Positions 1 through 64,000 of a DNA stretch of 64,000 bases are shown here, piece after piece; the first letter of the stretch is position 1, and every line of letters begins with the position of its first letter. Location: assembly GCA_002724675.1 (NCBI GenBank), contig PBPL01000255.1, forward strand, positions 23,553 through 87,552, in the 5' to 3' direction. A model generated the notes under the pieces. The model saw nothing but the letters and a program-made list of their open reading frames with translations, was not told where the DNA came from and ran no database searches. Source of the stretch: Deltaproteobacteria bacterium. GTDB lineage: Bacteria > Myxococcota_A > UBA796 > UBA9615. The translations under genes and the position numbers were made by a program.

Positions 1-1954
1 TGCTGCTCTGCTGGCCGCTGGGCACCCCTTCGACTTGCCTCGGCTTCAGTACACTCCCTTCTGCGGAGGCTGCACCGCCGAGACTCTGCTCGCCTTGCCC
101 TTGTTCTCGGTCCTCGGCCCCAGCCTTGCTGCCTGGCGGTTGATCCCGCTCGCCTTCGGCCTGGCCATCTTGGTGCTGAGCTATCGCATCGTCTGCCGCG
201 CCGAGGGTGTGGGAGCGGCCGCCATCACCGGGCTCTGCCTCGTGTTGGCGCCCCCGTTCTTCCGAGAGTGCGGGATTGTCGCGTTCGGCAGTCACTTCGA
301 GGTCCTGGCCCTCGTGCTCGCCGCCATGATCCCCTGGAGCAATCTGTTCGAGAGAACCCGAGCCCGCGACGCATTCACTCTGGGCCTCTTGCTGGGCTTG
401 GCGTTTTGGTTCTCGTACACATCGGCCTTTGCAGCACCGGTCCTCCTGGGCTCTCTCTTCCTATGCCGCTGGCGCAGCCTCATGCAATCGGGCGGACTGG
501 CTGTTTTAGGGGCCCTCGCACTGGGTTGCCTCGTGGGCATCATACCGCTGGTGAGCACCCAGATGGCGCTCCGCAGCGCCCACTTGGTCGCCGAGGGCTC
601 CTTTCTCTCTGTGTACGGTCGGGATGCCTTCGATCTGATCACCGGTAGCCCCGGATTGGGGGCTCGGATCATGACGCTGGTGGGGCCCTCGTACTGGGCC
701 TCCATCTTCAATCCCACCTTTGGGCCCGACAACGCCATCCCCTCGCTCGTCTACGCGCTCTTGCAGGCCGGGTGGGTAGCGCTCGCGCTGGGGATCGGCT
801 GGCGCAGCGTGAGAGGGGCGGCAGAGGCCAACCAGAGCAAGGAGCTGAGTTCAACAGCCCCGATCCCGCTTGTGGCTTCGCTCCTCACCCTCTCTTACGC
901 ATTGCTGTTTGTGCTCATGGCTCCTTATCGGGGTGAAGTGCCGCCTCCGCCTCCGGTGCCCGCCAACGGCCTGCGCTACCTGGTGCCTCTCGTACCTCTG
1001 GTGGCCCTCTGTGCGGGCCCGGCGGTGATGCGAGGGCTGCGCGCTGGCCAGCGGCTGCGCGCGTTCACAGCCGTGGCGCTCCTCGCATTCTTGACGCCGG
1101 GAGCCATCGCCGCGGTGGACTCGGTGGAAGTGCGTTGGTTGTCGTCGGAGCCCCTGTATCGGCCCGCCATCGACGTCACCACGGTCCTGGGTCGCACGCG
1201 CTGGGATGCGCCTTCGGTGTCCGAATTGGCGGCCACTGGCGCCGTGGATCAACCTCTCTCGAGTGCGCCGCGGCACCGCTTCGCCCGCAGAGCCCACCTC
1301 CATGCCTATGGCGAAGCCCTCGCTCAGCGAGTGACTCCCAACGTCACTGCCGGAGAGCTTCAGGGAGTCCTCAGGGCCATCGAGGCGTTGCCAGAAGACG
1401 AGGGCCTCGTGCTCTACGAGGCGATCGTCCGCGGACTGGCTCCGGTCATTCCGGCGCCACCTTGGGAGCCTCCCTCGGGGCCGTTTGGCCAGCTGGTGTC
1501 TGCGGCCCTGGCGCCCGACACGGGCGACGCCTACCGCCAGCTGTGGCGGGCTGCTCTCAACCGAGGCCGCGACCCGTTCTGGGACCTGCACCTGCGCCTC
1601 ACTCAGGGAAAGCCGCTGCCGGCTGCCTGGCTGGACTCCCGCATCGAAGACGCTCGGCTGGAGGCTTTTTGCTGGACCCTGGGGGCGATGACGGGCGTGG
1701 CCTTCCGCCAGGCGCAAGATCCCCACTTCGAGATGACGGAGTCTCTCCGGGTCCGCAACGCCATTCCTGAGAGACATCGGGTGGTCTTTGCCGAGGGGCT
1801 GGGCCAGAGTCTGGGCCGACGGTGGGGCTACAGCCACAGACGGTACGACGAGTTGCTGGGGCATCTGGGGGACCCCCAAGAGCAAGAGGTGTTCTCCCAG
1901 GCGTTTGCCCAAGGGGCTCGTGCGACCTTTCTGTTTCCGGTCGCGCTGGACTGA
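1..1954 (+). CDS. Multi-pass integral membrane protein, possibly a GT-C-fold (ArnT/PMT-like) glycosyltransferase, with a C-terminal soluble domain. It is 5'-partial: the frame is open to the window edge and the first in-window start is TTG at 35
   Basis: There is no in-frame stop between position 2 and 35. At least 8 hydrophobic helices are rich in Leu/Ala/Gly (e.g. LIPLAFGLAILVLSY, LGLLLGLAFWFSYTSAF). A roughly 300 aa hydrophilic C-terminus follows. The family assignment is by resemblance only. Confidence 0.4.
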   Translation, partial: AALLAAGHPFDLPRLQYTPFCGGCTAETLLALPLFSVLGPSLAAWRLIPLAFGLAILVLSYRIVCRAEGVGAAAITGLCLVLAPPFFRECGIVAFGSHFEVLALVLAAMIPWSNLFERTRARDAFTLGLLLGLAFWFSYTSAFAAPVLLGSLFLCRWRSLMQSGGLAVLGALALGCLVGIIPLVSTQMALRSAHLVAEGSFLSVYGRDAFDLITGSPGLGARIMTLVGPSYWASIFNPTFGPDNAIPSLVYALLQAGWVALALGIGWRSVRGAAEANQSKELSSTAPIPLVASLLTLSYALLFVLMAPYRGEVPPPPPVPANGLRYLVPLVPLVALCAGPAVMRGLRAGQRLRAFTAVALLAFLTPGAIAAVDSVEVRWLSSEPLYRPAIDVTTVLGRTRWDAPSVSELAATGAVDQPLSSAPRHRFARRAHLHAYGEALAQRVTPNVTAGELQGVLRAIEALPEDEGLVLYEAIVRGLAPVIPAPPWEPPSGPFGQLVSAALAPDTGDAYRQLWRAALNRGRDPFWDLHLRLTQGKPLPAAWLDSRIEDARLEAFCWTLGAMTGVAFRQAQDPHFEMTESLRVRNAIPERHRVVFAEGLGQSLGRRWGYSHRRYDELLGHLGDPQEQEVFSQAFAQGARATFLFPVALD

Positions 1955-2025
1955 CTGGCCCAGACCACAAGCCGGTAGACCGAAGCGCCCTGATATAGGG
2001 GCGCGGGCGCGTTGGGATTGTTATC

Positions 2026-5000
2026 TTGCACCCGATGTCCCCCACAGGAAGTGTGCCACTCGCTGTCGTCCGGACCCTGATGGCAGTCCGCAGACGTCGT
2101 CGGCTGCTCGCGGGCCTCCAAGCTCTCGCGTGGATGCTCGGGGGACTCGCTGTCTTGTTCGCGCTGGGAGGGCTGGTTGCGTCGAGCCCGCCCCACAGAG
2201 TCAACCCCTGGCTCCAGCAGGGCGCGAGGCTGTGGCTGGTGGCTGCGCTGGCCGGGCCTGTGGCCTTATTTCTGATCCCAGCATGGCGGCGGACGAGCTC
2301 CCTGTTGGCGTTGGCCAGAGCCATCGACGATCGAGTCCCGGAGACCCGAGACTCCCTGATGACCGCAGTCGATCTGGCCCACGCGCTGGACTCGGGAGCG
2401 CTGGAGACCGACGAACAGACCCGTAGGCTCGCCCATGCTCACCTGGGCCAAGCGGAACGCTGGTCGGCTTCAGTCTCAGCCCTCGAGCTCTTGCCTCTCT
2501 CGGTGCTCGGACGTCGGACCCTCGTAGGCCCTGTAGTTGCCGCCGTGGTGGCAGCCGCCATGGTCCACAGCGCGCTGCCGCTCGGCTCGGGTCTGCGACA
2601 GCTGTTGGGGCCCAGTCCCGCGCTGGCCGAGGACGGCCTGTCGGACGCAGGCACGGCCTCCCTGGTTCTCAGGAACCTCAACCTCACCCTGACACCTCCG
2701 GCGTATTCGGGACGGGAGGAGCTCGTCCTGGAGGGCACCAGTGGTGATTTTCAGGCTCTGCCAGGAACCCGAGTCACGCTGAGCGCCGATCTTCCCGCGG
2801 GAGGAAGGCAGTTGACCTGGCACTGGGGAGGCGACGATGCCGTCGCCCACCCCGTGGAGGGGACCCATGTCTCGTTCCCCTTCGTGGTCCCTGGCCGGGG
2901 GCACTACCACCTGAGCTTGGAGCGCGCGCTGGGACGTTCCGAGCTGCAGACCCGAAGATTCCGGGTACAGGCACTTCCCGACAATCCCCCCGAGCTGGAG
3001 GTGTCTGCGCCAGCCGGGACCGTCGACCTTCGCTCCGAGGACGAAATCCAGATTCAGATCCGCGCAGCCGACGACTTCTCCCTCTCTCGCCTGGAGCGCG
3101 TCGTGATGGCGGGTGATCGAGAGATCGCTCGAGTTCCCATCGCCGACGTGGCGAGACAAGCCGAGTGGAGCGGCGCCATGCCCTGGCACCCAGGACTGGA
3201 CTTGAGCGACCAGGGGGGGGATGTGGAGATGATCATCGAGGCCTGGGACAACGACACGGTCAATGGACCCAAGGTCACCCGCTCGCGGCCCATCGAGATC
3301 TACGTGCCAACGGCGAGGGACCAACATCGCCGGGCCCTCAACCTCAAGCAACGACTCCTCAACGAGTCCTTGGACTTCCTCGCCACCTTGCTGGTGGATG
3401 ACTACGGCGCATCTGCTCAGGTGCGCATGCGCGACGAAGTGCTGGCGCAGTTCGACCGGCAGCACCATCTGGCCCTGGCCGTCTTGACGACGGCGTCCGA
3501 GTTGTCGACCACCCTTCAACAAGATCGCTACGAGCGGCGCTCTGTGTTTCTGGGGATCAGCCAGGCGGTCGAGAATCTGGCTCGCCGTTGGCAAACCGTG
3601 GTGGAGCTGGTCGAGACCGAGATCCGAGCGGGGCAGAGCTCCGCTGTGCACCCCATCTTGGTGGGCCAGCTGCTCACCAGTCGGCGGAACGTAGCCCAAG
3701 AGCTGGAACGGGTCGTCATCGATCTCTCTGCGTTCATCCAACTTCAGCAAGGTGAAGAGGCGTTGGACCAGCTGGCCGACACCGAGCCCCTGCTGTCCGA
3801 CCTGGCAGACCTGGTGCGCCAGGCACAAGATGGGAAGCCGGTGCAAGACGCCCTCGCCCAAGCATTGGATGAGCTGGCGGAGCGCCTCGACGAGGTCGCC
3901 CGAAAGCTGGCCGAGCGAAGCCGCGGTCCGGACGAGGGCTTCGCCAACCGTCTTCCTTCCGACCTAGCCCCCGGCATGTTGGAGCAGATCCAGCAACTCC
4001 TTGCCGAGGGGCGGTACGACGAAGCCATGGAGCGTGTCCAGCAAGCCATGGATGCAGTCAGCGACTTGGCAGAGAACCTCAACCAGGAGCGCGAAAATCA
4101 AGCAGGCAGCCAAGAGGCCCAGCAGCTGGCTCAGCAGCTGGACGAGGTCATCCAGGAGACCCAACGTCTCGAGCAGGAGCAAGAGGAACTCATCGAAGCG
4201 ACTCAGGAGCTGGAGCGGCGATTCGGGAGCGGCGAACCCCTGAGCGAGCAATCCCGACGGGAGCTGGCTGAGGACATGGACCGGCTCCATCGCTTGATTC
4301 AGGACTTGCCCGTCACTCCTCTCCCAGCCCGGGCGCAAGGAGCCGTACGGCAGCGGGCTCGGCTCGCTGAGCGCATGAGCGCGCAGATGCGCGAGGCCTA
4401 CGAGGAAGGGGATCTGGACGAGGCCATCGAGCTCGGGGAGACCGGCGAGGCCTATCTGGACGACATGGACGGGGATCTGGCGCGCAGCCAGGATCTCGGG
4501 GAGGCACTCCGTCGCGACGCTCGCAGCGAGGTCATGGAGGCCCAGGGCTTGGCGCACAGCATCGTGGAGCGCATGCGACGAGGTCGCCGCCAAGCCGAGG
4601 CATCCCGTCAGCAGGCGAGCGGCGCAGGGCAGGGGGTTCGCCAGCGGCAAGGCACGCTGCGGCAAGGGGTCCAAGCACTCCGTCAGCAGACCGAGCGCAT
4701 TGGCGGGTCAGCGTTCAACCCAGTGGCTGGGCGAGACAGCCTCGACGCAGCGGGCGAGCTCATGGAGAGAGCCGGCCAACGACTGGGGGGTGGGCAGCCC
4801 TCCCACGCGCTGGCGGCCGAACAGGACGCTCTCGGGCAGCTGCGCCAGTTCCGGGAATCGCTCGAGGCCAGTCGCATGGCCATGCAGAGTGGCGGGTCCA
4901 TGGGAGCGGGCGCGATGGCTCGCTCCGGCTCTGGCCGGTCCAGTCTTGGCTCGAGGCCCCGATCCGATGGCATCCTCGGTGAGTCGGGCAATCAGGACGT

Positions 5001-5133
5001 GGAGATGCCAGAGCCCGAGGACTTCGTCGGCCCCGAGGCGTTTCGGTCGCTGGTACAAGAGGGCGCTGCCGAGGATGCCCCCGATCGCTATCGCCCCTAC
5101 AACCACAGCTACTACGAAGAGTTGGTTCGATGA
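2026..5133 (+). CDS. Large membrane-anchored protein of 1035 aa with a long acidic, Glu/Gln/Ala-rich coiled-coil C-terminal region. It is probably DUF4175 / TIGR02302-like, a family found next to BatA/MoxR operons.
   Basis: Two N-terminal TM helices (LLAGLQALAWMLGGLAVLFALGGLVA; LWLVAALAGPVALFLIPAW). Residues about 650–900 are heptad-like and E/Q/L/A-rich (…QQLAQQLDEVIQETQRLEQEQEELIEATQELERR…). Its stop overlaps the next start (ATGA at 5130–5133). Confidence 0.55.
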   Translation: MHPMSPTGSVPLAVVRTLMAVRRRRRLLAGLQALAWMLGGLAVLFALGGLVASSPPHRVNPWLQQGARLWLVAALAGPVALFLIPAWRRTSSLLALARAIDDRVPETRDSLMTAVDLAHALDSGALETDEQTRRLAHAHLGQAERWSASVSALELLPLSVLGRRTLVGPVVAAVVAAAMVHSALPLGSGLRQLLGPSPALAEDGLSDAGTASLVLRNLNLTLTPPAYSGREELVLEGTSGDFQALPGTRVTLSADLPAGGRQLTWHWGGDDAVAHPVEGTHVSFPFVVPGRGHYHLSLERALGRSELQTRRFRVQALPDNPPELEVSAPAGTVDLRSEDEIQIQIRAADDFSLSRLERVVMAGDREIARVPIADVARQAEWSGAMPWHPGLDLSDQGGDVEMIIEAWDNDTVNGPKVTRSRPIEIYVPTARDQHRRALNLKQRLLNESLDFLATLLVDDYGASAQVRMRDEVLAQFDRQHHLALAVLTTASELSTTLQQDRYERRSVFLGISQAVENLARRWQTVVELVETEIRAGQSSAVHPILVGQLLTSRRNVAQELERVVIDLSAFIQLQQGEEALDQLADTEPLLSDLADLVRQAQDGKPVQDALAQALDELAERLDEVARKLAERSRGPDEGFANRLPSDLAPGMLEQIQQLLAEGRYDEAMERVQQAMDAVSDLAENLNQERENQAGSQEAQQLAQQLDEVIQETQRLEQEQEELIEATQELERRFGSGEPLSEQSRRELAEDMDRLHRLIQDLPVTPLPARAQGAVRQRARLAERMSAQMREAYEEGDLDEAIELGETGEAYLDDMDGDLARSQDLGEALRRDARSEVMEAQGLAHSIVERMRRGRRQAEASRQQASGAGQGVRQRQGTLRQGVQALRQQTERIGGSAFNPVAGRDSLDAAGELMERAGQRLGGGQPSHALAAEQDALGQLRQFRESLEASRMAMQSGGSMGAGAMARSGSGRSSLGSRPRSDGILGESGNQDVEMPEPEDFVGPEAFRSLVQEGAAEDAPDRYRPYNHSYYEELVR

Positions 5134-6725
5134 CCTGGCCTCGCTCTGTTCTGGTCCTCACCGTTGTTGCCGCAGCGCTCTGGGCGGGAGCCCCTGATAG
5201 CGCAGGGGCAGGCGACTACCATTCGGCGACCGAGGCCCTGGAGCGTGTCCAAGAGACCCGAATTGACGAGGCGGAGCTGGTGCTCAAGGGGATGCCGCTC
5301 GGCACGCCTGCGCGAGCATGGGCGGAGGCATCCATTCTCTTTCACCGAGGGCGCTATTCGGCAGCTCGCGACGCCCTCCCCGAGGCTGCTCCAGGAGAGC
5401 CAGATGGCCTCCGACGGCTGCGCATCCGCATCGAGCATGCGCACAAGGCAACCCTGGGGATGATGGAGCGAGCCGTAGGCAACTTCCTCTACCGCTTCGA
5501 AGGGGGGCCCGATGCGATCCTGGTGGACTACGCGGTGGAAGCTCTCGAGGGGCAGCGCGCAGCCATGGAGGAGATCCTGGGCGCAACCCCCAGCCAGCCG
5601 GTAGTGGTCGAGTTCTTCCCCACTGTAGAACGCTTTGTCTTGGCGACCGGGCTGCCCATGGAGTGGGTGGAGACGACCAACACGGTGGCTGTGTGCAAGT
5701 GGGACCGGCTGATGGTGCTGTCGCCACTCAACATGCCGCGGGGCTATCCATGGAAGGACACCCTGGCCCACGAATACGTCCACCTGATCCTGAGCCAGGC
5801 CAGCCGAAATCGCGCACCCATCTGGTTCCACGAGGGCTCTGCCAAGGTCCTAGAGACGCGCTGGCGGGACCCCAAGGGGGGCGAGTTTCTAGATCCGTGG
5901 GGAGAGAGCCTGTTGGCCCGAGCACTGGATGAGGGAGCGCTGGTGGACTTCGAGGCAATGCACCCGTCCATGGCAGCCCTTCCTTCCAGCGAGATCGCCA
6001 GCTTGGCTTTTGCGCAGGTGGCCTACGCGGTGGACTACATCCTCGATAGCGTCGGACCACGGGGATACCGGCAGATTGTCGAGGAGACCGCCCTCTACGG
6101 CGACGTGCTGCGTGCCTTGGACCTAGTGCTGGGTCGCTCGCTGGGTAGCTTCGAGGATCGCTACCAAGCTCATATGCGCTCCCAGGGGCTCCGCATTCGA
6201 ACCCAGGTGGCTGGGTTCGATCTAAAGCTGGAGGCTGGCGCGGCAGGGGTGTCCGACAGCGAGGGGGTGGCCCTAGACCCTGTGCTCCTAGACCATCGAC
6301 GGATGCAAGACCACACCCGCATTGGCGACCTCTTGCGGCTGCGTGGACACCGAAGAGCCGCCCTCATCGAATACGAACGAGCCGAGCTAGCCGGGCCCTA
6401 TCACTCCCCCGCACTGGCCAACAAGAAGGCGCGAACCCTGCGCGCGCTGGGTCGCGCAGATGCTGCCCGGCAGATACTCGAAGAGACCGTAGACCTCTAT
6501 CCCGAGTTCGCGCCCACGATTGCGTTGCTCTGTGAGCTCTCGGCAGCAACCGAAGAACACCAGCGCACCGCCGACCTGGCCCAGCGAGCGCTCGCCATCA
6601 ACCCCTTTGATCCCAAGATCCACCTGCACCTCATCGGCGCCCTCACAGGCCTCGGAGACACCGATGGAGTCAAACACGAACAACGGGTGTTGCAGATCCT
6701 CGCCGATCACCTCGGCAGGCACTGA
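5130..6725 (+). CDS. Secreted putative zinc metallopeptidase (HExxH gluzincin-like, Peptidase_MA_2-like) with C-terminal TPR repeats
   Basis: N-terminal signal peptide (VLVLTVVAAALWAGAP). An HExxH motif in LAHEYVHLILSQ, followed 18 aa later by FHEGSA, a candidate third Zn ligand (Glu). The C-terminal third is TPR-like (…YERAELAGPYHSPALANKKARTLRALGRADAARQ…). Confidence 0.55.
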   Translation: MTWPRSVLVLTVVAAALWAGAPDSAGAGDYHSATEALERVQETRIDEAELVLKGMPLGTPARAWAEASILFHRGRYSAARDALPEAAPGEPDGLRRLRIRIEHAHKATLGMMERAVGNFLYRFEGGPDAILVDYAVEALEGQRAAMEEILGATPSQPVVVEFFPTVERFVLATGLPMEWVETTNTVAVCKWDRLMVLSPLNMPRGYPWKDTLAHEYVHLILSQASRNRAPIWFHEGSAKVLETRWRDPKGGEFLDPWGESLLARALDEGALVDFEAMHPSMAALPSSEIASLAFAQVAYAVDYILDSVGPRGYRQIVEETALYGDVLRALDLVLGRSLGSFEDRYQAHMRSQGLRIRTQVAGFDLKLEAGAAGVSDSEGVALDPVLLDHRRMQDHTRIGDLLRLRGHRRAALIEYERAELAGPYHSPALANKKARTLRALGRADAARQILEETVDLYPEFAPTIALLCELSAATEEHQRTADLAQRALAINPFDPKIHLHLIGALTGLGDTDGVKHEQRVLQILADHLGRH

Positions 6726-6744
6726 CACGAACCCGGGAGCCCCC

Positions 6745-7782
<1,038 letters not shown>

Positions 7783-7811
7783 TGGACACCGTGAGGAAAA
7801 GGTAGTGGCGG

Positions 7812-8810
7812 GTGAGTAGCATCAAATCCCACGCGAACGGATCGATCAGCGCCGAGCTGCTCGAGCAGGTTCGAAACCTAGTCGCGCACGCCAAAGCTGT
7901 GGTGCGTGGATCCGGAACGGGGGTCCACCGTTCCCATCGCCTTGGAGGCGGGAGCGAGTTCGCCGAGCACAAGAACTATGGGCCGGGAGACGACCTCCGA
8001 CACGTGGACTGGAAGGTCTTTGGTCGAACAGACCGCTATCTCGTCAAGCAATTCGAGAGCGAGCGCCGCACAGAGGTGCGGCTGGTCCTGGACCGCAGTG
8101 GGTCGATGGCTTTCGGCACGACTGGGAGCCACGAGGCCGCCGCCTGGGGCCCCTGGCCGAGCACCAAGTGGGAAGCCGCCCGCGCCCTCGGCCTCGCTCT
8201 GGCCTTCGTATTTCTTCGCCAGGGCGATCGACTCGGGCTGTCGATTCTCGACGGTGCTCATTCCGCGCCGCTACCGGCTCGGGGGGGCGCCCAACTCATG
8301 CACGAGTTGAGCCACGCAGTGCTTTCGAGCCAACCCACGGGCTCGGCCCGGCTGGGAGACAACCTCCGCAACTTTTCCCCCAGCCGTTCACGACCCCTGG
8401 TGGTGCTCGTCTCTGACCTCATGGCTGAGGACGAGGGCGAAGCTCAGAAGGCTCTGGCCCATCTGCGGGCCCGGGGCTCGGAGGTGTGGCTGGTGCACAT
8501 CGTGGATCCCGCTGAGATCCACTTCCCCTATGAAGAGCCGACGCTCTTTGTGGGGCTCGAAGACCAGCAGAGCCTGGGGCTGAACCCCAGGGAGCTGGCA
8601 GCCAGCTATCGCGCCGAGTTCGCGGCCTTTCTCGACCGTCAGCGCACCCGTTGTCTGCAGGACGGCATCCACTACCTCAGGGTTGTCACCGACGAACCCT
8701 TGGAGGAGGCGCTGGCTGGCTTCCTCAGGGGGTCTGGGAGTGTGCGCGCTGCCCCTAACGGCACAAGCCCGGACCGCCCCCAAAACGCGGCTAAGGACAA
8801 GGTGGGCTAG
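7812..8810 (+). CDS. DUF58 domain protein, the usual MoxR-associated partner
   Basis: Canonical DUF58 signature …HKNYGPGDDLRHVDWKVFGRTDRYLVKQFESE…. It sits immediately downstream of moxR. Confidence 0.85.
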   Translation: MSSIKSHANGSISAELLEQVRNLVAHAKAVVRGSGTGVHRSHRLGGGSEFAEHKNYGPGDDLRHVDWKVFGRTDRYLVKQFESERRTEVRLVLDRSGSMAFGTTGSHEAAAWGPWPSTKWEAARALGLALAFVFLRQGDRLGLSILDGAHSAPLPARGGAQLMHELSHAVLSSQPTGSARLGDNLRNFSPSRSRPLVVLVSDLMAEDEGEAQKALAHLRARGSEVWLVHIVDPAEIHFPYEEPTLFVGLEDQQSLGLNPRELAASYRAEFAAFLDRQRTRCLQDGIHYLRVVTDEPLEEALAGFLRGSGSVRAAPNGTSPDRPQNAAKDKVG

Positions 8811-8812
8811 GA

Positions 8813-10930
8813 ATGGGCCTTCACCTTGCTGCGCCATGGATGTTGCTCGGCCTGGGCTTGCTGAGCCTGCCGGTGTTGGCACACTTGACTGGCTACCAAG
8901 AGGTCCACACTGTGGACTTCCCCAGCCTGCGTTTTCTACGCGCCTCCCAGCTGAAGGTTCGGCGTCGCACACGGGTAGAGGCCCTGGTTCTGTTGATTCT
9001 TCGCCTTCTGGCCGTCTCCCTGCTCGTGCTCCTCTTTGCAGGCCTGAGTGTCACCTGGACGGGGGCGTCGCTCGCCGGGCTCGATCCGTCACAGACGACC
9101 GTCGTTCTGTTGGATGTGTCCGCTTCCATGCACACGAGGACCGAGGACGGCTCTGTGTACGAGAAGGCGGCAGAGGAGGCCCATCGGCTCTTGGATGGCC
9201 TCGGTCAGGAGACCCTCGCTGCCGTCATCGCGTTTGACGCTGAGGCGCGGGTTCTAGGCCCAGGAATGACCGCATCCAAGGATGCGCTGGGAGCCGCGCT
9301 GGACGAGCTCACGCCGGGGGCGGGCCCGACTCGTCTGGACAACGCACTGCGCCGCGCGGGCGAGCTGTTGCGAGAGGAGGGCATCGCGGGAGCCAATATC
9401 TTCGTCCTCTCGGACGGCACCGCCACCAGCCTTCCGGGACCCACCACCTCGTCCATTTCCCCCGATGTGGTGGTCCACTATCACGACCTGCTGGGCGGTC
9501 GGCCGCAAAACCGGTTTGTGGATGGGGTCGAGACACAGGGTGGAATGAAGCGAGGTGAAGGGCTCCGTGTGGAGGCCCATGTCGTGTCGACTGGAACGGC
9601 GGGAGACGAGGCTGTCCCGCTGACACTCCGGCTCGAAGATGGCCTAGAGGTAGTCGGCGACCTGGCGTTCGAGGGGGGCACTGCGTCGAGGAGCTTCACA
9701 CTTCCCATCCCGCCCTCGGGCCGCCCCAAGGCCCAGCTCATCCTTCCCGAGGATGCTCTGCCCATCGATGATCGCCACGCGTTCACGCTGCAAGGCGAGA
9801 GTCAGCTGGACGTCCTTCTCGTCTCCGGAGATGGCGGCGCCCAGCCGCGGGACGACGAGGTGTACTACCTGGAGAAGGCGCTCCAGCCCGGGCCTGGCTC
9901 CCCGTCCCGGATCCGGCCGCGGGTCGTCACGGCGGAAGAACTGCGTCGCATCGACGGCGGGCGAGGGGACGTGGTGTTCCTCTGCAATGTGGCCGACCCC
10001 CGACCACTGGCGGAGAACTTGATCGACTTCGTCAAGCGGGGTGGCGGCTTGTTTGTCGCGGTGGGAAATCGGGTAGATCCCGACCGCTACAACCAGAGCC
10101 TCGGCGATCTCTTGCCCTCCCGGTTCACAGAACTGAAGACCCGGGGCGCCGGCACCTTCGAGTTGAGCCCCCTTGGGCTAGCGGTGCCGCCCATGGACCG
10201 GGACGAGTTCCGTGTGTTTCGGACGGGCGGGGCCAACGTCTTCTCACGGGTTCGTTTCGGCAAGGTGATCGGGACCGAGCCCAGTGTGCAGAAAGACTCC
10301 GAGGTGCTCCTGCGCTACACCGACGGGCTGCCGGCCTTGCTGGAGCGCCGCGTGGGGGAGGGGAGGGTGCTGCTGTTTACCTCCAGCATCGACGATGACT
10401 GGACGGACCTCCCGCTTCGATCCATCTTCGTATCGCTGATGCACCAGGCAGCTCGAAGCCTCAGCGGCACCCTGGCTATGGACTCGGCCGGTGTGTTCGA
10501 CGTGGGGTCGCGAGTGACACTGCCGGTGCCACCCGACCCCTCGGAGGCGGCATGGGTGCGTGCGCCCGACGGCCGGGATCTCGCCATGGACACGGCCTCC
10601 GCCGACGGCTCCGGGATGGCCCAGTTCGCAGCCACCCACTGGCCGGGGCACTACGCCCTCTACTGGGGAACCGGTGGCGACCGCAGCGCTGGCATCTTGC
10701 GTGCAGTGTTCTCGGTGCGCGTGCCAGCATCGGAGTCCCGCCTGATCCCCGTACAAACCGACGCCCTGCTGCAGTCAGTGCCCGGGCTGGTCTTTCACGG
10801 GGCCGCTGACCAGGGGGGCAAGGACCAGCCTGGGGAGGTCCTTCGGACCGCATCCCTGGCGCCGTGGCTGGTGGTTCTCCTAGGGCTCGTTCTACTCACG
10901 GAAGGGTGGCTGGGAGGGCGGAGGCCATGA
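8813..10930 (+). CDS. BatA-like membrane protein with an N-terminal double-TM 'aerotolerance' domain and a VWA domain
   Basis: N-terminus MGLHLAAPWMLLGLGLLSLPVLAHL is BatA_N-like, with a second TM helix (ALVLLILRLLAVSLLVLLFAGL). The VWA MIDAS start is VVLLDVSASM. Start and stop are coupled to neighbours (8810/8813; ATGA at 10927–10930). Confidence 0.8.
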   Translation: MGLHLAAPWMLLGLGLLSLPVLAHLTGYQEVHTVDFPSLRFLRASQLKVRRRTRVEALVLLILRLLAVSLLVLLFAGLSVTWTGASLAGLDPSQTTVVLLDVSASMHTRTEDGSVYEKAAEEAHRLLDGLGQETLAAVIAFDAEARVLGPGMTASKDALGAALDELTPGAGPTRLDNALRRAGELLREEGIAGANIFVLSDGTATSLPGPTTSSISPDVVVHYHDLLGGRPQNRFVDGVETQGGMKRGEGLRVEAHVVSTGTAGDEAVPLTLRLEDGLEVVGDLAFEGGTASRSFTLPIPPSGRPKAQLILPEDALPIDDRHAFTLQGESQLDVLLVSGDGGAQPRDDEVYYLEKALQPGPGSPSRIRPRVVTAEELRRIDGGRGDVVFLCNVADPRPLAENLIDFVKRGGGLFVAVGNRVDPDRYNQSLGDLLPSRFTELKTRGAGTFELSPLGLAVPPMDRDEFRVFRTGGANVFSRVRFGKVIGTEPSVQKDSEVLLRYTDGLPALLERRVGEGRVLLFTSSIDDDWTDLPLRSIFVSLMHQAARSLSGTLAMDSAGVFDVGSRVTLPVPPDPSEAAWVRAPDGRDLAMDTASADGSGMAQFAATHWPGHYALYWGTGGDRSAGILRAVFSVRVPASESRLIPVQTDALLQSVPGLVFHGAADQGGKDQPGEVLRTASLAPWLVVLLGLVLLTEGWLGGRRP

Positions 10931-11718
10931 CACGCCAGAGCCAATTCTCTCGTCGTGGCGTTCTCCAGGCCCTGGCTGCTGCCACGGGCACCGGAACTCT
11001 AGGCTGGAGCGGAGACCTCCTCGCCCTGGGCGATCGAAAGGTTGGGGTGGCGCGCCTCGACCTGCCCGACCTGCCCGATCCGCGACCTGGCGCGCTGACA
11101 GATCTGCTGCGCGAGGTCAGCCACAATAGCTCCATCAGCGCGGAGGTTCGGCCGGCGCTGGTGGACCCAGGATCGGAGGCGCTGTTCGAACATCCGTTCG
11201 TGGTGCTCTCGGGGGATCGGGGGTTCGAGCCCCTGGGGGATCAAGCGCTCGCCAACTTGCGGCTGTACGTGCGCGAGGGTGGACTGCTCTTTGTGGACGA
11301 CGCCACAGGACTCGAGCGCTCGGCGTTCGACGACAGTGTGCGCCGGGAGCTGTCCCGCCTTTTGCCCGGAACCCCACTTCGGCGCATCGGCCGTGACCAC
11401 GCCATCTACCGCTCGTTCTTTCTGATGCGTGGAGTTGCGGGACGCATGGTCGTTCAGCCCTACCTCGAGGGGCTCTGGCTGGGAGACATCACGCCCGTTC
11501 TGTATTCCCGGAACGATCTGTTGGGGGCCGTCTGGCGGTCCTCAAGTGGCGGCTACGCTCTGGAGGTCGTCCCCGGCGGAGAGCGCCAACGCCTCCAGGC
11601 TCGCCGTATGGCCATCAACCTGGTTTTGTTCGCCGTCACCGGCAACTACAAGCGCGACGTCGTGCACGTAAAGACGCTGCTCAAGCGCATGCGACGGCAG
11701 GGGGGCTACGGAGAGTGA
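10927..11718 (+). CDS. Tat-signal exported protein, DUF4159-like with a possible class-I glutamine-amidotransferase-like fold
   Basis: Twin-arginine motif SRRGVLQALAAATG at the N-terminus, with the start ATG at 10927 overlapping the upstream stop. An internal FVVLSGDRGFEP…LYVREGGLLFVDDATG block resembles GATase1/ThuA-like folds. Assignment is by resemblance. Confidence 0.5.
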   Translation: MTRQSQFSRRGVLQALAAATGTGTLGWSGDLLALGDRKVGVARLDLPDLPDPRPGALTDLLREVSHNSSISAEVRPALVDPGSEALFEHPFVVLSGDRGFEPLGDQALANLRLYVREGGLLFVDDATGLERSAFDDSVRRELSRLLPGTPLRRIGRDHAIYRSFFLMRGVAGRMVVQPYLEGLWLGDITPVLYSRNDLLGAVWRSSSGGYALEVVPGGERQRLQARRMAINLVLFAVTGNYKRDVVHVKTLLKRMRRQGGYGE

Positions 11719-14006
11719 ACGGCAACCTCGTCCAGCAGATCTCCTTCACCTGGGATCCGCTGCTCCCCGACCTGTTGTGGGTGCCTTCGGCGCTCGTGGC
11801 GATGGCGATCCTCGCGCTGTCGTTGCGCGCCTCGGTTGGGTTGCCTGCGTGGAAGCGGGGGTTGCTTGTGGGGCTGAGGGCCCTCGCCTTTGCCTTGCTC
11901 GCGGTCATCCTGGCCGGACCTTCTACGCTGCGCACGGAGGGGAGAGAAGTGCGGGACCCCTATGTCGTGTTGATCGACGGCTCCCGCTCCATGGCGGTCG
12001 AAGATCAGGAGGGGACCCGGTCGGGGGCGGTAGCTCGGTGGCTTGCACGCCACGAGGGCTCGTTTCGGACTCTGGCGGAAGAATACGACCTGCGGTTCTT
12101 CGTGGCGGGAGACGAGCTGGCGCCCCTAGCCCTGGACCAGGCCATTCCTCGAGACGCCCTCAGCGGCTCCATTCCCACAAACGGGCAGGGCACGGACCTG
12201 GGTGCAGCGCTGTTCGGCTTGTCCGATGCGCTCGGCGGAACGAGACCGGCGAGCGTCCTGCTCGTCTCCGACGGCGCCGATCGGGCGGCGCTAGGCCGGG
12301 CCTTTTCAGACTCGGGTGCGGAGGGGGTGGAGCAGCTATCAGCGGGGCTCAAGTTCCCCGTCTCTACCTGGATGGTGGGCGACGAGGACGGGCCCCGAGA
12401 TCTGGCGATCACCAACCTAACCGTGCCGCCCTTTGGCTTCGTGCGCCGCCCGCTCAGCCTCCAGCTGGAGGTGACCTCCCGGGGGCTGCCCCAACGCACG
12501 CACGTGGCTACCCTGCGATCCAATGGAGAGGTGGTCGCGACTACCGAGCTGCACTTCGACGAGGATGGAAGGAGCGCCGTGGACTTCGAGGTGAAGCCCG
12601 ATGAGATGGGCTTTCACACCTACGACGTCAGCATCCCTACACCCGAGGGCGATGCAATCCCGGCCAACAACCAGGCCGAGGTGACAGTCAAGGTGATCCG
12701 GGACCGGACCCGGATCCTCCAGGTCACCTCCCGCCCGTCCTGGGACGTGAAGTTCCTTCGAAGGCTGCTCAAGACCGACCCCAACATCGATCTCGTCTCC
12801 TTCTTCATCCTCCGGAACAGCGAGCGAGGTGGGCAGCTCGCCCGCATGGGAAACCTCTCGCTCATCGCCTTTCCTTACGAGGAGCTGTTCACTCAGGACC
12901 TGGAAGGATTTGATCTCGTCATCTTCCAGAATTTCTGGTTTGGCTCGTTCACCCATTACCCAGACACCGAGTTCGTCCGAAACATCAGGGACTATGTGAG
13001 CAGGGGAGGGGCCTTCTTGATGATCGGTGGGGACAACTCGTTCGGGGAGGCCAACTATGGATCCTCGCCCCTCGCAGAGGTGATGCCCACTCAGATCCCA
13101 GATGCGGCATCCATCACCCAGCCGTTTCGGGCGGTGCTGAGCGAGGCCGGGCAGCGCCACCCCGTGACTCGACTGGTCCGCGAGGGCGATCGCAACCTGG
13201 GCCGCTGGGAAGATCTGCCGCTACTCCACGGCTGGAATCCCCTGGGAGCTCCCCAGGAGGGTGGGGTCGTGCTCGCCACAGCTGGTGCAGGCGGCCCGCC
13301 CATCGCCGCAGTGCGCACGGCGGGCAAGGGCCGCACAATGGCCTTCGCCACCGACACCACTTGGCGCTGGGCCATGGCCGGCACCGAAGGACCTGGAGCA
13401 GGTCAGGACCACGCTCTGTTCTGGCGCAACGCCATCCGTTGGCTGATCAAGGACGCGGAGGAAAAACAGGTGCAGTTGGTCTTGGATCGGGAGAACTACC
13501 AACTGGGCGATCCCATGCAGGTGATGGTTCGCGTCCTCCGGGAGGACTACTCCCCGTGGGCCAACGCTCAGGTGGTGGGTCGCGTTGCGCTCCTAGGCGG
13601 CGGCGATGCGACCCCTATCGAAGGAGTCACCGATGCTGATGGTCAATTGACAGTCCTGCTTCCGTCGACCGCCCAGGGCACCGTTGTGGTGGAGGTCGAC
13701 GTTCCGGACGTTCCTGCTCCCTTTGGTCACGCGGAGGCGCGGGCCTCCATCAGCGACCGACAGGGAGAGTTTCTGGACGCTCGAGTCCGCCCGGGGCTCC
13801 TCAAGGCCCTGTCTGAGGCCACCGGCGGCAAGGTGCTGGGGGGGCGGGATCCCGACCCGCGACTCGCGGCTACTGGCGGCGGAAACTCGGTGCTGGCGGT
13901 CGATCGAAAAGTAGAGTCGCTCTGGAATCGATGGTGGTTGCTGGTGGTCTTGGTGTTGCCGCTCGGCGCCGAGTGGGCGACGCGGAGACGGATGGGACTG
14001 CCCTGA
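11715..14006 (+). CDS. Membrane protein with a VWA domain and a C-terminal GATase1/ThuA-like domain (BatB/BatA-related)
   Basis: N-terminal TM helices. VWA MIDAS motif VVLIDGSRSMAVED. A C-terminal block FQNFWFGSFTHYPDTEF…SRGGAFLMIGGDNSFGEANY. A final TM helix (WWLLVVLVLPLGA). The start overlaps the upstream stop. Confidence 0.6.
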   Translation: MNGNLVQQISFTWDPLLPDLLWVPSALVAMAILALSLRASVGLPAWKRGLLVGLRALAFALLAVILAGPSTLRTEGREVRDPYVVLIDGSRSMAVEDQEGTRSGAVARWLARHEGSFRTLAEEYDLRFFVAGDELAPLALDQAIPRDALSGSIPTNGQGTDLGAALFGLSDALGGTRPASVLLVSDGADRAALGRAFSDSGAEGVEQLSAGLKFPVSTWMVGDEDGPRDLAITNLTVPPFGFVRRPLSLQLEVTSRGLPQRTHVATLRSNGEVVATTELHFDEDGRSAVDFEVKPDEMGFHTYDVSIPTPEGDAIPANNQAEVTVKVIRDRTRILQVTSRPSWDVKFLRRLLKTDPNIDLVSFFILRNSERGGQLARMGNLSLIAFPYEELFTQDLEGFDLVIFQNFWFGSFTHYPDTEFVRNIRDYVSRGGAFLMIGGDNSFGEANYGSSPLAEVMPTQIPDAASITQPFRAVLSEAGQRHPVTRLVREGDRNLGRWEDLPLLHGWNPLGAPQEGGVVLATAGAGGPPIAAVRTAGKGRTMAFATDTTWRWAMAGTEGPGAGQDHALFWRNAIRWLIKDAEEKQVQLVLDRENYQLGDPMQVMVRVLREDYSPWANAQVVGRVALLGGGDATPIEGVTDADGQLTVLLPSTAQGTVVVEVDVPDVPAPFGHAEARASISDRQGEFLDARVRPGLLKALSEATGGKVLGGRDPDPRLAATGGGNSVLAVDRKVESLWNRWWLLVVLVLPLGAEWATRRRMGLP

Positions 14007-14107
14007 GCCTGGGGCGCCCACTGTGGGCGCCTCGACTGCGTGGTATAAGCCGCCGTCCCTCGGGACAACCGTTGTCACGCCCCGTCGTCCCCCGGAGCCC
14101 AAGAGTC

Positions 14108-14677
14108 ATGTTGCAGGTCACCGGCGGCTCCCTCCGAGGACGTCGACTGAAGATAGCCCCAGGAGAGAGCATCCGTCCGACCGCGTCTCGGGTGCGAGAA
14201 GCCCTCTTCTCGATCCTGGGGCAACGACTGGACGGCCGAAGAGTGCTCGACTTGTACGCTGGCGCGGGGACTCTTGGCATCGAGGCCGCATCCCGAGGGG
14301 CTGACGACGTCGTCTTTGTGGAGGTGGATGGCAGCCACGTGGAGCTGCTACGCCACAATGCCCGTCTCCTGGACGGCGTCGCCTCTCATCGCATCCTCGG
14401 CCTAGACGTTCAGCGCGCCATCCAGCGACTCCGCAGCGAGGGAGGTGGCTTCGACCTCGTCTTCCTCGACGCGCCCTATGGCAAGGGGCTGAGCACAAAG
14501 ACCCTCGAAGCCCTAGGGGCCACGGGCTACGAGGTGCTGGCTGCTGGAGCAGTCGTCGTGGTCGAGACCGATGCACGAGAAGACCTGCCCGAGCAGGTCG
14601 GGCGATTCCGTGCTGATGACTCCCGCACCTACGGCAAGACAGGACTGACCTTCTACCGAAATGGAGAGACCACCTGA
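14108..14677 (+). CDS. rsmD: 16S rRNA (guanine966-N2)-methyltransferase RsmD
   Basis: SAM-binding motif LDLYAGAGTLGIEAASRGA and the (D/N)PPY-type motif FLDAPYGKG, about 190 aa. An internal ATG at 14108 is chosen over the ORF start at 13931. Confidence 0.8.
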   Translation: MLQVTGGSLRGRRLKIAPGESIRPTASRVREALFSILGQRLDGRRVLDLYAGAGTLGIEAASRGADDVVFVEVDGSHVELLRHNARLLDGVASHRILGLDVQRAIQRLRSEGGGFDLVFLDAPYGKGLSTKTLEALGATGYEVLAAGAVVVVETDAREDLPEQVGRFRADDSRTYGKTGLTFYRNGETT

Positions 14678-15177
14678 TGACGAATCGCGTCGCCATCTAC
14701 CCCGGCAGCTTCGACCCCATGACCATGGGCCACCTGAACATCGTTCACCGATCGCTGGAGATCTTCGACCGTGTGATCGTGGGGGTCCTCAACCACCCCG
14801 ACAAGAAAGCGCTGTTCTCGCCTGCCGAGCGTGTGGACCTCATGAAGCGGGTCTTCCACGACGAGAGTCGCGTGGAGGTGGAGAGCTTCGAGGGGCTCCT
14901 GGTGGACTACGTCAAGAAGCAGGGAGCTCACACCGTGATCCGCGGGCTTCGGGCGGTGCAAGACTTTGAGTACGAGTTCCAGATGACGACGATGAATCGT
15001 CGACTGGCTCCCGACGTGGATACGGTCTTCATGATGACCGCCGAGGAGTACTTCTACATTGCCTCACGCACCGTCAAGGAGGTGGCCTCCCTTGGCGGCG
15101 ACATCACGGGGCTCGTGCCAGACCTCATCCGCGACGCCATTCACGCCAAGCTCGCCGACCAAAGGAACGAGACATGA
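14677..15177 (+). CDS. coaD: Phosphopantetheine adenylyltransferase
   Basis: MTNRVAIYPGSFDPMTMGHLNIV… matches the CoaD signature (T/H-x-G-H), 166 aa. Confidence 0.9.
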   Translation: MTNRVAIYPGSFDPMTMGHLNIVHRSLEIFDRVIVGVLNHPDKKALFSPAERVDLMKRVFHDESRVEVESFEGLLVDYVKKQGAHTVIRGLRAVQDFEYEFQMTTMNRRLAPDVDTVFMMTAEEYFYIASRTVKEVASLGGDITGLVPDLIRDAIHAKLADQRNET

Positions 15178-16376
15178 TTCACTGCTCGAAGCGCGTCGCC
15201 GCCATCCCGTCATCCGCCACCTTGGCCATCAAGGCTCGGGCTCGCGAGCTCAGCGAAGCCGGCCACGACATTATCGATCTCTCTGCGGGCGAACCCGACG
15301 GCAGCCCACCACCGGAAGCGGGTGCAGCAGGCATCGAGGCGATTGAAGGGGGCTCGCACCGCTACACACCGGTGCCCGGCATGCCCCAGCTAAGATCTGC
15401 CATCGCGGCCATGTACCGAGAACGACACGGTCTCGACATCGGGCCCGAGCGGGTCATGGTGACCATGGGGGGGAAGCAGGCGCTCTACAACCTAGCCCTG
15501 GCGCTGTTCAACCCTGGGGACGAGGTGATCCTGTTCGCCCCGCACTGGGTGTCCTACATGCCCCAACTCCAACTCGCTGAGGCCAAGGGAGTGGTCATCC
15601 CGACCCGACCCGAAGATGGGTTCCAGCCGGACCTGGACGCTGCTCGGGCGGCTATCACAGACCGCACCCGCGCCATCATCATCAACAGCCCGGGGAACCC
15701 CACCGGGACCATCATCGAGCGAGAACGTCTGGAAGCGCTGGCCCAGCTCGCCGAGGAACGCGACTTGGTTGTGATCTCGGACGAGATCTACGACGGCATC
15801 ACCTACGACGGGGCCAGCAGTTGCTGCTTCCCCACGCTCCGAGAGGGGCTGTCGGAGCGAACCATCATCATCAATGCCGTGTCCAAGACCTACGCCATGA
15901 CTGGCTGGCGGGTGGGCTGGATGGTGGCACCACCCGAAGTGGTTGGCGCCTGCTGCAAGATCCAGAGTCACAGCACGTCGGGTGTCTGCGCGGTCAACCA
16001 GCGAGCGGCGATCGCAGCCATCAAGGCTCCCCGCAGCTTCCTGGATCCCATCCTCAGCGCTCTCACACGCCGGCGCGCTCTGCTCACCGAGGGCCTGGAG
16101 CAGACCCCTGGCATCGAGGTGGGACCCCCACCATTGGGCGCCTTCTACCTGTTCCCCCGGGTGGATGGCTTGTTCGGCCGCACGACCCCCGATGGAACCT
16201 TGCTGACCTCGTCGCTGGAGGTGGCTGACTTCTTCATCAATCAAGCGGGAGTGGCCGTCGTTCCGGGCGAAGGGTTCGGTGAGCCGCGGTGCGTGCGCAT
16301 CTCGTACGCCACCAGCTACGAGCGCCTGTCCAAGGGGCTCGGGCGCCTCCAGGACGCGATCGCCGAGCTCAACTAG
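15174..16376 (+). CDS. PLP-dependent class I aminotransferase, aspartate-aminotransferase-like
   Basis: PLP-lysine region NAVSKTYAMTGWRVGWMVAP and the typical length of 400 aa. ATGA overlap with coaD. Confidence 0.8.
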   Translation: MIHCSKRVAAIPSSATLAIKARARELSEAGHDIIDLSAGEPDGSPPPEAGAAGIEAIEGGSHRYTPVPGMPQLRSAIAAMYRERHGLDIGPERVMVTMGGKQALYNLALALFNPGDEVILFAPHWVSYMPQLQLAEAKGVVIPTRPEDGFQPDLDAARAAITDRTRAIIINSPGNPTGTIIERERLEALAQLAEERDLVVISDEIYDGITYDGASSCCFPTLREGLSERTIIINAVSKTYAMTGWRVGWMVAPPEVVGACCKIQSHSTSGVCAVNQRAAIAAIKAPRSFLDPILSALTRRRALLTEGLEQTPGIEVGPPPLGAFYLFPRVDGLFGRTTPDGTLLTSSLEVADFFINQAGVAVVPGEGFGEPRCVRISYATSYERLSKGLGRLQDAIAELN

Positions 16377-16386
16377 AGAGCGACTT

Positions 16387-16866
16387 TCAGGCAGCAGGGC
16401 CGGGGCGCAGCCCAATGGCACGAAAGGCCTTGTAGTCCTGCAAGATGGTCCCGTGATCGAAGGCCATGTCGTCGGGCAACTCGTCCACACTGAAGGCTTC
16501 CACCTCGGCGGCATCGGAGCCGGCTCGAGGCCCGGCGCCCCCCACGGGGCGAGCGATGTACACCACAGTCATGGTGTGGTGCCGAGGATCTCGATCCGGG
16601 TGAGAGTAGACCGCTAAGAATTCCTTCAGCTCGACCCGTAGACCGGTCTCTTCGAGCACCTCACGACGCGCGGCATCTTCGGAGGACTCGCCGTAATCGA
16701 TAAAGCCACCCGGAAGCGCCCAGCCCAGAGGCTCATTCTTCCGTCGCACCAGCACGATCAGCCCGCGGCCTAGCTCGACGATCACGTCGACTGTGGGGTA
16801 GGGATTCCTAGGCTTGGAGAGCCCTCCTGGGTCCGGACTGTCGGCCTCGGAGGACCCGTCAGTCAT
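16387..16866 (-). CDS. Nudix hydrolase
   Basis: Nudix box GGFIDYGESSEDAARREVLEETGL (GX5EX7REUXEEXGU pattern). Confidence 0.8.
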   Translation of the reverse strand: MTDGSSEADSPDPGGLSKPRNPYPTVDVIVELGRGLIVLVRRKNEPLGWALPGGFIDYGESSEDAARREVLEETGLRVELKEFLAVYSHPDRDPRHHTMTVVYIARPVGGAGPRAGSDAAEVEAFSVDELPDDMAFDHGTILQDYKAFRAIGLRPGPAA

Positions 16867-17959
16867 GAACTATGGGGCCATGCTGTCGCCGGGGTCGTTC
16901 CCGAGTGAGCTGTGCGCCAGCCGACCGGATCTGCTTGACGGTCCACCCCTCCTGAATCGCCACGTCCGCGTCGACTCCGGCCTTCAGAATCTCTTCGGCC
17001 TTGAAGATGGATAGTCGCCCCGTCTCGATGGCATCTCGCAGGGCGTCATCCTGGGCCACCCTCAGGTAGCGCTGCAGTGTGCGCTTCCGACGGCCGGTGA
17101 TCCGCTCAATCTCTCGCAGGGCCACTTGATCCTCGTGGAGGCGAAGGGTCGACTGGAGCCGCTGCAGTGGTGTGTTCTCGTGAGCCGGACTGCGGGGATT
17201 CTCCATAATCTTCAGCCTGCGGCAGTCGTCTTCGCTGACGCCGCGCCACACGATGGCAGGCACCTTGCGCATCTGAAGCTGCCTGGCCGCCGTGAGTCGT
17301 CGGAATCCGCGAATGACTTGAAAGTAACCGTCCTCGCGTTCCCGCAGAACCAGCGGCTGCCGGACACCCTCTACCTTGAGACTGCGGAGCAGCGACTCGC
17401 TTGGCGCCGTGGTTCCGTCAGCAAAGGTGCGATCCTTGGGGTCGATGCGACCGATGGAGATCTGCTCCACGAGATCCTGCTCTGCGCTGTCCCGATCGAA
17501 GCTCTCGCCGGAACCCGAGGGCGTGCTCACCAGCTCCAGCAAGCTTCGCTGACCCAGGCCTTCGGCCAGAACCGGCCGCTCAGGCATTACCTTGTGCTCT
17601 GGCTCGAGCACGAGCACGCCATCCTCCAACTCCCAGAGCATCCGGGTGCTCTGCTCCATCTGAAAGGGGAATGTGCGGGGCAGGACGATCCGATCCTGCG
17701 AGCCCAGACGAAGTGAGATCCCAGACCGCACCGCCGCCAGATACGGGTGCTCCTGATCCGGAAAGAGCTTTTGAACCTGCTCCGCCATCTCGCAGTGCCT
17801 CTCCCAAGCTCCCGCGGGGAAGACATAGAGCTTCTCGCGTACCGCCGAGACCACGATTGGATCGCCCCGCTCGATGCCGTGCGCATGGAGAAATTCAGCC
17901 GGAATACTCAGTCGTCGTTCCTTAGCGATGTACTTCACTCGGCGTGTCAGCTTGCCCAT
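16859..17959 (-). CDS. Chimeric DNA-binding protein: N-terminal MraZ/AbrB (SpoVT) swapped-hairpin-like domain plus a ParB/Srx N-terminal domain and HTH
   Basis: N-terminus KERRLSIPAEFLHAHGIERGDPIVV resembles the MraZ/AbrB DNA-binding motif (GRLSIP…). Residues about 195–225 YFQVIRGFRRLTAARQLQMRKVPAIVW align with the ParB box II / arginine patch (ELIAGERRWRAAKLAGLKEIPAIV). An HTH-like segment ITGRRKRTLQRYLRV follows. The stop overlaps the Nudix start by 8 nt. Confidence 0.55.
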   Translation of the reverse strand: MGKLTRRVKYIAKERRLSIPAEFLHAHGIERGDPIVVSAVREKLYVFPAGAWERHCEMAEQVQKLFPDQEHPYLAAVRSGISLRLGSQDRIVLPRTFPFQMEQSTRMLWELEDGVLVLEPEHKVMPERPVLAEGLGQRSLLELVSTPSGSGESFDRDSAEQDLVEQISIGRIDPKDRTFADGTTAPSESLLRSLKVEGVRQPLVLREREDGYFQVIRGFRRLTAARQLQMRKVPAIVWRGVSEDDCRRLKIMENPRSPAHENTPLQRLQSTLRLHEDQVALREIERITGRRKRTLQRYLRVAQDDALRDAIETGRLSIFKAEEILKAGVDADVAIQEGWTVKQIRSAGAQLTRERPRRQHGPIVHD

Positions 17960-17985
17960 CGACTCGTCCTCGCTCCCAGGTCGCC

Positions 17986-17999
17986 AGCCCCATGGGGCT
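17986..17999. promoter_or_regulatory. 14 bp perfect palindrome AGCCCCATGGGGCT, 27–40 bp upstream of the ParB/MraZ-like gene start. Candidate operator.
   Basis: Read directly: a86…t99 are self-complementary. It lies in the 5' region of the minus-strand gene starting at 17959. Confidence 0.3.
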
Positions 18000-18164
18000 C
18001 TTGGTGGCGACGTCCCTGTGGACAGTTCCGCTTCTTCAGGGCCTCTCGGCCTACCTACGACGCTATCGGCGCATGGTAAAAGCTGTCAACCCTCACCACT
18101 CAAGACGAGCATTGGTTTTGATCAAACGGGGCCAATGGTAAGGATGTGTTAAGTAATTAAGCTA

Positions 18165-18205
18165 TTGAAGTTACAGAGAATACACTGATAATACATACAT
18201 GTATG
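18165..18205 (+). promoter_or_regulatory. Sigma70-like promoter (TTGAAG-N17-ATAATA) inside an AT-rich island, immediately followed by the 12 bp perfect palindrome CATACATGTATG (18194–18205)
   Basis: -35 TTGAAG at 18165–18170, a 17 nt spacer, -10 ATAATA at 18188–18193. The palindrome starts 1 nt after the -10. The region from about 18100 to 18230 is AT-rich, unlike the rest of the window. Confidence 0.35.
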
Positions 18206-18459
18206 AAGCTGCATGCCAATTGATGGTAAAGACATTGGAACGGTTTCGTGGCCTGAGCGGCGCTGTCCACCGCAGTCTGCGGCTCAGCGGTGTGGAAAAC
18301 CTGTGGATAAAACTGCCCAGGTGGGGCCTTGAGCTTCAGTTACCCACAGACCGCTGGGGCAGAGTCTCCCGGGTGGCGTGGGTTGGCTTGGCCGGGAACC
18401 TGCGCCGGTGCTGGCGCCGGGCCTCGAACTAGCTGGGACGGGGACGCCGCCAACGGACA

Positions 18460-18984
18460 GTGGCTGCTATCATTCGAGCCGCCCCAAAGAAGAAGTGGAG
18501 CCCCCCAGTGGCTGGAGCAGAACAGAGCATTTATGTAGGTGTCCGACCCGAGACTCTCTTCTCGGTCATTACGGACTATGAGAGTTATCCGCAGTTCCTG
18601 TCGGACATGGAGGACGCGAAGGTCGTCAGCCGGGACGGATCGGTGGTGGAAGTGGAGTTCACGCTCAACCTCATCAAGCGGGTTCGATACACGCTTCGAC
18701 TCACTGAAGAAGCCCCCAACAAGGTGTCCTGGAGCCTGGTCGAAGGAATGTTCAAGCGCAACGATGGGAGCTGGCGGCTGGTGGAGCAGCCCGATGGACG
18801 CACCAAGGCGACGTACCGGATCGAGCTCGCCGTTGGCGTCTTCTTGCCCGGCGCCATTGTGCATCGGCTCGTGGGTCAAACCCTGCCGGCCACGCTCGAA
18901 GCCTTTCGGGACAGGGCCGAGGCCCAGGCCATCGAGAAGGGGCCGGGCTTCGTTGATGAGGCTGGCTCCGAGGACAGCCCTTGA
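18460..18984 (+). CDS. SRPBCC-family (polyketide cyclase/dehydrase / RatA-like START fold) protein
   Basis: YESYPQFLSDMEDAKVVSRDGSVVEVEFTLNLIKRVRYTLRLTEE… is typical of the Polyketide_cyc2/SRPBCC family. The start codon is uncertain. Confidence 0.55.
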   Translation: MAAIIRAAPKKKWSPPVAGAEQSIYVGVRPETLFSVITDYESYPQFLSDMEDAKVVSRDGSVVEVEFTLNLIKRVRYTLRLTEEAPNKVSWSLVEGMFKRNDGSWRLVEQPDGRTKATYRIELAVGVFLPGAIVHRLVGQTLPATLEAFRDRAEAQAIEKGPGFVDEAGSEDSP

Positions 18985-20060
18985 AGCAGGAGCGTAGCCA
19001 GACAGCCCTCCTGCTGGTGGCGCTGGTCGTGGTGTCCCTGAGCGGCTTCGCCTTCTGGCGCACATCCCAGGAGCCGGGCAGGGAGCAGCTGTCATCGTCG
19101 CCTCCCCCGCAAGCACAGCCAGAAGTGGTGGAGGCCTCGAGCGAGCCGAGCCTTGCGGACTTGGTGGGCCAGCTTCGCCAGCGGTCCGAGGCCCTCGCAG
19201 GCCTGCCCGAGGGTCCCCAGCGAGAGGAAGTGGTGCGCAAGCTGCTCACCGAGTCCAAAGAAGTGGGCAACCATGCCATCGCCGCCCATAGAGCCGACCT
19301 CACAGCTCGCATCGGCCAGATGCTGATCGATGTGAACGAGACCAAGTTCGCCGAAGCCTTCCTTCAGCGTTCGGTGGGGCTACTCAAGCCTGCTGAGCAC
19401 GGCAAGGACGCCATGTACCCGCTAGCGCAGGTGCGACGGGCGAGCGGGCGTCCACTGGAGGCCGCGTCCCTGTACGAGCGCGCCATCGACATCGAGCCCA
19501 CCATGCCCGCTGAGTTCGTCGGGCTGTCGGACCTCTATCTGGCAGCCGGGCGCATGGGACCAGCGCGCGCCGCCGTGACGCGAGGCCTGGCACGACACAA
19601 GGAGTCCGTCGACCTGGCCGTGCAGGGGGCCAAGGTGGCGCTGTTGGACGGCAAGGCCCCAGAGGCTGCCACCAGCCTTCGGACGATCCTGCAGAGCCAG
19701 AGGAACCACGTGGGCGCCCAGCTGGTGTTCGTGGAAGCCCTCCTGGCGACCGGCGCACTGGCGGAGGCTTCTCGGGAGGCAGAGGGCCTACGCGCGGACT
19801 TCCCCGAGGACCCCTGGGGCTGGATCTTCGGGGGTGCAGTGCTGCGGGCTACGGGTGAGCTGGAAGAGGGCTCCACCATGCTGGCGCGGGCCACAGAGCT
19901 GGCTGGAGATTGTCCCTGCACCCACGAGGAGCGTCTGACGATCGCCTGGGCATCCGAGCTGTCGAAGGCTCCGCAGGTGGCACCTCGAGCACGGACTGAG
20001 ATCCCGAACGCTGCGCCCACCCCGCCAAAGACGTCCCCGTCGACTGGTGCCCCCGGCTAG
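18981..20060 (+). CDS. Membrane-anchored or secreted TPR-repeat protein
   Basis: N-terminal hydrophobic segment ALLLVALVVVSLSGFAFW. TPR-like helical repeats (…AASLYERAIDIEPTMPAEFVGLSDLYLAAGRMGPARAAV…). TTG start overlapping the upstream stop. Confidence 0.5.
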   Translation: MKQERSQTALLLVALVVVSLSGFAFWRTSQEPGREQLSSSPPPQAQPEVVEASSEPSLADLVGQLRQRSEALAGLPEGPQREEVVRKLLTESKEVGNHAIAAHRADLTARIGQMLIDVNETKFAEAFLQRSVGLLKPAEHGKDAMYPLAQVRRASGRPLEAASLYERAIDIEPTMPAEFVGLSDLYLAAGRMGPARAAVTRGLARHKESVDLAVQGAKVALLDGKAPEAATSLRTILQSQRNHVGAQLVFVEALLATGALAEASREAEGLRADFPEDPWGWIFGGAVLRATGELEEGSTMLARATELAGDCPCTHEERLTIAWASELSKAPQVAPRARTEIPNAAPTPPKTSPSTGAPG

Positions 20061-20938
20061 CTCTCAATGCGCTCGAGGAACTCTGCCAGCGACTGATTGA
20101 TCTGCTCCGGCTGTTCCACAATCCCAGCGTGGCTGGCCCCTTCGAGCCACACCAGCTGCGCATCGGGGATCCTCTGGACCATTTCCTCGCTCAAGTGAGC
20201 CGGAGTGAACGCGTCGAACTCACCCGCGACCACCAGCATAGGCACGCGCACCTCCGACAAGAGGTCGGCTGCCGTGTGCTCTCCCATCTCTCGGGCGAGG
20301 GCGAAGAAGCGCGGGAAGCCGATGTCCACCAGGTGGCGCATGTACTGCATCAAGTCGTGCTTGGCGATGCGGGATCCATCCACCCACTTGAGCAAGCGCC
20401 CGGCCTCGAAAGAGAACGGAGCCGACACGAGGAGCTTGGAGGTGGTGTCGAACGTGCGGGGGAAGCTCTCGCTCAGCTGGATGATCACGTCGAAGAGCTG
20501 GCGGCTGAAGGGGAGGTCGCTGAACGTGTCGAGGGGATGGCCGTAGGTGCCCAAGATCGACACGATGCCCGCGATGGACTCCGGAGCCTGGCGATAGCGC
20601 TCCAGGGCCACCTGGCAGCCCATGGAGTGTCCCAGCAAGACCGCCTTCTTGATTCCGGCCGCCTCCATGACCGTGCCCAAGTCCCGCGCGCAGAGCCCCA
20701 CGTCCAGAGGATCGCCGGGCTCCAGAACCGAGGAGCGCCCGTGTCCTCTGTAGTCCCAGAGGACCACCGCTCGCTCGGGGGCGAAGTGCCGGGCGAGGTA
20801 CTCCCAAAAGAACGTGGACACGCCCAAACCGTTGTTGCACACGAGGGCGGGCTCGCCCTGGCCCAAGACCCGGAAGAACAACTGAGCACCATCGTCTGTG
20901 CGCGCGAATGCCTGGCGGGTGATTTGAGTAGTCGACAT
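20057..20938 (-). CDS. Alpha/beta-fold hydrolase
   Basis: Nucleophile elbow GHSMGCQVA (GxSxG) and the HGRSS motif, about 293 aa from the internal start MSTTQITRQ… at 20938. The longer ORF starting at 21223 is rejected. Confidence 0.75.
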   Translation of the reverse strand: MSTTQITRQAFARTDDGAQLFFRVLGQGEPALVCNNGLGVSTFFWEYLARHFAPERAVVLWDYRGHGRSSVLEPGDPLDVGLCARDLGTVMEAAGIKKAVLLGHSMGCQVALERYRQAPESIAGIVSILGTYGHPLDTFSDLPFSRQLFDVIIQLSESFPRTFDTTSKLLVSAPFSFEAGRLLKWVDGSRIAKHDLMQYMRHLVDIGFPRFFALAREMGEHTAADLLSEVRVPMLVVAGEFDAFTPAHLSEEMVQRIPDAQLVWLEGASHAGIVEQPEQINQSLAEFLERIES

Positions 20939-21056
20939 GGAACAGATGTTCAGGTATTTTTCACTACAGCGTGTCCTTGTATAGCAGCCCCTGCCGAACC
21001 CGGTCCGACTCACGTCCCCGTGCCTGACATCCCCACTCCTGCCGAAGCGCCCCACC

Positions 21057-23567
21057 ATGCCCGACATCCCCAGACGCCGTGACCTGTCCGACCTAATCCA
21101 GGGCCTCATCACCCAAGGACCCACCGCCGACTGCATCACCGCCCACATCGAGGTGGAGCCTCGGGATGCCGTACTGGAGCCCTTTCCCCCGTGGGTGTCA
21201 CCCAAGCTCGAGTCGGCGCTCAAGGCCGAAGGGGTTCAGCAGCTGTACCGCCACCAGCGGCTGGCGGCCGATGCCGCCCGCGCCGGTGAGGATGTGGTCG
21301 TGGTGACGCCCACCGCCTCGGGCAAGACCCTCTGCTACAACCTGCCTGTCCTACAAGAAATCCTGGAGGACACCAGCACACGAGCCTTCTATCTGTTTCC
21401 CACCAAGGCGCTCAGTCAAGACCAGGTCCACGGGCTCCAGCAGACCATCGACCGCCTGGGCGTCCCGGTCCGCACCTACACCTACGACGGGGACACCCCC
21501 GCAGACGCCCGCACGGCCATTCGCAACCGGGGCCACGTGGTGGTCACCAACCCCGACATGCTCCACGCGGGCATCCTGCCCAACCACCCCCGCTGGCGGC
21601 GGGTGCTTCAAGACCTTCGCTACGTCATCGTCGACGAGATGCACACCTACAGCGGGGTCTTCGGAAGCCACGTGGCCAACGTGCTTCGGCGCCTACAGAG
21701 GCTGTGTGAGTTTTATGGCTCACGGCCCCAGTTCATCTGCAGCTCCGCCACCATCGCCAACCCGGGCGAGCATGCCCATCGGCTCTTGGGCCGCGAGGCC
21801 ACCGTCATTGGTGCCGACGACAACGGGGCGCCCGCTGGGCCCAAGGACTTCATTCTGCTCAACCCCCCGGTGGTGAACCGCGAGCTAGGCATTCGCCGCG
21901 GCGTCATCAACCAGAGCCGAAAGGTGGCCACGCCCTTCATAGACCAGGGCCTCCAGACCATCTGTTTCACGGGTTCTCGCCTCCACACCGAGGTCTTGTC
22001 GCGCTACCTACGAGAGGGCTTCGGCAAGAAGGGCAAGGCTGGAGCCATTGCCTCGTATCGAGGGGGCTATCTGCCCGGCCTCAGGCGGGCCATCGAGAAG
22101 GGCCTGCGCGATGGGGACATCACCTGTGTGGTCTCCACCAACGCCCTCGAGCTGGGCATCGACATCGGGCGGCTCGATGTGGCGGTGTTGGCCGGATATC
22201 CCGGATCGGTGGCATCCACCTTTCAGCAAGCCGGGCGGGCAGGCCGCAGCGACAAGCGCTCGCTCACCGTCCTGGTGGCTCGCAACAGCCCCTTGGATCA
22301 GTACGTCATCGAGCACCCCGAGTTCTTGTTCGAGGGGAAGGCAGAGCACGCTCGATCTGATCCCGACAACCTCATGATCTTGATGGCCCACATCAAGTGC
22401 GCGCTGTACGAACTGCCGTTTACGGACGACGAGCATTTTGGCGACGAAGACCTGCGTGAGATGCTCGACTTCTTGGTGGAGGCAGGCTTGGCCAACGAGC
22501 GCGACGGCACCTATCACTGGGCGCAGGAGAGCTTCCCCGCCGATGGGGTGTCGCTGCGATCGGCCGACCCCGAGAACGTGCTCGTCATCGACACCAGCTC
22601 GGGCGACCGGGTCATCGCCGAGACCGATCGCTTGTCCGCCCAGACCATCTTGCACGAGGGCGCCATCTACATGGTGGAGAGCCGTCCCTATCAAGTAGAC
22701 CGCCTCGACTGGGATCAACAGAAGGCCTACGTTCGCTCGCTGGATGTGGACCACTACACCACCGCCATGAGCTACTCGCGGGTCCGAGTGCTCGACCGCT
22801 TCGACGAAGAGGTGCGCGAGCATGGTGGCACCCGAGCGCACGGCGAGGTGCACGTGGCCCGGCGCACCGTGGGCTACAAGAAGATCAAGCTGTATACGTC
22901 CGAGAACTGCGGCTCCGGCGACGTCCACCTGCCCGACATCGAGATGCACACGACCAGCTTTTGGTTGTCCGTGCCCGGGGAAACGTTAGTGCGCGCTGGC
23001 TACCGCGGCATCGACGTGGTGGACGGGCTCTTGGGCCTAGGCAAGGTGCTCAAGGGGCTGGCAGCGCTGCACCTGCTCTGCGACAGCGGCGATCTGGGCA
23101 TGGCCCTCGCCGATCCAGAAGATTGCTGGGTGGCGGGCGTCGACCGGGGTGGATCACGCAGCCTCCGGCCGCTCGATGACAGCCCCCTGGGCGAGGGCAT
23201 CGCGACCCGCCGAGGCCCCCTCGATCCTGGCTCCCTTCAGCTACAGCAGCCCACCTTGTTCGTCTACGACAGCGTCCCTGGGGGGGTGGGGTTTGCGGAG
23301 AAGCTCTATGAGCTCTGCGACGTCCTGCTGACCCAGGCCCGGGAGCGCATCGCCAGCTGCCGCTGCGAGGCCGGCTGCCCCTCGTGCGTGGGGCCCATTG
23401 GCGAAGTAGACGAGGGTGCGCGCGCCGTAGCGCTCGACCTCTGCGACTGGCTCTGCGGGTTCATTGCGGTTCCCCGAGGACCCGAGGCTGCAGCCGACGC
23501 CTTGGCTCGTTGGCGAGGGCCCGAGCCCCAGGCCAGGGCCACCCCAAGTCCTGCGCCGGCTGGTTGA
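21057..23567 (+). CDS. DExH-box helicase with a C-terminal DUF1998 4-Cys domain (MrfA/YprA-like; same architecture as DISARM DrmA)
   Basis: Motif I VVVTPTASGKT, motif II VIVDEMH, motif VI FQQAGRAGR. C-terminal CRCEAGCPSCVGPIGE is a 4-Cys zinc-finger-like motif. Confidence 0.8.
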   Translation: MPDIPRRRDLSDLIQGLITQGPTADCITAHIEVEPRDAVLEPFPPWVSPKLESALKAEGVQQLYRHQRLAADAARAGEDVVVVTPTASGKTLCYNLPVLQEILEDTSTRAFYLFPTKALSQDQVHGLQQTIDRLGVPVRTYTYDGDTPADARTAIRNRGHVVVTNPDMLHAGILPNHPRWRRVLQDLRYVIVDEMHTYSGVFGSHVANVLRRLQRLCEFYGSRPQFICSSATIANPGEHAHRLLGREATVIGADDNGAPAGPKDFILLNPPVVNRELGIRRGVINQSRKVATPFIDQGLQTICFTGSRLHTEVLSRYLREGFGKKGKAGAIASYRGGYLPGLRRAIEKGLRDGDITCVVSTNALELGIDIGRLDVAVLAGYPGSVASTFQQAGRAGRSDKRSLTVLVARNSPLDQYVIEHPEFLFEGKAEHARSDPDNLMILMAHIKCALYELPFTDDEHFGDEDLREMLDFLVEAGLANERDGTYHWAQESFPADGVSLRSADPENVLVIDTSSGDRVIAETDRLSAQTILHEGAIYMVESRPYQVDRLDWDQQKAYVRSLDVDHYTTAMSYSRVRVLDRFDEEVREHGGTRAHGEVHVARRTVGYKKIKLYTSENCGSGDVHLPDIEMHTTSFWLSVPGETLVRAGYRGIDVVDGLLGLGKVLKGLAALHLLCDSGDLGMALADPEDCWVAGVDRGGSRSLRPLDDSPLGEGIATRRGPLDPGSLQLQQPTLFVYDSVPGGVGFAEKLYELCDVLLTQARERIASCRCEAGCPSCVGPIGEVDEGARAVALDLCDWLCGFIAVPRGPEAAADALARWRGPEPQARATPSPAPAG

Positions 23568-23574
23568 GCGCCCC

Positions 23575-25083
23575 ATGGGCAGGCTGCGCGAGCGCCTTCG
23601 ACGCCAGCTGGGCGATCCCGCAAAGCTCCGACCGGGGAGGGGGGCGATGGATCCGTCGATCGACCCCCCAGCAGGAACTGCGGCGCAAGCTGCTCAAGTC
23701 CAGGCCATGGAACAGCCCGCCCGCGCGGCGTGGGTCGGGGTGCCACCGCAAGACGGCTGCTTGCCACCCATCCACAGAGCGGTGCGGCAAGAGAGCCGCG
23801 GAGGCTTCGTGTACGGCGAGGTGCAGCTGCCCCATGCCTGGCAACACGGCGGCCTCCCCCTGGCTGCCGTTGCTCAACTGAGCGGGGACGCTGCTGTCTT
23901 GTTGTCGGGGGACATTGCACTGGCCGACTTCGACCCCAGCCGGGCGCTGTTCTTTGACCTGGAGACGACGGGACTACCGGGACGCTGGGACGATCGGAGT
24001 CACCAGTACCGGGCAGCCCATGGTCGGCGCAACGCCACCGGCTCGGTGCTCGCTTTCTTGGTGGGCACGGTCCGAATTGGTCCGGATGGTGGCGTCACAC
24101 TGCGCCAATACCTGCTCCGGCAGCAGCCCGACGAGCCCGCTGTGCTCGATGCCATTCAGGCCGCACTGGCCGAGGTGGACTTCCTCGTTTCGTTCAACGG
24201 CAAGTCGTTCGATCGCAACATCCTGGCCGATCGCTTCGCCCGAAACCGCATGGACTCGTCCCGGGTCTTGGCGCTGCCCCACCTGGATCTACTGCACCCC
24301 TCCCGCAGACTCTACTCCCAGGTACTGTCCCGCTGTTCCCTGGGCACGCTGGAGACCCATGTGCTGGGCCTGGATCGCCCAGACGGCGAGGTCAGCGGGG
24401 CAGAGGTTCCCATGCTGTGGGACCGCTACCTGGCCACTGGCAAGCCCGGGATCCTGGGTCCGGTTCTCGACCACAACACACTAGACCTCCTGAGTCTGGT
24501 CACCTTGGGCGGTCACCTGGCCGACTGTGTCCGACGCCCAGAAACGACGCTGCCCGAGCCGCAGGCCCTGGCCCAAGCGGCGCGACTCATGCTGCAGCGA
24601 GGCGACGAGCAGCGGGGCGAGCGGCTCCTCAGACGACTCCTGAGCCAGCGGGCGCTTCAGCAAGTCGTCGAGTCCCAGGGTGGCGACCTCCAGGAGAGGC
24701 CTGACACCCAGCCATTCGACCCGGTGATCTACGGCGCGTCGTGGGTGCTCGCCGAGCATCTGCGGCGACAGGCTCGGCACGACGAGGCCCTCCCTGTCTT
24801 GCTCTCCATGTGCGCCGCAGCAGGCCCGTTCGACCTTCGCCCCTGGCGGGCAGCCGCCATCGCCTTGGAGCGACGCCTGGGCCAACCGGGTGAGGCGCTG
24901 GCGCTCGTCGACCGAGCCCTCGCTCAGTGCCCCATCCCCGACAGTTCGAGCGAAGCCCATCAGGACGCATCCGCCCCAGACCACGCCGAGTTGATGCGGC
25001 GCAAGATCCGCCTCAAAAAGCGCTTAGAGACCCTGCCTTCGGCAAAGAAAGCTACGATCGCACCAGCTCCGACGGGCCGCTGA
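23575..25083 (+). CDS. RNase H-like DEDD 3'-5' exonuclease with a C-terminal TPR-like region (MrfB/YprB-like)
   Basis: Exo I motif LFFDLETTGLPG. The C-terminal helical-repeat region is Leu/Ala/Arg-rich. It lies immediately downstream of the helicase. The ATG at 23575 is preferred over the upstream start at 23464, which would overlap the helicase by 100 nt. Confidence 0.6.
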   Translation: MGRLRERLRRQLGDPAKLRPGRGAMDPSIDPPAGTAAQAAQVQAMEQPARAAWVGVPPQDGCLPPIHRAVRQESRGGFVYGEVQLPHAWQHGGLPLAAVAQLSGDAAVLLSGDIALADFDPSRALFFDLETTGLPGRWDDRSHQYRAAHGRRNATGSVLAFLVGTVRIGPDGGVTLRQYLLRQQPDEPAVLDAIQAALAEVDFLVSFNGKSFDRNILADRFARNRMDSSRVLALPHLDLLHPSRRLYSQVLSRCSLGTLETHVLGLDRPDGEVSGAEVPMLWDRYLATGKPGILGPVLDHNTLDLLSLVTLGGHLADCVRRPETTLPEPQALAQAARLMLQRGDEQRGERLLRRLLSQRALQQVVESQGGDLQERPDTQPFDPVIYGASWVLAEHLRRQARHDEALPVLLSMCAAAGPFDLRPWRAAAIALERRLGQPGEALALVDRALAQCPIPDSSSEAHQDASAPDHAELMRRKIRLKKRLETLPSAKKATIAPAPTGR

Positions 25084-25118
25084 CTGGTAAACAGGGGCCT
25101 GCTGAGGCGACACCCCCG

Positions 25119-26399
25119 ATGCCCAAAGTCCTCCCAATCGCGCTGTGTCTTCTGGGGATCTCGCTCCTCGGCTCGGGCTGTCCGGACTGGCGGGACGTAG
25201 CCCGTAATGCGGATGGGGATGGGGATGGGTCGTTCTATCCCGATGACTGCGCGCCAACGAATCCGGAGATCCACCCGGCGGCCTTTGATCCCATCGGTGA
25301 CGGAGTGGACCAGAATTGCGACGGCACCGATGGCGTGGACCGGGATCGTGACGGCTGGGGAGGGGGCTCGGGCGCTGATTGCAACGATGGCGATCCCAGT
25401 GTCCATCCCGACGCCGAGGACCCCGTGGGCGACAACCGGGACCAGAACTGCGATGGAGTGGACGGTGTGGCTGGGGACGTCGTGGGGGACGACGACGTGG
25501 GCGACGACGACACGACCCACAGCGGCGACGACGACGACGATGATGACGACACCACCAGCCCCCCCCATGGCGATGACGACACCGCTGGTGGCGCCGATGA
25601 TGACGACGCTACCGGCCCAGCCAACGATGATGACGACGACGATGTTGGTCCGGATCCGACCCCGTGCCCCTGCGACTTTGGTCAGCTCTGCGTAGAGGGC
25701 TTGTGCCTGTACTCGGACACGTTTGCCATTGGGCTGTTGGAGGGCAGCAACAACCTGGCCACCGACTACCCCTCCACCAACGCGTGTTTCTGGCGGTCCG
25801 AGTACCTCAGCTCCATCACCGCTGTGCAGGGCGACTGCGTGGCGCGATTTCTGCCGGGCAGCCAGCCGGTCGTTCAGTACGTGGCGTCCAGCGCTGGCGA
25901 GGTCACCGTCACCGGAGGCATGACCGATCCCATCGTCTTTGATGCCAGCGGCAGCGCCGAGTGCCTCGACGCCAACGTCACCGATGGCTTGGAGGACCTG
26001 TTCGAGTCGGGCCAGACTCTGACGTTTGTGGGTTCTGGGGGGGCAGACTTCCCCGAGTTCACAGCCAGCCTGCTGGCACCAGCGCCCATCGAAGGGAGCG
26101 CGACGTCGATTGCGCCAGGCAGCGCGGTGGAGATGTCGTGGGACAGCGGTGACTCGGACTATGTGGAGATCACCGTAGCCACCGAGAGCATCACCGGAGG
26201 CGATCGGCATGCCATCGTGTGCCGCACGGGGGACGTGGGCACCTTCCTGGTACCGCCCTCCATGACGATCACTCTCCCCACCGACAATACGGGCTACACC
26301 GTGTCCTTCTCCCGCAATCGGGTCGCGCACCTGGAGTACGAAGACCTGGCCCGAGTGATCGATGTGGTGGTGCAGACCAGCTGGGTGCAGATGCCGTAA
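25119..26399 (+). CDS. Lipoprotein with MopE-type putative metal-binding Cys motifs and a poly-Asp acidic tract
   Basis: Lipobox LLGSGC. Repeats DQNCDGTDGVDRDRDGW and CNDGDPSVHPDAEDPVGDNRDQNCDGVDG. An acidic tract DDDVGDDDTTHSGDDDDDDDDTTSPPHGDDDTAGGADDDDATGPANDDDDDD. Confidence 0.6.
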   Translation: MPKVLPIALCLLGISLLGSGCPDWRDVARNADGDGDGSFYPDDCAPTNPEIHPAAFDPIGDGVDQNCDGTDGVDRDRDGWGGGSGADCNDGDPSVHPDAEDPVGDNRDQNCDGVDGVAGDVVGDDDVGDDDTTHSGDDDDDDDDTTSPPHGDDDTAGGADDDDATGPANDDDDDDVGPDPTPCPCDFGQLCVEGLCLYSDTFAIGLLEGSNNLATDYPSTNACFWRSEYLSSITAVQGDCVARFLPGSQPVVQYVASSAGEVTVTGGMTDPIVFDASGSAECLDANVTDGLEDLFESGQTLTFVGSGGADFPEFTASLLAPAPIEGSATSIAPGSAVEMSWDSGDSDYVEITVATESITGGDRHAIVCRTGDVGTFLVPPSMTITLPTDNTGYTVSFSRNRVAHLEYEDLARVIDVVVQTSWVQMP

Positions 26400-26418
26400 G
26401 GATCGATCCGCAAGCCGC

Positions 26419-29400
26419 TCAGCGGCTGGCAGTCACGGACCAGCTGCCGTCTACGCAGTCGCTGCAGTCCCCCGTGAACTGGATCGAGACGTCGCCAGCC
26501 AGTGCATCGGCACCGGTGAAGCTGCCCGCCAGGGACCAGGTCGCGGTGCAGGCCCCATGGTTCACCAGCCTGGTGCGCTCCACGAGAAAGACATCTGGGC
26601 TGACAAAGCCACCTTCGAGAGTGCCGGGGTGGGCGGTGTGCGATGCCATGGTCAGTTCATAAGCACCCGCGATGACCGCAGGGTCGATGGCGGCATAGGT
26701 GGGTCGGTACGTCGCGTGCAGCTGCTCGACCACCACCCCGACGCTGCCCGAGTCACAGGTGTAGTTCACGAAGGGCGACAGCCTCCAGAGGCCTGCATAG
26801 GCAGGGGGCTCGAAGGGCGAATGGACCAGGTAGGTCCTGCCCGGGTTGCTGTCGGGGAGGTCGCTGTCGTCCTGGTCAGCACCAATCAGCATGGCAGACA
26901 GGCCGTCGCCATTGACGTCGCCGGCCGTCGCGACGGAGGTGCCACTGCGGTCATAGTGGCCTTCCCCGACAAATGCGGCCCCGGCTTCGCTGAGCGAAAA
27001 GGTCCCTCCAGCAAGCAGGTCGCTGCCATAGAACAGGTAGGTCTTGCCGGTCCTGCTGCCCACGTCGTCGTTACCGTTTGCCCCGATGACGACGTCATCC
27101 AATCCGTCACCATCCACGTCGCCCGCGCTCGACACCGAGGTGCCGCTGTAGTCGAACATATTCTCGCCGAGCAGAACGACATCTGCCGAGAGCAGGTCGT
27201 AGTCCGCCGGGAACCCGGTGGTGCGCCCAAAGACCAGGTAGGTCGCTCCACCGCGGTGGTGTGCGGTGGCATCTTCCTCGGCGCCAATGAGTATGTCCGA
27301 GAGACCATCGCCGTTCACGTCGCCGGCCGTCGCCAAGGAATTGCCTGCCGTGGCACCCTGCTGGCCAATTAGGGCGACATCAGCCTCAGACAGAGACATG
27401 CCCCCGCCCAGCCTGGGCATGCTGGTTGCCCCCAGGATGAGGTAGGCCTTGCCGTATTCATCGTCCACATAGTCGGCGGGAGCGCCGATGAGGACATCGG
27501 CCAGCCCGTCGCCGTCGACGTCGCCGGCACCGTCGACAGCCCATCCGGACTCGCTGTACTCATCGCTCCCTGAGATGACCAGGTCCGCATCAGAGGCGTC
27601 CAGAGGAGCGCTGGGCCCGGCGCTCAGCCAGGCCATGACAGAGCTTCCCAGAAACAGGTAGGACCTCCCGGCCTGGTCTTCATCGGCATCACTGCCGGGG
27701 GCCCCGATGAGTAGATCGGCCAACCCGTCGCCGTCGACATCGCCGGCTCCGGCCACAGAGTTGCCAAAGTAGTCGTAGAGTTCCTCACCCAGGATGGTGA
27801 CCGCGGCTTCACTGAGCGGAAACACCCCACCGGCACCAAGCGCACTTCCAAAAAGCAGGTATGCCGACCCGGCGGTGGCAGGAAACGCGTCGTCGTCACC
27901 CGGCGCACCAATCAGAACATCCGAGAGCCCGTCGCCATCGACATCCCCAGCACTTGACACGGAATAGCCGACCTGCCCGTAGGCAACATCATCTCCGATG
28001 AAAATGGCATGGGCGTCACCGAGGTCTTCACTCCACGCAGCGCCGTCCTCTCTACCCAGCACCAGGTAGGCTTTGCCGCCCTCGATCTGATACTCGGAAT
28101 GGTCAGGGGAGCCGATGAGCAGATCGCCCAGGCCATCGCCGTTGACGTCGCCCGCAGCCACTGCGGATTGCCCACTGTCGTCCAGCTCGACCTCTCCGAC
28201 GAACAGGGGCTCGATGAGCGCCAGGGACGTGCCGAGAATGCCGTCGCAGTTGATGTCGCCGTCGACGTTCGGAGTCTCCCAACCCAGGTTGCTGCCCGGG
28301 TAGACGTCTGGGTCGACGTCGTTGCAGTCCTGCTCACTGCCTGGAGCGTTCTGCGCGTAGCCATCGCCGTCCGCGTCCACCCCTTGGGAGCCGTCGCAGT
28401 TGGCGTCCAACTCATCCCAGGGATCGAAGACGCTGAGGTTGATGAGCGGATCGTCGTCGTCGCAGTCCTCACCACCACTGTCCCCCGATGCCCAACCGTC
28501 CCCATCGCTGTCCACGCCATCGATACCATCGCAGTTGGAGTCAATCTCCTCCACGTCGATCAGATCGAGGCTGTCTGGGTTCGGGTGGACCGAAGGGTCG
28601 TCGGGATCACAGTCCCAGTCCGGGTGGGTGGGAGTCGCGTTGTCGGGCCAGCCATCGCCGTCGTCGTCAATGCCGTCAATGCCGTCGCAGTTCTGGTCGA
28701 TGGTGTCTCCGTGCAGGTCGGCCGCGCCCGGGTAGGTATAGAGGCCCAGGGTCCCGTCGTCGCAGTCCAGTGCGCAGCTGGACACCCCGTCCCCATCAAC
28801 ATCTAGGGTCTCGACCGTCCCATCGCTGTCGTCGCAATCCGAACACGACGGGTCGCCGTCGCCGTCGAGATCCTGCTCCTGCCCCGCGTCCGCCCAGGTG
28901 GTCGGGTCGCAGTCGGTGTCCAGGCCGTCGCAGAGCTCAGCGGCATCGGGGCGGACATGGAAGTTGGCGTCGTCGCAGTCCCCATCACAGGCCATGACCT
29001 CGTCGCTGTCGCCATCCAACTCTTGATCAGGAACCAGCCCGTCGCAGTCGTTGTCCAGCCCGTCGCACAGCTCGGGGAAGTTGGCCCCCATGGTGGCACT
29101 CTCATCGTTGCAGTCACCCTCGCAGGGCATGTGACCGTCCTCGTCGGCATCGGTCTCGTACGAGCCAGGCCCACCGTCGCAGTCGTTGTCCTGGCCGTCG
29201 CAGGCCTCGTTACCACCCAGGAAGTTGGCGGAGTCGGCGTCGTCGCAGTCCCCCGCGCACCCCATCATGCCGTCGCCATCGCCGTCCTCTTCGCCGTCCT
29301 CGGCATCGGCCAGCCCGTTGCAGTCGTTGTCTTCGCCGTCGCACAGCTCGGCCGCCCCCGGGGTATTGCTGGCATCGGAATCGTCGCAGTCGACACAGCT

Positions 29401-30879
29401 GAGTGCGCCGTCGCCATCGTCATCGACCTCGCCTGCTGCATCGGCAGAGGTGTCGTCATCGCAGTCGTTGTCTTGCCCGTCGCACTGCTCGAGGTTGCCG
29501 GGAGCGTTGGCCGGATCGGCGTCGTCGCAGTCGCCCCCGCAGGTCAACACCCCGTCCTGGTCGGCATCCAGCTCGCCCCCGTCGGCATCGGCCAGGCCAT
29601 TGCAGTCGTTGTCCTGGCCATCGCAGACTTCCGAGGCGCCCGGCGTGTTGGCCACATCGGCGTCGTTGCAGTCGGCGCAGCTGAACGAGCCGTCGCCATC
29701 GCCGTCGATCTCGCCCAGCGCATCGGCAAATGTGCCGTCGTCGCAGTCGTTGTCCAGCCCATCGCAGAGCTCGACACCGCCTGGCCGATTGGCAGCGCTG
29801 CTGTCGTCGCAATCCAAACAGCTGAGCGCCCCGTCGCCGTCCGTGTCCTGCTCACCGGCAGCATCCGCGTCGGCCAGGCCGTTGCAGTCGTTGTCCTGGC
29901 CATCGCAGAGCTCGACCGCCCCGACCCAGTTGGCCGGGTCAGCATCGTCACAGTCCCCCGCGCAGACGGCCACCCCGTCGCCATCGAGGTCGTCCTCGCC
30001 GCCCTCGAAGTCGGCCAGGCCATTGCAATCGTTGTCCTGGCCATCGCAGAGTTCGACTGCGCCCGGCGTGTTGGCGACGTCCCCGTCGTTGCAATCCGAG
30101 CACGAAGGGGCGCCGTCGCCGTCGATGTCGTCTTCGCCCTCTTCGAAGTCGGCCAACTCGTTGCAGTCGTTGTCGAGGCCATCGCACAGTTCCACCGCAC
30201 CCGGAAAGCGTGAGGGATTGGCGTCGTCGCAGTCGAGGCAGGCCACCACACCGTCGCCGTCCCCATCCGCTTCATCAGGAGTGCCATCCAGGCCCGAGCC
30301 CAACGCCCCGTCGCAATCGGTATCGAGCCCATCACAGAGTTCGACCGCGCCGGGCAGGACGCTCGCATCGCGGTCGTCGCAGTCGCTGCTGTCGGCCACG
30401 TAGCCCGGTGGCACGACGCAGGCTACGACGCTCTGGGCCGGGTCGCCGGCACCGTCGCCATCGGCATCGGGGTGCCAGCTTGCGGCGTCCGCTGAGCTTT
30501 CGTCGTCGGTCAGGCCGTCGCAGTCGTTGTCGGCCTGGTCGCAGATCTCGACAGCGCCCGGATAGATGGCGGAGTTGTTGTCGTTGCAGTCGACAACCAG
30601 ACCCTCCCCGTCGAGGCTCGCGTGGCCATCCTGGTCTTGGTCCACGCCATCGACCCCGTCGCAGTTGTTGTCGACGCCCGACGCATCCACCGGATCCTCA
30701 GAGCCCGGGTAGACGGCCGGATCGTCGGGAACACAGTCGTCCTGGTCGAGGACGCCGTCGCCGTCAAAATCAAAGAGGTTGCTCCCACCACTGGCCCCGC
30801 AGGAACCGAGGAGCATTGTCAGACAGCACTGCAGAGCCGCAGAGAGAATGGCGGCGCGACGACGGTCTACGGTGTGCAC
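26419..30879 (-). CDS. Giant secreted lipoprotein (1486 aa) with about 12 MopE-type Cys-rich metal-binding repeats, thrombospondin-type-3-like Asp motifs and a 7-repeat FG-GAP (integrin-alpha-like beta-propeller) module
   Basis: Lipobox LLGSCG. Repeated unit DCxDxDxxxxPGAxELCDGxDNDCxG, about 12 copies. Seven copies of GDV(N/D)GDGLxDxLIGA (FG-GAP). A Cys-containing C-terminal domain. Confidence 0.75.
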   Translation of the reverse strand: MHTVDRRRAAILSAALQCCLTMLLGSCGASGGSNLFDFDGDGVLDQDDCVPDDPAVYPGSEDPVDASGVDNNCDGVDGVDQDQDGHASLDGEGLVVDCNDNNSAIYPGAVEICDQADNDCDGLTDDESSADAASWHPDADGDGAGDPAQSVVACVVPPGYVADSSDCDDRDASVLPGAVELCDGLDTDCDGALGSGLDGTPDEADGDGDGVVACLDCDDANPSRFPGAVELCDGLDNDCNELADFEEGEDDIDGDGAPSCSDCNDGDVANTPGAVELCDGQDNDCNGLADFEGGEDDLDGDGVAVCAGDCDDADPANWVGAVELCDGQDNDCNGLADADAAGEQDTDGDGALSCLDCDDSSAANRPGGVELCDGLDNDCDDGTFADALGEIDGDGDGSFSCADCNDADVANTPGASEVCDGQDNDCNGLADADGGELDADQDGVLTCGGDCDDADPANAPGNLEQCDGQDNDCDDDTSADAAGEVDDDGDGALSCVDCDDSDASNTPGAAELCDGEDNDCNGLADAEDGEEDGDGDGMMGCAGDCDDADSANFLGGNEACDGQDNDCDGGPGSYETDADEDGHMPCEGDCNDESATMGANFPELCDGLDNDCDGLVPDQELDGDSDEVMACDGDCDDANFHVRPDAAELCDGLDTDCDPTTWADAGQEQDLDGDGDPSCSDCDDSDGTVETLDVDGDGVSSCALDCDDGTLGLYTYPGAADLHGDTIDQNCDGIDGIDDDGDGWPDNATPTHPDWDCDPDDPSVHPNPDSLDLIDVEEIDSNCDGIDGVDSDGDGWASGDSGGEDCDDDDPLINLSVFDPWDELDANCDGSQGVDADGDGYAQNAPGSEQDCNDVDPDVYPGSNLGWETPNVDGDINCDGILGTSLALIEPLFVGEVELDDSGQSAVAAGDVNGDGLGDLLIGSPDHSEYQIEGGKAYLVLGREDGAAWSEDLGDAHAIFIGDDVAYGQVGYSVSSAGDVDGDGLSDVLIGAPGDDDAFPATAGSAYLLFGSALGAGGVFPLSEAAVTILGEELYDYFGNSVAGAGDVDGDGLADLLIGAPGSDADEDQAGRSYLFLGSSVMAWLSAGPSAPLDASDADLVISGSDEYSESGWAVDGAGDVDGDGLADVLIGAPADYVDDEYGKAYLILGATSMPRLGGGMSLSEADVALIGQQGATAGNSLATAGDVNGDGLSDILIGAEEDATAHHRGGATYLVFGRTTGFPADYDLLSADVVLLGENMFDYSGTSVSSAGDVDGDGLDDVVIGANGNDDVGSRTGKTYLFYGSDLLAGGTFSLSEAGAAFVGEGHYDRSGTSVATAGDVNGDGLSAMLIGADQDDSDLPDSNPGRTYLVHSPFEPPAYAGLWRLSPFVNYTCDSGSVGVVVEQLHATYRPTYAAIDPAVIAGAYELTMASHTAHPGTLEGGFVSPDVFLVERTRLVNHGACTATWSLAGSFTGADALAGDVSIQFTGDCSDCVDGSWSVTASR
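28900..30610. repeat. Tandem, imperfect coding repeats (about 130–150 nt period) encoding the MopE-type modules
   Basis: Recurrent nucleotide strings such as gtcgttgtcctggccatcgcagagctcgac(c/t)gc and ccattgcagtcgttgtc repeat at roughly regular spacing on the + strand. Confidence 0.7.
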
Positions 30880-30959
30880 GGTGTGAATTCTAGCCTGCGG
30901 GACCTGAGTAGGATCGCAACAAAAACCCGAACGACACCCCTGGCTGGCACGTCAGCCGA

Positions 30960-31535
30960 TCACCACAGCGCCTCCACCCGATCAGGCTCCACATCCCAGT
31001 CGGGGTGCAGTCGGTTGACCCGCTCGAAGGCGCAGCGTCGGCAACGAAAGGTGACCCGGACCTCGCCCCCAGCGACCACCTGATCGTGGGGGTCCATGAG
31101 GCCGTGGCAGTCGGAGGCGCGATCGCCCGGAACAGGACCATCCACGTGCTGGCTGCGCAGGCACCGAGGGCAGTGGTTGCGCACCCCAGCTCCCGGGGCC
31201 TCGGGCACGAGGAAGCCACAGTGACCACATAAAAAGGACTCGTTCCGGGCGATGGGGTTACTGCGCTCCCTGGCTGCCTCCTGGCGCCCCATAGCCCACC
31301 GCAGCAGACGGCCGGCCGGGTCATCGGGGGTGGCGTCACCCCCAAGGCTCTCAGCCAGAGCTCGCTTGACCGCCGAGCCTGCTGTGGTCTCCAGGGCAGC
31401 AGCAACGGCCTTGCGGGCCGAGAGGCTAGCGGCTGCCAGCTCCACGAAGTAAGCACTGGCTTCGCCTCGCTCCAGCCCGGCGACGGCGTCCTGCCAGACG
31501 CCGTGATCCGCGCCCTTGCCGGGCCCACTGCCCAC
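30960..31535 (-). CDS. RNHCP-domain zinc-ribbon protein
   Basis: The C-terminal half contains CGHC…RNHCPRC…CHG…CRRC, i.e. the literal RNHCP motif plus paired CxxC. Start codon uncertain (an internal Met at residue 82 is also possible). Confidence 0.5.
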   Translation of the reverse strand: MGSGPGKGADHGVWQDAVAGLERGEASAYFVELAAASLSARKAVAAALETTAGSAVKRALAESLGGDATPDDPAGRLLRWAMGRQEAARERSNPIARNESFLCGHCGFLVPEAPGAGVRNHCPRCLRSQHVDGPVPGDRASDCHGLMDPHDQVVAGGEVRVTFRCRRCAFERVNRLHPDWDVEPDRVEALW

Positions 31536-31544
31536 TTGCGCTCC

Positions 31545-33284
31545 TCAACCCCAGCCAGGCCCGCGCTGGCCCGAGCCGTACTTGGGCGGCACGCGTCGCC
31601 TGGGATCGTCGGGGGTGGTCACCACGTACAGGATCCAGCCGTAGCCACCCTCTGCAATGGGCGGAGTCTGATCCACCGGGGTGATGGTCACCGGGCCAGC
31701 CTGCACCGCCTCCCCTTCGGCGAGAAAGGGAGCGATGGTCAGGGACTCGGTCCAGTCCTCCTCAAACCACACGAGGTAGTGAATCCCTTCGTCCCGCAAG
31801 AAGCGTCCCACCCGGTCCAGGTAGAGGCGCTGCACCCGCTCGGGTCGGTCGTCCCAGGTGACGGTGTCGGGGCGAGTCAGGATCTGCTGCTCGAGATCGG
31901 ATCCCGGGCCCGCGAGCTTCATCTCTTCTTCGGGCGATACCCGAACCCGGTCGGGCAGTAGCCACCAGGAGTAGACACGCAGAGGCCCCGGCTGTCGCTT
32001 CAGCCAGACCTCGGGGATGCTCGACACCAAGACGCCCGTGCCCGGCTCCAGGCTCTGCTCCATCCAGCGGGACAGCTCTAGCTGGGGGCGATACCAGCGC
32101 TCGGCGCGCTCCATCTGGTAGCCGGCCTCGGCCGCGAACTGGGGGAGGGGAGCCAGGAGGACGACGAGGAACACAGCGGGCCGGAGCACATGGGGGCCGT
32201 GACGCAGCCGACGGTCCACGACGTTCCAGCCGCCAGCCGCCAGCAACGCCACAAAGGGAATGGCCGGCAGCAGCCACACCCAGTAGAGGTTGTGGTTGGG
32301 GTCGTGGTGAGCCAGAAAGCCCTCGAACAGCCAGCCTCCCAAGGCAAAGAAGGCATAGACCACCACTGCCCGCGCGCCCGGTCGGCCGTGGCCGCGCCAT
32401 ACGGCGAGCGACCCTAGAGCCGCCAGCCCGAGCACCACCCACCCCAGCTTGCGCGGGAGTGTCCAGGTCAGGAGGTCCCAAGACGTGCCGAGCCCCTGGG
32501 TGGCCCAGGCCAAGAGATCGACCTGATCGGCGCCGTGCACATCGGGGGCCAGATTGACCCCAAACGGACCGAGGAAGAAGACAGTGCCCCAGCAGCGATG
32601 GAGATCCTGCAGGTCGAACTCGACACCGAGGCAGCGCTCCTGAACCAGGCTGATATAGGCCTGCCAGCCGATGACCACCCCCAGCAAGAGCCCGAGAGGC
32701 ACGGCCAGTGTTCGGAGCCGGTGCCCCTGGTCGCGGATCCAAGCCCACAAGGCGGGGCCATAGAACAAGAAGAAGCCTTCCATCCGCACGAGAAAGGCCG
32801 CGGCCGTCAGTCCAAAGGCCCGGTCCCGAGAGCCCCAGATCAGCAGAGCCATGCCCAAGAAGGCCAGGGAGACGAACACCGGAGATCGCAGCGTCGAGGA
32901 CCCGTAGAGCGCCATCTCGGGCTGGCACACTAGCCACAGACCCACCAGCCAACCTGTAGCGGGGCTAAACAGCTTGCGCGCCAACAGGGCAGCCACAGCC
33001 ACATTGACGGAAGAGAACAAGAGAGTCATGCCCAGGGCGGAGGCCCTCGCATCCGACTCCAGCAGCCGGGCCAGGGCACCCAAGCTGTACCAGCCGGGCA
33101 TGTGGGTGGAGCGGAACCAGGTAAATCGGGAGTCCAAGACCTCCTGAATCATCATGAGGTTGCCGTAGTCCCCCTCTTCCCAGCCGTAGTAGCGGGCAGA
33201 GAGCACGAGACGCACCAGCGCCGCCACGGCAAGAAGGACCAGAAACTGGATGAGGGCGCGGTGCCGCTCGGAGAGGCTGACCAC
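31545..33284 (-). CDS. Multi-pass membrane protein, GT-C-fold glycosyltransferase-like (PMT/ArnT/DUF2079-like), with a C-terminal soluble domain
   Basis: About 10 hydrophobic helices in the first 400 aa. A hydrophilic C-terminal roughly 170 aa. Assignment is by architecture only. Confidence 0.45.
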   Translation of the reverse strand: MVSLSERHRALIQFLVLLAVAALVRLVLSARYYGWEEGDYGNLMMIQEVLDSRFTWFRSTHMPGWYSLGALARLLESDARASALGMTLLFSSVNVAVAALLARKLFSPATGWLVGLWLVCQPEMALYGSSTLRSPVFVSLAFLGMALLIWGSRDRAFGLTAAAFLVRMEGFFLFYGPALWAWIRDQGHRLRTLAVPLGLLLGVVIGWQAYISLVQERCLGVEFDLQDLHRCWGTVFFLGPFGVNLAPDVHGADQVDLLAWATQGLGTSWDLLTWTLPRKLGWVVLGLAALGSLAVWRGHGRPGARAVVVYAFFALGGWLFEGFLAHHDPNHNLYWVWLLPAIPFVALLAAGGWNVVDRRLRHGPHVLRPAVFLVVLLAPLPQFAAEAGYQMERAERWYRPQLELSRWMEQSLEPGTGVLVSSIPEVWLKRQPGPLRVYSWWLLPDRVRVSPEEEMKLAGPGSDLEQQILTRPDTVTWDDRPERVQRLYLDRVGRFLRDEGIHYLVWFEEDWTESLTIAPFLAEGEAVQAGPVTITPVDQTPPIAEGGYGWILYVVTTPDDPRRRVPPKYGSGQRGPGWG

Positions 33285-33417
33285 GGCCGCATCCTAGCCG
33301 GGATCGTCGTCTGGTGCCGTGGGGCGTCGGCATCACCCAGCCTCACACCGCCCCGTGCCAGAGATCCCGCGAGTACACCCTTGACCCCACCGCGAGCGAC
33401 ATTAGGTTCAGGCCACG

Positions 33418-34902
33418 ATGACGATGTCGGCCCATGAAGTGAGCTCTCAGCTCATGGACCAGATGATGGATGAGGGCCTACTGCCGGACCCCGACGGCGT
33501 GGCCGTGATCGCTGTGTCGGGTGGGCTCGACAGCACCGCCTTGGCCCGTCTCTTGGGCCCGCCGCTGGCTCGAGCTGGGGTCGAGGTCCACCTGGCCCAT
33601 GTGGCGCATGGACTGAGGGGCGCTGAGTCCGAGGAGGACTGGAGCTTTGTGGACGCGCTGGCGCGGGATCTGGGCCTCCCAGTCCATCGACTGGAGGGCT
33701 CGGTAGCCCCCGAGCGCACACGAGCCATCGGCGTCGAGGGGGCTGCCCGAGAGGTGCGATACAACGCACTGGCGGACCTGGCAAATCGACTGGGCGCATC
33801 CAGCATCTACCTGGGACACCACCGGGACGATCAACTGGAGACCCTGATCCTCCGCCACCATGAAGGGGTTCCCGCCGCACGCAACGCAGCCATGCCCGCT
33901 CGTCGTGGCCGGATCTGCCGGCCTCTACTGGGCATGAGTCGAGCCCACCTCCATGCTCTGGGGAAAACCGAGAGGTGGGGTTGGCGCAACGACTCGTCCA
34001 ATGGGGATCTTCGCTTCGCGCGCAACCGGGTTCGGCACGAGCTGCTGCCTGCGCTTCGGCGAGAATCGCCCGACGCCTTGGAGACTGTCCTGAGGCTGGG
34101 GCAAGCGGCCCTGTCGGGACGTGCAGCGCTGGAGGTCCAGCTGCCCGAAGCGCGACAGAGAGTCGCGCGGCGCGACGGGCCGGAGCGCTGGCGCCTAGAC
34201 CGTGCGGAGGTGGCTTCGCTCGAAGACGACCTGGCCATTCTCTTGTTCCAGTCGCTCTGTGGTGGCCCCCACCGCTGTGACCGGCCTCCCAGTCGCCAGG
34301 CTCTCCTGCTCCTGCTCGCTGGGGTGCGTGCTGGTGGCAGGGCGCGCCTGTTTGCGCTGGGGGCTGGTTGGTTCGCGCGGGTGGAGGGGAATATCGTCTT
34401 GTTGTCGCCCCAGCCCATAGGCTACGAAGAGTCGGGCGCGGGCAGCCAGGACAACCAGGATCTGCCGCAGGCCGTGTGCACCACGAGCCTCTCGGCGACC
34501 GAGGCGCAGCTGGTTCTAGACAGTGCCGACGCGCCGGGCCGGGAGCTCGCAGTCTTTGACTGGGAACGCGTTCGACACCCCCTGCGCACGGTGGAGACGG
34601 GCAGCGGCAGGTGGATGCAGCCCTACGGCATGGCAGGGCGCCGCAAGCTCCGCGACCTCCTGGCAGAGGCCGGCGTACCCCGGTCCGAGCGGGCATCCTG
34701 GCCCGCGGTGGTCGACGCCCGAGGAGAGGTCCTCTGGCTGCCCGGGATCCGAGCATCGGCAGAAGCATCTCTGCAACCCACTTCCGAGCGAGCCCTCTTG
34801 CTGTACACTACGGCGCCTCGCCTGCTCGCGTGCGTCCGCACGCGAGACCTTACTATTGGGGCGAGTCCACAATCACAGGCCTTCGAGAACATCGGAGGCT
34901 AG
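33418..34902 (+). CDS. tilS: tRNA(Ile)-lysidine synthetase
   Basis: PP-loop [14 protein letters not shown]. Conserved position upstream of ftsH. Confidence 0.85.
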
Positions 34903-34913
34903 GCTGTAACACG

Positions 34914-36737
34914 ATGAAGAATCAGGCCCACCGAACATTTGCCTTCTGGCTCTTCCTTCTCCTCTTGGTCTTGCTGCTGCTTGCGGTGGTGAAAGAGAAG
35001 GGGAATCAACGAGCAGAGTCCATTCCCTGGACCGAGTTCGAGGCAGCCATATCGAGCAATGACGTCGAATCCATCGAGGTGTCTGGGGACGAACAGATCA
35101 CCGGCTACCTCACGGACGGCACCGAGTTTGTGACACGCGGTCCTGTGCGCGGTGATGTGGCCCAGGAGAAGCTCAAGGAGTCGTCGGTCAAGGTCGAATA
35201 CAAGGAATCCCGCGACCGAGGCTGGGGTGCGGCACTGTTCCAGTGGCTGCCGCTGCTCTTCTTCGTGGTCTTCATTGTGTTCATCCTGCGGCAGCTCCAA
35301 GTGGGCGGCGGCAAGGCCATGCAGTTCGGCAAGAGCAAGGCCCGCATGCTCAACGAGAGCAGCAAGGTGGTCACGTTCGAGGACGTGGCCGGAGTCAATG
35401 AGGCCAAGGAAGAACTGGAGGAGATCGTCTTCTTCCTGAAGTCACCCAAGAAGGTGACTCGCTTGGGCGGTCGCATTCCCAAGGGCGTGCTGCTCATGGG
35501 CCCTCCGGGCACGGGCAAGACACTGCTCGCACGAGCCATCGCGGGCGAGGCGGGCGTGCCCTTCTTCACCATCTCCGGCTCGGACTTTGTCGAGATGTTC
35601 GTCGGGGTGGGGGCCTCCCGAGTGCGGGATCTCTTCGAACAGGGCAAGAAGAATGCCCCCTGCATCGTGTTCATCGACGAGATCGATGCTGTGGGACGAC
35701 ACCGCGGCGCCGGTCTGGGCGGGGGTCACGACGAGCGGGAACAAACCCTCAACCAGCTCCTGGTGGAGATGGACGGGTTCGAGGCCAACGAAGGCGTCAT
35801 CCTCATCGCAGCCACCAACCGACCCGATGTCCTGGATCCGGCGTTGCTCCGACCGGGCCGCTTCGATCGGAGAATCGTCGTGCCCCGCCCGGACCTTGGA
35901 GGGCGCGAGGCCATCCTCGGCATCCACGCCAAGGAGCTGCCCCTGGACGATGAGGTCGACCTCTCCATCATCGCCAAGGGCACACCGGGCTTTACCGGGG
36001 CCGACCTGGCCAACGTCATGAACGAAGCCGCTCTGCTCGCAGCCCGCCGCGAGACCGAGCATGTGTCCATGAAGGACATCGAGAACGCCAAGGACAAGGT
36101 GATGATGGGCGCGGAGCGGCGCTCCATGATGATCAGCGAGGACGAGAAGCGCACGACGGCTTACCACGAGGCAGGCCATGCGCTGGTTGCTGCCGTCTTG
36201 CCCGGCACCGACCCAATTCACCGCGTCACCATTATCCCGCGGGGACGGGCTCTGGGCCTGACTCAGCAGCTGCCCGAGCAAGAGCGATTCACCCGGGACA
36301 GGAGCTATCTGCTCAACAACATCACGATCCTCATGGGCGGACGGGCCGCCGAAGAGGTGGCCCTCGAGCAAGTCACCACGGGCGCAGGCAACGACATCGA
36401 GAGAGCCACTGAGTTGGCTCGCAAGATGGTGTGCGAGTGGGGGATGTCCGATGCGGTGGGCCCGCTCGCCTTCGGCAAGAAGGACGAAGCGATCTTCCTG
36501 GGCAAGGAGATGGGGCAGACCCAAGACTACTCAGAGCAGACCGCCATCGAGATCGACTCAGAGGTGCGGCGCATCGTCACCGAAGGCTATGACAAGGCTC
36601 GCAATATCCTGAGAACTCATGTGCAAGCGCTTCACGATCTGAGCAAGGAACTGCTCGACCAGGAGACGGTGTCGGGGGACGATGTGGTTCGTGTGCTTCG
36701 CTCCTACCTGCCCGATGGCGAAGGCACACCGGCCTGA
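34914..36737 (+). CDS. ftsH: ATP-dependent zinc metalloprotease FtsH
   Basis: N-terminal TM, Walker A GPPGTGKT, second-region-of-homology motif, zinc site HEAGHA. An internal ATG at 34914 is chosen. Confidence 0.95.
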
Positions 36738-36743
36738 TCGATC

Positions 36744-37682
36744 GTGAACCATCTGGCCAGCAGCCCGTTGCCAAGCACCGGGAACGATCCGTCCACTGCA
36801 ACGAAGCCGTTGCTCGAGCCTCGAGCCTTGCGGTGGCGGGATGGGGCTCTCGACTCCACCCGGCCGGCCGTGATGGCCATTGTCAATGTCACCCCCGACT
36901 CCTTCTTCGACGGTGGCCGCTGCTCAGAGCTGGGGCCCGCGCTTGAGCGAGCCTGGGAAGTGGTGGCCGACGGCGCAGACATCTTGGACATCGGCGGCGA
37001 GAGCAGCAGACCCGGAGCGGAGGTCGTGGAGGAGGCTGAGGAACGTCGACGGGTGTTGCCACTCATCGAGGCCTTGGTCAACGGCAACAGGCCCTACCCT
37101 CTGCCCATCTCCATCGACACCACCTCGGCTTCGGTTGCCGATGCGGCGCTGCAATCCGGGGCTTGCATCGTCAACGACATTACGGGGGGGACTCGAGATC
37201 CTCGAATCCTCGACGTCTGCGCAGAACACGGTGCCGGCATCATCCTCATGCACATGCGAGGTACCCCGCGTACGATGCAAGATGACGTGAGCTACAACGA
37301 CCTGGTGGGCGAGGTGACCTCCCACCTCGAGCAATGCTGCAGGGCAGCGACCCGTGCTGGAATCCCCGCTGCCCACCAAGCGGTGGATCCGGGGATTGGC
37401 TTTGGGAAGAGCGCGGCAGGCTGTCTTGAGATCTTGGGTCGCCTTCATGCGCTGGCAGCCTTGGAGCGACCTGTGTTGATCGGAGCTTCTCGCAAGTCGT
37501 TTCTCGGGCGCGCGTTCGGACACGAGGGCGACGAGCGACTCATGGGGTCGGCCATGGCCGCCGGTCTCGCCATCCACCAAGGGGCGTCCATCGTCCGGGT
37601 TCATGACGTGCGCGCGACCCGCCTCGCTGTGGACGTCGCCTCGGGCGTGCGTCGCGCGGGCGCAGGGAGCCGAGGCGCGTGA
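36744..37682 (+). CDS. folP: Dihydropteroate synthase
   Basis: AIVNVTPDSFFDGG matches the DHPS signature (E. coli ILNVTPDSFSDGG). The start may be later than 36744. Confidence 0.85.
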   Translation: MNHLASSPLPSTGNDPSTATKPLLEPRALRWRDGALDSTRPAVMAIVNVTPDSFFDGGRCSELGPALERAWEVVADGADILDIGGESSRPGAEVVEEAEERRRVLPLIEALVNGNRPYPLPISIDTTSASVADAALQSGACIVNDITGGTRDPRILDVCAEHGAGIILMHMRGTPRTMQDDVSYNDLVGEVTSHLEQCCRAATRAGIPAAHQAVDPGIGFGKSAAGCLEILGRLHALAALERPVLIGASRKSFLGRAFGHEGDERLMGSAMAAGLAIHQGASIVRVHDVRATRLAVDVASGVRRAGAGSRGA

Positions 37683-38521
37683 GCGAACTCTTCGGGGCCA
37701 TCAGCCCGCTCGACATCCTCGACATCCTGGTCGTCGCGTACCTGATCTATTGGGTGCTGCTGGTGCTCAAGGGCACCCGAGCGGTGAGGGTCCTCATTGG
37801 CATCTTGCTGCTCGTCGGCCTATATGCGCTGTCCAGCCTGCTCGACCTGTTCACCGTTCACTGGATTCTCGAAGAGGTGAGCATCTACCTCGTGCTGGCG
37901 ATGATTGTCTTGTTCCAGGAGGATATTCGTCGAGGTCTAGCCCGAGTGGCCAAGCCCCTCGTCAGTACTGGCTGGAGACGGGACAACCTGTACGTCTACC
38001 AGGAGATCATCCAAGCCAGCTTTCGGCTCGCTGATCAGGGGAGGGGAGCCATCATCGCCGTCGAGCGCGAGGCCTCGCTGGAAGGTCTGTGCGACCACGC
38101 GCACCGGGTGGATGCCGAGGTGAGCGAGGAGCTCCTGGTCGCCATCTTTCAAGGGTCCAGCCCCATCCACGACGGGGCAGTCATCGTGCAGAAGCAGCGC
38201 ATCGCAGCGGCAGGCTCTTTTCTGCCGTTGTCCACTCGCCCCGATCTGCGACCAGGCCTCGGCACCCGACACCGTGCAGCCCTGGGCGAGTCGGAGGAGA
38301 CCGACTGCATGATCTTCGTGGTCTCCGAAGAGCGCCGGGAGGTCTCCATGGCCTTTCGAGGGACGCTGTACCCCGTAGCAACGCCCGATGAGATGCGCCT
38401 CAAGGTGCAGCTCATGTTGTCCATGGAGGAAGAGGCGGAAGGGGAGACCGAGTCCATCCGATCACTGCGAGAGATCGCACCGGTATCCCCAGAGGCGGCA
38501 GCTCCTGAGGAAGAGCCATGA
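37679..38521 (+). CDS. cdaA: Diadenylate cyclase CdaA (DacA), membrane-bound
   Basis: Three N-terminal TM helices. DAC-domain motifs DGAVI and GTRHRAA. GTG start overlapping the folP stop. Confidence 0.85.
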   Translation: MSELFGAISPLDILDILVVAYLIYWVLLVLKGTRAVRVLIGILLLVGLYALSSLLDLFTVHWILEEVSIYLVLAMIVLFQEDIRRGLARVAKPLVSTGWRRDNLYVYQEIIQASFRLADQGRGAIIAVEREASLEGLCDHAHRVDAEVSEELLVAIFQGSSPIHDGAVIVQKQRIAAAGSFLPLSTRPDLRPGLGTRHRAALGESEETDCMIFVVSEERREVSMAFRGTLYPVATPDEMRLKVQLMLSMEEEAEGETESIRSLREIAPVSPEAAAPEEEP

Positions 38522-39675
38522 AGCTTCGCCTCCCCTCTGCCCAGTCCCTGCGGGAGAACATCGGACTCAAGATCCTGTCGCTGTTGCTCGCCTTGTCGGC
38601 TTGGATGCTGGCGCAGGGAGAGCAGACCTACCACGCCACGGTGGTGGTGCCGGTGGAGTATCGCTTTCCCGAAGGCTTGATCCTCTCTGGAGACACTCCC
38701 CCTCCGGATCAGGTCGTAATACAGACCTCCGGTTCCCGAGCCGCCATGAAGGCACTTCAAGAAGAGGTCCGCGCCATTGAGATCGTCTACGAGGTTGACC
38801 TCCGCTACGCCGAACCCGGCCGCACGATCCACACGTTCCGGCAGTTGCCAGAGGGCTTGCCGGACCAAGTGACAATCCACACCGTGTCCCCAGCCGAGGT
38901 GGAGTTGGTCCTCGATGTGTTGGTGAGCCGCACGCTGCCAGTCGAGATCCGGACTCGCGGAGAGTTGCCCGAGGGCTACGCCGAGACCGCGCGCTCCACT
39001 CAGCCAACCAACGTGGAGATCCGCGGTGGACAGAGCAAGCTCAAGGACATCGACGTGCTCTACACGGAAGCGGTTCGGCTCAACCAACGCACCGCCGACT
39101 TCGAGACCGAGCTCGCCCTCGACATGAGCAACTTGGACATCCACCCATCCAGCCCATCTACCGTAATTGGGGCCATGAGGATCCAAGAGGTGCCTGGTCG
39201 ACGCGGGCTAGACACCTTGCCTATCCAGCTCCCCGAAGAGGCGGCTGGCTTGGAACTGAGCCCGGCCGATTGCTCGGTTTCCCTGGAGGGGCCGCTTCCG
39301 GTACTCCTGGACCTGGGGCCAGCTGCGGTGACGGCTCATCTGAGGGCGAGCGCACAAGCCCTGGGTGCCATGGGGCCCACGACCACAGTGCCCTGGCTGC
39401 TGGACGGAGACCCTGCTGAGGGGCCCCACCTTCAGATCATCATCGAACACCCACGAGCCGACGACGTAAAGGTAGCCTCGGTCGATCCGAGCACCTACAC
39501 CCTCACCGGCTCGCCGAGCAACCCGCCGGCACGGAGGTCGACACCAGCAGCCTCCCGCAGTACCCCGGCCGAGCCTGAAGCGTCCGGCGTGGGCCCCGCT
39601 GATCCTGCGGATCCTCCCGCCGAGTCCAGTGGTTCGCCCTCTCCATCGACCGAGCCGGTCGCAACAGGCGGCTGA
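38518..39675 (+). CDS. cdaR: CdaA regulator CdaR (YbbR-like domain protein)
   Basis: N-terminal TM (ILSLLLALSAWML). Repeated YbbR-like beta-rich modules. Position between cdaA and glmM. ATGA coupling. Confidence 0.7.
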   Translation: MKLRLPSAQSLRENIGLKILSLLLALSAWMLAQGEQTYHATVVVPVEYRFPEGLILSGDTPPPDQVVIQTSGSRAAMKALQEEVRAIEIVYEVDLRYAEPGRTIHTFRQLPEGLPDQVTIHTVSPAEVELVLDVLVSRTLPVEIRTRGELPEGYAETARSTQPTNVEIRGGQSKLKDIDVLYTEAVRLNQRTADFETELALDMSNLDIHPSSPSTVIGAMRIQEVPGRRGLDTLPIQLPEEAAGLELSPADCSVSLEGPLPVLLDLGPAAVTAHLRASAQALGAMGPTTTVPWLLDGDPAEGPHLQIIIEHPRADDVKVASVDPSTYTLTGSPSNPPARRSTPAASRSTPAEPEASGVGPADPADPPAESSGSPSPSTEPVATGG

Positions 39676-39680
39676 CCCCC

Positions 39681-41042
39681 ATGGGATTGTTCGGTACGGA
39701 TGGGATCCGTGGACGGGCCGGCGAAGGGCCCCTTAGCCCGGGCTCTGTGCACCGGATCGGACAGGCCATGGGGGAGGTCCTCCGCTCCGCATCGGGACAG
39801 ACCGAGGTCGTCGTCGCACGGGACACCAGAGAGTCCGGAGAGGCCCAGCAAGCAGCACTGGCTGCTGGGCTGGAGGAAGCCGGCGCTCGCGTAATTGATC
39901 TGGGCATTCTCCCCACCCCAGCCCTCTCCTGGCATCTAGGACAAGCCCAGGGGCTGGCTGGCGGGGTGATGATCACAGCGAGTCACAATCAATGGCATGA
40001 CAACGGTCTGAAGCTCTTCGGGAGCGACGGGGCCAAGGTCGCCGACGCCCTCGAAGACGCCTGCGAGGCACGCTATCTCGAGCTGGTGGAGGGCTCTGGG
40101 GAAGCCGAACTGTCGGACACTCCGGATCCGGGCCATGCCCGAACCGAGTCGCAGCACGCCCAGGTGCAGGAGGCGTATCTAGCTTCACTCACTTGTCCCA
40201 GCGACCTCACCGGCCGCTCGGTCGTGGTCGACAGCGCGGCGGGGGCGACCTGGCACACACTTCCCGCAGCCTTTCGATCAGCTGGGGCTCAGGTGGATCA
40301 CATCAGCCCCGAACCCAACGGTCGAAACATCAACCACAACTGTGGCGCAACACAACCCGAGTCCTTGGCTGCGGCGGTGGTTCGGCAAGGGGCCTGGGGA
40401 GGGGTCGCGGTGGACGGAGATGGCGACCGACTGATCCTGGTGGACGAGCTGGGGGCCATCCACGACGGCGACATCATCCTCGGCGTGCTGGCCGATGCCA
40501 TGAAGCAAATGGGCTTGTTCCGAGGGGAAGCGGTCGTCGGAACGGTGACCACCAACGGCGGCCTCGCCGAGTTTCTGAAGGGCCTAGACCTGTCGCTGAT
40601 CCGAACGGACGTAGGTGATCGACACGTGGCGAGACGCATGCTCCAAGAGGGCTGCAACCTCGGAGGCGAGAGTTCTGGGCACATCCTGACCCCTGACCTG
40701 TGTCCTACCGGTGACGGCACTCGAGTGGCTCTCTGGCTCCTGGGGCATGCGTCACAGCAGGACCAGCGCTTGTCGACGCTGATGAGCACCGTGCCCCGTT
40801 ACCCAGTAGCCAACCGCAAGGTGGATGCAAGACACAAACCGCAGCTGTCCGGCCTCTCAGGCCTCCAAGACGCCGTCACGGAAGTCGAGGAGGCGCTCGA
40901 CAACCGCGCGGGCAGTGTCTTGCTGCGCTATTCGGGCACGGAGCCTGTGTTGCGCATTCGTGTCGAGGGTCCCGACGGAGATCTGGTACAACGCTGTGCG
41001 GATCGGCTAGCCGCTTGCGCTGCTCAAGCCCTGGCGGGCTGA
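39681..41042 (+). CDS. glmM: Phosphoglucosamine mutase
   Basis: GLFGTDGIRG at the N-terminus and the active-site loop ITASHNQWHDNGLK (E. coli SASHNPFYDNGIK). Confidence 0.9.
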   Translation: MGLFGTDGIRGRAGEGPLSPGSVHRIGQAMGEVLRSASGQTEVVVARDTRESGEAQQAALAAGLEEAGARVIDLGILPTPALSWHLGQAQGLAGGVMITASHNQWHDNGLKLFGSDGAKVADALEDACEARYLELVEGSGEAELSDTPDPGHARTESQHAQVQEAYLASLTCPSDLTGRSVVVDSAAGATWHTLPAAFRSAGAQVDHISPEPNGRNINHNCGATQPESLAAAVVRQGAWGGVAVDGDGDRLILVDELGAIHDGDIILGVLADAMKQMGLFRGEAVVGTVTTNGGLAEFLKGLDLSLIRTDVGDRHVARRMLQEGCNLGGESSGHILTPDLCPTGDGTRVALWLLGHASQQDQRLSTLMSTVPRYPVANRKVDARHKPQLSGLSGLQDAVTEVEEALDNRAGSVLLRYSGTEPVLRIRVEGPDGDLVQRCADRLAACAAQALAG

Positions 41043-41056
41043 ACCCGACCTAGCCT

Positions 41057-41824
41057 TTGGGTTTGCGCAACCCAACCAACCATCAGAATGAGGAGAGAAC
41101 GGTGGGAGCAGAACTCGGCGTCAACGTGGACCACGTCGCCACAGTCCGACAGGCGCGCGGGGTGACCTACCCCGATCCGGTGCGAGCGGCCGCAGCCGCA
41201 GAGGACGCCGGAGCCGACCAAATCACGGTCCACATCCGCATGGACCGGCGACATATCCAGGAACAGGACCTCATCGACCTCAGCCACTCCGTTCGCACTC
41301 GTCTCAACGTGGAGATGGCGGCAACGGACGAGATGATGGCCATCGCGCTCCGCCTGCGCCCCCATCAGGTCACCCTGGTACCCGAACGCGAAGGTGAGGT
41401 CACCACCGAAGGTGGCCTCGACCTCCGCGACACTCCAACACGGGACTCTGTGGCCAGCGCGGTGGCTGCGCTCCAAGAGGCCGGCATCCGAGCGGCGATC
41501 TTTGCCGACCCCGACCCCGACCAGGTAGAGGCTGTCGCAGCCAGCGGAGCGCAGGTGATTGAGCTCAACACCGCGGCTTACGCAGAAGCCGAAAGTGAAG
41601 AGGCTGTTCTGCGCGAACTAGGGCGGGTGGAGAGCGCCGCCGCCAGCGCAGCGAACGCTGGACTCTACGTGGCCGCCGGACATGGGCTGCATTATCAAAA
41701 CGTGGAGCCACTCACCCGGTGCGGTCTGATCCGCGAGTTCAACATCGGGCATTCGCTGGTGGCGCAGGCCATCTTCGACGGACTCTCCACAGCGGTTCGG
41801 AACATGAAGGTGCTGATCTCGTGA
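41057..41824 (+). CDS. pdxJ: Pyridoxine 5'-phosphate synthase
   Basis: LGVNVDHVATVRQARG matches the PdxJ N-terminal signature. The start may be downstream of 41057. Confidence 0.85.
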   Translation: MGLRNPTNHQNEERTVGAELGVNVDHVATVRQARGVTYPDPVRAAAAAEDAGADQITVHIRMDRRHIQEQDLIDLSHSVRTRLNVEMAATDEMMAIALRLRPHQVTLVPEREGEVTTEGGLDLRDTPTRDSVASAVAALQEAGIRAAIFADPDPDQVEAVAASGAQVIELNTAAYAEAESEEAVLRELGRVESAAASAANAGLYVAAGHGLHYQNVEPLTRCGLIREFNIGHSLVAQAIFDGLSTAVRNMKVLIS

Positions 41825-43440
41825 CCGCCGGCGCCCCGGTGCCGGGGCTTGCTCTGCTCTCCAGCGAGCAAATGGCCGAGTTGGATCGCCGCACCATCGA
41901 AGATGCTGGGGTTCCCGGCATAGCGCTCATGGAGGCCGCTGCTCGGGCGTGCGTGGACGTCCTGGCGAGTCGCTTCCAAGATCGGCTGCGTCACGGAGTC
42001 TCGATCTTGTGCGGTCCCGGCAACAACGGCGGTGACGGTCTCGCCATAGCTCGCCTCCTGGCGGAGCGCGGTGTCGAAGTCAGGACACTCCTGCTGGGTG
42101 ACCCGAGGCAAATGCGTGGGGACGCGGCAGTCCAGGTAGAGCAAGCGCAAGGAGCGGGCCTGACCCTGGGTTCTCTGGAGCACCCCTGGTCACCCGGTGC
42201 GATGGTGGTGGACGCCCTGTTCGGAACGGGGCTGTCGCGTCCTGTGGAAGGTCTTGCAGCGGCTTGCATTGAGCAAATGGTCCGCGCCCGCGACAACGGC
42301 GCAGCCATCCTGGCGGTGGACATCCCGTCGGGCATCAGCGGCACCACTGGCGAGGCCCTGGGCCCGGCTGTTCACGCAGACATCACGGTCACCTTTCACG
42401 CTCCAAAGAGGGGGCACTTTCTCTACCCCGGGCGAGAGCGACGCGGCGAGTTGTTGGTCGCCGACATCGGCATCCCCAGGGGCCGGTGGCCAGAATTGAG
42501 CCAAGATGCGCCCCGACTGGTGGAGGGATCGACTCTGTCCCAACGGGTCCCTAGGGGGCCACAGGAAGGACACAAAGGCACCTTCGGACACGTGCTGGTA
42601 GCTGCAGGGGGGCCGGGAAAAGCCGGGGCCGCGCGGCTCTGCGCCGAAGGAGCCCTCCGAGCTGGCGCCGGCCTCGTCACGCTGGCGCTTCCTGAGGCGC
42701 TGCTGCCAGACAGCGTTGCAGAACTGGCTCCTGAAGTGATGATCGAGCGGGTCCCGGGAACACCGAATGGCTGCTTTGGCCCCACCTCCGTAAGACCTCT
42801 CCTCGAGCTTGCCCACAGCCGCCAGGCGCTGGCTATCGGCCCCGGAATAGGAACAGCTACCGAGACCATCCAGGCGGTGTTGAACGTCCTCGAGAAGATC
42901 AACATCCCGCACGTGGTGGATGCTGACGCACTCAACTGCCTCGCCATCGGTGGGATCCCGAAGCATGGGGGCGGGGCCGCGCGGGTGTTGACCCCTCACC
43001 CCGGAGAGATGCGCCGTCTCCTCCCAGGTTCAGAAGCCGAACGACTCGGGGATCGACTGGCCAGCGTGCGACAGCTGGCTAGGGAGGCGGGCGGCATTGC
43101 CCTCCTCAAGGGAGCAAGCACACTAGTAGCCGATACCTCGGGCGAAGCCTGGGTGAACACCACCGGGAACCCGGGCATGGCCACAGCAGGGTCCGGCGAC
43201 GTCCTGACGGGAATGATTGGTGCACTGCTGGCCCGTGGTCTCTCCGGTGCCGAAGCGGCCACCACCGGCGCGCTGTGGCATGGACTTGCGGGAGATCAAG
43301 CAGCCCTGCAACATGGCGAGCCGTCGATGCTGGCCTCCAACATTCTCGCCCACCTGGGGAGCGCCTGGTTGGCGGCTCATGAAGGTCGGGTGCCAGCAGC
43401 AACTGGGTTCATCCCCCTGCCAGGAGAACAGGCACCATGA
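41821..43440 (+). CDS. nnr: Bifunctional NAD(P)H-hydrate epimerase/dehydratase (YjeF_N + YjeF_C)
   Basis: YjeF_N motif ILCGPGNNGGDGL. C-terminal GSGDVLTGMIGALLARG. GTG at 41821 overlaps the pdxJ stop. Confidence 0.8.
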   Translation: MTAGAPVPGLALLSSEQMAELDRRTIEDAGVPGIALMEAAARACVDVLASRFQDRLRHGVSILCGPGNNGGDGLAIARLLAERGVEVRTLLLGDPRQMRGDAAVQVEQAQGAGLTLGSLEHPWSPGAMVVDALFGTGLSRPVEGLAAACIEQMVRARDNGAAILAVDIPSGISGTTGEALGPAVHADITVTFHAPKRGHFLYPGRERRGELLVADIGIPRGRWPELSQDAPRLVEGSTLSQRVPRGPQEGHKGTFGHVLVAAGGPGKAGAARLCAEGALRAGAGLVTLALPEALLPDSVAELAPEVMIERVPGTPNGCFGPTSVRPLLELAHSRQALAIGPGIGTATETIQAVLNVLEKINIPHVVDADALNCLAIGGIPKHGGGAARVLTPHPGEMRRLLPGSEAERLGDRLASVRQLAREAGGIALLKGASTLVADTSGEAWVNTTGNPGMATAGSGDVLTGMIGALLARGLSGAEAATTGALWHGLAGDQAALQHGEPSMLASNILAHLGSAWLAAHEGRVPAATGFIPLPGEQAP

Positions 43441-43973
43441 CACCATCGGCTTGGACGACAACGCTCTCCGACGATCAGGCCACAAGGGCCCTGGGCGCCC
43501 AGGTGGCCCAGGTGGTGGGAGAGGGGGAAGTGCTGGGCCTGTGTGGTCCACTGGCAGCCGGCAAGACGACATTCTGTCAGGGGCTAGCACGAGGCCTCGG
43601 CGTGCCCGAAGAGGTCGCTGTACGAAGCCCCACGTTCACACTCTGCAATGAGTACAGCGGCCGGCTGCCCATCTTCCACCTAGACCTCTATCGCCTGGGC
43701 TCCGAGGACGAGGCCGAGGTCCTCGGCTTCCGGGAGCGTGTGGGCACCGTCGGCGTCTCTGTTGTGGAGTGGGCCGACTTGTTCCCAGACCTCTTTCCTT
43801 TGCATACGGTGTGGATCCAGCTAGAACACCTCGGCGCCCGCCGACAGGTGACGATCTGGCCGGGCAACTCTCACCTCGCCGCAATTCTCCCCACCCTGAG
43901 CTTGCCCAATCCAGGAGGCCATGAGCCGTGGACAGAGCAGAGTCGACCCATGCCCTGGGAATGTTCTCCCTAG
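43437..43973 (+). CDS. tsaE: tRNA t6A biosynthesis ATPase TsaE (YjeE)
   Basis: P-loop GPLAAGKTTF and the usual position after nnr. Confidence 0.75.
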   Translation: MTPSAWTTTLSDDQATRALGAQVAQVVGEGEVLGLCGPLAAGKTTFCQGLARGLGVPEEVAVRSPTFTLCNEYSGRLPIFHLDLYRLGSEDEAEVLGFRERVGTVGVSVVEWADLFPDLFPLHTVWIQLEHLGARRQVTIWPGNSHLAAILPTLSLPNPGGHEPWTEQSRPMPWECSP

Positions 43974-44359
43974 CCCTCGTGATGCTGCTGGCGCTGGTCC
44001 CCACCTTGTCGGTGGAAACCGACCCGTCCGGCGGGACCGAGTCGGTGGATCTGGCCGCTATGGGTGTCCCCCTGGCCACCCGAGTGTCCCTGGGCGACCC
44101 AATGCCATCGGACAGCGGGGATGCTCGGGCCTGGAGAGCTATCCCAGGAATTGGCCCGACACTCAGCGGGCGCTTGGCGCACTGGGGGGCCCAAGGTCTT
44201 CTCCAACAAGAGGGCGACCTGTTGCCGGTTCCAGGCATTGGGCCCAAGATGGCAGCCAAAATCAGCCCGTGGATCCTCTGGCGGGAACCTAGGGCACACA
44301 CCGTGCTCACAAACCCCGGGCCATCCGAGCCACACTCTCCGAGCGGGACGAACCAATGA
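43961..44359 (+). CDS. ComEA-like helix-hairpin-helix DNA-binding protein with an N-terminal membrane anchor
   Basis: MFSLALVMLLALV anchor. Two HhH motifs, IPGIGPTLSGRL and VPGIGPKMAAKI. The start is ambiguous (43928 or 43961). Confidence 0.5.
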   Translation: MFSLALVMLLALVPTLSVETDPSGGTESVDLAAMGVPLATRVSLGDPMPSDSGDARAWRAIPGIGPTLSGRLAHWGAQGLLQQEGDLLPVPGIGPKMAAKISPWILWREPRAHTVLTNPGPSEPHSPSGTNQ

Positions 44360-45522
44360 ATCGCATCTACATGGATCACAACGCAACGACACCGGTGGAC
44401 CCCGAGGTGCGCGGTGCGATGTGGCCCTTTTACGAGCAGGAGTGGGGCAACGCGTCCTCGATTCACTGGGCCGGCAAGGCTCCCATTGACGCCATTGATA
44501 CGGCTCGCGAGGCGGTCTGCTCACTGATCAACGCCAGACCACGAGACCTCTTCTTTACGAGCGGCGGAACCGAGTCGGACAACTCCGCACTGTTGGGCGT
44601 GGCTTTTGCGCTCAAGGAGCGTGGCCGCCACCTGGTGACAAGCGCCATAGAGCACAAGGCAATCCTCGACACGGCTGACTGTCTCGAATCTCTGCACGGC
44701 TTCGAGGTCACCCGCCTGGGCGTCGACAGCAAGGGTCGCCACGACCTGGACGCTTTCCGCGCAAGCCTGCGCGACGACACGGTGCTGGTATCGGTCATGC
44801 TGGCCAACAACGAGATTGGCAATGTGAATCCAATTAGAGCCATGGCCGAGATCGCCCACGAACGAGGGATCCTCGTGCACTGCGACGCGGTGAACGCGCT
44901 TGGCAAAGTCCCCATCGACGTGGAAGAGATGGGCGTCGATCTGCTGTCGATCTCCGCACACAAGATCTATGGGCCGAAGGGTGCCGGCGCGCTCTACGTG
45001 CGCAAGAAGACACCGTTCGAGCCCTTGATTCGGGGCGGGGGCCAGGAGAGGGGTCGTCGGTGCGGCACCTACAACACCGTCGGCATCGTGGGCTTCGGCA
45101 AGGCAGCAGAGCTGTGCGCCGAGCAGATGGCATCGGGGAGCAACGCCGCTGTAGCGTCGTTGCGAGATCGCCTGGAGGAGGGGCTCCTGGAGCGGGTCGG
45201 CGACGTCGAGATCAACGGAGACCCGTCGAGCAGGCTACCCAACACGACCAACCTGAGCTTCTCGGGAGTGGACGGCGAAGGACTCGTACTCAACCTCGAC
45301 TTGAAGGGCATTGCTATAAGTACTGGTTCTGCCTGCACTTCTGGGTCGCTCGATCCCAGCCATGTGTTGGTGGCTCTGGACAAAGATCCGGTGTGGCTGG
45401 AGGCTGCTATTCGGTTCAGTCTCGGGCAATCCAACACCGAGGAGCAGGTGGACCACGTCATCGATGTTGTCGCCACCGAGGTGGCCCGACTTCGCCAAAT
45501 TCAGCAGTCGGCCAGCGCGTGA
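44356..45522 (+). CDS. Cysteine desulfurase (IscS/NifS family)
   Basis: PLP-lysine motif SISAHKIYGPKGAGALYV. N-terminus MNRIYMDHNATTP. Confidence 0.9.
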   Translation: MNRIYMDHNATTPVDPEVRGAMWPFYEQEWGNASSIHWAGKAPIDAIDTAREAVCSLINARPRDLFFTSGGTESDNSALLGVAFALKERGRHLVTSAIEHKAILDTADCLESLHGFEVTRLGVDSKGRHDLDAFRASLRDDTVLVSVMLANNEIGNVNPIRAMAEIAHERGILVHCDAVNALGKVPIDVEEMGVDLLSISAHKIYGPKGAGALYVRKKTPFEPLIRGGGQERGRRCGTYNTVGIVGFGKAAELCAEQMASGSNAAVASLRDRLEEGLLERVGDVEINGDPSSRLPNTTNLSFSGVDGEGLVLNLDLKGIAISTGSACTSGSLDPSHVLVALDKDPVWLEAAIRFSLGQSNTEEQVDHVIDVVATEVARLRQIQQSASA

Positions 45523-46616
45523 CTCTGCAGCTCCCCGCTCCCGGCGACCGTGTCGTCGTCGCCATGAGCGGCGGCGTGGACTCTTCGGTGGCCGCCGCGT
45601 TGCTTCACGAGCGGGGCTGTGAGGTGATCGGTATCACCTTGTCTCTCTACGAGGACCCGGACGGGGTCGAGGGGGGCTGCTGCACTCCCGAAGACGTCAC
45701 GGATGCCCGGCGAGTGTGCGCCGATCTCGGCGTGAGGCACTACGTCCTGAACTACAAGGACGCCTTCGAGCGCGCAGTCGTCAAGCCATTTGTGGACTTC
45801 TACCGACGCGGGCTGACCCCCAACCCCTGCGCCCAGTGCAACAACATCCTGAAGTTCGATCGACTGCTACGGCGCACCCGAGAGCTAGATGCCCGTTGGC
45901 TTGCGACGGGCCACTACGCTCGAATCCTGCGTGGAGACGATGGCGAGCTTCGCCTAGCGAGAGCCCAGGACGCCGCCAAGGATCAGTCCTATTTCCTGTA
46001 TGGCGTTCAGCGCTCGGCGCTGCCATTCATCACGTTCCCTCTCGGCGACCATCGCAAGGAGGAGGCGCGAGATGACGCACGGCGGCTAGGAGTGCGCACC
46101 TCCGACAAGCCAGACTCACAAGATGTCTGCTTCATCCCCGATGGGCGCACCGCAGAGTTCGTCCGGAAGCACGGTGGCGCCGCCGAGCCAGGACCCATCG
46201 TGGACGACTCAGGCCGCAGGTTGGGCTCGCACCAGGGACTCCACGCATTCACGGTAGGCCAGCGCCGGGGCGTCGGCGTCGCGTCCACGCACCCCCTGTA
46301 CGTTCTGCGGCTGGAGCCAGAGAGCCACACGCTCGTTGTGGGCTCGCCCGACAAGCTGGATGCAAGCGTCGTCCAGGCGGAAGGATGGAACTGGCTCCGC
46401 GAACCGGCGCTGGGGGAATCCCTCGCCGTCAAGGTTCGATATCGGAGCCCCCCGGCTCCCGTCGCCGCCCTCAAGAGCAAAGAGGAGTCGGTCCGAATCT
46501 CACTGGCTACTCCAGTGCGGGCTGTCGCCCCTGGGCAAGCAGTGGTCCTCTATGGGGGAGACCACATGGACGAGGTCCTGGGTGGCGGCACCATCGGAGC
46601 AACCACAGAGAACTGA
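45519..46616 (+). CDS. mnmA: tRNA-specific 2-thiouridylase MnmA
   Basis: PP-loop VVVAMSGGVDSSVAA and CAQCNNILKF. GTG start in a GTGA overlap with the desulfurase stop. Confidence 0.9.
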   Translation: MTLQLPAPGDRVVVAMSGGVDSSVAAALLHERGCEVIGITLSLYEDPDGVEGGCCTPEDVTDARRVCADLGVRHYVLNYKDAFERAVVKPFVDFYRRGLTPNPCAQCNNILKFDRLLRRTRELDARWLATGHYARILRGDDGELRLARAQDAAKDQSYFLYGVQRSALPFITFPLGDHRKEEARDDARRLGVRTSDKPDSQDVCFIPDGRTAEFVRKHGGAAEPGPIVDDSGRRLGSHQGLHAFTVGQRRGVGVASTHPLYVLRLEPESHTLVVGSPDKLDASVVQAEGWNWLREPALGESLAVKVRYRSPPAPVAALKSKEESVRISLATPVRAVAPGQAVVLYGGDHMDEVLGGGTIGATTEN

Positions 46617-46714
46617 GAGGAGCCCCTCGCCTACCAGCACAACACTCGTGGAGGTTGGCTAACGGGTCCCGTGGGTCGGTCGGCCCGTCCCGGAGTGCAA
46701 CGGGCGCGCCAGTC

Positions 46715-47227
46715 ATGCTAATAATGGGACCCACCTTGGAAGGGGGCCCTGTGATCGAGACGACCCGCTCCACCACCCGACCCAGCCCAGTAGCGAAGAA
46801 GGACTTTTCGTGCCTGCTCTTGGCTCTGATGCTCGCGTTCGGCGCAACCGCATCGGGCTGCCAGCAGAGCTGTGATGTCCTGTGCAGCGAGAACGCGCGG
46901 TATATCGACGGATGCCTGGAATATTGGGAAGCTCTGTGGCCCGACTTTGGCTACGACGGACGACGAGACTCGGACCAGACAGATGGTGATGGAGTCGCTG
47001 GAGACCAATACGAAGGTGGCCCAGCTGGTGAGTACCAGGAGCGCTGCCGTGAGCGGTACCAACTAGCGATCCAGTACTCGGAGATTCAAGACGCCAGGGT
47101 CATTCGACTGGGCTGCAGCGAGGATCTCCAGGCCCTTGCCAATTCCGTGGGCTGTCAGGACTACACGCCCAATGACGTGGAGCTAGACCCTGTAGAAGGC
47201 GACAACGGAGTGGCCCCGAGGCCCTGA
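46715..47227 (+). CDS. Small Cys-rich lipoprotein
   Basis: Lipobox LAFGATASGC followed by 8 Cys in about 130 aa. ATG at 46715 is within the longer ORF. Confidence 0.4.
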   Translation: MLIMGPTLEGGPVIETTRSTTRPSPVAKKDFSCLLLALMLAFGATASGCQQSCDVLCSENARYIDGCLEYWEALWPDFGYDGRRDSDQTDGDGVAGDQYEGGPAGEYQERCRERYQLAIQYSEIQDARVIRLGCSEDLQALANSVGCQDYTPNDVELDPVEGDNGVAPRP

Positions 47228-47231
47228 GGCC

Positions 47232-47819
47232 GTGCCCGCCTCCTGGGCAGGGACACCTGAGATTCGTAGCGCTCTCGCGATGGACAACAAGCACCGCACA
47301 ACAATGGGAGCGCAGCTAGCGGTTCTCGTGTTGGGTGTGGCCTTGTTGGGAGCGGGCTGTGCCCTCCGCGGTGGTCCGGGAGGCAAGGGCAAGGATCCGG
47401 ACATGTTCAGTGGCCTCGTGGTGGACTCCGACGGCCGCGCGGTGCCGTTTGCCAAGATCTCGATCCTCCCCGTAGGAGAGTGGGAAGAAGCCAAGCGCCG
47501 CAAGAAGGGCTTCGTGCCCCCCCCAGAAGGCTCGAGAGGGCTCGCGGTGACCACGGAAGGAGGACGTTGGTTGGTGGACCATATGAGCGACGACCTGGGC
47601 GAGGACGTGGCCCTCCCAAACGACTATTACTACGAGATCACGGTCTACAAGCCGGGCTTCCATCCCTGGAAGGACTCCATTCTCTATGAGCGCGGGACGC
47701 TCCAGGTAGATGTCACCCTGGACGCCGACGCCATTGAGATTGAGGACGAGGGGCACATGGTGGACACAGCAGTCGATGACACGAACACGGGCAAGGGCGT
47801 CCTCCGTCAGGGCGAGTAG
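47232..47819 (+). CDS. Hypothetical lipoprotein
   Basis: Lipobox LLGAGC. An alternative start at 47280 (MDNKH…). Confidence 0.4.
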   Translation: MPASWAGTPEIRSALAMDNKHRTTMGAQLAVLVLGVALLGAGCALRGGPGGKGKDPDMFSGLVVDSDGRAVPFAKISILPVGEWEEAKRRKKGFVPPPEGSRGLAVTTEGGRWLVDHMSDDLGEDVALPNDYYYEITVYKPGFHPWKDSILYERGTLQVDVTLDADAIEIEDEGHMVDTAVDDTNTGKGVLRQGE

Positions 47820-47855
47820 AGCCCCCGAGCCGAGGGACCCAACACGATCTAGAGC

Positions 47856-49982
47856 ATGACCGAGCAGAGCCCAGGCATGCAGGGCGAGTTCCGCCTTCTC
47901 CATAAGATTGGAGAGGGCGGAATGGCCGATGTGTTTCTTGCGGAACGCCTGGGCGACGATGGCTTCAAGACCCGAGTGGCTCTCAAGCGACTCCACCGCG
48001 GACTCGCGATGGACTCGTACTTCATTCGGCAACTCGTGCGAGAGGCCAGGCTCCTCGGCCAACTGGAGCACGCCAACATCGTCCGCGTGTTCGACCTACG
48101 ACGTATTGGAGACGAGTACTACGTCGTGATGGAGTTTGTGGACGGGATCGACTTGGCGGCGGTCATGAAGGTCCATCGCAAGCGCAACACGCGCATCCCG
48201 AGGCCTTTTTTCTTTCATGTGGCCCTGAGCCTCAGTGAAGCGCTGTCCTACGCACACAATGCTGTGGACGAGGACGGCAATACGACCCCGTTAATTCACC
48301 GGGACATCAAGCCCAGCAACGTCATGTTGAGCCGCCGAGGGGTCGTGAAGCTGACCGACTTCGGCATCGCCCATGTGGGCGACGGGTCGGTCACCGACGG
48401 AATGGTTCAAGGAACCGCCAATTACATGTCGCCCGAACAGGCCTATGGCGATGAGCGCCTGACTGCAGCGTCGGACATCTACTCGCTGGGATCGGTGTAC
48501 TTCGAGATGTTGACGGGTCGGTGCCTCATCGACGGCGAGAACTACCTCAAGGCGATCCACCAAGTGCGACAACGCAACGTGGATGTGGACGAGCTGGCAG
48601 AACTCGGGGTGGAGCCGGGCTTGCGCATGGTGATCGCCCGCATGCTCGCTCGCGACCTGAAGGACCGCTACACCGAGGTAGAGAGTGTACGAAACGACCT
48701 CCAGTTCGTAGCTGACCGGCTGAAGGTGGACCTCAGCTGGCACCGGATCCGATCCTACGTTGGCAGGCTCATGTCCATCCTCGGGCGGGCCGAAGTGCGT
48801 GCGACCTTGAGCAACCTGGAAGTGCCCGCTGAGCTAGACCGCCTCAGCAACACCAACTCGACGCCGGGCGTGCCCACAGACGAGTCCCTTCTCCCCGAGA
48901 AGAGCAGTCCAGAGCCCATGTCCAGCGGACCGAAGACCCCCACGACACCTCCCCCCCTGGCGGCCCAAAAGCTCAACATCGAGGTCACTTCGGCGGTCCA
49001 GAAGGACTTTCTGGAAGCCCAACTGGAGACGCTGGAAGGGGAGGGGGACGAGCAAGAGAGCGCAGAAGCCCTCCCGCAGGAGGAAGCTGCGGACTGGGCA
49101 GAGGGCGACGAGACCTTGGCGCTCGATCGGCTAGAGAGTCCAGCGCCGGAGATGCAAGACCGAGAGGTCTCGTCACGCACTCCGACACCAGCACCCCTGC
49201 CGGGTGAGGACCAGGGGGAGGCGGAGCCGACGGGTCCGTTGCCAGAAGAACCGGCGGGGCCTGGCGACTGGGACGACAACGAAGCCACGTCGGTCTACAC
49301 CGGAAAGTCACCGGCAGAGATGGGGGTCGTTGGAGCAGGAAAGCTGGCCGAGCTACCTAGCCAAATCGAGGACAAGACCGTCCCCTACGTTCCCGGCACC
49401 TTGTCACAGAGGCTGGAGCCCTTGCCGGCGACCCCCTCGGTACTGGGCACCCCTAAACAAGAGGCGCCCACCCCGTCGCCAGGGCCCTTGCCCCGAGAGC
49501 CGGGAACCTCGGCTGCAGCCAGCCAAGACACGGACTCAGAGACCTGGCTGTTCAGTGACTCCTCATCGGACCAGAAGGCGCCCACTCAAGAGCCACTGGC
49601 TGCCACAACGGCGCTGCCAGCGGTACCAAAACAACCAGATGAAGGTGGGGCTCCGCCAAGACCAAAGCGACGGCGCAAGAAGAAGCGGCGCAAGAAGAAG
49701 CGGGTCTCCAAGGCCCTTGTGGCAAGCCTTGTCCTGGCCATCGTTGCTCTTGTCGTGGTCCTGTTGATTCTGCTCGCTTCGCGACTCCGATCCATGAGCT
49801 CAATGGATCTGAAGCCCCCGGATCCGGTAGAAGCAATACAAGCTTCACCAACGGAGGGGATCCATGGTGGAGCCCACGGTATTCTGCGACGCCAACAGGC
49901 CAACAGAACCCAGACAGAGCCCCCAACACCAGCCACGGCCGGGCCCCTCCGGCACTCGGCAGTCGGAGGTGTCGCCTCGTGA
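47856..49982 (+). CDS. Receptor-type Ser/Thr protein kinase (Hanks-type) with a Pro-rich linker, a polybasic juxtamembrane tract, a C-terminal TM and a short extracytoplasmic tail
   Basis: Kinase motifs VALKRL, HRDIKPSNVML, DFGIA and SPEQ. KRRRKKKRRKKKR followed by the TM helix ALVASLVLAIVALVVVLLILLA. Confidence 0.85.
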   Translation: MTEQSPGMQGEFRLLHKIGEGGMADVFLAERLGDDGFKTRVALKRLHRGLAMDSYFIRQLVREARLLGQLEHANIVRVFDLRRIGDEYYVVMEFVDGIDLAAVMKVHRKRNTRIPRPFFFHVALSLSEALSYAHNAVDEDGNTTPLIHRDIKPSNVMLSRRGVVKLTDFGIAHVGDGSVTDGMVQGTANYMSPEQAYGDERLTAASDIYSLGSVYFEMLTGRCLIDGENYLKAIHQVRQRNVDVDELAELGVEPGLRMVIARMLARDLKDRYTEVESVRNDLQFVADRLKVDLSWHRIRSYVGRLMSILGRAEVRATLSNLEVPAELDRLSNTNSTPGVPTDESLLPEKSSPEPMSSGPKTPTTPPPLAAQKLNIEVTSAVQKDFLEAQLETLEGEGDEQESAEALPQEEAADWAEGDETLALDRLESPAPEMQDREVSSRTPTPAPLPGEDQGEAEPTGPLPEEPAGPGDWDDNEATSVYTGKSPAEMGVVGAGKLAELPSQIEDKTVPYVPGTLSQRLEPLPATPSVLGTPKQEAPTPSPGPLPREPGTSAAASQDTDSETWLFSDSSSDQKAPTQEPLAATTALPAVPKQPDEGGAPPRPKRRRKKKRRKKKRVSKALVASLVLAIVALVVVLLILLASRLRSMSSMDLKPPDPVEAIQASPTEGIHGGAHGILRRQQANRTQTEPPTPATAGPLRHSAVGGVAS

Positions 49983-52684
49983 CGCGATTCCCCATCAAGC
50001 GCGGTGAGTTCAGCCTCCTTCGCAAGATCGGCGAGGGTGGCATGGCCGAGGTCTTCCTCGCTGAACGGGGCGGCGATGAGGGCTTCAAGACCTTAGTGGC
50101 GCTGAAGCGCCTCCACAGCGGGTTCGCCCTGGATCAATACTTCATCCGACAGCTGGTCCAGGAAGCCAAGCTCCTGGGGCAGTTGCAGCACAACAACATT
50201 GTTCGTGTGCACGACTTTCGACGGATTGACGACGAGTACTTCATCGTCATGGAGTACATCGATGGTATCGACCTAGCGCAGGCCATTCACGTCCACAAGG
50301 AACACGACCTCCGCTTTCCGCTGTCCATCTTCTTCCACCTCGCGCTGTGCCTCTGCGAGTCCTTGGATTACGCCCACACGGCCACCGACCTCACCGGCAA
50401 GCCCATGCGCCTCGTGCACCGGGACATGAAGCCGAGCAACGTGCTCATTAGCCACCGCGGCATCGTCAAGCTCACCGACTTCGGGATTGCTCGGGTGGGC
50501 GATGCCACCACAACGGGGTCCATCGTCAAGGGCACGGCCAACTACATGTCGCCAGAGCAAGCTGCTGGCGAGCAGGACCTGGGCCCCGCGTCGGACATCT
50601 TCAGCCTTGGCGCGGTCTTCTGGGAAATCCTCACACTGGGCAAGCTGGTGGAGGGCAGCAACTACCTGAACGTGATTGACGCCATCAAGGATCTCAACGT
50701 CGGGCTCAAGGACATCACCGAGAAGGGGATTGAGCCAGGCCTTCGGATGATCCTGCTCCGGATGCTCGCCCGAAAGAAGGAGCTCCGTTACCAGGACATG
50801 GGGCTGGTCCTAAAGGACCTGCGGTTTGTAGCAGAACAGATGAAGGTGGACCTATCCCCCTCCCACCTCCGCAACTACATGGCTCGGATCACCAACCTCG
50901 CTCGAGAGGCAGCCCAACGCCTAGCGGAACAGGGGGGCAATGACGACCCCATGGGACCCATCACGCCGGTCACCCCGATGCCGGTGGTTGAAGAACTCCA
51001 GATTGAGCCCATCACCGACGAGCATGAGTTGCCGCAGGAGTCTCTGGAAGATGCCGACGAGGTGAGCACAGCCAGAGGGGTCAGCCCCACACCCACACCC
51101 GCACCCGCACCCGCACCCGCAGCTCCGCCCACGCCCTCAGGGCCGCCCACGACCCCCCGAAGCTCGGGCAAACCTCCGGCCTCAGCCTCTCCCCCCACCG
51201 CAGCCGCTCTCAAGGTCGCGCAGGAGGTAGCCGCCGCCTCCGTGGAGGAAGCCCCATCGGGAGCCCACTTAGTTCGAAGGAACACTGAGGCTCATCCTGC
51301 ATCGGTTTCTCCGCCACCACAGGCAATCAGCCCGCCACCGCTCAGTCCGCCACCGCCCATCCCTCGTCCACCGGTGGAAATCCCAGCGCCGCCGCCACCA
51401 GCGCCCGTGCCCCAGACTGTCTCCAACGACACCTACTACACGGACACACAGGCCGAGGACTGGGACGAAGAGGATCTCTCGAGCGATCGGCGCCGAACCA
51501 ACCAGTTGATGATCGCTGGGGCCGCGGTCGCTGCGATTCTGGCCATTGGCTTGTTTGGCTTGATTTGGATCCTCAACAACGCCAAGAGCACGACCGACCA
51601 GCCCATCGCAGAGCCCAGCCCGCCAGCCACCGATCCATTAGACGCCGGAACCGCCTCCATGCCAGGAGACATCGGCACGGAAGAGATCGCCGCAGACGAC
51701 ACCGCGCTCTCCGATGTGGAAAGGCCGGCCACTGGGGATCGGGAGGGCCCCGGCGAAACCGGTTCCGCCAACTGGGACAGTCCCTCCTCGGCCCGAACGG
51801 GGACCTCCTCCAGCGAGAGGCGGCGGGAGATCACCAGCCGCTCTCGGGTCGCGGACAACTCTTCCTGGCGCGACGAGCGATCCCTAGAGATCCGCTCGGA
51901 CCGCGTTGCTGACACCGCACCCGCGCGCCCCGAACCGACCACGGACGACAGTTGGGAGCGGCCCCGGGATGCGGCCACCACGGACTGGGCCAGTGACTCG
52001 GACTCGGTGGACTGGTCTAGGGACTCTGACACGGTGGACTGGGCTGCCGACTCTCCCTCCGATGGGAGCGACGACAGCTGGGTGGAGGCCGGAGCGAGTG
52101 AGGCCAACGACCTGGGGGGAGCCGATGAAGCCTCGTCCATGACCAGCGAGGCGCGCATCGATGACCTCGCGGGGCGGGCCGTCAGCGGTCGTCTGTCAAC
52201 CGACGAAGTGCGGGAGCTTCGCGTAATTCCCTCGGCCTCAGCCACCTACAACGCGAGCCGCGCAGTGTTGCTCGCCCACTTCGAGGCCAGCCAGGACTTC
52301 CGCTCCCACTGCGAGCTGGCCGAAGAGGCCATTGTCCAGTCAGCCAATCTCGCCGACCCCCAGTTCAATCTTGAGATGGGCAAGTGCCACCTTCGGGAAG
52401 GGCGCTACAACGAGGCCTTGGAGACCGCACGCATCGCCGAGATGCATGCCCAAGACATCCCATCGCGCATTCGCACCGACCGACAGTTGAAGATCTGGGA
52501 GGTGCAGGCCAAGGCCTACAAGGGCATGTATCAGGCCACGGACAACTTGGACTATGTCGCGGACTCCATCGCAGTGTGGGAACGTTATCGACACATGGCG
52601 AGGAACACCTACCGAGAACGCGAGATCGCTCGAGCCGACCGCGAGATCCGAGGCCTGGAGTCACTCAAGAGGGGAGCGCTGTAA
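49979..52684 (+). CDS. Receptor-type Ser/Thr protein kinase, a paralogue of the upstream kinase, with a Pro/Ala-rich linker, a TM helix and an extracytoplasmic domain of about 380 aa
   Basis: HRDMKPSNVLIS and DFGIARVGD. The N-terminal roughly 290 aa are close to identical in pattern to the preceding kinase. TM helix MIAGAAVAAILAIGLFGLIWIL. GTGA start/stop overlap. Confidence 0.85.
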   Translation: MTRFPIKRGEFSLLRKIGEGGMAEVFLAERGGDEGFKTLVALKRLHSGFALDQYFIRQLVQEAKLLGQLQHNNIVRVHDFRRIDDEYFIVMEYIDGIDLAQAIHVHKEHDLRFPLSIFFHLALCLCESLDYAHTATDLTGKPMRLVHRDMKPSNVLISHRGIVKLTDFGIARVGDATTTGSIVKGTANYMSPEQAAGEQDLGPASDIFSLGAVFWEILTLGKLVEGSNYLNVIDAIKDLNVGLKDITEKGIEPGLRMILLRMLARKKELRYQDMGLVLKDLRFVAEQMKVDLSPSHLRNYMARITNLAREAAQRLAEQGGNDDPMGPITPVTPMPVVEELQIEPITDEHELPQESLEDADEVSTARGVSPTPTPAPAPAPAAPPTPSGPPTTPRSSGKPPASASPPTAAALKVAQEVAAASVEEAPSGAHLVRRNTEAHPASVSPPPQAISPPPLSPPPPIPRPPVEIPAPPPPAPVPQTVSNDTYYTDTQAEDWDEEDLSSDRRRTNQLMIAGAAVAAILAIGLFGLIWILNNAKSTTDQPIAEPSPPATDPLDAGTASMPGDIGTEEIAADDTALSDVERPATGDREGPGETGSANWDSPSSARTGTSSSERRREITSRSRVADNSSWRDERSLEIRSDRVADTAPARPEPTTDDSWERPRDAATTDWASDSDSVDWSRDSDTVDWAADSPSDGSDDSWVEAGASEANDLGGADEASSMTSEARIDDLAGRAVSGRLSTDEVRELRVIPSASATYNASRAVLLAHFEASQDFRSHCELAEEAIVQSANLADPQFNLEMGKCHLREGRYNEALETARIAEMHAQDIPSRIRTDRQLKIWEVQAKAYKGMYQATDNLDYVADSIAVWERYRHMARNTYREREIARADREIRGLESLKRGAL
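51091..51120. repeat. Hexanucleotide microsatellite (ACCCGC)x4, plus a degenerate fifth copy, encoding a (TP/AP)n linker
   Basis: acccac acccgc acccgc acccgc acccgc, read directly. Confidence 0.8.
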
Positions 52685-52685
52685 G

Positions 52686-54314
52686 GTGAGCCTCCTGTCC
52701 GCTCGTGGAAGGGCTCGATGGCACCAGGCGCTCGTGCTGGGTTGTTCTCTGTTGGCCTGCGCCTGTTCCAGTGACAGCAACACGCCGGGCGATGCAGGCA
52801 CGGGTGGAACGGACGGTCCGAGCTTCGAGGGCATGTCGCTCGACCAAGGGATGCAGTTGTTGAGCAACACGTGGATGGCACAGGCCGCCGCTAACCCCGA
52901 TGGAGTGACGTCCCTGCTCGACGCGCCGGGCGGCGAAGGCTGGCTGCACCTGTTCCATGGGGACCTTGTCGCGGCAGAACGCTCATTCTCTGCGGGCCAT
53001 GGGAGCGGATCGGAGGCAACGTCGGGCTCGAGCCGCCTTGGACTGGCCCGAGTGCATCTGGAGCACGCGGCCATGCTGCGCGCAGTGGACTCGCTGCATC
53101 GGACCTCGGCCCTCGCTCTAGCCCGGTACCGCCGCGATCATGCAGGCGACGTTCGCGCCGGACCCTATCAGGGACTGTTGGGTGCGCTCGCCGCTCACCA
53201 AGCGGGGGCGCCCGTTGAGGAAGTGGACCAGTTTCTGGAGGCGACTTCACCAGAAGTGACCGGAGACGACGCCCAAGGGGCTGTGGAGCAGATCGCGGCG
53301 GGCCTCCGAGAGCTGCTAGCCGCTCGTCGGGCGGGACAGCCCGCATCCGAGTCAGCCACATCGAAGCTTCCAGAGCTCTTTCAGGGGCGACTGCGGGTCG
53401 CAGAACTCGTGGGCAGAGGTGACCTGGACACAGCATCGCGGCTCCGAACGCAGCTAGGCCCCTGGTCCCCCGACATTGTGGACCCCCTGGGCAGTGACGA
53501 CGACGCCAGGCTGAAGTTCGAGAGCCACTACTACGATGCAGACTTGTTGGTGGCCATCAAGCGACTGCACCTGGCCGAAGCCTGGCGCCTTGCCGCCGGC
53601 ATCGAGGGGCCCGGTGCGCTGATCCGTACGGCGGTGATGGCAGCTTGGGGGGACACGATCCCGGACGCCGTTCTGGGAGCATCGCTGCCCACAACCTCCC
53701 CTCAGCCCGAGTGGCAAGGACTGTTCCTGTCGCCAGCGTTGGACCCCATGGACTGGGAGGACTACTGGACGGGCGGGAGGCAAGGGAACAGCTTCCTCTC
53801 TCGGCTGGCCGAGCGCACCCCAGAGGTTCCATGGCTCGCTGGCCAAGACAACGCCAGCGTCGACCGCGTCTTGAAGTCGGCACAAGACCTCGAGCCCTTC
53901 GTCAAGGAGGCTCTGGTCCAAGGTGTGGGTTCCGAGGGCGCCTCAATGGTGCAGGACCTGGGCTTCACACACCTGTTCATGGATCGCATTCTCCGAACTC
54001 GGATGAGGTCGCTTCACGCCGAAGGGGCGGGGGTCCCCGCATTCCGCATCGGTGAACGCACGCTCGACCCCAACCCAGGGCGGCTGGGCGGACCGGAAGA
54101 TGCTGCGCGGACCCGTGTCTCGTTCCGCAACGATCGAGCCTATCTGGTGGACATGGCACACTCTCTGTGGCGGGCAGGGCAGACCGGCTCGGCACTGGAC
54201 TTCCTCCACCCGCTGACGAGCCAGCAACAAGCATTGACTGGATCGGTCTACATACTCGGCCAGCTCGACGCCGCATCGTCTGTTGGCAAAGGCGGCAAGG
54301 CGAGCCAGCTCTGA
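52686..54314 (+). CDS. Hypothetical lipoprotein (about 540 aa)
   Basis: GTG start 2 nt after the kinase stop. Lipobox LLACAC. No recognisable catalytic motif. Confidence 0.45.
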   Translation: MSLLSARGRARWHQALVLGCSLLACACSSDSNTPGDAGTGGTDGPSFEGMSLDQGMQLLSNTWMAQAAANPDGVTSLLDAPGGEGWLHLFHGDLVAAERSFSAGHGSGSEATSGSSRLGLARVHLEHAAMLRAVDSLHRTSALALARYRRDHAGDVRAGPYQGLLGALAAHQAGAPVEEVDQFLEATSPEVTGDDAQGAVEQIAAGLRELLAARRAGQPASESATSKLPELFQGRLRVAELVGRGDLDTASRLRTQLGPWSPDIVDPLGSDDDARLKFESHYYDADLLVAIKRLHLAEAWRLAAGIEGPGALIRTAVMAAWGDTIPDAVLGASLPTTSPQPEWQGLFLSPALDPMDWEDYWTGGRQGNSFLSRLAERTPEVPWLAGQDNASVDRVLKSAQDLEPFVKEALVQGVGSEGASMVQDLGFTHLFMDRILRTRMRSLHAEGAGVPAFRIGERTLDPNPGRLGGPEDAARTRVSFRNDRAYLVDMAHSLWRAGQTGSALDFLHPLTSQQQALTGSVYILGQLDAASSVGKGGKASQL

Positions 54315-54323
54315 GAATCATCC

Positions 54324-55961
54324 ATGAAACAACCGCGGACCCACGCACATGACCGACAAGCACCGGTGGCCAACACTCGACGACGAGGGGCGCGCATGAT
54401 GGGGCTGCGACGACCTCGGGGGGCATTCATAGCCCTCACGACATCGCTCATCTCGGTGGGCCTGTTGGTTGCGCACGGACCCGCCCGCGGGGACAGCTTC
54501 GAATACGCAGAAGACGAACTGCCCTACAGCCTGAACCCCATCCACGAGAGCGCCATGGCGGAGACGCGGCTCAACGAACTCCTGTTCGAGGGTATGTGGG
54601 GGCCTGGCTACGACGGCTCTCCCGAACCGCGACTAGCTGACGCCTACGAGCTCTCCCCCGATCGCAAGACGATGACGGTGTATATGCGAGAAGGGTTGCG
54701 GTGGTCAGACGGCCAACCGATCACGGCAGAAGACGTGGCCTTCACGATCCGGGCCTACCTCAACCTCAAGACGAAATCACCGGACAGGGGACGGGTCTCC
54801 TTCATCAAGAAGGCTGAGGCGGTGAATGACACGACCTTGCGGCTGGAGTTCGTGGACCCCGAGCCCGAGCCCCTTGAAAAGCTGTACTTCAAGATCCTGC
54901 CGCGGCATAGCTTCGATGGGCCTGCCATCGAGAAGACGCATCCGTTCTGGTTCAAGCCGACCACTTCAGGTCCGTTCAAGCTCTCAAGCCAGGATCTCGG
55001 CACCTGGACACTTGAGGCCAACATCGAAAGCAGCCGCCCTCCGCAGATAGGACGAGTCAAAGTCCGCGAGATGCCCGACAAGAACCAACAGGTCTCTTCG
55101 CTGGGCTATGGCTACATTCAAGCGATGGTCAACGTGCCGGGCCAATACCTACCGGAGGTGGAAAGGAGCCGGACAGCCGACCTCATTCCGTACCAGAACA
55201 AGGCGTGGTGGTACGTGGGGATGAACGAGAAGAATCCCCACCTCAAGGAGCTGGCGGTCCGCAATGCCTTGGCTCGCGCCCTAGACTTGGACGAGGCACT
55301 GGCCTTGATTGGGGAGGGCTACCGCATCTCCGGCCCCTTCGTGCCGAGCTCCAAGTTCTACAACCACAGCGCGACCGTCGATGTGTTGCAAAAGGATCTA
55401 GCCGAGGCCAGCGCTCTGATGGAGGCGGCCGGATATCGTGAGTCCGATGGTGTCTGGACTCGCCGAAACAAGCCCATCAAGATGCGGCTCTTCTATCGGG
55501 CGGGCCTGGGGGACCAAGGCCAGACAATCGCACTGAACTTGCAGTCTCAGTTGCGGCGCTTCGGCATCGACGCCAGTGACCCCGTCGCCATGGACAAGGC
55601 CGTCTGGAACGAGAAAGTGTTCTTGTTGCGCGACTACGACCTGGTCGTGGACAGCTGGTCCTTCGACAAGAACGAAAACATCTATGACCTCTTCCACTCG
55701 AAGGGCACCCAGAACTTCGTGCACTACCAGAACAAGGAAGTGGACACCCTTTTGGAGAAGGGCTTCACGGAGACCGACCCCGCAGCCAAGGTCGCGTACA
55801 TGCACGAGACACACCGTCTCCTCGCCCAGGATCTGCCCTACATCTTCTTGTGGAGCCTGAGGAGCTACACCGCAGTCCGCAGGGATGTGGAAGGTGTATT
55901 CATCCAGCCCTTCTACTACTTCTCACAGTTCTCCGACTGGCGACTTCCAGCCCACGACTAG
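54324..55961 (+). CDS. ABC transporter substrate-binding protein, family 5 (oligopeptide/dipeptide/nickel type)
   Basis: Signal/anchor AFIALTTSLISVGLLVA. Length and the conserved family-5 pattern (…RWSDGQPITAEDVAFT…). Followed by two permeases and two ATPases. Confidence 0.8.
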   Translation: MKQPRTHAHDRQAPVANTRRRGARMMGLRRPRGAFIALTTSLISVGLLVAHGPARGDSFEYAEDELPYSLNPIHESAMAETRLNELLFEGMWGPGYDGSPEPRLADAYELSPDRKTMTVYMREGLRWSDGQPITAEDVAFTIRAYLNLKTKSPDRGRVSFIKKAEAVNDTTLRLEFVDPEPEPLEKLYFKILPRHSFDGPAIEKTHPFWFKPTTSGPFKLSSQDLGTWTLEANIESSRPPQIGRVKVREMPDKNQQVSSLGYGYIQAMVNVPGQYLPEVERSRTADLIPYQNKAWWYVGMNEKNPHLKELAVRNALARALDLDEALALIGEGYRISGPFVPSSKFYNHSATVDVLQKDLAEASALMEAAGYRESDGVWTRRNKPIKMRLFYRAGLGDQGQTIALNLQSQLRRFGIDASDPVAMDKAVWNEKVFLLRDYDLVVDSWSFDKNENIYDLFHSKGTQNFVHYQNKEVDTLLEKGFTETDPAAKVAYMHETHRLLAQDLPYIFLWSLRSYTAVRRDVEGVFIQPFYYFSQFSDWRLPAHD

Positions 55962-55989
55962 CGGGACTGGAAACGCATCCGGCGCGACC

Positions 55990-56862
55990 ATGGGCACAAG
56001 GACCCGACTCGTCGGCCGTCACATTGCCACCTTTGGGGGGGTGGTATTCGTCTCCTCGATCGTGTTTGGCGCCCTCGTGTGGTGGGCCCCAGGATCGCCA
56101 CAACGCATCGACGCTGGAGCACAGCTAGACCAGGGTTTTTGGGGGTGGCTGCTGAGCTTCTGGCTTGGGCTGATTCAGTTCGACCTCGGCCCCTCGTATC
56201 GCGGCATTCCGGTGGACCAACTGCTGGTCAAAGGAGCCATAAAGAGCCTCCCACTGATTGTGCTCTCCATGATTCTGTCGGTCGGAGGCTCCCTCCTGGC
56301 CGTCGCCATCATGGGCACTCGAGCCTCGTCTTCGTTCCCTCTAGTCCGCACGGCCATCCACTCCATATCACTCGTGCCGGTGTTCCTCCTGGGTTACCTG
56401 GCCGTGGTGCTCTTCGCCGTGCCTCCAGACGGCGTCTTCCAGGCGCTGGCTGCCATCGCGATCCTGGCGGTGGGCGACGGCATGCTGACCGACATCTTCT
56501 TGGGTATCGATGACGAGGTGGACCAGCTGCTGGACCGGGACTTCGTGCACTCGGCTCGGCTGCGGGGAGTGCCGGTCGGCCCAACGTTGGCGAGACACCT
56601 GGCCTTGCCCCTAGCCCAAATCGCCGCGGACAAGATGGCCTATGTCGTAGGAGGAGTGCTCGTCATCGAGAAGGTCCTGGGCATCCAGGGCATCGGCTGG
56701 ATGGGCTATCGGGCAGCTACCCACCATGACTTCTTGCTCTTGCTCGCCATCACGGTTGCCGTGACGAGCCTGGTGGCCGCCTCCCAACTTGGTGTGGACC
56801 TGGTGCGCCTGGCCACCGATCCTCGAACGACTCCCAACGTGTCCGGGCAGGAGGTCGGGTGA
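55990..56862 (+). CDS. ABC transporter permease (DppB/OppB-like)
   Basis: Six hydrophobic helices, 290 aa. An internal ATG at 55990 is chosen. Confidence 0.75.
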   Translation: MGTRTRLVGRHIATFGGVVFVSSIVFGALVWWAPGSPQRIDAGAQLDQGFWGWLLSFWLGLIQFDLGPSYRGIPVDQLLVKGAIKSLPLIVLSMILSVGGSLLAVAIMGTRASSSFPLVRTAIHSISLVPVFLLGYLAVVLFAVPPDGVFQALAAIAILAVGDGMLTDIFLGIDDEVDQLLDRDFVHSARLRGVPVGPTLARHLALPLAQIAADKMAYVVGGVLVIEKVLGIQGIGWMGYRAATHHDFLLLLAITVAVTSLVAASQLGVDLVRLATDPRTTPNVSGQEVG

Positions 56863-57827
56863 CCCTCTCCAGCCTTTGGACGCAGCGGCATCGGCAGGAC
56901 CAAATGGGACCCGTCAGCGTCTTCGGATTTGGGGTCTTGATTGGACTGGTGGGGCTCCGGATCGCAGCTATGTTCGTCGACAGTAGCCCTCGACTAGGCC
57001 TGCAAGACGAACAACTGCTGCCAGCCATGGCCGGCCCTTCTTGGGATCATCTCCTGGGCACCGATCAACTGGGACGGGATCTGCTGCTTCGCATGGTCGA
57101 TGCGGTGGAAGCCTTCTTCCTCCCGGGGCTGTTTGCTTGCCTCGTCGCTGCGCTGATCGCGGTCCCCACCGGAGCTATCGCGGGATACTGGGAGGGCTCC
57201 AAAGGAGCCGCCGTACTCCGAGGACTCCTGACGATGATCAGCGCCTGGCCGCGTCTCGTGCTGGTGGTGGTCGTCGTCGCGATCTTCACGGGGAGCGTTC
57301 GCGATCCAGCCGCCTGGGCAGAAGTTCGGCTGTACCTTCTGGGTGGACTCGTGGGGCTCTCGTACATTCCCCAGCTGGGCGGCGCAGTCTCCGAGCGAGT
57401 TCAGCACTTCCGCAGGGAACAGTTCGTAGAGGCGGCCCGAGCCCACGGGCTATCGGACAGGCGAATCCTCCTGTGGCACATCCTCTGGGCCAACTGTCGA
57501 CACCTGGTACTCCGGCACACGTGCACGCTCTTTGGCGCGTTCATTCTGGTCGAAACGAGCTTGTCGTATCTCGGCGACTATGGGGTCCCACCCCCGAGGC
57601 CGTCCTGGGGCAACATCCTCGCAGGTGTTCGCCACAGCGTGGTGCACAGTCGCAGTCTCATGGCGAGCTCGGATAGCTGGAGCCCCGCCGGCCTCTGGGG
57701 TGGTGTGGAACAGGCGATCCAGCACGGGGGGCTGCTGGGGGTTCTCGCTCCCACAATAGCGATCGCCGTGTCCATTGCAGGGGTCCTCGCGCTGGCCGAA
57801 CACTATGCGAGGCGGGACCGACCATGA
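56859..57827 (+). CDS. ABC transporter permease (DppC/OppC-like)
   Basis: Polytopic. GTGA overlap with the upstream gene. Confidence 0.75.
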   Translation: MTLSSLWTQRHRQDQMGPVSVFGFGVLIGLVGLRIAAMFVDSSPRLGLQDEQLLPAMAGPSWDHLLGTDQLGRDLLLRMVDAVEAFFLPGLFACLVAALIAVPTGAIAGYWEGSKGAAVLRGLLTMISAWPRLVLVVVVVAIFTGSVRDPAAWAEVRLYLLGGLVGLSYIPQLGGAVSERVQHFRREQFVEAARAHGLSDRRILLWHILWANCRHLVLRHTCTLFGAFILVETSLSYLGDYGVPPPRPSWGNILAGVRHSVVHSRSLMASSDSWSPAGLWGGVEQAIQHGGLLGVLAPTIAIAVSIAGVLALAEHYARRDRP

Positions 57828-58870
57828 GCGACCCGATCCTGTTCACCCGGGACCTGTGGGTTCGTGTCCACGATCCGAACGGTGGTGGCAGCCCCATCGC
57901 CGTCGTCCGTGGGGCGAACATCGAGTTGCAGCGAGGAGCAACCACTTGTTTGGTGGGGGAGTCGGGCTCGGGAAAGACCGTCCTGATGCGGGCCTTGCTC
58001 GGCATCAGCGGTGCACGCCCCGGGGTGACCGCCGGCACTGCCTGGGCCCGCCCCGACGGCAGCGAATTTCCAGTGCCACTCGTTGGCCCACGCAAGCGCT
58101 GGAGAGGTCGCGCGCTCCCCTCCCTGAGGCCAGGCTGGGCGGGGTACGTCTTCCAACATCCCTCCCACTCGCTCGACCCGCTCCTTCGCGTGGGAGACCA
58201 GGTGGGCGCATCCGTAACAATCGCCCACAGCGGCCTGACTCCAGCGGCGGTCAAGCGGCGCGTGCTCCACTGGCTTGAGACCGTCCACCTGCCCAACCCG
58301 GAGGCGGTGGCCCAACTCTTCCCCCATGAACTATCCGGAGGCATGGCGCAGCGGGTGGCGATTGCCATCGCGCTCGCCACGGAGCCCGACTTGCTGGTTG
58401 CCGACGAGCCAACCACCGGACTGGACTGGTCGGTGCGGCGCGACATTGTCGACCTGCTGGGAGAGCTGTGCCGGGCGCGCGGGATGTCCCTCTTGCTGAT
58501 CTCGCACGACTTCCAGGTGGTCGAGCACATCGCCGACCAGCTCTACGTCATGTTCCGCGGCGAGCTGGTGGAGGATGGCCCGCGCAGGGCATTCTTCGAG
58601 CCAGGACCTGGTTCACACCCCTACACAAGAGAGCTGCAGGCTCGATCGAGGGCGCTGGAAGAGGGCTCGTCTCCACCGCGACTCCACCTGGCCGAACAGC
58701 CCACGAGTTCTGGCGCCGGCTGTGTCTATGCCCATCGGTGCCCGTGGATCCGCGAGCCCTCGCCCGAGCGTAGCGCGCTGGGAGAGCGGTGTCGTAGCGT
58801 GCGCCCCCCCGACTTCAGACCCAGCAGCGACCATCGGGTGCGCTGCATTGCGGTAGGAGAGCCCACATGA
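57824..58870 (+). CDS. ABC transporter ATP-binding protein (DppD/OppD-like)
   Basis: Walker A GESGSGKT, signature LSGGMAQRV, Walker B LLVADEPT. A C-terminal oligopeptide-type extension with Cys. Confidence 0.85.
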   Translation: MSDPILFTRDLWVRVHDPNGGGSPIAVVRGANIELQRGATTCLVGESGSGKTVLMRALLGISGARPGVTAGTAWARPDGSEFPVPLVGPRKRWRGRALPSLRPGWAGYVFQHPSHSLDPLLRVGDQVGASVTIAHSGLTPAAVKRRVLHWLETVHLPNPEAVAQLFPHELSGGMAQRVAIAIALATEPDLLVADEPTTGLDWSVRRDIVDLLGELCRARGMSLLLISHDFQVVEHIADQLYVMFRGELVEDGPRRAFFEPGPGSHPYTRELQARSRALEEGSSPPRLHLAEQPTSSGAGCVYAHRCPWIREPSPERSALGERCRSVRPPDFRPSSDHRVRCIAVGEPT

Positions 58871-59853
58871 GCGCCCAGAACGCTTCGAGCAGCTTGGTTC
58901 TCCAGGCCAAGGGACTCTCCCATCGCTTCCCTGGAGGGGTGGCTGCGGTCAATGGGGTGGACCTCGAGATCCGGGAGGGCGAAGTGGTGGGGCTCGTGGG
59001 CGAGTCTGGTTCGGGCAAGACCACCCTAGGCAAGCTGCTCCTCCACATCATCCCGCCAGACACGGGTCGAGTGGCCTTCGAGGGTCAGGACCTCGCAGAG
59101 CTCAGTCCCAGAGAGCGTCGAAGAACCCGCAGCCGCATGCAAATGATCTACCAAACCGCTGCCGCGAGCCTCAACCCGGGCCTGACGGTAGGACAACACC
59201 TCGAGGAGACCGTGCGCCTGCACCGACCGGAGGATGCGCACCGTGCAGATGCCCTCGTGGACGAGACGCTGACAGCGTTTCGACTCAATGGCAAGCGGGC
59301 GCTACATCCGAGCCAGTTGTCCGGTGGCGAGCAACGCCGGGTAGTGGTTGCTCGCAGCCTTCTGCCCCGACCCAGCCTGCTGGTAGCGGACGAGCCCACG
59401 GCGGGGCTGGATGCCTCGGTCAAAGCGGATGTCATCGACCTACTCCGCAACGCCCGCGGCGGTCGAACAGCCTTCCTCTTCATAAGCCACGAGCTCGACG
59501 TAGTCCGCTACGTGGCGGACCGCGTCTTGGTCATGTACCGCGGCCGGATTGTGGAGTGCATGCCTGCGGCCGCCCTCGATCCACGGGACACCGAGGTTGA
59601 CCATCATCCCTACACTGAACGCCTACTCTCGGCAGCCTTCAAGGCAACTCGTCGCGTGGAATCACCGATGATCCGGCCCACAGAGGACCTCTTCAAGGCC
59701 GGCTGCTCCTATCGCGCGGCCTGCCACCGAACCGAACCCGACGACCCCAGCTGGTCGCGCTGCTCCCAACACACCCCCGACTTGATCCCGCTACGAGCTG
59801 GACATCGAGTCTCGTGCCACGTGGTGGCACCTTCCCCAACGGAGGCCTCCTGA
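58867..59853 (+). CDS. ABC transporter ATP-binding protein (DppF/OppF-like)
   Basis: GESGSGKTTLGK, LSGGEQRRV, LLVADEPT. ATGA coupling. Confidence 0.85.
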   Translation: MSAQNASSSLVLQAKGLSHRFPGGVAAVNGVDLEIREGEVVGLVGESGSGKTTLGKLLLHIIPPDTGRVAFEGQDLAELSPRERRRTRSRMQMIYQTAAASLNPGLTVGQHLEETVRLHRPEDAHRADALVDETLTAFRLNGKRALHPSQLSGGEQRRVVVARSLLPRPSLLVADEPTAGLDASVKADVIDLLRNARGGRTAFLFISHELDVVRYVADRVLVMYRGRIVECMPAAALDPRDTEVDHHPYTERLLSAAFKATRRVESPMIRPTEDLFKAGCSYRAACHRTEPDDPSWSRCSQHTPDLIPLRAGHRVSCHVVAPSPTEAS

Positions 59854-60974
59854 TGCCCTTCCGAGTCTTGCGACTCCTGTCCTTCCTGGCGGTCGCGTCT
59901 TGCCTCGCGGTGGCAGTGCCATCGCGCGCCGATGCCAACGAGGCACGGGTCGTCTCGCCCGAACACACAGGCAATGCCATGGACCCTCAGTGGTCCCCCG
60001 ACGGCCAGAAGATTGCCTACGAAGTTGCCAACAGCCAGGACAAGTTCACAGATCTGTACGTGCTGACCATGGGTGCTGGCGAGGAGCGCATTCGCCCTTC
60101 CGCAGGCGCCAGCGGGCTTTCCGGGCGCTTCGTACAGCAAAAGCAGGTGAACCATGAGTTCGCCTGGTCTCCGAGCAATCAGCTCTACGCTTTCGCCTCC
60201 AGTGGTTCCAACAACGACTTCGACCTCTATCTTCGAGGGGTGACCGTGCCCATCGGGACTCCCCAAAAGGAAGGAGGGGCTGCGTTCTCGTCGGATGGCC
60301 GAAAGATCGCCTACTGTTCGGCGGTGTCTGGCGAGGGGGACCTCTACCTGCTGGACATCTACGCCCTCGAAAAGGAGCCAAAACGACTCACCTTCGCAGA
60401 AGGGCTGGACTTCTACGCCACTTGGTCGCCGTCAAGCCAGCAGTTGGCCTATGCGGCGATGAGTGAGGACGGTGCCAACATCCACGTGATTGATGACGTG
60501 GCGAATCCGAGGTCATCGGACCGGGCACTGACGAGCTGGAAGTCCAACCAGATCAAGCCGGCCTGGTCGCCGGATGGAAACTGGATCGCGTTCTTCTCGA
60601 ACCACGGACAGCAGGACCACACGCAGTTTGACGCCTACGTCGTGCCGAGTGTGGGAGGACAGCCATTCCGGGTAGCCACCAACGTCGTGCCACCCGAACG
60701 ACGTGGGCCGACTTGGACCCCGGACAGCAAGAGTATTGTGCTCGTACGGAATGACCCCAATCTCGGCGATCCCCTGATCCGCATCGACATGACGACCGGA
60801 AGCGAAGAGATCCTGCCCACAGGAACGGTGAACAACGCGGAGCCCAACTTGTTCGACAACAAAGCTGCTGGAACCTGGAAGGTCAGCTTCGTTTCCCAGG
60901 GAAAGCGTGGATCGAAGGCGCAGAAGTGGCGCCGGATCTGGGTCTACGAGATGAAGGCGGCATCAAGGCCGTGA
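59853..60974 (+). CDS. Secreted TolB-like PD40 beta-propeller protein
   Basis: Signal peptide LLSFLAVASCLAVAVPSRA. Repeated WSPDG/YSPDG-type PD40 motifs (WSPDGQKIAY, WSPSNQLYAF, WSPSSQQLAY, WSPDGNWIAF, WTPDSKSIV). ATGA coupling to the upstream ATPase. Confidence 0.7.
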   Translation: MPFRVLRLLSFLAVASCLAVAVPSRADANEARVVSPEHTGNAMDPQWSPDGQKIAYEVANSQDKFTDLYVLTMGAGEERIRPSAGASGLSGRFVQQKQVNHEFAWSPSNQLYAFASSGSNNDFDLYLRGVTVPIGTPQKEGGAAFSSDGRKIAYCSAVSGEGDLYLLDIYALEKEPKRLTFAEGLDFYATWSPSSQQLAYAAMSEDGANIHVIDDVANPRSSDRALTSWKSNQIKPAWSPDGNWIAFFSNHGQQDHTQFDAYVVPSVGGQPFRVATNVVPPERRGPTWTPDSKSIVLVRNDPNLGDPLIRIDMTTGSEEILPTGTVNNAEPNLFDNKAAGTWKVSFVSQGKRGSKAQKWRRIWVYEMKAASRP

Positions 60975-61330
60975 TTCGAAACACGACCCGCGGAACCATT
61001 CTGGCCACTCGGGAGGAGTGGGCTCGAGATCCAGCATCCCGAGCCCGAGGTCTCCTGGGACGCACGTGCCTCGAGGATGGCGAAGCCCTCATCCTGTCTC
61101 CTTGCAACTCCATTCACATGTTTCTCATGAAGTTTGCGATTGATGTGGTGTTCGTCGCCGAAGACGGTCGCGTGATCCGGACGATTGAGGCGCTCAAGCC
61201 GTGGCGCTTCACCCGCATCCACTTCGGCGCACGACACACCATCGAGCTACCCGTGGGCGTGGTTGCGAGCACCGGGACAACCCGTGGCGACATGCTGAGT
61301 CTCTCTGACAACCCGCCCAAGGACCCATGA
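60971..61330 (+). CDS. DUF192 (COG1430) family protein
   Basis: …ARGLLGRTCLEDGEALILSPCNSIHMFLMKFAIDVVFVAEDGRVIRTIEALKPW… fits the DUF192 pattern. GTG start in a GTGA overlap. Confidence 0.6.
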   Translation: MIRNTTRGTILATREEWARDPASRARGLLGRTCLEDGEALILSPCNSIHMFLMKFAIDVVFVAEDGRVIRTIEALKPWRFTRIHFGARHTIELPVGVVASTGTTRGDMLSLSDNPPKDP

Positions 61331-61332
61331 GT

Positions 61333-61395
61333 GTCAAGAAAAAGTCAAGAAATGTCGACAAATCGATTGACCGGGCGCCTCGCTGGCAGTAGTTT
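61333..61395 (+). promoter_or_regulatory. Putative promoter/operator region: direct repeat GTCAAGAAA x2, palindromes TGTCGACA and AATCGATT, then a TTGACC-N17-TAGTTT sigma70-like promoter
   Basis: Repeats at 61333–61341 and 61344–61352. Palindromes at 61353–61360 and 61361–61368. -35 at 61367–61372 and -10 at 61390–61395. The region is AT-rich relative to the window. Confidence 0.35.
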
Positions 61396-61450
61396 CCAGT
61401 GGTGACTGCCCCATTTAGGTTCAACTCCTAGGAACAGCAGAGGCCACGTC

Positions 61451-63604
61451 TTGATCCACCCTCCGTATCGCACAACAGCACTCCTTGCACTCCTCGCACT
61501 GCTGGGTTGCTCCGAAAACAATGGCAGTGTGCCGTGGGGTGACCGTGGTGGGAGCGTGGGTGGCGACAACGGCGGCGAAGCCAACTCCGGCGAAACCGGC
61601 AGCGACGAAGGGGCCCCTGGCACGGCGGGGAACGTAACGGTGTCGCCCGACCTCAACCTGATCGAGAATGATCCTTGCTTCGTGTCTGCAGAGACCCCCG
61701 AGGAATTCGACGACAGCCTCGCCACCATCGTCTTTCATGTCCAGTGCGACCCCAACTCTGTGGACCTCACAGTCGGACAGGTGGTCGTCGGCGAGACTGA
61801 CGGAGGGTATCTCCGGCGAATCGAGAGTCTGGAAATCCAGGACAGCCGAATCGTGACGCAGACCAGCTTGGTCTCCCTCGCAGAGGTCTTGCAGAACACG
61901 CGAATCACCGAGACGCTTCCACTGGACACGGGTGCCCGGACCACCCTCAACTTCGACGACACGACGCTCTACGCGGACGACGACTTCTTCGTGAAGCTCA
62001 AGCGCGGAAACCTCGAGTTCGATCCCGACATGTTCATCGACTGGGAGTTTGATGCCCTCGACCTCACCTACGGCCACCTCCAGATCGACCTGGACATGGA
62101 GGTGGATATGGAGTTGTTCCTACGGAGCAACAACGGCATGCAGTTCAGCCACATGCTGCCCCTGGGCCAGTTGTCCTACCCGTTCACCTTCGCCGCCGGG
62201 CCCGTTCCAGTGGTCGGCGAGTTGAAGGTGGAGCTGCAGGCTGGATTCTGGACCATGGCGCCTGGGGCCGTGGACGTCACAGCGGGCAGCCAGGGCGGCG
62301 GAAAGGTCAGGACCGGCGCGATCTATCACGAAGAGAGCGGCTGGACGAACCTCTCTGAGATTGACTGGGCCACCGAGGCAGGCGAGTTCGACGTCGAGGT
62401 CGTGACGGACTGGAATGGCAAGCTGCGCATTCGCGCACAGGGAAGCGTGAGCTTGTACAAGACACTCACCGGGACCGCGCGCGCCGAACCGTACATTAGG
62501 GGCCACGCAGAGGCGGCCTGCGAAGACCTCAACTACGACTTTCACGCAGGGCTAGACACCCGGTTCCTCGCCAAGTACCAAATCCTCAAGAAGTGGGGAG
62601 TCGAGCGTCACTTCCCGGTCAAGAAGTGGGAAGTGCCCCTCTACGAAAACTCGATTCCGTGGCCATGGACGACAGAAGCAGGCTGCGGCCAGACCTCGGT
62701 CACCTGCGGCGAGACTGTCTCCTACAACACGACGAGTATCGGCTCCACCTCTCAGCTGGAGAACTATTCTTGTGGCTCGCTGCCCTTTGATGGGTCCGAG
62801 TACGTGTATTGGTTCAATGCGGCCAGCGATGTTCCCGTACAGGTGGAGGCTCATCTCAACTACGACAACGCCATCTGGGATGACGAGTCCTTCATGGAGG
62901 TGGGTCGCAAGTTGTTCGTGCTCGAAGACCACGGCGAGGGACCTGATGCCAACTCGTGCATCTCCTGGAGCACTGGGGCCGATACTTCCTTCGTGGCGAC
63001 AGCCGGAACGAGCTACTGGCTCGCCGTGGACAGCGCCGCCGGTGACGGCGGCACCTACGACCTGACGGTCAGCTGTGCCCCAGTGGTGGAGGATTGCGGA
63101 AACGAGCTCGACGACGACGCCGACGGCGCCGTGGACTGCAGCGACGACGACTGCGACGATGACTCCAACTGCAACGTGGACAATGGGGACGACGACGACG
63201 ACGACGATAACCCCGGCGACACGTTTGCACCCGGTGGCACGATCGCTTGCGGCGACTCCCTGACAGACAACACCGCCCTCAGCCCGCTGACAACCGACGC
63301 CATCGACGCCTACACCTGCAACGTGGGCAATTATTCGGGGCCCGAATTGGCGTGGCAATGGACCGCCACCACCAGCGGACCGGTCGTCTTTAGCCTTCAG
63401 AATGCACACCCCACCGAGGTCAACCACGACCTGATGGTCCTCCACGGATCCGACCCGGCGCAGCCCCCAGGAGATCAGTGCGTTGCTTGGGGCCTCAACG
63501 AGGTGGAATTCGAGGCGACCGCTGGCCAGGTGTACACCCTAGTGGCCGATGGCTACGACGGGGACTCGGGCCCCGTTGAGGTCACACTGGACTGCACACC
63601 CTAA
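61451..63604 (+). CDS. Large secreted lipoprotein (717 aa) with two C-terminal PPC-like (pre-peptidase C-terminal-like) domains separated by a poly-Asp/Cys linker
   Basis: Lipobox LLGCSE. An internal duplication: …YSCGSLPFDGSEYVYWFNA…TAGTSYWLAVDSAAGDGGTYDLTVSCAP versus …YTCNVGNYSGPELAWQWTA…TAGQVYTLVADGYDGDSGPVEVTLDCTP. Linker CSDDDCDDDSNCNVDNGDDDDDDDN. Confidence 0.6.
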   Translation: MIHPPYRTTALLALLALLGCSENNGSVPWGDRGGSVGGDNGGEANSGETGSDEGAPGTAGNVTVSPDLNLIENDPCFVSAETPEEFDDSLATIVFHVQCDPNSVDLTVGQVVVGETDGGYLRRIESLEIQDSRIVTQTSLVSLAEVLQNTRITETLPLDTGARTTLNFDDTTLYADDDFFVKLKRGNLEFDPDMFIDWEFDALDLTYGHLQIDLDMEVDMELFLRSNNGMQFSHMLPLGQLSYPFTFAAGPVPVVGELKVELQAGFWTMAPGAVDVTAGSQGGGKVRTGAIYHEESGWTNLSEIDWATEAGEFDVEVVTDWNGKLRIRAQGSVSLYKTLTGTARAEPYIRGHAEAACEDLNYDFHAGLDTRFLAKYQILKKWGVERHFPVKKWEVPLYENSIPWPWTTEAGCGQTSVTCGETVSYNTTSIGSTSQLENYSCGSLPFDGSEYVYWFNAASDVPVQVEAHLNYDNAIWDDESFMEVGRKLFVLEDHGEGPDANSCISWSTGADTSFVATAGTSYWLAVDSAAGDGGTYDLTVSCAPVVEDCGNELDDDADGAVDCSDDDCDDDSNCNVDNGDDDDDDDNPGDTFAPGGTIACGDSLTDNTALSPLTTDAIDAYTCNVGNYSGPELAWQWTATTSGPVVFSLQNAHPTEVNHDLMVLHGSDPAQPPGDQCVAWGLNEVEFEATAGQVYTLVADGYDGDSGPVEVTLDCTP

Positions 63605-63611
63605 CGATCAC

Positions 63612-64000
63612 TTGAAAAAGTCGAGTCGAGTCCGAGCGCCTTGGGCGCTGACCTCTGTGTCGCTAATGGCGTTGTGCGCGGGCACGGGCTGCATCCAAGG
63701 CCAACCCAACACCGACGGTGCCGGCGGCACGGCTGGTGGTGGAGGGGACCAGGAAGCCGCAGCCCCACCCCAATCCATCGAGCTCGCCGAACTGAGGTCC
63801 CTCGACGTTCAAAGCAATCTAGGCTCTGTGGTGGTCCGGGGACTCGCCAACGCGGAGAGCATTTCCATCCGAGCCGTGCAGGCAGGGGAGGGGGAACTGG
63901 GAGAGGCGCTGACGAGTGGGTACAGCGTCCAAATCTACGACTCCCGCGTGGTGGTTGTCGTCGGCGAGGCTGCAGACCTTGAAGGACCGGGCATTGATCT
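63612..64000 (+). CDS. Probable lipoprotein, 3'-partial (runs off the window), TTG start
   Basis: Frame from TTG at 63612: MKKSSRVRAPWALTSVSLMALCAGTGCIQGQPNTDG… with lipobox-like LCAGTGC. This is a different frame from the listed ORF 63641–63982. Confidence 0.35.
   Translation, partial: MKKSSRVRAPWALTSVSLMALCAGTGCIQGQPNTDGAGGTAGGGGDQEAAAPPQSIELAELRSLDVQSNLGSVVVRGLANAESISIRAVQAGEGELGEALTSGYSVQIYDSRVVVVVGEAADLEGPGID

Follow-up and report, generated by a model that had tools for sequence, protein, structure and literature searches.

Does a helicase gene followed closely by an exonuclease gene, in the genome of a marine, Myxococcota-like (deltaproteobacterial) organism known from metagenomes only, serve DNA repair or antiphage defence? 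The original prediction for the window (the whole 64-kb stretch of DNA analysed) had set an MrfA/MrfB (YprA/YprB)-like repair pair against a DrmA-like defence helicase. Both open reading frames exist where they had been placed, and the helicase motifs I, II and VI, the four-cysteine motif and the FFDLETTGL stretch quoted from them were all located in the sequence. The results presented below favour repair: we estimate the probability at about 0.85 that the two genes form a chromosomal operon, mrfA-mrfB, which is orthologous to the mitomycin repair factors of Bacillus subtilis.

21057..23567, + strand: mrfA orthologue (gene A), SF2 DExH DNA helicase, 836 aa (Pfam, PDB 6ZNP, motifs)
23575..25083, + strand: mrfB orthologue (gene B), predicted DEDDh 3′-5′ exonuclease, 502 aa (Pfam, PDB 8UN9, AlphaFold2, Foldseek)

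The helicase

The product of gene A matches the Pfam domains DEAD (117 bits), Helicase_C (46 bits), WHD_HRQ1 and MZB (PF09369, formerly DUF1998; 67.7 bits). All Pfam matches of genes A and B exceed the curated cut-offs and are therefore not chance similarities. In a HMMER comparison with the structure of B. subtilis YprA/MrfA (6ZNP), the protein is colinear over residues 25-781 (E = 1e-224, 751 bits), with aa 25-681 forming one continuous alignment to residues 20-671 of the chain and aa 731-781 a further segment. Motifs I (TASGKT, aa 86-91), II (DEMH, aa 193-196) and VI (QQAGRAGR, aa 390-397) are in place, as is motif III (SAT), and by homology with the MrfA structure the domain order is N-terminal region, RecA1, RecA2, winged helix, OB, connector and MZB zinc domain. 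The last of these domains carries two features.

23358..23387, + strand: four-cysteine zinc motif CRCEAGCPSC (CxCx3CxxC) of MZB/DUF1998, aa 768-777, aligned to 6ZNP
23100..23246, + strand: lineage-specific insertion of ~49 aa (aa 682-730) within the MZB domain, a gap relative to 6ZNP

The zinc motif pairs in the 6ZNP alignment with CPCHDGCPSC of B. subtilis MrfA, the zinc site of which has been demonstrated crystallographically (PMC7797055), and the four cysteines are kept in 15 of 15 MrfA sequences compared. Burby & Simmons (2018) recognise MrfA by four cysteines that lie close together in a C-terminal MZB/DUF1998 domain. The insertion, conserved in its first half (ALADPEDxWVAxxDRGGxR) and variable in its second, occurs in every clade member and in one Smithellaceae MAG, and in none of the Bacillota and Spirochaetota sequences compared. 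By sequence and structure comparison, MrfA belongs to the same family as the 3′-to-5′ helicases B. subtilis MrfA and Mycobacterium smegmatis SftH, namely, SF2 DExH enzymes with a winged helix, an OB fold, a connector and a zinc-binding MZB ‘canopy’.

The exonuclease

Gene B lies within a long open reading frame (23464-25083), and its real start is the ATG at 23575, which is also the start in public gene calls on an identical TARA contig. The protein matches the Pfam families RNase_H_2 (PF13482; 1.8e-29) and TPR_14 (27.7 bits, aa 423-453), and no NCBIfam model. The structure of MrfB (8UN9) is its sole sequence match among solved structures (E = 4.7e-22) and also ranks first in a Foldseek search with the AlphaFold2 model (pLDDT 85.9; top match 8un9_A), followed by TPR proteins. 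In overall layout, a disordered N-terminus and an N-terminal docking-type helix precede the catalytic region, and the C-terminus is a TPR-like helical repeat.

23950..24486, + strand: exonuclease catalytic motifs Exo I-III (alignment and 8UN9)
24559..25032, + strand: C-terminal helical-repeat (TPR-like) domain of MrfB, aa 329-486 (model, Pfam, Foldseek)

Exo I is the FFDLETTGL stretch (aa 126-134; D128, E130 and wedge Leu134), Exo II reads NGKSFD (D213) and Exo III HNTLD (H300, D304); none of the five DEDDh residues varies in an alignment of 32 sequences. The catalytic residues of B. subtilis MrfB are D107, E109, D172, H258 and D262 (PMC11194089). D213, H300 and D304 align with the last three of these in the HMMER comparison with 8UN9; that alignment does not extend to D128, E130 and L134, which were equated with D107, E109 and L113 through the D-x-E-T-T-G-L spacing. 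The helical-repeat C-terminus that had been proposed for this protein is borne out by TPR_14, by paired helices at high pLDDT over aa 329-486 of the model and by Foldseek matches to the TPR domains of MamA, KLC and OGT. By sequence and structure comparison, MrfB is a predicted Mg2+-dependent DEDDh-type 3′-to-5′ exonuclease with a TPR tail. Its N-terminus contains a conserved basic helix with the motif M-x-x-L-[KR]-[DE]-[RK]-L, common to the clade and Bacillota. In an AlphaFold-Multimer model of the B. subtilis complex, the winged helix of MrfA receives the unstructured N-terminus of MrfB (PMC11194089); the conserved helix fits this published model and might be taken as an indirect hint of an interaction with MrfA.

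Genomic context and distribution

The two genes are separated by 7 nt and, in five relatives, overlap by 4 nt; of 80 MrfB-type loci surveyed, about 27, from many phyla, have mrfA immediately before the exonuclease gene and in the same orientation. We therefore read mrfA-mrfB as an operon. The surrounding gene order, SRPBCC, TPR and hydrolase on one side and RNHCP, an unknown gene, tilS, ftsH and folP on the other, is kept in eight relatives.

20057..20938, − strand: alpha/beta-fold hydrolase, 293 aa (Pfam Abhydrolase_1/6), divergent context gene

The divergent hydrolase adjoins mrfA in loci L083, L085-L090 and L003 at 55-91% identity, whereas tblastn did not find it next to mrfA in the mrfA loci of other phyla, so that it is a neighbour in this clade only. 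Both the hydrolase and a 118-bp gap before mrfA (20939-21056) are as originally described; the AT-richness ascribed to the gap is confined to its first 50 nt (44% GC), the gap as a whole having 60% GC against 65% for the window.

The original prediction also held that the pair is rarely annotated outside Firmicutes. Its rarity was overstated: Burby & Simmons (2018) published the MrfAB pair as occurring in five phyla, the wide spread of the family has been reported repeatedly (Burby & Simmons 2018; Roske 2021; Bell 2025), and our survey of MrfB-type loci also recovered the pair in Acidobacteriota, Desulfobacterota, Spirochaetota, KSB1, Myxococcota and others. The remark holds for naming, the exonuclease being called just ‘ribonuclease H-like domain-containing protein’ in NCBI sources. 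The mrfA-mrfB genes described here represent the known DNA-repair pair of MrfA helicase and MrfB exonuclease in an ordinary chromosomal setting.

Repair versus defence

The YprA family does contain antiphage helicases (Bell et al. 2025), and the PADLOC models BrxHI, SngC, DruE, DpdJ and DrmA match gene A with significant E-values. Gene A could thus be imagined as the core of a YprA-branch defence system (DISARM DrmA, Druantia DruE, Dpd DpdJ, ARMADA and others), with the exonuclease as effector nuclease, but we consider this very improbable. The PADLOC matches are limited to the generic RecA core (aa 50-450) and reach 58-146 bits, compared with 751 bits to MrfA; the PADLOC DrmA model itself does not exceed 58 bits and is confined to the helicase core, and the NCBIfam DrmA models NF038325 and NF038326, with cut-offs of 950 and 999 bits, yield about 30. 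A DrmA-like helicase was rejected on these scores, together with the lack of drmB, drmC and methylase genes: neither Pfam searches of the open reading frames of the window nor the gene lists of the eight syntenic loci contain drmB (the separate DUF1998 protein), drmC (the PLD nuclease) or a methylase. No Druantia, ARMADA or Dpd partner genes occur among the open reading frames of the window, the DruE and DpdJ models match core segments of gene A only, and no defence genes were found in the window at all. The idea that helicase plus DUF1998 is the hallmark of DrmA was itself mistaken, since in DISARM the OB-CON-DUF1998 part is a separate gene, drmB, accompanied by a PLD nuclease and a methylase (Bell et al. 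2025). The architecture of gene A argues in the same direction. Its colinearity with MrfA through aa 681 leaves no BrxA-like insertion after RecA1 and none in the OB fold, and its sole insertion, in the MZB domain, contains a single cysteine. Finally, the neighbourhood consists of core housekeeping genes and is syntenic even in relatives with 41-56% MrfB identity, and Bell et al. (2025) place MrfB-associated helicases in the repair branch. A defence role is accordingly not supported, and is largely refuted already.

A conserved palindrome in the predicted mrfA promoter

Three elements were recognised upstream of mrfA.

20932..20960, + strand: sigma-70-like promoter facing mrfA, -35 TCGACA (20932-20937), 17-nt spacer, -10 TATTTT (20955-20960) (consensus scan)
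20940..20951, no strand assigned: perfect GAAC-N4-GTTC palindrome GAACAGATGTTC (extended form TGGAACAGATGTTCAGG), predicted LexA/SOS operator in the promoter spacer (conservation)
20980..20987, + strand: second conserved upstream element T[ATG]TAGCA[CG], here TATAGCAG (syntenic loci)

The consensus scan returned one promoter site, with 0.1 expected in shuffled sequences, and all nine syntenic loci repeat the layout, with the palindrome in a spacer of 17-18 nt between a -35-like hexamer and a -10-like one (TAnnnT in 8/9). Three matches to the palindrome occur in the window, of which that at 20940-20951 is the only intergenic one. It is kept with no or one mismatch in all nine syntenic loci (related, not independent) while the flanks diverge, and is tandem in two of them; across these nine related loci the half-sites carry 1.86 bits per column compared with 0.4-0.5 in the flanks. 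Clade DNA totalling 166 kb holds 12 perfect copies, nine of them in these mrfA intergenic regions, where 0.01 would be expected. Boxes of the same type are also present at mrfA promoters of Bacillota MAGs with different neighbours and no hydrolase.

The palindrome resembles two known LexA sites. Like the Gram-positive ‘Cheo’ box (GAAC-N4-GTTC), it has a perfect core and a left arm that is a full palindromic half-site; with the LexA (SOS) box of Myxococcus xanthus (CTRHAMRYBYGTTCAGS) it shares the GTTCAGG right arm and 13-14 of the 17 positions of that species' consensus. It also follows directly on the -35 hexamer, an arrangement seen again in the oligonucleotide of the M. xanthus lexA promoter, GTTGACT-CTACACGTCTGTTCAGG. 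Judged by motif similarity and phylogenetic footprinting alone, the palindrome is most likely a LexA operator. If so, mrfAB would be repressed in undamaged cells and induced by DNA damage. This SOS control, which we infer from the conserved palindrome, goes beyond the original prediction; mrfA/yprA is not described as a LexA target in the literature searched, and neither lexA nor recA was found in the window or the syntenic loci. The hydrolase gene, with its start one base beyond the palindrome, may be co-regulated. The second upstream element, found in eight of nine syntenic loci 22-75 nt upstream of the mrfA ATG (L088 has a TACCA variant), might act as an additional -10 element or as a further binding site.

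Proposed mechanism and scope of function

By homology with the work on B. subtilis, MrfA would load where a bulky adduct or an intrastrand lesion has formed and unwind the damaged strand, which MrfB would then degrade, the outcome being an excision route independent of UvrABC. On comparative sequence evidence, the operon would be transcribed from the sigma-70-like promoter, the 17-nt spacer of which is filled by the GAAC-N4-GTTC palindrome. Lesion specificity may differ between B. subtilis and this locus, since distant homologues from Pseudomonas aeruginosa failed to complement B. subtilis mutants (Burby & Simmons). The same failure lends some weight to the view that the proteins, while true MrfAB homologues, act in this lineage in a different nucleic-acid transaction (at other bulky lesions, stalled forks or R-loops, for instance) and are not damage-inducible, in which case a different regulator would bind the palindrome, or mrfA and the hydrolase would simply have it in common as a promoter element. 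About 50 of the 80 MrfB-type genes have no adjacent mrfA, which points to functional plasticity in the family, and the overlap of the box with the hydrolase 5′ end could allow it to serve that gene instead. Nevertheless, the palindrome combines the exact Gram-positive LexA core with the arm GTTCAG(G) known from M. xanthus, its position is in the spacer of the promoter that reads towards mrfA, and boxes of its type accompany mrfA in Bacillota MAG loci that lack the hydrolase. We therefore regard such a divergent role as unlikely, though considerably less so than defence, and retain the reading as an mrfA-mrfB repair operon.

Comparison with known systems

The closest known system is the MrfA/MrfB pair of B. 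subtilis (PDB 6ZNP/6ZNQ/6ZNS, 8UN9), which has the same gene order in a two-gene operon. The helicase described here has the MrfA domain order and CxCx3CxxC zinc motif, with roughly 46-50% identity to Bacillota orthologues, and the exonuclease shares with B. subtilis MrfB the DEDDh residues, the wedge leucine, the extension before the first strand, the N-terminal helix and the TPR tail. The differences are the 49-aa MZB insertion of the helicase; the length of the exonuclease (502 versus 413 aa), in which ~15 aa are inserted behind Exo I and both the linker and the low-complexity C-terminus are extended; and, for the pair, the marine Myxococcota-like host and the predicted LexA operator in the promoter. 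The helicase belongs to the same DUF1998/MZB family as M. smegmatis SftH, a monomeric 3′-5′ helicase (Bell et al. 2025; Burby & Simmons 2018), and yeast Hrq1, as also seen in its WHD_HRQ1 match. Its score against NCBIfam TIGR03817 (654 bits, positions 6-655 of 742) stays below the cut-off of 874, so the helicase does not count as an equivalog of the actinobacterial clade. In the tree of Bell et al., helicases without conserved gene context form the ‘YprA only’ group, from which this locus differs by its MrfB partner. With DISARM DrmA/DrmB, Druantia DruE and Dpd DpdJ, gene A shares the homologous RecA core and, in their fused forms, the DUF1998 zinc module; unlike those systems, it has no split DrmB, PLD nuclease, methylase, SNF2 or other partners and no BrxA-like or zinc-motif insertions, its protein is half the size of their helicases or less, and every HMM score against their models falls well short of the cut-off.

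Organization and genomic context of the mrfAB locus

The two same-strand ORFs of the original prediction, a helicase gene followed by an exonuclease gene, were recovered at the expected place, and all of the motifs that it quoted could be located in the two proteins. Its divergent alpha/beta hydrolase gene was also confirmed, across a gap of exactly 118 bp.

20057-20938, minus strand: alpha/beta hydrolase gene, divergent from mrfA and 118 bp from it
21057-23567, plus strand: gene A (mrfA), helicase ORF, 836 aa
23100-23246, plus strand: MrfA aa 682-730, a ~49-aa insertion within the MZB domain, specific to the lineage
23575-25083, plus strand: gene B (mrfB), 502 aa, ATG at 23575 inside a long ORF (23464-25083), 7 nt past the helicase stop
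23575-23613, plus strand: N-terminal basic helix MGRLRERLRRQLG, MrfB aa 1-13, motif M-x-x-L-[KR]-[DE]-[RK]-L

Gene predictions made independently on the public contig also place the start of gene B at 23575, in agreement with the conserved N-terminal peptide, and a TARA Oceans metagenome scaffold is identical to the window over this region. The description of the gap as an AT-richer promoter region holds for its first 50 nt only (44% GC), the gap as a whole having 60% GC and the window ~65%. A structured RNA in the 118-bp leader was considered and rejected, Rfam (gathering thresholds) and tRNA scans having no hit anywhere in the window.

The Pfam-matched ORFs of the window represent core functions: a DUF58/BatA/VWA cluster, a cytidylyltransferase, an aminotransferase, a NUDIX protein, a ParB-like protein, SRPBCC and TPR proteins, FtsH, FolP, CdaA, YbbR, PdxJ, a cysteine-desulfurase-like protein, two Ser/Thr kinases and an oligopeptide ABC transporter. 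Eight relatives, which together with the window form a clade of nine syntenic loci, share the gene order SRPBCC, TPR, hydrolase / mrfA, mrfB / RNHCP, unknown gene, tilS, ftsH, folP, and MrfB is 41-67% identical to that of the window in the seven of them with a listed value. MAGs with these loci include GCA_036338735.1, GCA_023954745.1, GCA_002998485.1 and CAYFOA01. Given this common gene order, mrfAB is a stable chromosomal locus rather than a defence island. A functional link between the hydrolase and mrfAB was judged unsupported, because their adjacency is confined to the clade, where the whole region is syntenic. Several neighbours deserve mention in their own right.

7812-14006, plus strand: DUF58, BatA/VWA, DUF4159 and VWA/GATase1-like cluster of the aerotolerance-operon type, ordinary and unrelated to mrfAB, with DUF4175 and Peptidase_MA-TPR genes upstream
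16859-17959, minus strand: ParB_N-domain protein of 366 aa with a weak MazE/AbrB-like hit at its N-terminus
25119-26399, plus strand, and 26419-30879, minus strand: Cu-binding_MopE-repeat genes between mrfB and the RNHCP gene, the larger protein (1486 aa) also carrying FG-GAP repeats
30960-31535, minus strand: RNHCP-domain protein
31545-33284, minus strand: 579-aa protein without a Pfam match

The ParB_N protein, which has an unusual ParB-like architecture and lies in a non-partition context, is syntenic in three relatives (L083, L085 and L086). The RNHCP and 579-aa genes stay together and converge on mrfB in every syntenic relative whose sequence covers that side; the Cu-binding_MopE pair is present in the window genome and L083 and absent from the other syntenic relatives, where the RNHCP gene lies directly 3′ of mrfB. 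The closest species-representative genome (L003, CAYFOA010000075.1; MrfA 68% identical) bears the title 'uncultured Rickettsiales bacterium', a label that looks doubtful, its locus being syntenic with Myxococcota and Deltaproteobacteria MAGs.

A repair pair of the YprA family

The YprA family comprises a repair branch, in which the helicases stand on their own, pair with MrfB/YprB or are fused to it, and a defence branch (DISARM, Dpd, Druantia, ARMADA and others) distinguished by specific partner genes and by insertions of the BrxA-like and zinc-motif types; the DUF1998 module of DISARM is a separate protein, DrmB (Bell et al. 2025). Both an MrfA/MrfB-like repair pair and a DrmA-like defence helicase had been considered for this locus, and the former proved correct. 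Gene A contains DEAD, Helicase_C, WHD_HRQ1 and MZB (formerly DUF1998) domains, all exceeding curated cut-offs. Compared with all solved structures, it matches Bacillus subtilis YprA/MrfA (6ZNP) with an E-value of 1e-224, aligning over residues 25-681 in one colinear stretch and 731-781 in another; the runner-up, Lhr, is weaker by 200 orders of magnitude. Its CRCEAGCPSC motif has the same CxCx3CxxC spacing as CPCHDGCPSC of B. subtilis, for which zinc binding was established by crystallography (PMC7797055). The clade members and a Smithellaceae MAG share the first half of the MZB insertion (ALADPEDxWVAxxDRGGxR), and the insertion is missing in Bacillota and Spirochaetota; with one cysteine only, it is not an extra zinc motif.

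The defence reading was assessed with PADLOC, NCBIfam and the annotation of most long ORFs in the window and the eight orthologous loci, and is rejected. The PADLOC and NCBIfam models of DrmA, DruE, DpdJ and BrxHI match the generic RecA core only, the DrmA profiles reaching 30-58 bits where at least 950 is required. Gene A is colinear with MrfA and paired with MrfB, it carries neither the BrxA-like nor the zinc-motif insertions, and no partner genes of DISARM or the rest of the defence branch were found among the annotated ORFs of the nine loci.

Gene B (RNase_H_2, PF13482, and TPR_14) has a sole sequence match among solved structures, the MrfB exonuclease core (8UN9; E-value 4.7e-22). Its DEDDh residues D128, E130, D213, H300 and D304 are invariant across a 32-sequence alignment. 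Three of these (D213, H300, D304) pair with B. subtilis MrfB D172, H258 and D262 in the 8UN9 alignment, whereas D128, E130 and L134, which lie outside it, were equated from the D-x-E-T-T-G-L spacing with D107, E109 and L113, the wedge leucine. In the AlphaFold2 model (pLDDT 85.9, pTM 0.81) the N-terminus is disordered apart from a short helix, a module of a beta-hairpin and a helix precedes the first strand of the exonuclease core, and paired helices occupy aa 329-486. Foldseek placed 8un9_A on top, followed by TPR proteins and exonuclease domains of B-family polymerases, the same likenesses as described for MrfB (PMC11194089). The N-terminal helix motif is kept from the clade through Bacillota and Smithellaceae, and is consistent with docking of the MrfB N-terminus onto the MrfA winged helix, as suggested by a published AlphaFold-Multimer prediction (PMC11194089). 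Collectively, genes A and B are identified as MrfA and MrfB on every sequence criterion for the two proteins.

Distribution and naming

The supposed rarity of the pair outside Firmicutes does not hold for occurrence but does for naming. MrfAB is known from five phyla (Burby & Simmons 2018), and our scan of species-representative genomes uncovered MrfB-type genes in Acidobacteriota, Chloroflexota, Desulfobacterota, Spirochaetota, KSB1, Rokubacteria, Bacillota and Myxococcota, with mrfA immediately upstream on the same strand in ~27 of the 80 loci kept. Around 50 of the 80 MrfB/YprB-type genes (RNase_H_2 plus TPR), chiefly from Chloroflexota and Acidobacteriota (Bryobacteraceae), have no mrfA in the fetched upstream flank; most are stand-alone exonucleases, and a few loci end at a contig edge. 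In the sources the exonuclease goes by no other names than 'ribonuclease H-like domain-containing protein' and 'YprB with RNaseH-like and TPR domain', and gene B has no match among the NCBIfam models. Distant Pseudomonas aeruginosa homologues failed to complement B. subtilis mutants (Burby & Simmons 2018), and lesion specificity is therefore not to be inferred for the pair studied here.

A predicted LexA operator upstream of mrfA

20932-20960, plus (mrfA) strand: sigma-70-like promoter TCGACA-17-TATTTT, the only one found in the gap by consensus scan
20940-20951: perfect palindrome GAACAGATGTTC inside the promoter spacer
20980-20987: T[ATG]TAGCA[CG] element between the predicted operator and the mrfA start, conserved in relatives

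The palindrome has the form GAAC-N4-GTTC, which is the LexA box of Gram-positive bacteria. Two further copies in the window (at 11188 and 54576) are intragenic, in the DUF4159 and SBP_bac_5 genes, a count that fits chance; the mrfA-proximal copy is the sole intergenic one. This box occupies the same place with 0-1 mismatch in all nine syntenic loci, which are phylogenetically related, and is in tandem in two of them. A -35-like hexamer precedes it in 9/9, and a -10-like hexamer follows 3 nt past it, with the form TAnnnT in 8/9. Information content across the nine loci is 1.86 bits per column in the half-sites versus 0.4-0.5 bits in the flanks. Nine of the 12 perfect copies in 166 kb of clade DNA fall within these ~1 kb of intergenic sequence (0.01 expected); the other three are intragenic (~1.7 expected by chance).

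Boxes of this type were also found beside mrfA in Bacillota MAGs.

L004, 2585-2596: TTGACC-ag-GAACGCACGTTC-cgt-TACAAT
L075, 3571-3582: between TATACT and the ribosome-binding site
L038, ~63 nt upstream of the estimated mrfA start: one mismatch
L029, ~1 nt upstream of the estimated mrfA start: one mismatch

The neighbours in Bacillota loci with this Cheo-type box, including that of Paenibacillus alkalitolerans, differ from those of the clade, indicating that the box travels with mrfA and not with the hydrolase. From a conserved LexA-like box that lies in the mrfA promoter and accompanies the gene, we infer that the mrfAB operon is probably repressed by LexA and induced by damage, in agreement with a repair role. 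More broadly, we give slightly better than even odds (roughly 0.55) to a reading in which mrfAB of this marine Myxococcota-like clade, and apparently of some Bacillota, would belong directly to the LexA regulon; UvrABC-independent excision by MrfAB would then be a damage-inducible SOS function, a fully palindromic Gram-positive-type box would have been retained as opposed to the degenerate form of Myxococcus xanthus, and the divergent hydrolase would be repressed together with mrfAB through this one operator. In the literature searched, mrfA/yprA is nowhere described as a target of LexA, and the predicted boxes suggest that mrfAB may be under SOS control in more lineages than are recorded there.

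The T[ATG]TAGCA[CG] element (for example, TGTATAGCAGCC, GGCAGGTTTAGCACA and CCCTATGTAGCACACA; TACCA variant in L088) may serve as an additional -10 element or as a different binding site. It lies ~22 nt upstream of the mrfA ATG in L085, L086 and L090 and ~25-34 nt in L087, L003, L088 and L089, and its distance to the box varies among loci.

Significance and comparison with known systems

The MrfAB family has been described before, including its structures and its wide distribution; the conserved, putative LexA-type operator is the only new element and would be unsurprising for a repair operon. The main value of the analysis is in annotation, since the public labels are a generic helicase and 'ribonuclease H-like domain-containing' despite the agreement with MrfA and MrfB on sequence. 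As a clean repair-branch example of the YprA family, the locus helps to set repair helicases apart from the defence helicases of DISARM, Druantia and ARMADA, which share DUF1998. If real, the operator would offer an independent, regulatory line of evidence that distant homologues of MrfAB retain a role in the DNA-damage response, the question left by the P. aeruginosa non-complementation.

Compared with B. subtilis MrfA, gene A adds about 49 aa (aa 682-730) within MZB. Gene B is longer than B. subtilis MrfB (502 versus 413 aa); a loop is inserted after Exo I, and both the linker and the tail are extended. The M. xanthus SOS box, CTRHAMRYBYGTTCAGS, has the GTTCAG(G) arm in common with the box of the window, and in the M. 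xanthus lexA promoter oligonucleotide the box directly follows TTGACT, much as the predicted operator follows its -35 element.

Follow-up and report, generated by a model that had tools for sequence, protein, structure and literature searches.

A predicted lipoprotein joining a stalk of MopE-type modules to an integrin-alpha-like propeller, encoded by a mosaic gene

Introduction

The window, a 64,000-nucleotide stretch of DNA attributed to an uncultured marine Deltaproteobacteria bacterium, contains two adjacent genes for Cys-rich proteins with MopE-type modules. In the first-pass annotation these were described as a pair of paralogous lipoproteins, the larger of which was held to couple surface capture of copper or another metal to a Ca2+-binding propeller. 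The locus raises the questions of what kind of protein the large gene encodes, which metal its repeats would hold, and whether the small gene belongs to the same system. The reading favored here, at a probability of roughly 0.6, is that the large protein would be a lipid-anchored surface adhesin or receptor carried on a disulfide-bonded, probably Ca2+-binding stalk; it is drawn from sequence features.

Gene organization and sequence integrity

Both open reading frames are at the positions claimed for them and are convergent, with stop codons 19 nt apart. The large gene encodes 1486 aa laid out as a lipoprotein signal, 18 MopE-type modules, a seven-bladed FG-GAP propeller and a C-terminal beta domain. 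The features are as follows:

26419..30879, minus strand: large gene, 1486 aa, GTG start (open reading frame; Pfam PF11617 x13 and FG-GAP)
30799..30879, minus strand: predicted signal peptide and lipobox of the large protein, aa 1-27, LLGS-C27 (sequence; Cys kept in genes A and B of sister lineage L001)
28240..30774, minus strand: stalk of 18 consecutive Cys/Asp-rich modules, aa 36-880 (regular expression, alignment, own-profile hmmsearch, DNA period of 141/282 nt)
28903-30651, minus strand: 12 canonical 47-aa four-Cys units, aa 77-659 (regular expression and alignment)
28837..29265, minus strand: junction zone between the A-like 5' and B-like 3' parts, aa 539-681 (sliding identity, three-way alignment)
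26848..28239, minus strand: seven-bladed FG-GAP/integrin-alpha-like beta-propeller, aa 881-1344 (DxDxDGxxD loop per blade)
26422..26847, minus strand: C-terminal domain, aa 1345-1486, beta-rich, 4 Cys (own-profile family, alignment)
25119..26399, plus strand: small gene, 426 aa, ATG at 25119 (open reading frame and start; Pfam PF11617 x2)
25119-25181, plus strand: predicted lipobox of the small protein, C21 (sequence)
25206-25457, plus strand: two two-Cys MopE-variant modules of the small protein, aa 30-113 (PF11617 x2)
plus strand, aa 114-180 of the small protein: Asp-rich linker
25659-26396, plus strand: orphan 245-aa beta domain of the small protein, aa 181-426, 8 invariant Cys

Collapse of the repeats, which had been named as something that might have broken the large reading frame, was checked for, and the frame is intact. 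In DNA the repeats, which recur with periods of 141 and 282 nt, are 67-77% alike. A Tara Oceans contig from JGI that was deposited separately (L002) has the same single gene at 99.98% identity over 5.4 kb, partial copies occur in two further data sets, and the GenBank MAG protein MBN96193.1 is also 1486 aa long and belongs to the same 90%-identity cluster; the assemblies compared may share reads, and the 92.6-kb contig of MBN96193.1 may be the window's own source and not an independent assembly. The ribosome-binding site of the large gene is weak and not textbook. The neighboring genes are housekeeping genes (helicase, exonuclease, RNHCP, TilS, FtsH) and give no functional hint.

Domain architecture of the large protein

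The large protein (MHTVDRRRAAILSAALQCCLTMLLGS-C27) and the small protein (MPKVLPIALCLLGISLLGSG-C21) both match a PROSITE-style lipobox pattern. Sister-lineage proteins have the Cys at the same position (ALAS-C in P0002; in P0003, LLAS-C ahead of a miscalled start), and every one of the seven proteins in the small-protein family has it too; the lipoboxes described earlier thus fit both the pattern and the conservation. Both proteins are predicted to be lipoproteins, processed by signal peptidase II and presumably lipidated. The lipobox of the small protein is not textbook, having G at -3, and that of the large protein is lost in the JGI gene call, which begins at M22.

The match of the large protein to PF11617 is strong (E=3e-97, 318.9 bits against a gathering score of 27 bits, 13 stretches), and the approximately twelve MopE-type units that had been counted correspond to the 12 canonical ones. 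A profile made from these 12 finds 18 modules over aa 36-880, the other six being degenerate two-Cys variants. Every one of the 12 canonical units has E(-6), D(-3), D-[NT]-D and [DN](+2), in the form E..CDGxD[NT]DC[DN]. Besides the Cys predicted to be lipidated there are 64 Cys, an even number consistent with all of them being disulfide-bonded. The protein has 357 Asp and Glu against 20 Lys and Arg and a pI of about 4, which with the Cys count is an extracytoplasmic signature; it also has 37 DxDxDG-type motifs. The 850-aa repeat region has 7 His (an eighth is in the signal peptide) and no Met/His clusters.

Seven FG-GAP repeats had also been proposed, forming an integrin-alpha-like propeller, and this part of the description is borne out. 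FG-GAP is matched in 6 stretches (E=9e-25, 86.6 bits, cutoff 22.1), seven GDV(D/N)GDGLxDxxIG loops lie at aa 910, 978, 1046, 1119, 1186, 1253 and 1320 with a spacing of about 68 aa, each of the seven blades has a predicted DxDxDGxxD Ca2+ loop, and the seven-bladed fold is superposable on that of integrin alpha.

The last approximately 125 aa belong to an undescribed domain family that is nearly always C-terminal, with 145 representative clusters at E<=1e-3 in a profile search. Of 76 near-full copies, 69 stop no more than 5 aa short of the protein end, with R as the last residue in 34 of these 69. The family signature, about 115-125 aa long, comprises Y-x-G-x-W, Y-x-C, QPG, C-x-E-T-Y, G-x-F-T and C-x-D-C, often ending in T-[AG]-T-R; the large protein itself ends in SWSVTASR, without a hydrophobic tail. 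This domain has no credible Pfam or NCBIfam match and no significant PDB sequence match, and it is rare in propeller-bearing relatives (5 among 240 proteins fetched).

Mosaic history of the large gene

The sister lineage (L001) has two tandem paralogues, A and B, in place of the single large gene. Residues 32-538 of the large protein are 97% identical to gene A and residues 682-1486 are 82-91% identical to gene B, while the junction zone between them diverges from both. Relative to the sister lineage, dS is 0.09 upstream of the junction, 0.67-0.90 within it and 0.22-0.29 downstream; the values for six flanking genes, one of them the small gene, are 0.73-1.43. The high-identity tract begins directly after the lipobox, and joining A[1-690] to B[575-1373] gives about 1489 aa, close to the 1486 observed. 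The large gene is a mosaic, or fusion, of two old tandem paralogues. The 5' 680 codons trace back to one paralogue and the 3' 800 to the other, a pattern that a single deletion would leave, and both parts were shared with the sister lineage long after the divergence of the flanking genes. Low dS might partly reflect codon bias in Asp/Gly/Cys-rich repeats, an account weakened by the high dS of the junction patch, which has the same composition. Two concrete starting points for follow-up are the mosaic history and the undescribed terminal domain, neither of them surprising in a surface protein.

The small gene

The N-terminal modules of the two proteins are near-parallel, as first noticed (45% identity over 83 aa, E=2e-13), but the proteins are not a paralogous pair: the likeness is confined to some 80 aa of repeat modules, the small protein ends in a 245-aa domain unrelated to the propeller and C-terminal domain of the large one, and dS against the sister lineage is 1.25 for the small gene versus 0.09-0.29 for the large. 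The small protein matches PF11617 in 2 stretches (E=4.7e-10, 40 bits). Its C-terminal domain has no Pfam or PDB match, and the AF2 model of the protein is poor (pLDDT 46.5). In its family (n=7) the lipobox, acidic linker and C-terminal domain are found in all members. Pairing with a large gene is limited to one close sister lineage. The small gene is a neighbor of the large gene, not an obligate partner; it would encode a different lipoprotein, in which an acidic tether carries an orphan beta domain with Cys residues and which has gained two stalk-type modules in this lineage.

Calcium or copper

The acidic positions of the canonical unit have the spacing of the Ca2+ ligands D840, D843, N844, D845 and D847 in the C-rich domain of teneurin-4. 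That domain binds three Ca2+ with a coordination like that of thrombospondin type 3 repeats (PMC9058538), and the teneurin C-rich domain has already been aligned to PF11617 (PMC3278476). The relevant metal is probably structural Ca2+, abundant in seawater, rather than copper, an assignment whose one basis is motif resemblance. A thrombospondin type 3 match, also put forward earlier, was not recovered: a Pfam scan of aa 28-660 reports only PF11617, even at E<=10, with no match to TSP_3, TSP3_bac or other Ca2+-repeat families. The one PDB match of the unit profile is to residues 4-43 of MopE* (2VOV; E=3e-5). The Cu(I) site of MopE* is formed by His132, His203 and kynurenine-130, and residues 4-43 are missing from the crystal structure (PMC3423442). 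The PF11617 module has no solved structure, this MopE* segment being its sole PDB sequence match, and no experiment exists on any PF11617-array protein. Whole-protein and unit-profile PDB searches align no part of the query to the His132/His203/Trp130 region, and the His-His-Trp(kynurenine) beta-sandwich of MopE/CorA is absent from the large protein.

Alternative explanations

The earlier proposal of copper or other transition-metal capture by the Cys-rich units does not hold up well. It draws on the Pfam name "Cu-binding_MopE", on the strength of the PF11617 match, and on an IMAC hint that weak micromolar Cu(II) binding is helped by the N-terminal 24 residues of MopE*, a stretch overlapping the motif (PMC3423442). 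However, the high-affinity Cu(I) site lies in a beta domain that the large protein lacks, the scarcity of His and of Met/His clusters in the repeats is unfavorable, and the even number of Cys together with the conserved acidic positions points to disulfides and a hard cation; the host, judged by context, is not a methanotroph, and the annotated flanks, in which 20 of the larger ORFs were scanned, have no copper-homeostasis genes. Copper capture is accordingly rated very unlikely. An assembly artefact is more improbable still: the 1486-aa gene could be a product of metagenome assembly in which two tandem paralogues, or two strains, were collapsed or joined into a chimera, given one gene in the window where the sister lineage has two, sister-lineage contigs that frequently end within repeats, and a 97%-identical tract inside 66-89%-identical flanks, which a strain chimera could in principle produce. 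Against this, the DNA repeats are no more than 67-77% identical, paralogues A and B share exact matches of at most 32 nt, the frame stays open over its whole length, and the junction patch has a distinct sequence of its own, with no switch between known alleles. The same structure is also found in the JGI Tara contig at 99.98%, as fragments in two more assemblies, and as the 1486-aa protein on the 92.6-kb MAG contig, which is perhaps the window's own source.

The two genes might instead form a functional two-component module, such as a receptor with its co-receptor, and share N-terminal modules for that reason. Both products are predicted lipoproteins, and adjacency and the shared module are kept in the sister lineage (L001, L005-L007). 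This is quite unlikely, since homologues of the small C-terminal domain (P0123-P0127, L008-L013) mostly lack a MopE/FG-GAP neighbor, no small-gene partner accompanies the large protein's closest full-length homologue beyond the sister lineage, the dS values show decoupled histories, and the genes, being convergent, are not co-transcribed. Somewhat less improbable, but still doubtful, is a polymorphic cell-cell (kin or prey) recognition receptor like TraA, with a rigid Cys-rich stalk, a variable head and alleles exchanged horizontally. The Cys-rich repeat region of Myxococcus TraA has been proposed as a stalk presenting a recognition domain (PMC3325183), the mosaic segments have dS 5-10 times below that of their flanks, suggesting recent exchange between lineages, two tandem paralogues are kept in the sister lineage, and the host is affiliated with Myxococcota/"Deltaproteobacteria". 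On the other side, Pfam and NCBIfam scans at E<=0.01 find no PA14, TIGR04201 repeat or MYXO-CTERM in the large protein, the anchor sits at the other end of the protein, exchange has affected the most conserved parts and not the most variable ones (protein identity in the propeller is 84%), and the recombination signal has other explanations.

Proposed function and significance

Under the preferred reading, that of a lipid-anchored adhesin or receptor, signal peptidase II would process the exported large protein to leave a lipid anchor on Cys27. The following approximately 850 residues would fold into 18 small modules, each held by disulfides and by Ca2+ on conserved Asp, Asn and Glu, to give a long, extremely acidic stalk. 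At the cell surface this stalk would display the propeller, with a predicted Ca2+ loop per blade, and the terminal beta domain of about 125 aa, both candidate ligand-binding parts. A more speculative extension, to which little weight is given, is that in uncultured marine Myxococcota-like bacteria the large gene is a surface-recognition locus that recombines and is exchanged horizontally, its tandem paralogues being fused and reshuffled and its segments sweeping across lineages; the terminal domain (about 125 aa, nearly always C-terminal, often Arg-ended, frequent on MopE stalks) might then be a new ligand-binding head or a new sorting signal for the class of proteins as a whole.

Few building blocks are commoner than PF11617 arrays in the large secreted proteins of Myxococcota-like and other environmental bacteria. 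The family name, which rests on a 40-residue MopE segment outside the copper site, is apt to lead to mistaken copper annotations; the conserved chemistry appears to be that of Ca2+/disulfide stalk modules. If the stalk and integrin-like head are real, such proteins would be the bacterial equivalents of eukaryotic matrix and adhesion proteins, and candidates for attaching cells to particles, to prey or to one another in the ocean.

Comparison with known systems

The combination of MopE modules with FG-GAP repeats, at first thought unusual, is common. More than 6,650 proteins match at E<=1e-10, and 34 of the best 120 matches carry both PF11617 and PF01839. By regular expression, 42 of these 120 have both motif types, of which 28 share its domain order with the large protein and 25 begin with a lipobox-like sequence. 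Among the matches listed, the closest beyond the sister lineage are P0080 and P0111, with 38-39% identity over 98-99% of the length and the same C-terminal domain. Entries called "MopE-related protein" or "putative metal-binding motif-containing protein" belong to the same repeat family, with a signal or lipobox, a long PF11617 array and in many cases FG-GAP, and come mostly from Myxococcota and other marine or sediment MAGs; the large gene differs in being a fusion of two tandem paralogues and in its rare terminal domain. Integrins have three or four Ca2+-binding propeller blades, whereas the loop is present in all seven blades here. Unlike the integrin alpha head, the large protein has no calf domains or transmembrane helix after the propeller and is predicted to be anchored by an N-terminal lipid; the neighboring genes that were scanned showed neither a beta subunit nor an I-domain.

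MopE/CorA of methanotrophs (PDB 2VOV) is surface-associated and stabilized by Ca2+ (PMC3423442, PMC3912023). It has a single two-Cys-variant module as an N-terminal appendage to a Cu(I)-binding His/His/kynurenine beta domain, which the large protein lacks, while in the large protein the modules form the bulk. The teneurin C-rich domain and thrombospondin type 3 repeats, whose acidic Ca2+-binding motifs are pinned by disulfides, share the CxDGxDNDxDGLxD core with the large-protein modules, but the Cys framework differs (4 per 47 aa in the large protein versus 6 in 38 aa), as does copy number (18 in tandem versus one in teneurin). TraA, from relatives of this bacterium among the myxobacteria, differs in its TIGR04201 repeats, PA14 head, C-terminal MYXO-CTERM anchor and opposite polarity, but the design logic is alike: a Cys-rich repeat stalk bearing a binding domain on the cell surface.

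Gene pair and reading frame

The first-pass annotation described two convergent lipobox ORFs with shared N-terminal modules; that observation is confirmed with the frame unbroken, and its interpretation is partly supported. The ORFs, as read in the window, and the C-terminal domains of their products are:

26419-30879, (-): large ORF, 1486 aa
25119-26399, (+): small ORF, 426 aa, starting at ATG 25119
26422-26847, (-): C-terminal domain, last 142 aa of the large protein, an undescribed family found by profile search
25659-26396, (+) (with L003 8001-9014 and L004 8001-9020): 245-aa C-terminal domain of the small protein, a 7-member lipoprotein family

The ORFs lie 19 nt apart. Each protein opens with a positively charged n-region and then a hydrophobic segment leading to a lipobox-type Cys (…TMLLGS-C27 in the large protein, …SLLGSG-C21 in the small). 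The lipobox Cys is kept in the tandem genes A and B of the sister-lineage contig L001 (for A, as LLAS-C a little ahead of the start called in P0003, which is truncated; for B, as ALAS-C in P0002) and throughout the seven-member small-protein family. JGI's call for the identical large protein (P0001; window 30799-30879, (-); 780 in the Tara Oceans contig L002) starts at Met22, so it lacks the signal peptide and lipobox context, while GenBank MBN96193.1 has the full 1486-aa length. Gene A is also called too short, its lipobox lying upstream of the called start.

The large-gene frame is open from end to end, and because its DNA repeats, with periods of 141 and 282 nt, match one another at just 67-77%, assembly collapse is unlikely. 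On a 92.6-kb GenBank MAG contig labelled "Deltaproteobacteria bacterium", CL928_19310 and CL928_19305 match both proteins in length and 90%-identity cluster; this contig is possibly the window's own source, which weakens it as independent support for the gene structure. Fragments of the large protein also occur in one UBA MAG and one TARA_034 scaffold. No sigma-70-like promoter was found at the locus, and the two terminator-like matches there do not exceed chance expectation.

Architecture of the two proteins

The layout of the large protein is most likely that of an adhesin or receptor. The protein would be exported and anchored by lipid; its 18 PF11617-type modules, predicted to be disulfide-pinned and Ca2+-loaded, would form an acidic stalk, which would display an integrin-like propeller (Ca2+-type loop in 7/7 blades) and a terminal beta domain. 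A polymorphic toxin was considered and rejected, as there is no toxin domain.

Searched as a profile, the terminal 142 aa matched 145 representative clusters (50% identity) at E<=1e-3 among 1.84 billion proteins, with no credible match in Pfam, NCBIfam or PDB. Among 76 near-full copies, 69 (91%) end within 5 aa of the protein C-terminus, and Arg is the last residue in 34 of those 69, typically in T-A/G-T-R. MopE modules precede the domain in about half of the near-full copies, and in the smallest family members it follows a lipobox and just two or three such units, with nothing else. The domain could serve as a binding head or in protein sorting; a sorting tag of known type was rejected, as no MYXO-CTERM, T9SS or PEP-CTERM model matched. 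Weak matches of the family alignment (complement-control repeats, retinol-binding protein 2, hemophilin; E 0.003-0.85) were treated as chance. That the domain could be a calycin-like barrel, given a G-x-W near its start, the terminal Arg and about eight predicted strands, is only a thought.

Only seven proteins (P0121-P0127) make up the family of the small protein, each with a lipobox, an Asp-rich tether and a 245-aa domain containing eight invariant Cys. A profile search with this domain gave no significant PDB match, and its AlphaFold model (pLDDT 46.5, from an alignment of only seven sequences) is unusable. A scan of both the small and large proteins found no NCBIfam family. A scan of genome contigs yielded only distant relatives of the small protein, and two distant members of the family are encoded close to genes for lgt (prolipoprotein diacylglyceryl transferase). 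The Asp-rich linker contains a 15-nt tandem repeat, GACGACGTGGGCGAC, in 2.4 copies (window 25476-25511, (+)), and the tether is possibly length-variable at this repeat.

The two genes had been proposed to be paralogous. BLASTP aligns their products only within the repeat modules (45% over 83 aa), the C-terminal domains are unrelated, and a profile search of one domain against the other gave no significant match. Within the small-protein family, the members from this and the sister lineage are the only ones with inserted MopE modules and the only ones next to a MopE/FG-GAP gene. Outside the sister lineage, the large protein's nearest homologue over its full length (P0080, among the matches listed) has no neighbour of the small-gene type.

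Mosaic history of the large gene

In the syntenic contig L001, from a Cariaco-type sample, the same flanks enclose a pair of genes in tandem, A (P0003, 1808 aa) and B (P0002, 1373 aa). Comparing window 26419-30879 with L001 4482-14122, aa 32-538 of the large protein are 97% identical to A, at the amino-acid and nucleotide levels alike, aa 682-1486 are 82-91% identical to B in amino acids, and the junction patch of aa 539-681 is divergent from both. As A[1-690] plus B[575-1373] comes to about 1489 aa, one deletion between paralogues accounts for the large gene, and the identity of only about 40-60% between A and B makes the fused gene the derived state.

Relative to L001, dS (Nei-Gojobori) of the large gene is 0.09 in its A part and 0.22-0.29 in its B part. 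Six flanking genes have values of 0.73-1.43: those for the helicase, the exonuclease, the small lipoprotein, RNHCP, the 579-aa protein and TilS. Identity is high from just past the lipobox and falls off close to the stop codon. On these sequence comparisons, the simplest reading is that the large gene, and not its neighbours, was recently exchanged between the Tara lineage and the Cariaco-type lineage. Codon bias in the large gene is a weaker alternative for the low dS. Strain-chimeric assembly is likewise weaker: across 5.4 kb, L002 is 99.98% identical to the window and also carries one large gene. In a metagenome-contig collection without these samples, the exact junction-patch pattern, which L002 contains, had no match, and a protein scan for the patch was dominated by generic MopE proteins (best 50% identity). 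The recombination history of the large gene and the unnamed terminal domain are the sole points of novelty here, and only mildly so.

Genomic neighbourhood

The flanking genes encode an MrfA-like helicase, an RNase_H_2-family exonuclease, an RNHCP protein, a 579-aa membrane protein, TilS and FtsH. These are housekeeping genes without a clue to the ligand of the large protein, and an operon link with them was therefore rejected. Other features of the window are:

21057-25083, (+): DEAD/Helicase_C/WHD_HRQ1/MZB helicase, then RNase_H_2-superfamily protein with TPR, kept in the sister lineage; presumably an MrfA/MrfB-like DNA-repair pair
31545-33284, (-): 579-aa hydrophobic, apparently membrane protein between RNHCP and TilS, no Pfam match, 93% protein identity to the sister-lineage orthologue
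2026-14006 and 47856-52684, (+): Bat-like cluster (DUF4175, BatA/VWA, GATase1-like) and two adjacent Ser/Thr protein kinase genes

The last of these are compatible with a Myxococcota-like genome, and FtsH comparison groups the organism with MAGs labelled Deltaproteobacteria/Myxococcota.

Occurrence of the design and its relation to known systems

The combination of MopE and FG-GAP repeats had been called unusual; however, a protein database search with the large protein (E<=1e-10) gave >6,650 proteins among the matches listed, and of the 120 top-ranking matches, 34 combine PF11617 with PF01839. By regular expression both motif types occur in 42 of these 120, in the same order in 28 of the 42 and with a lipobox-like start in 25. 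The large protein is a further member of a sizeable class whose proteins are annotated but have not been studied; the literature on the family name yielded no published study of bacterial PF11617 arrays.

The Pfam name of PF11617, Cu-binding_MopE, had suggested copper or metal capture. Searched against PDB, the unit profile matched one sequence, residues 4-43 of the methanotroph protein MopE* (E=3e-5), outside its Cu(I) site. The crystal structure shows nothing of the first 46 residues, His132, His203 and kynurenine-130 form the high-affinity Cu(I) site, and only an IMAC experiment hints that residues 1-24 bind Cu(II) weakly (PMC3423442). The PF11617 model spans a small part of MopE/CorA, without specificity (PMC6189053). 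His is scarce in the large-protein repeat region (7 per 850 residues), while the mature protein has 64 Cys in addition to the lipidated one and 357 Asp+Glu versus 20 Lys+Arg, and E(-6), D(-3), D-[N/T]-D and [D/N](+2) are kept in 12/12 canonical units. A copper role is unlikely for this protein, and the copper label on PF11617-type proteins is probably a misnomer.

Motif resemblance suggests instead that the stalk units bind Ca2+. Pfam TSP_3, also raised by the first-pass annotation, was not detected in the large protein. The teneurin C-rich domain has earlier been aligned to PF11617 (PMC3278476), and that of teneurin-4 binds three Ca2+ much as thrombospondin type 3 repeats do, with the same ligand spacing, at Asp/Asn positions, as the canonical units here (PMC9058538).
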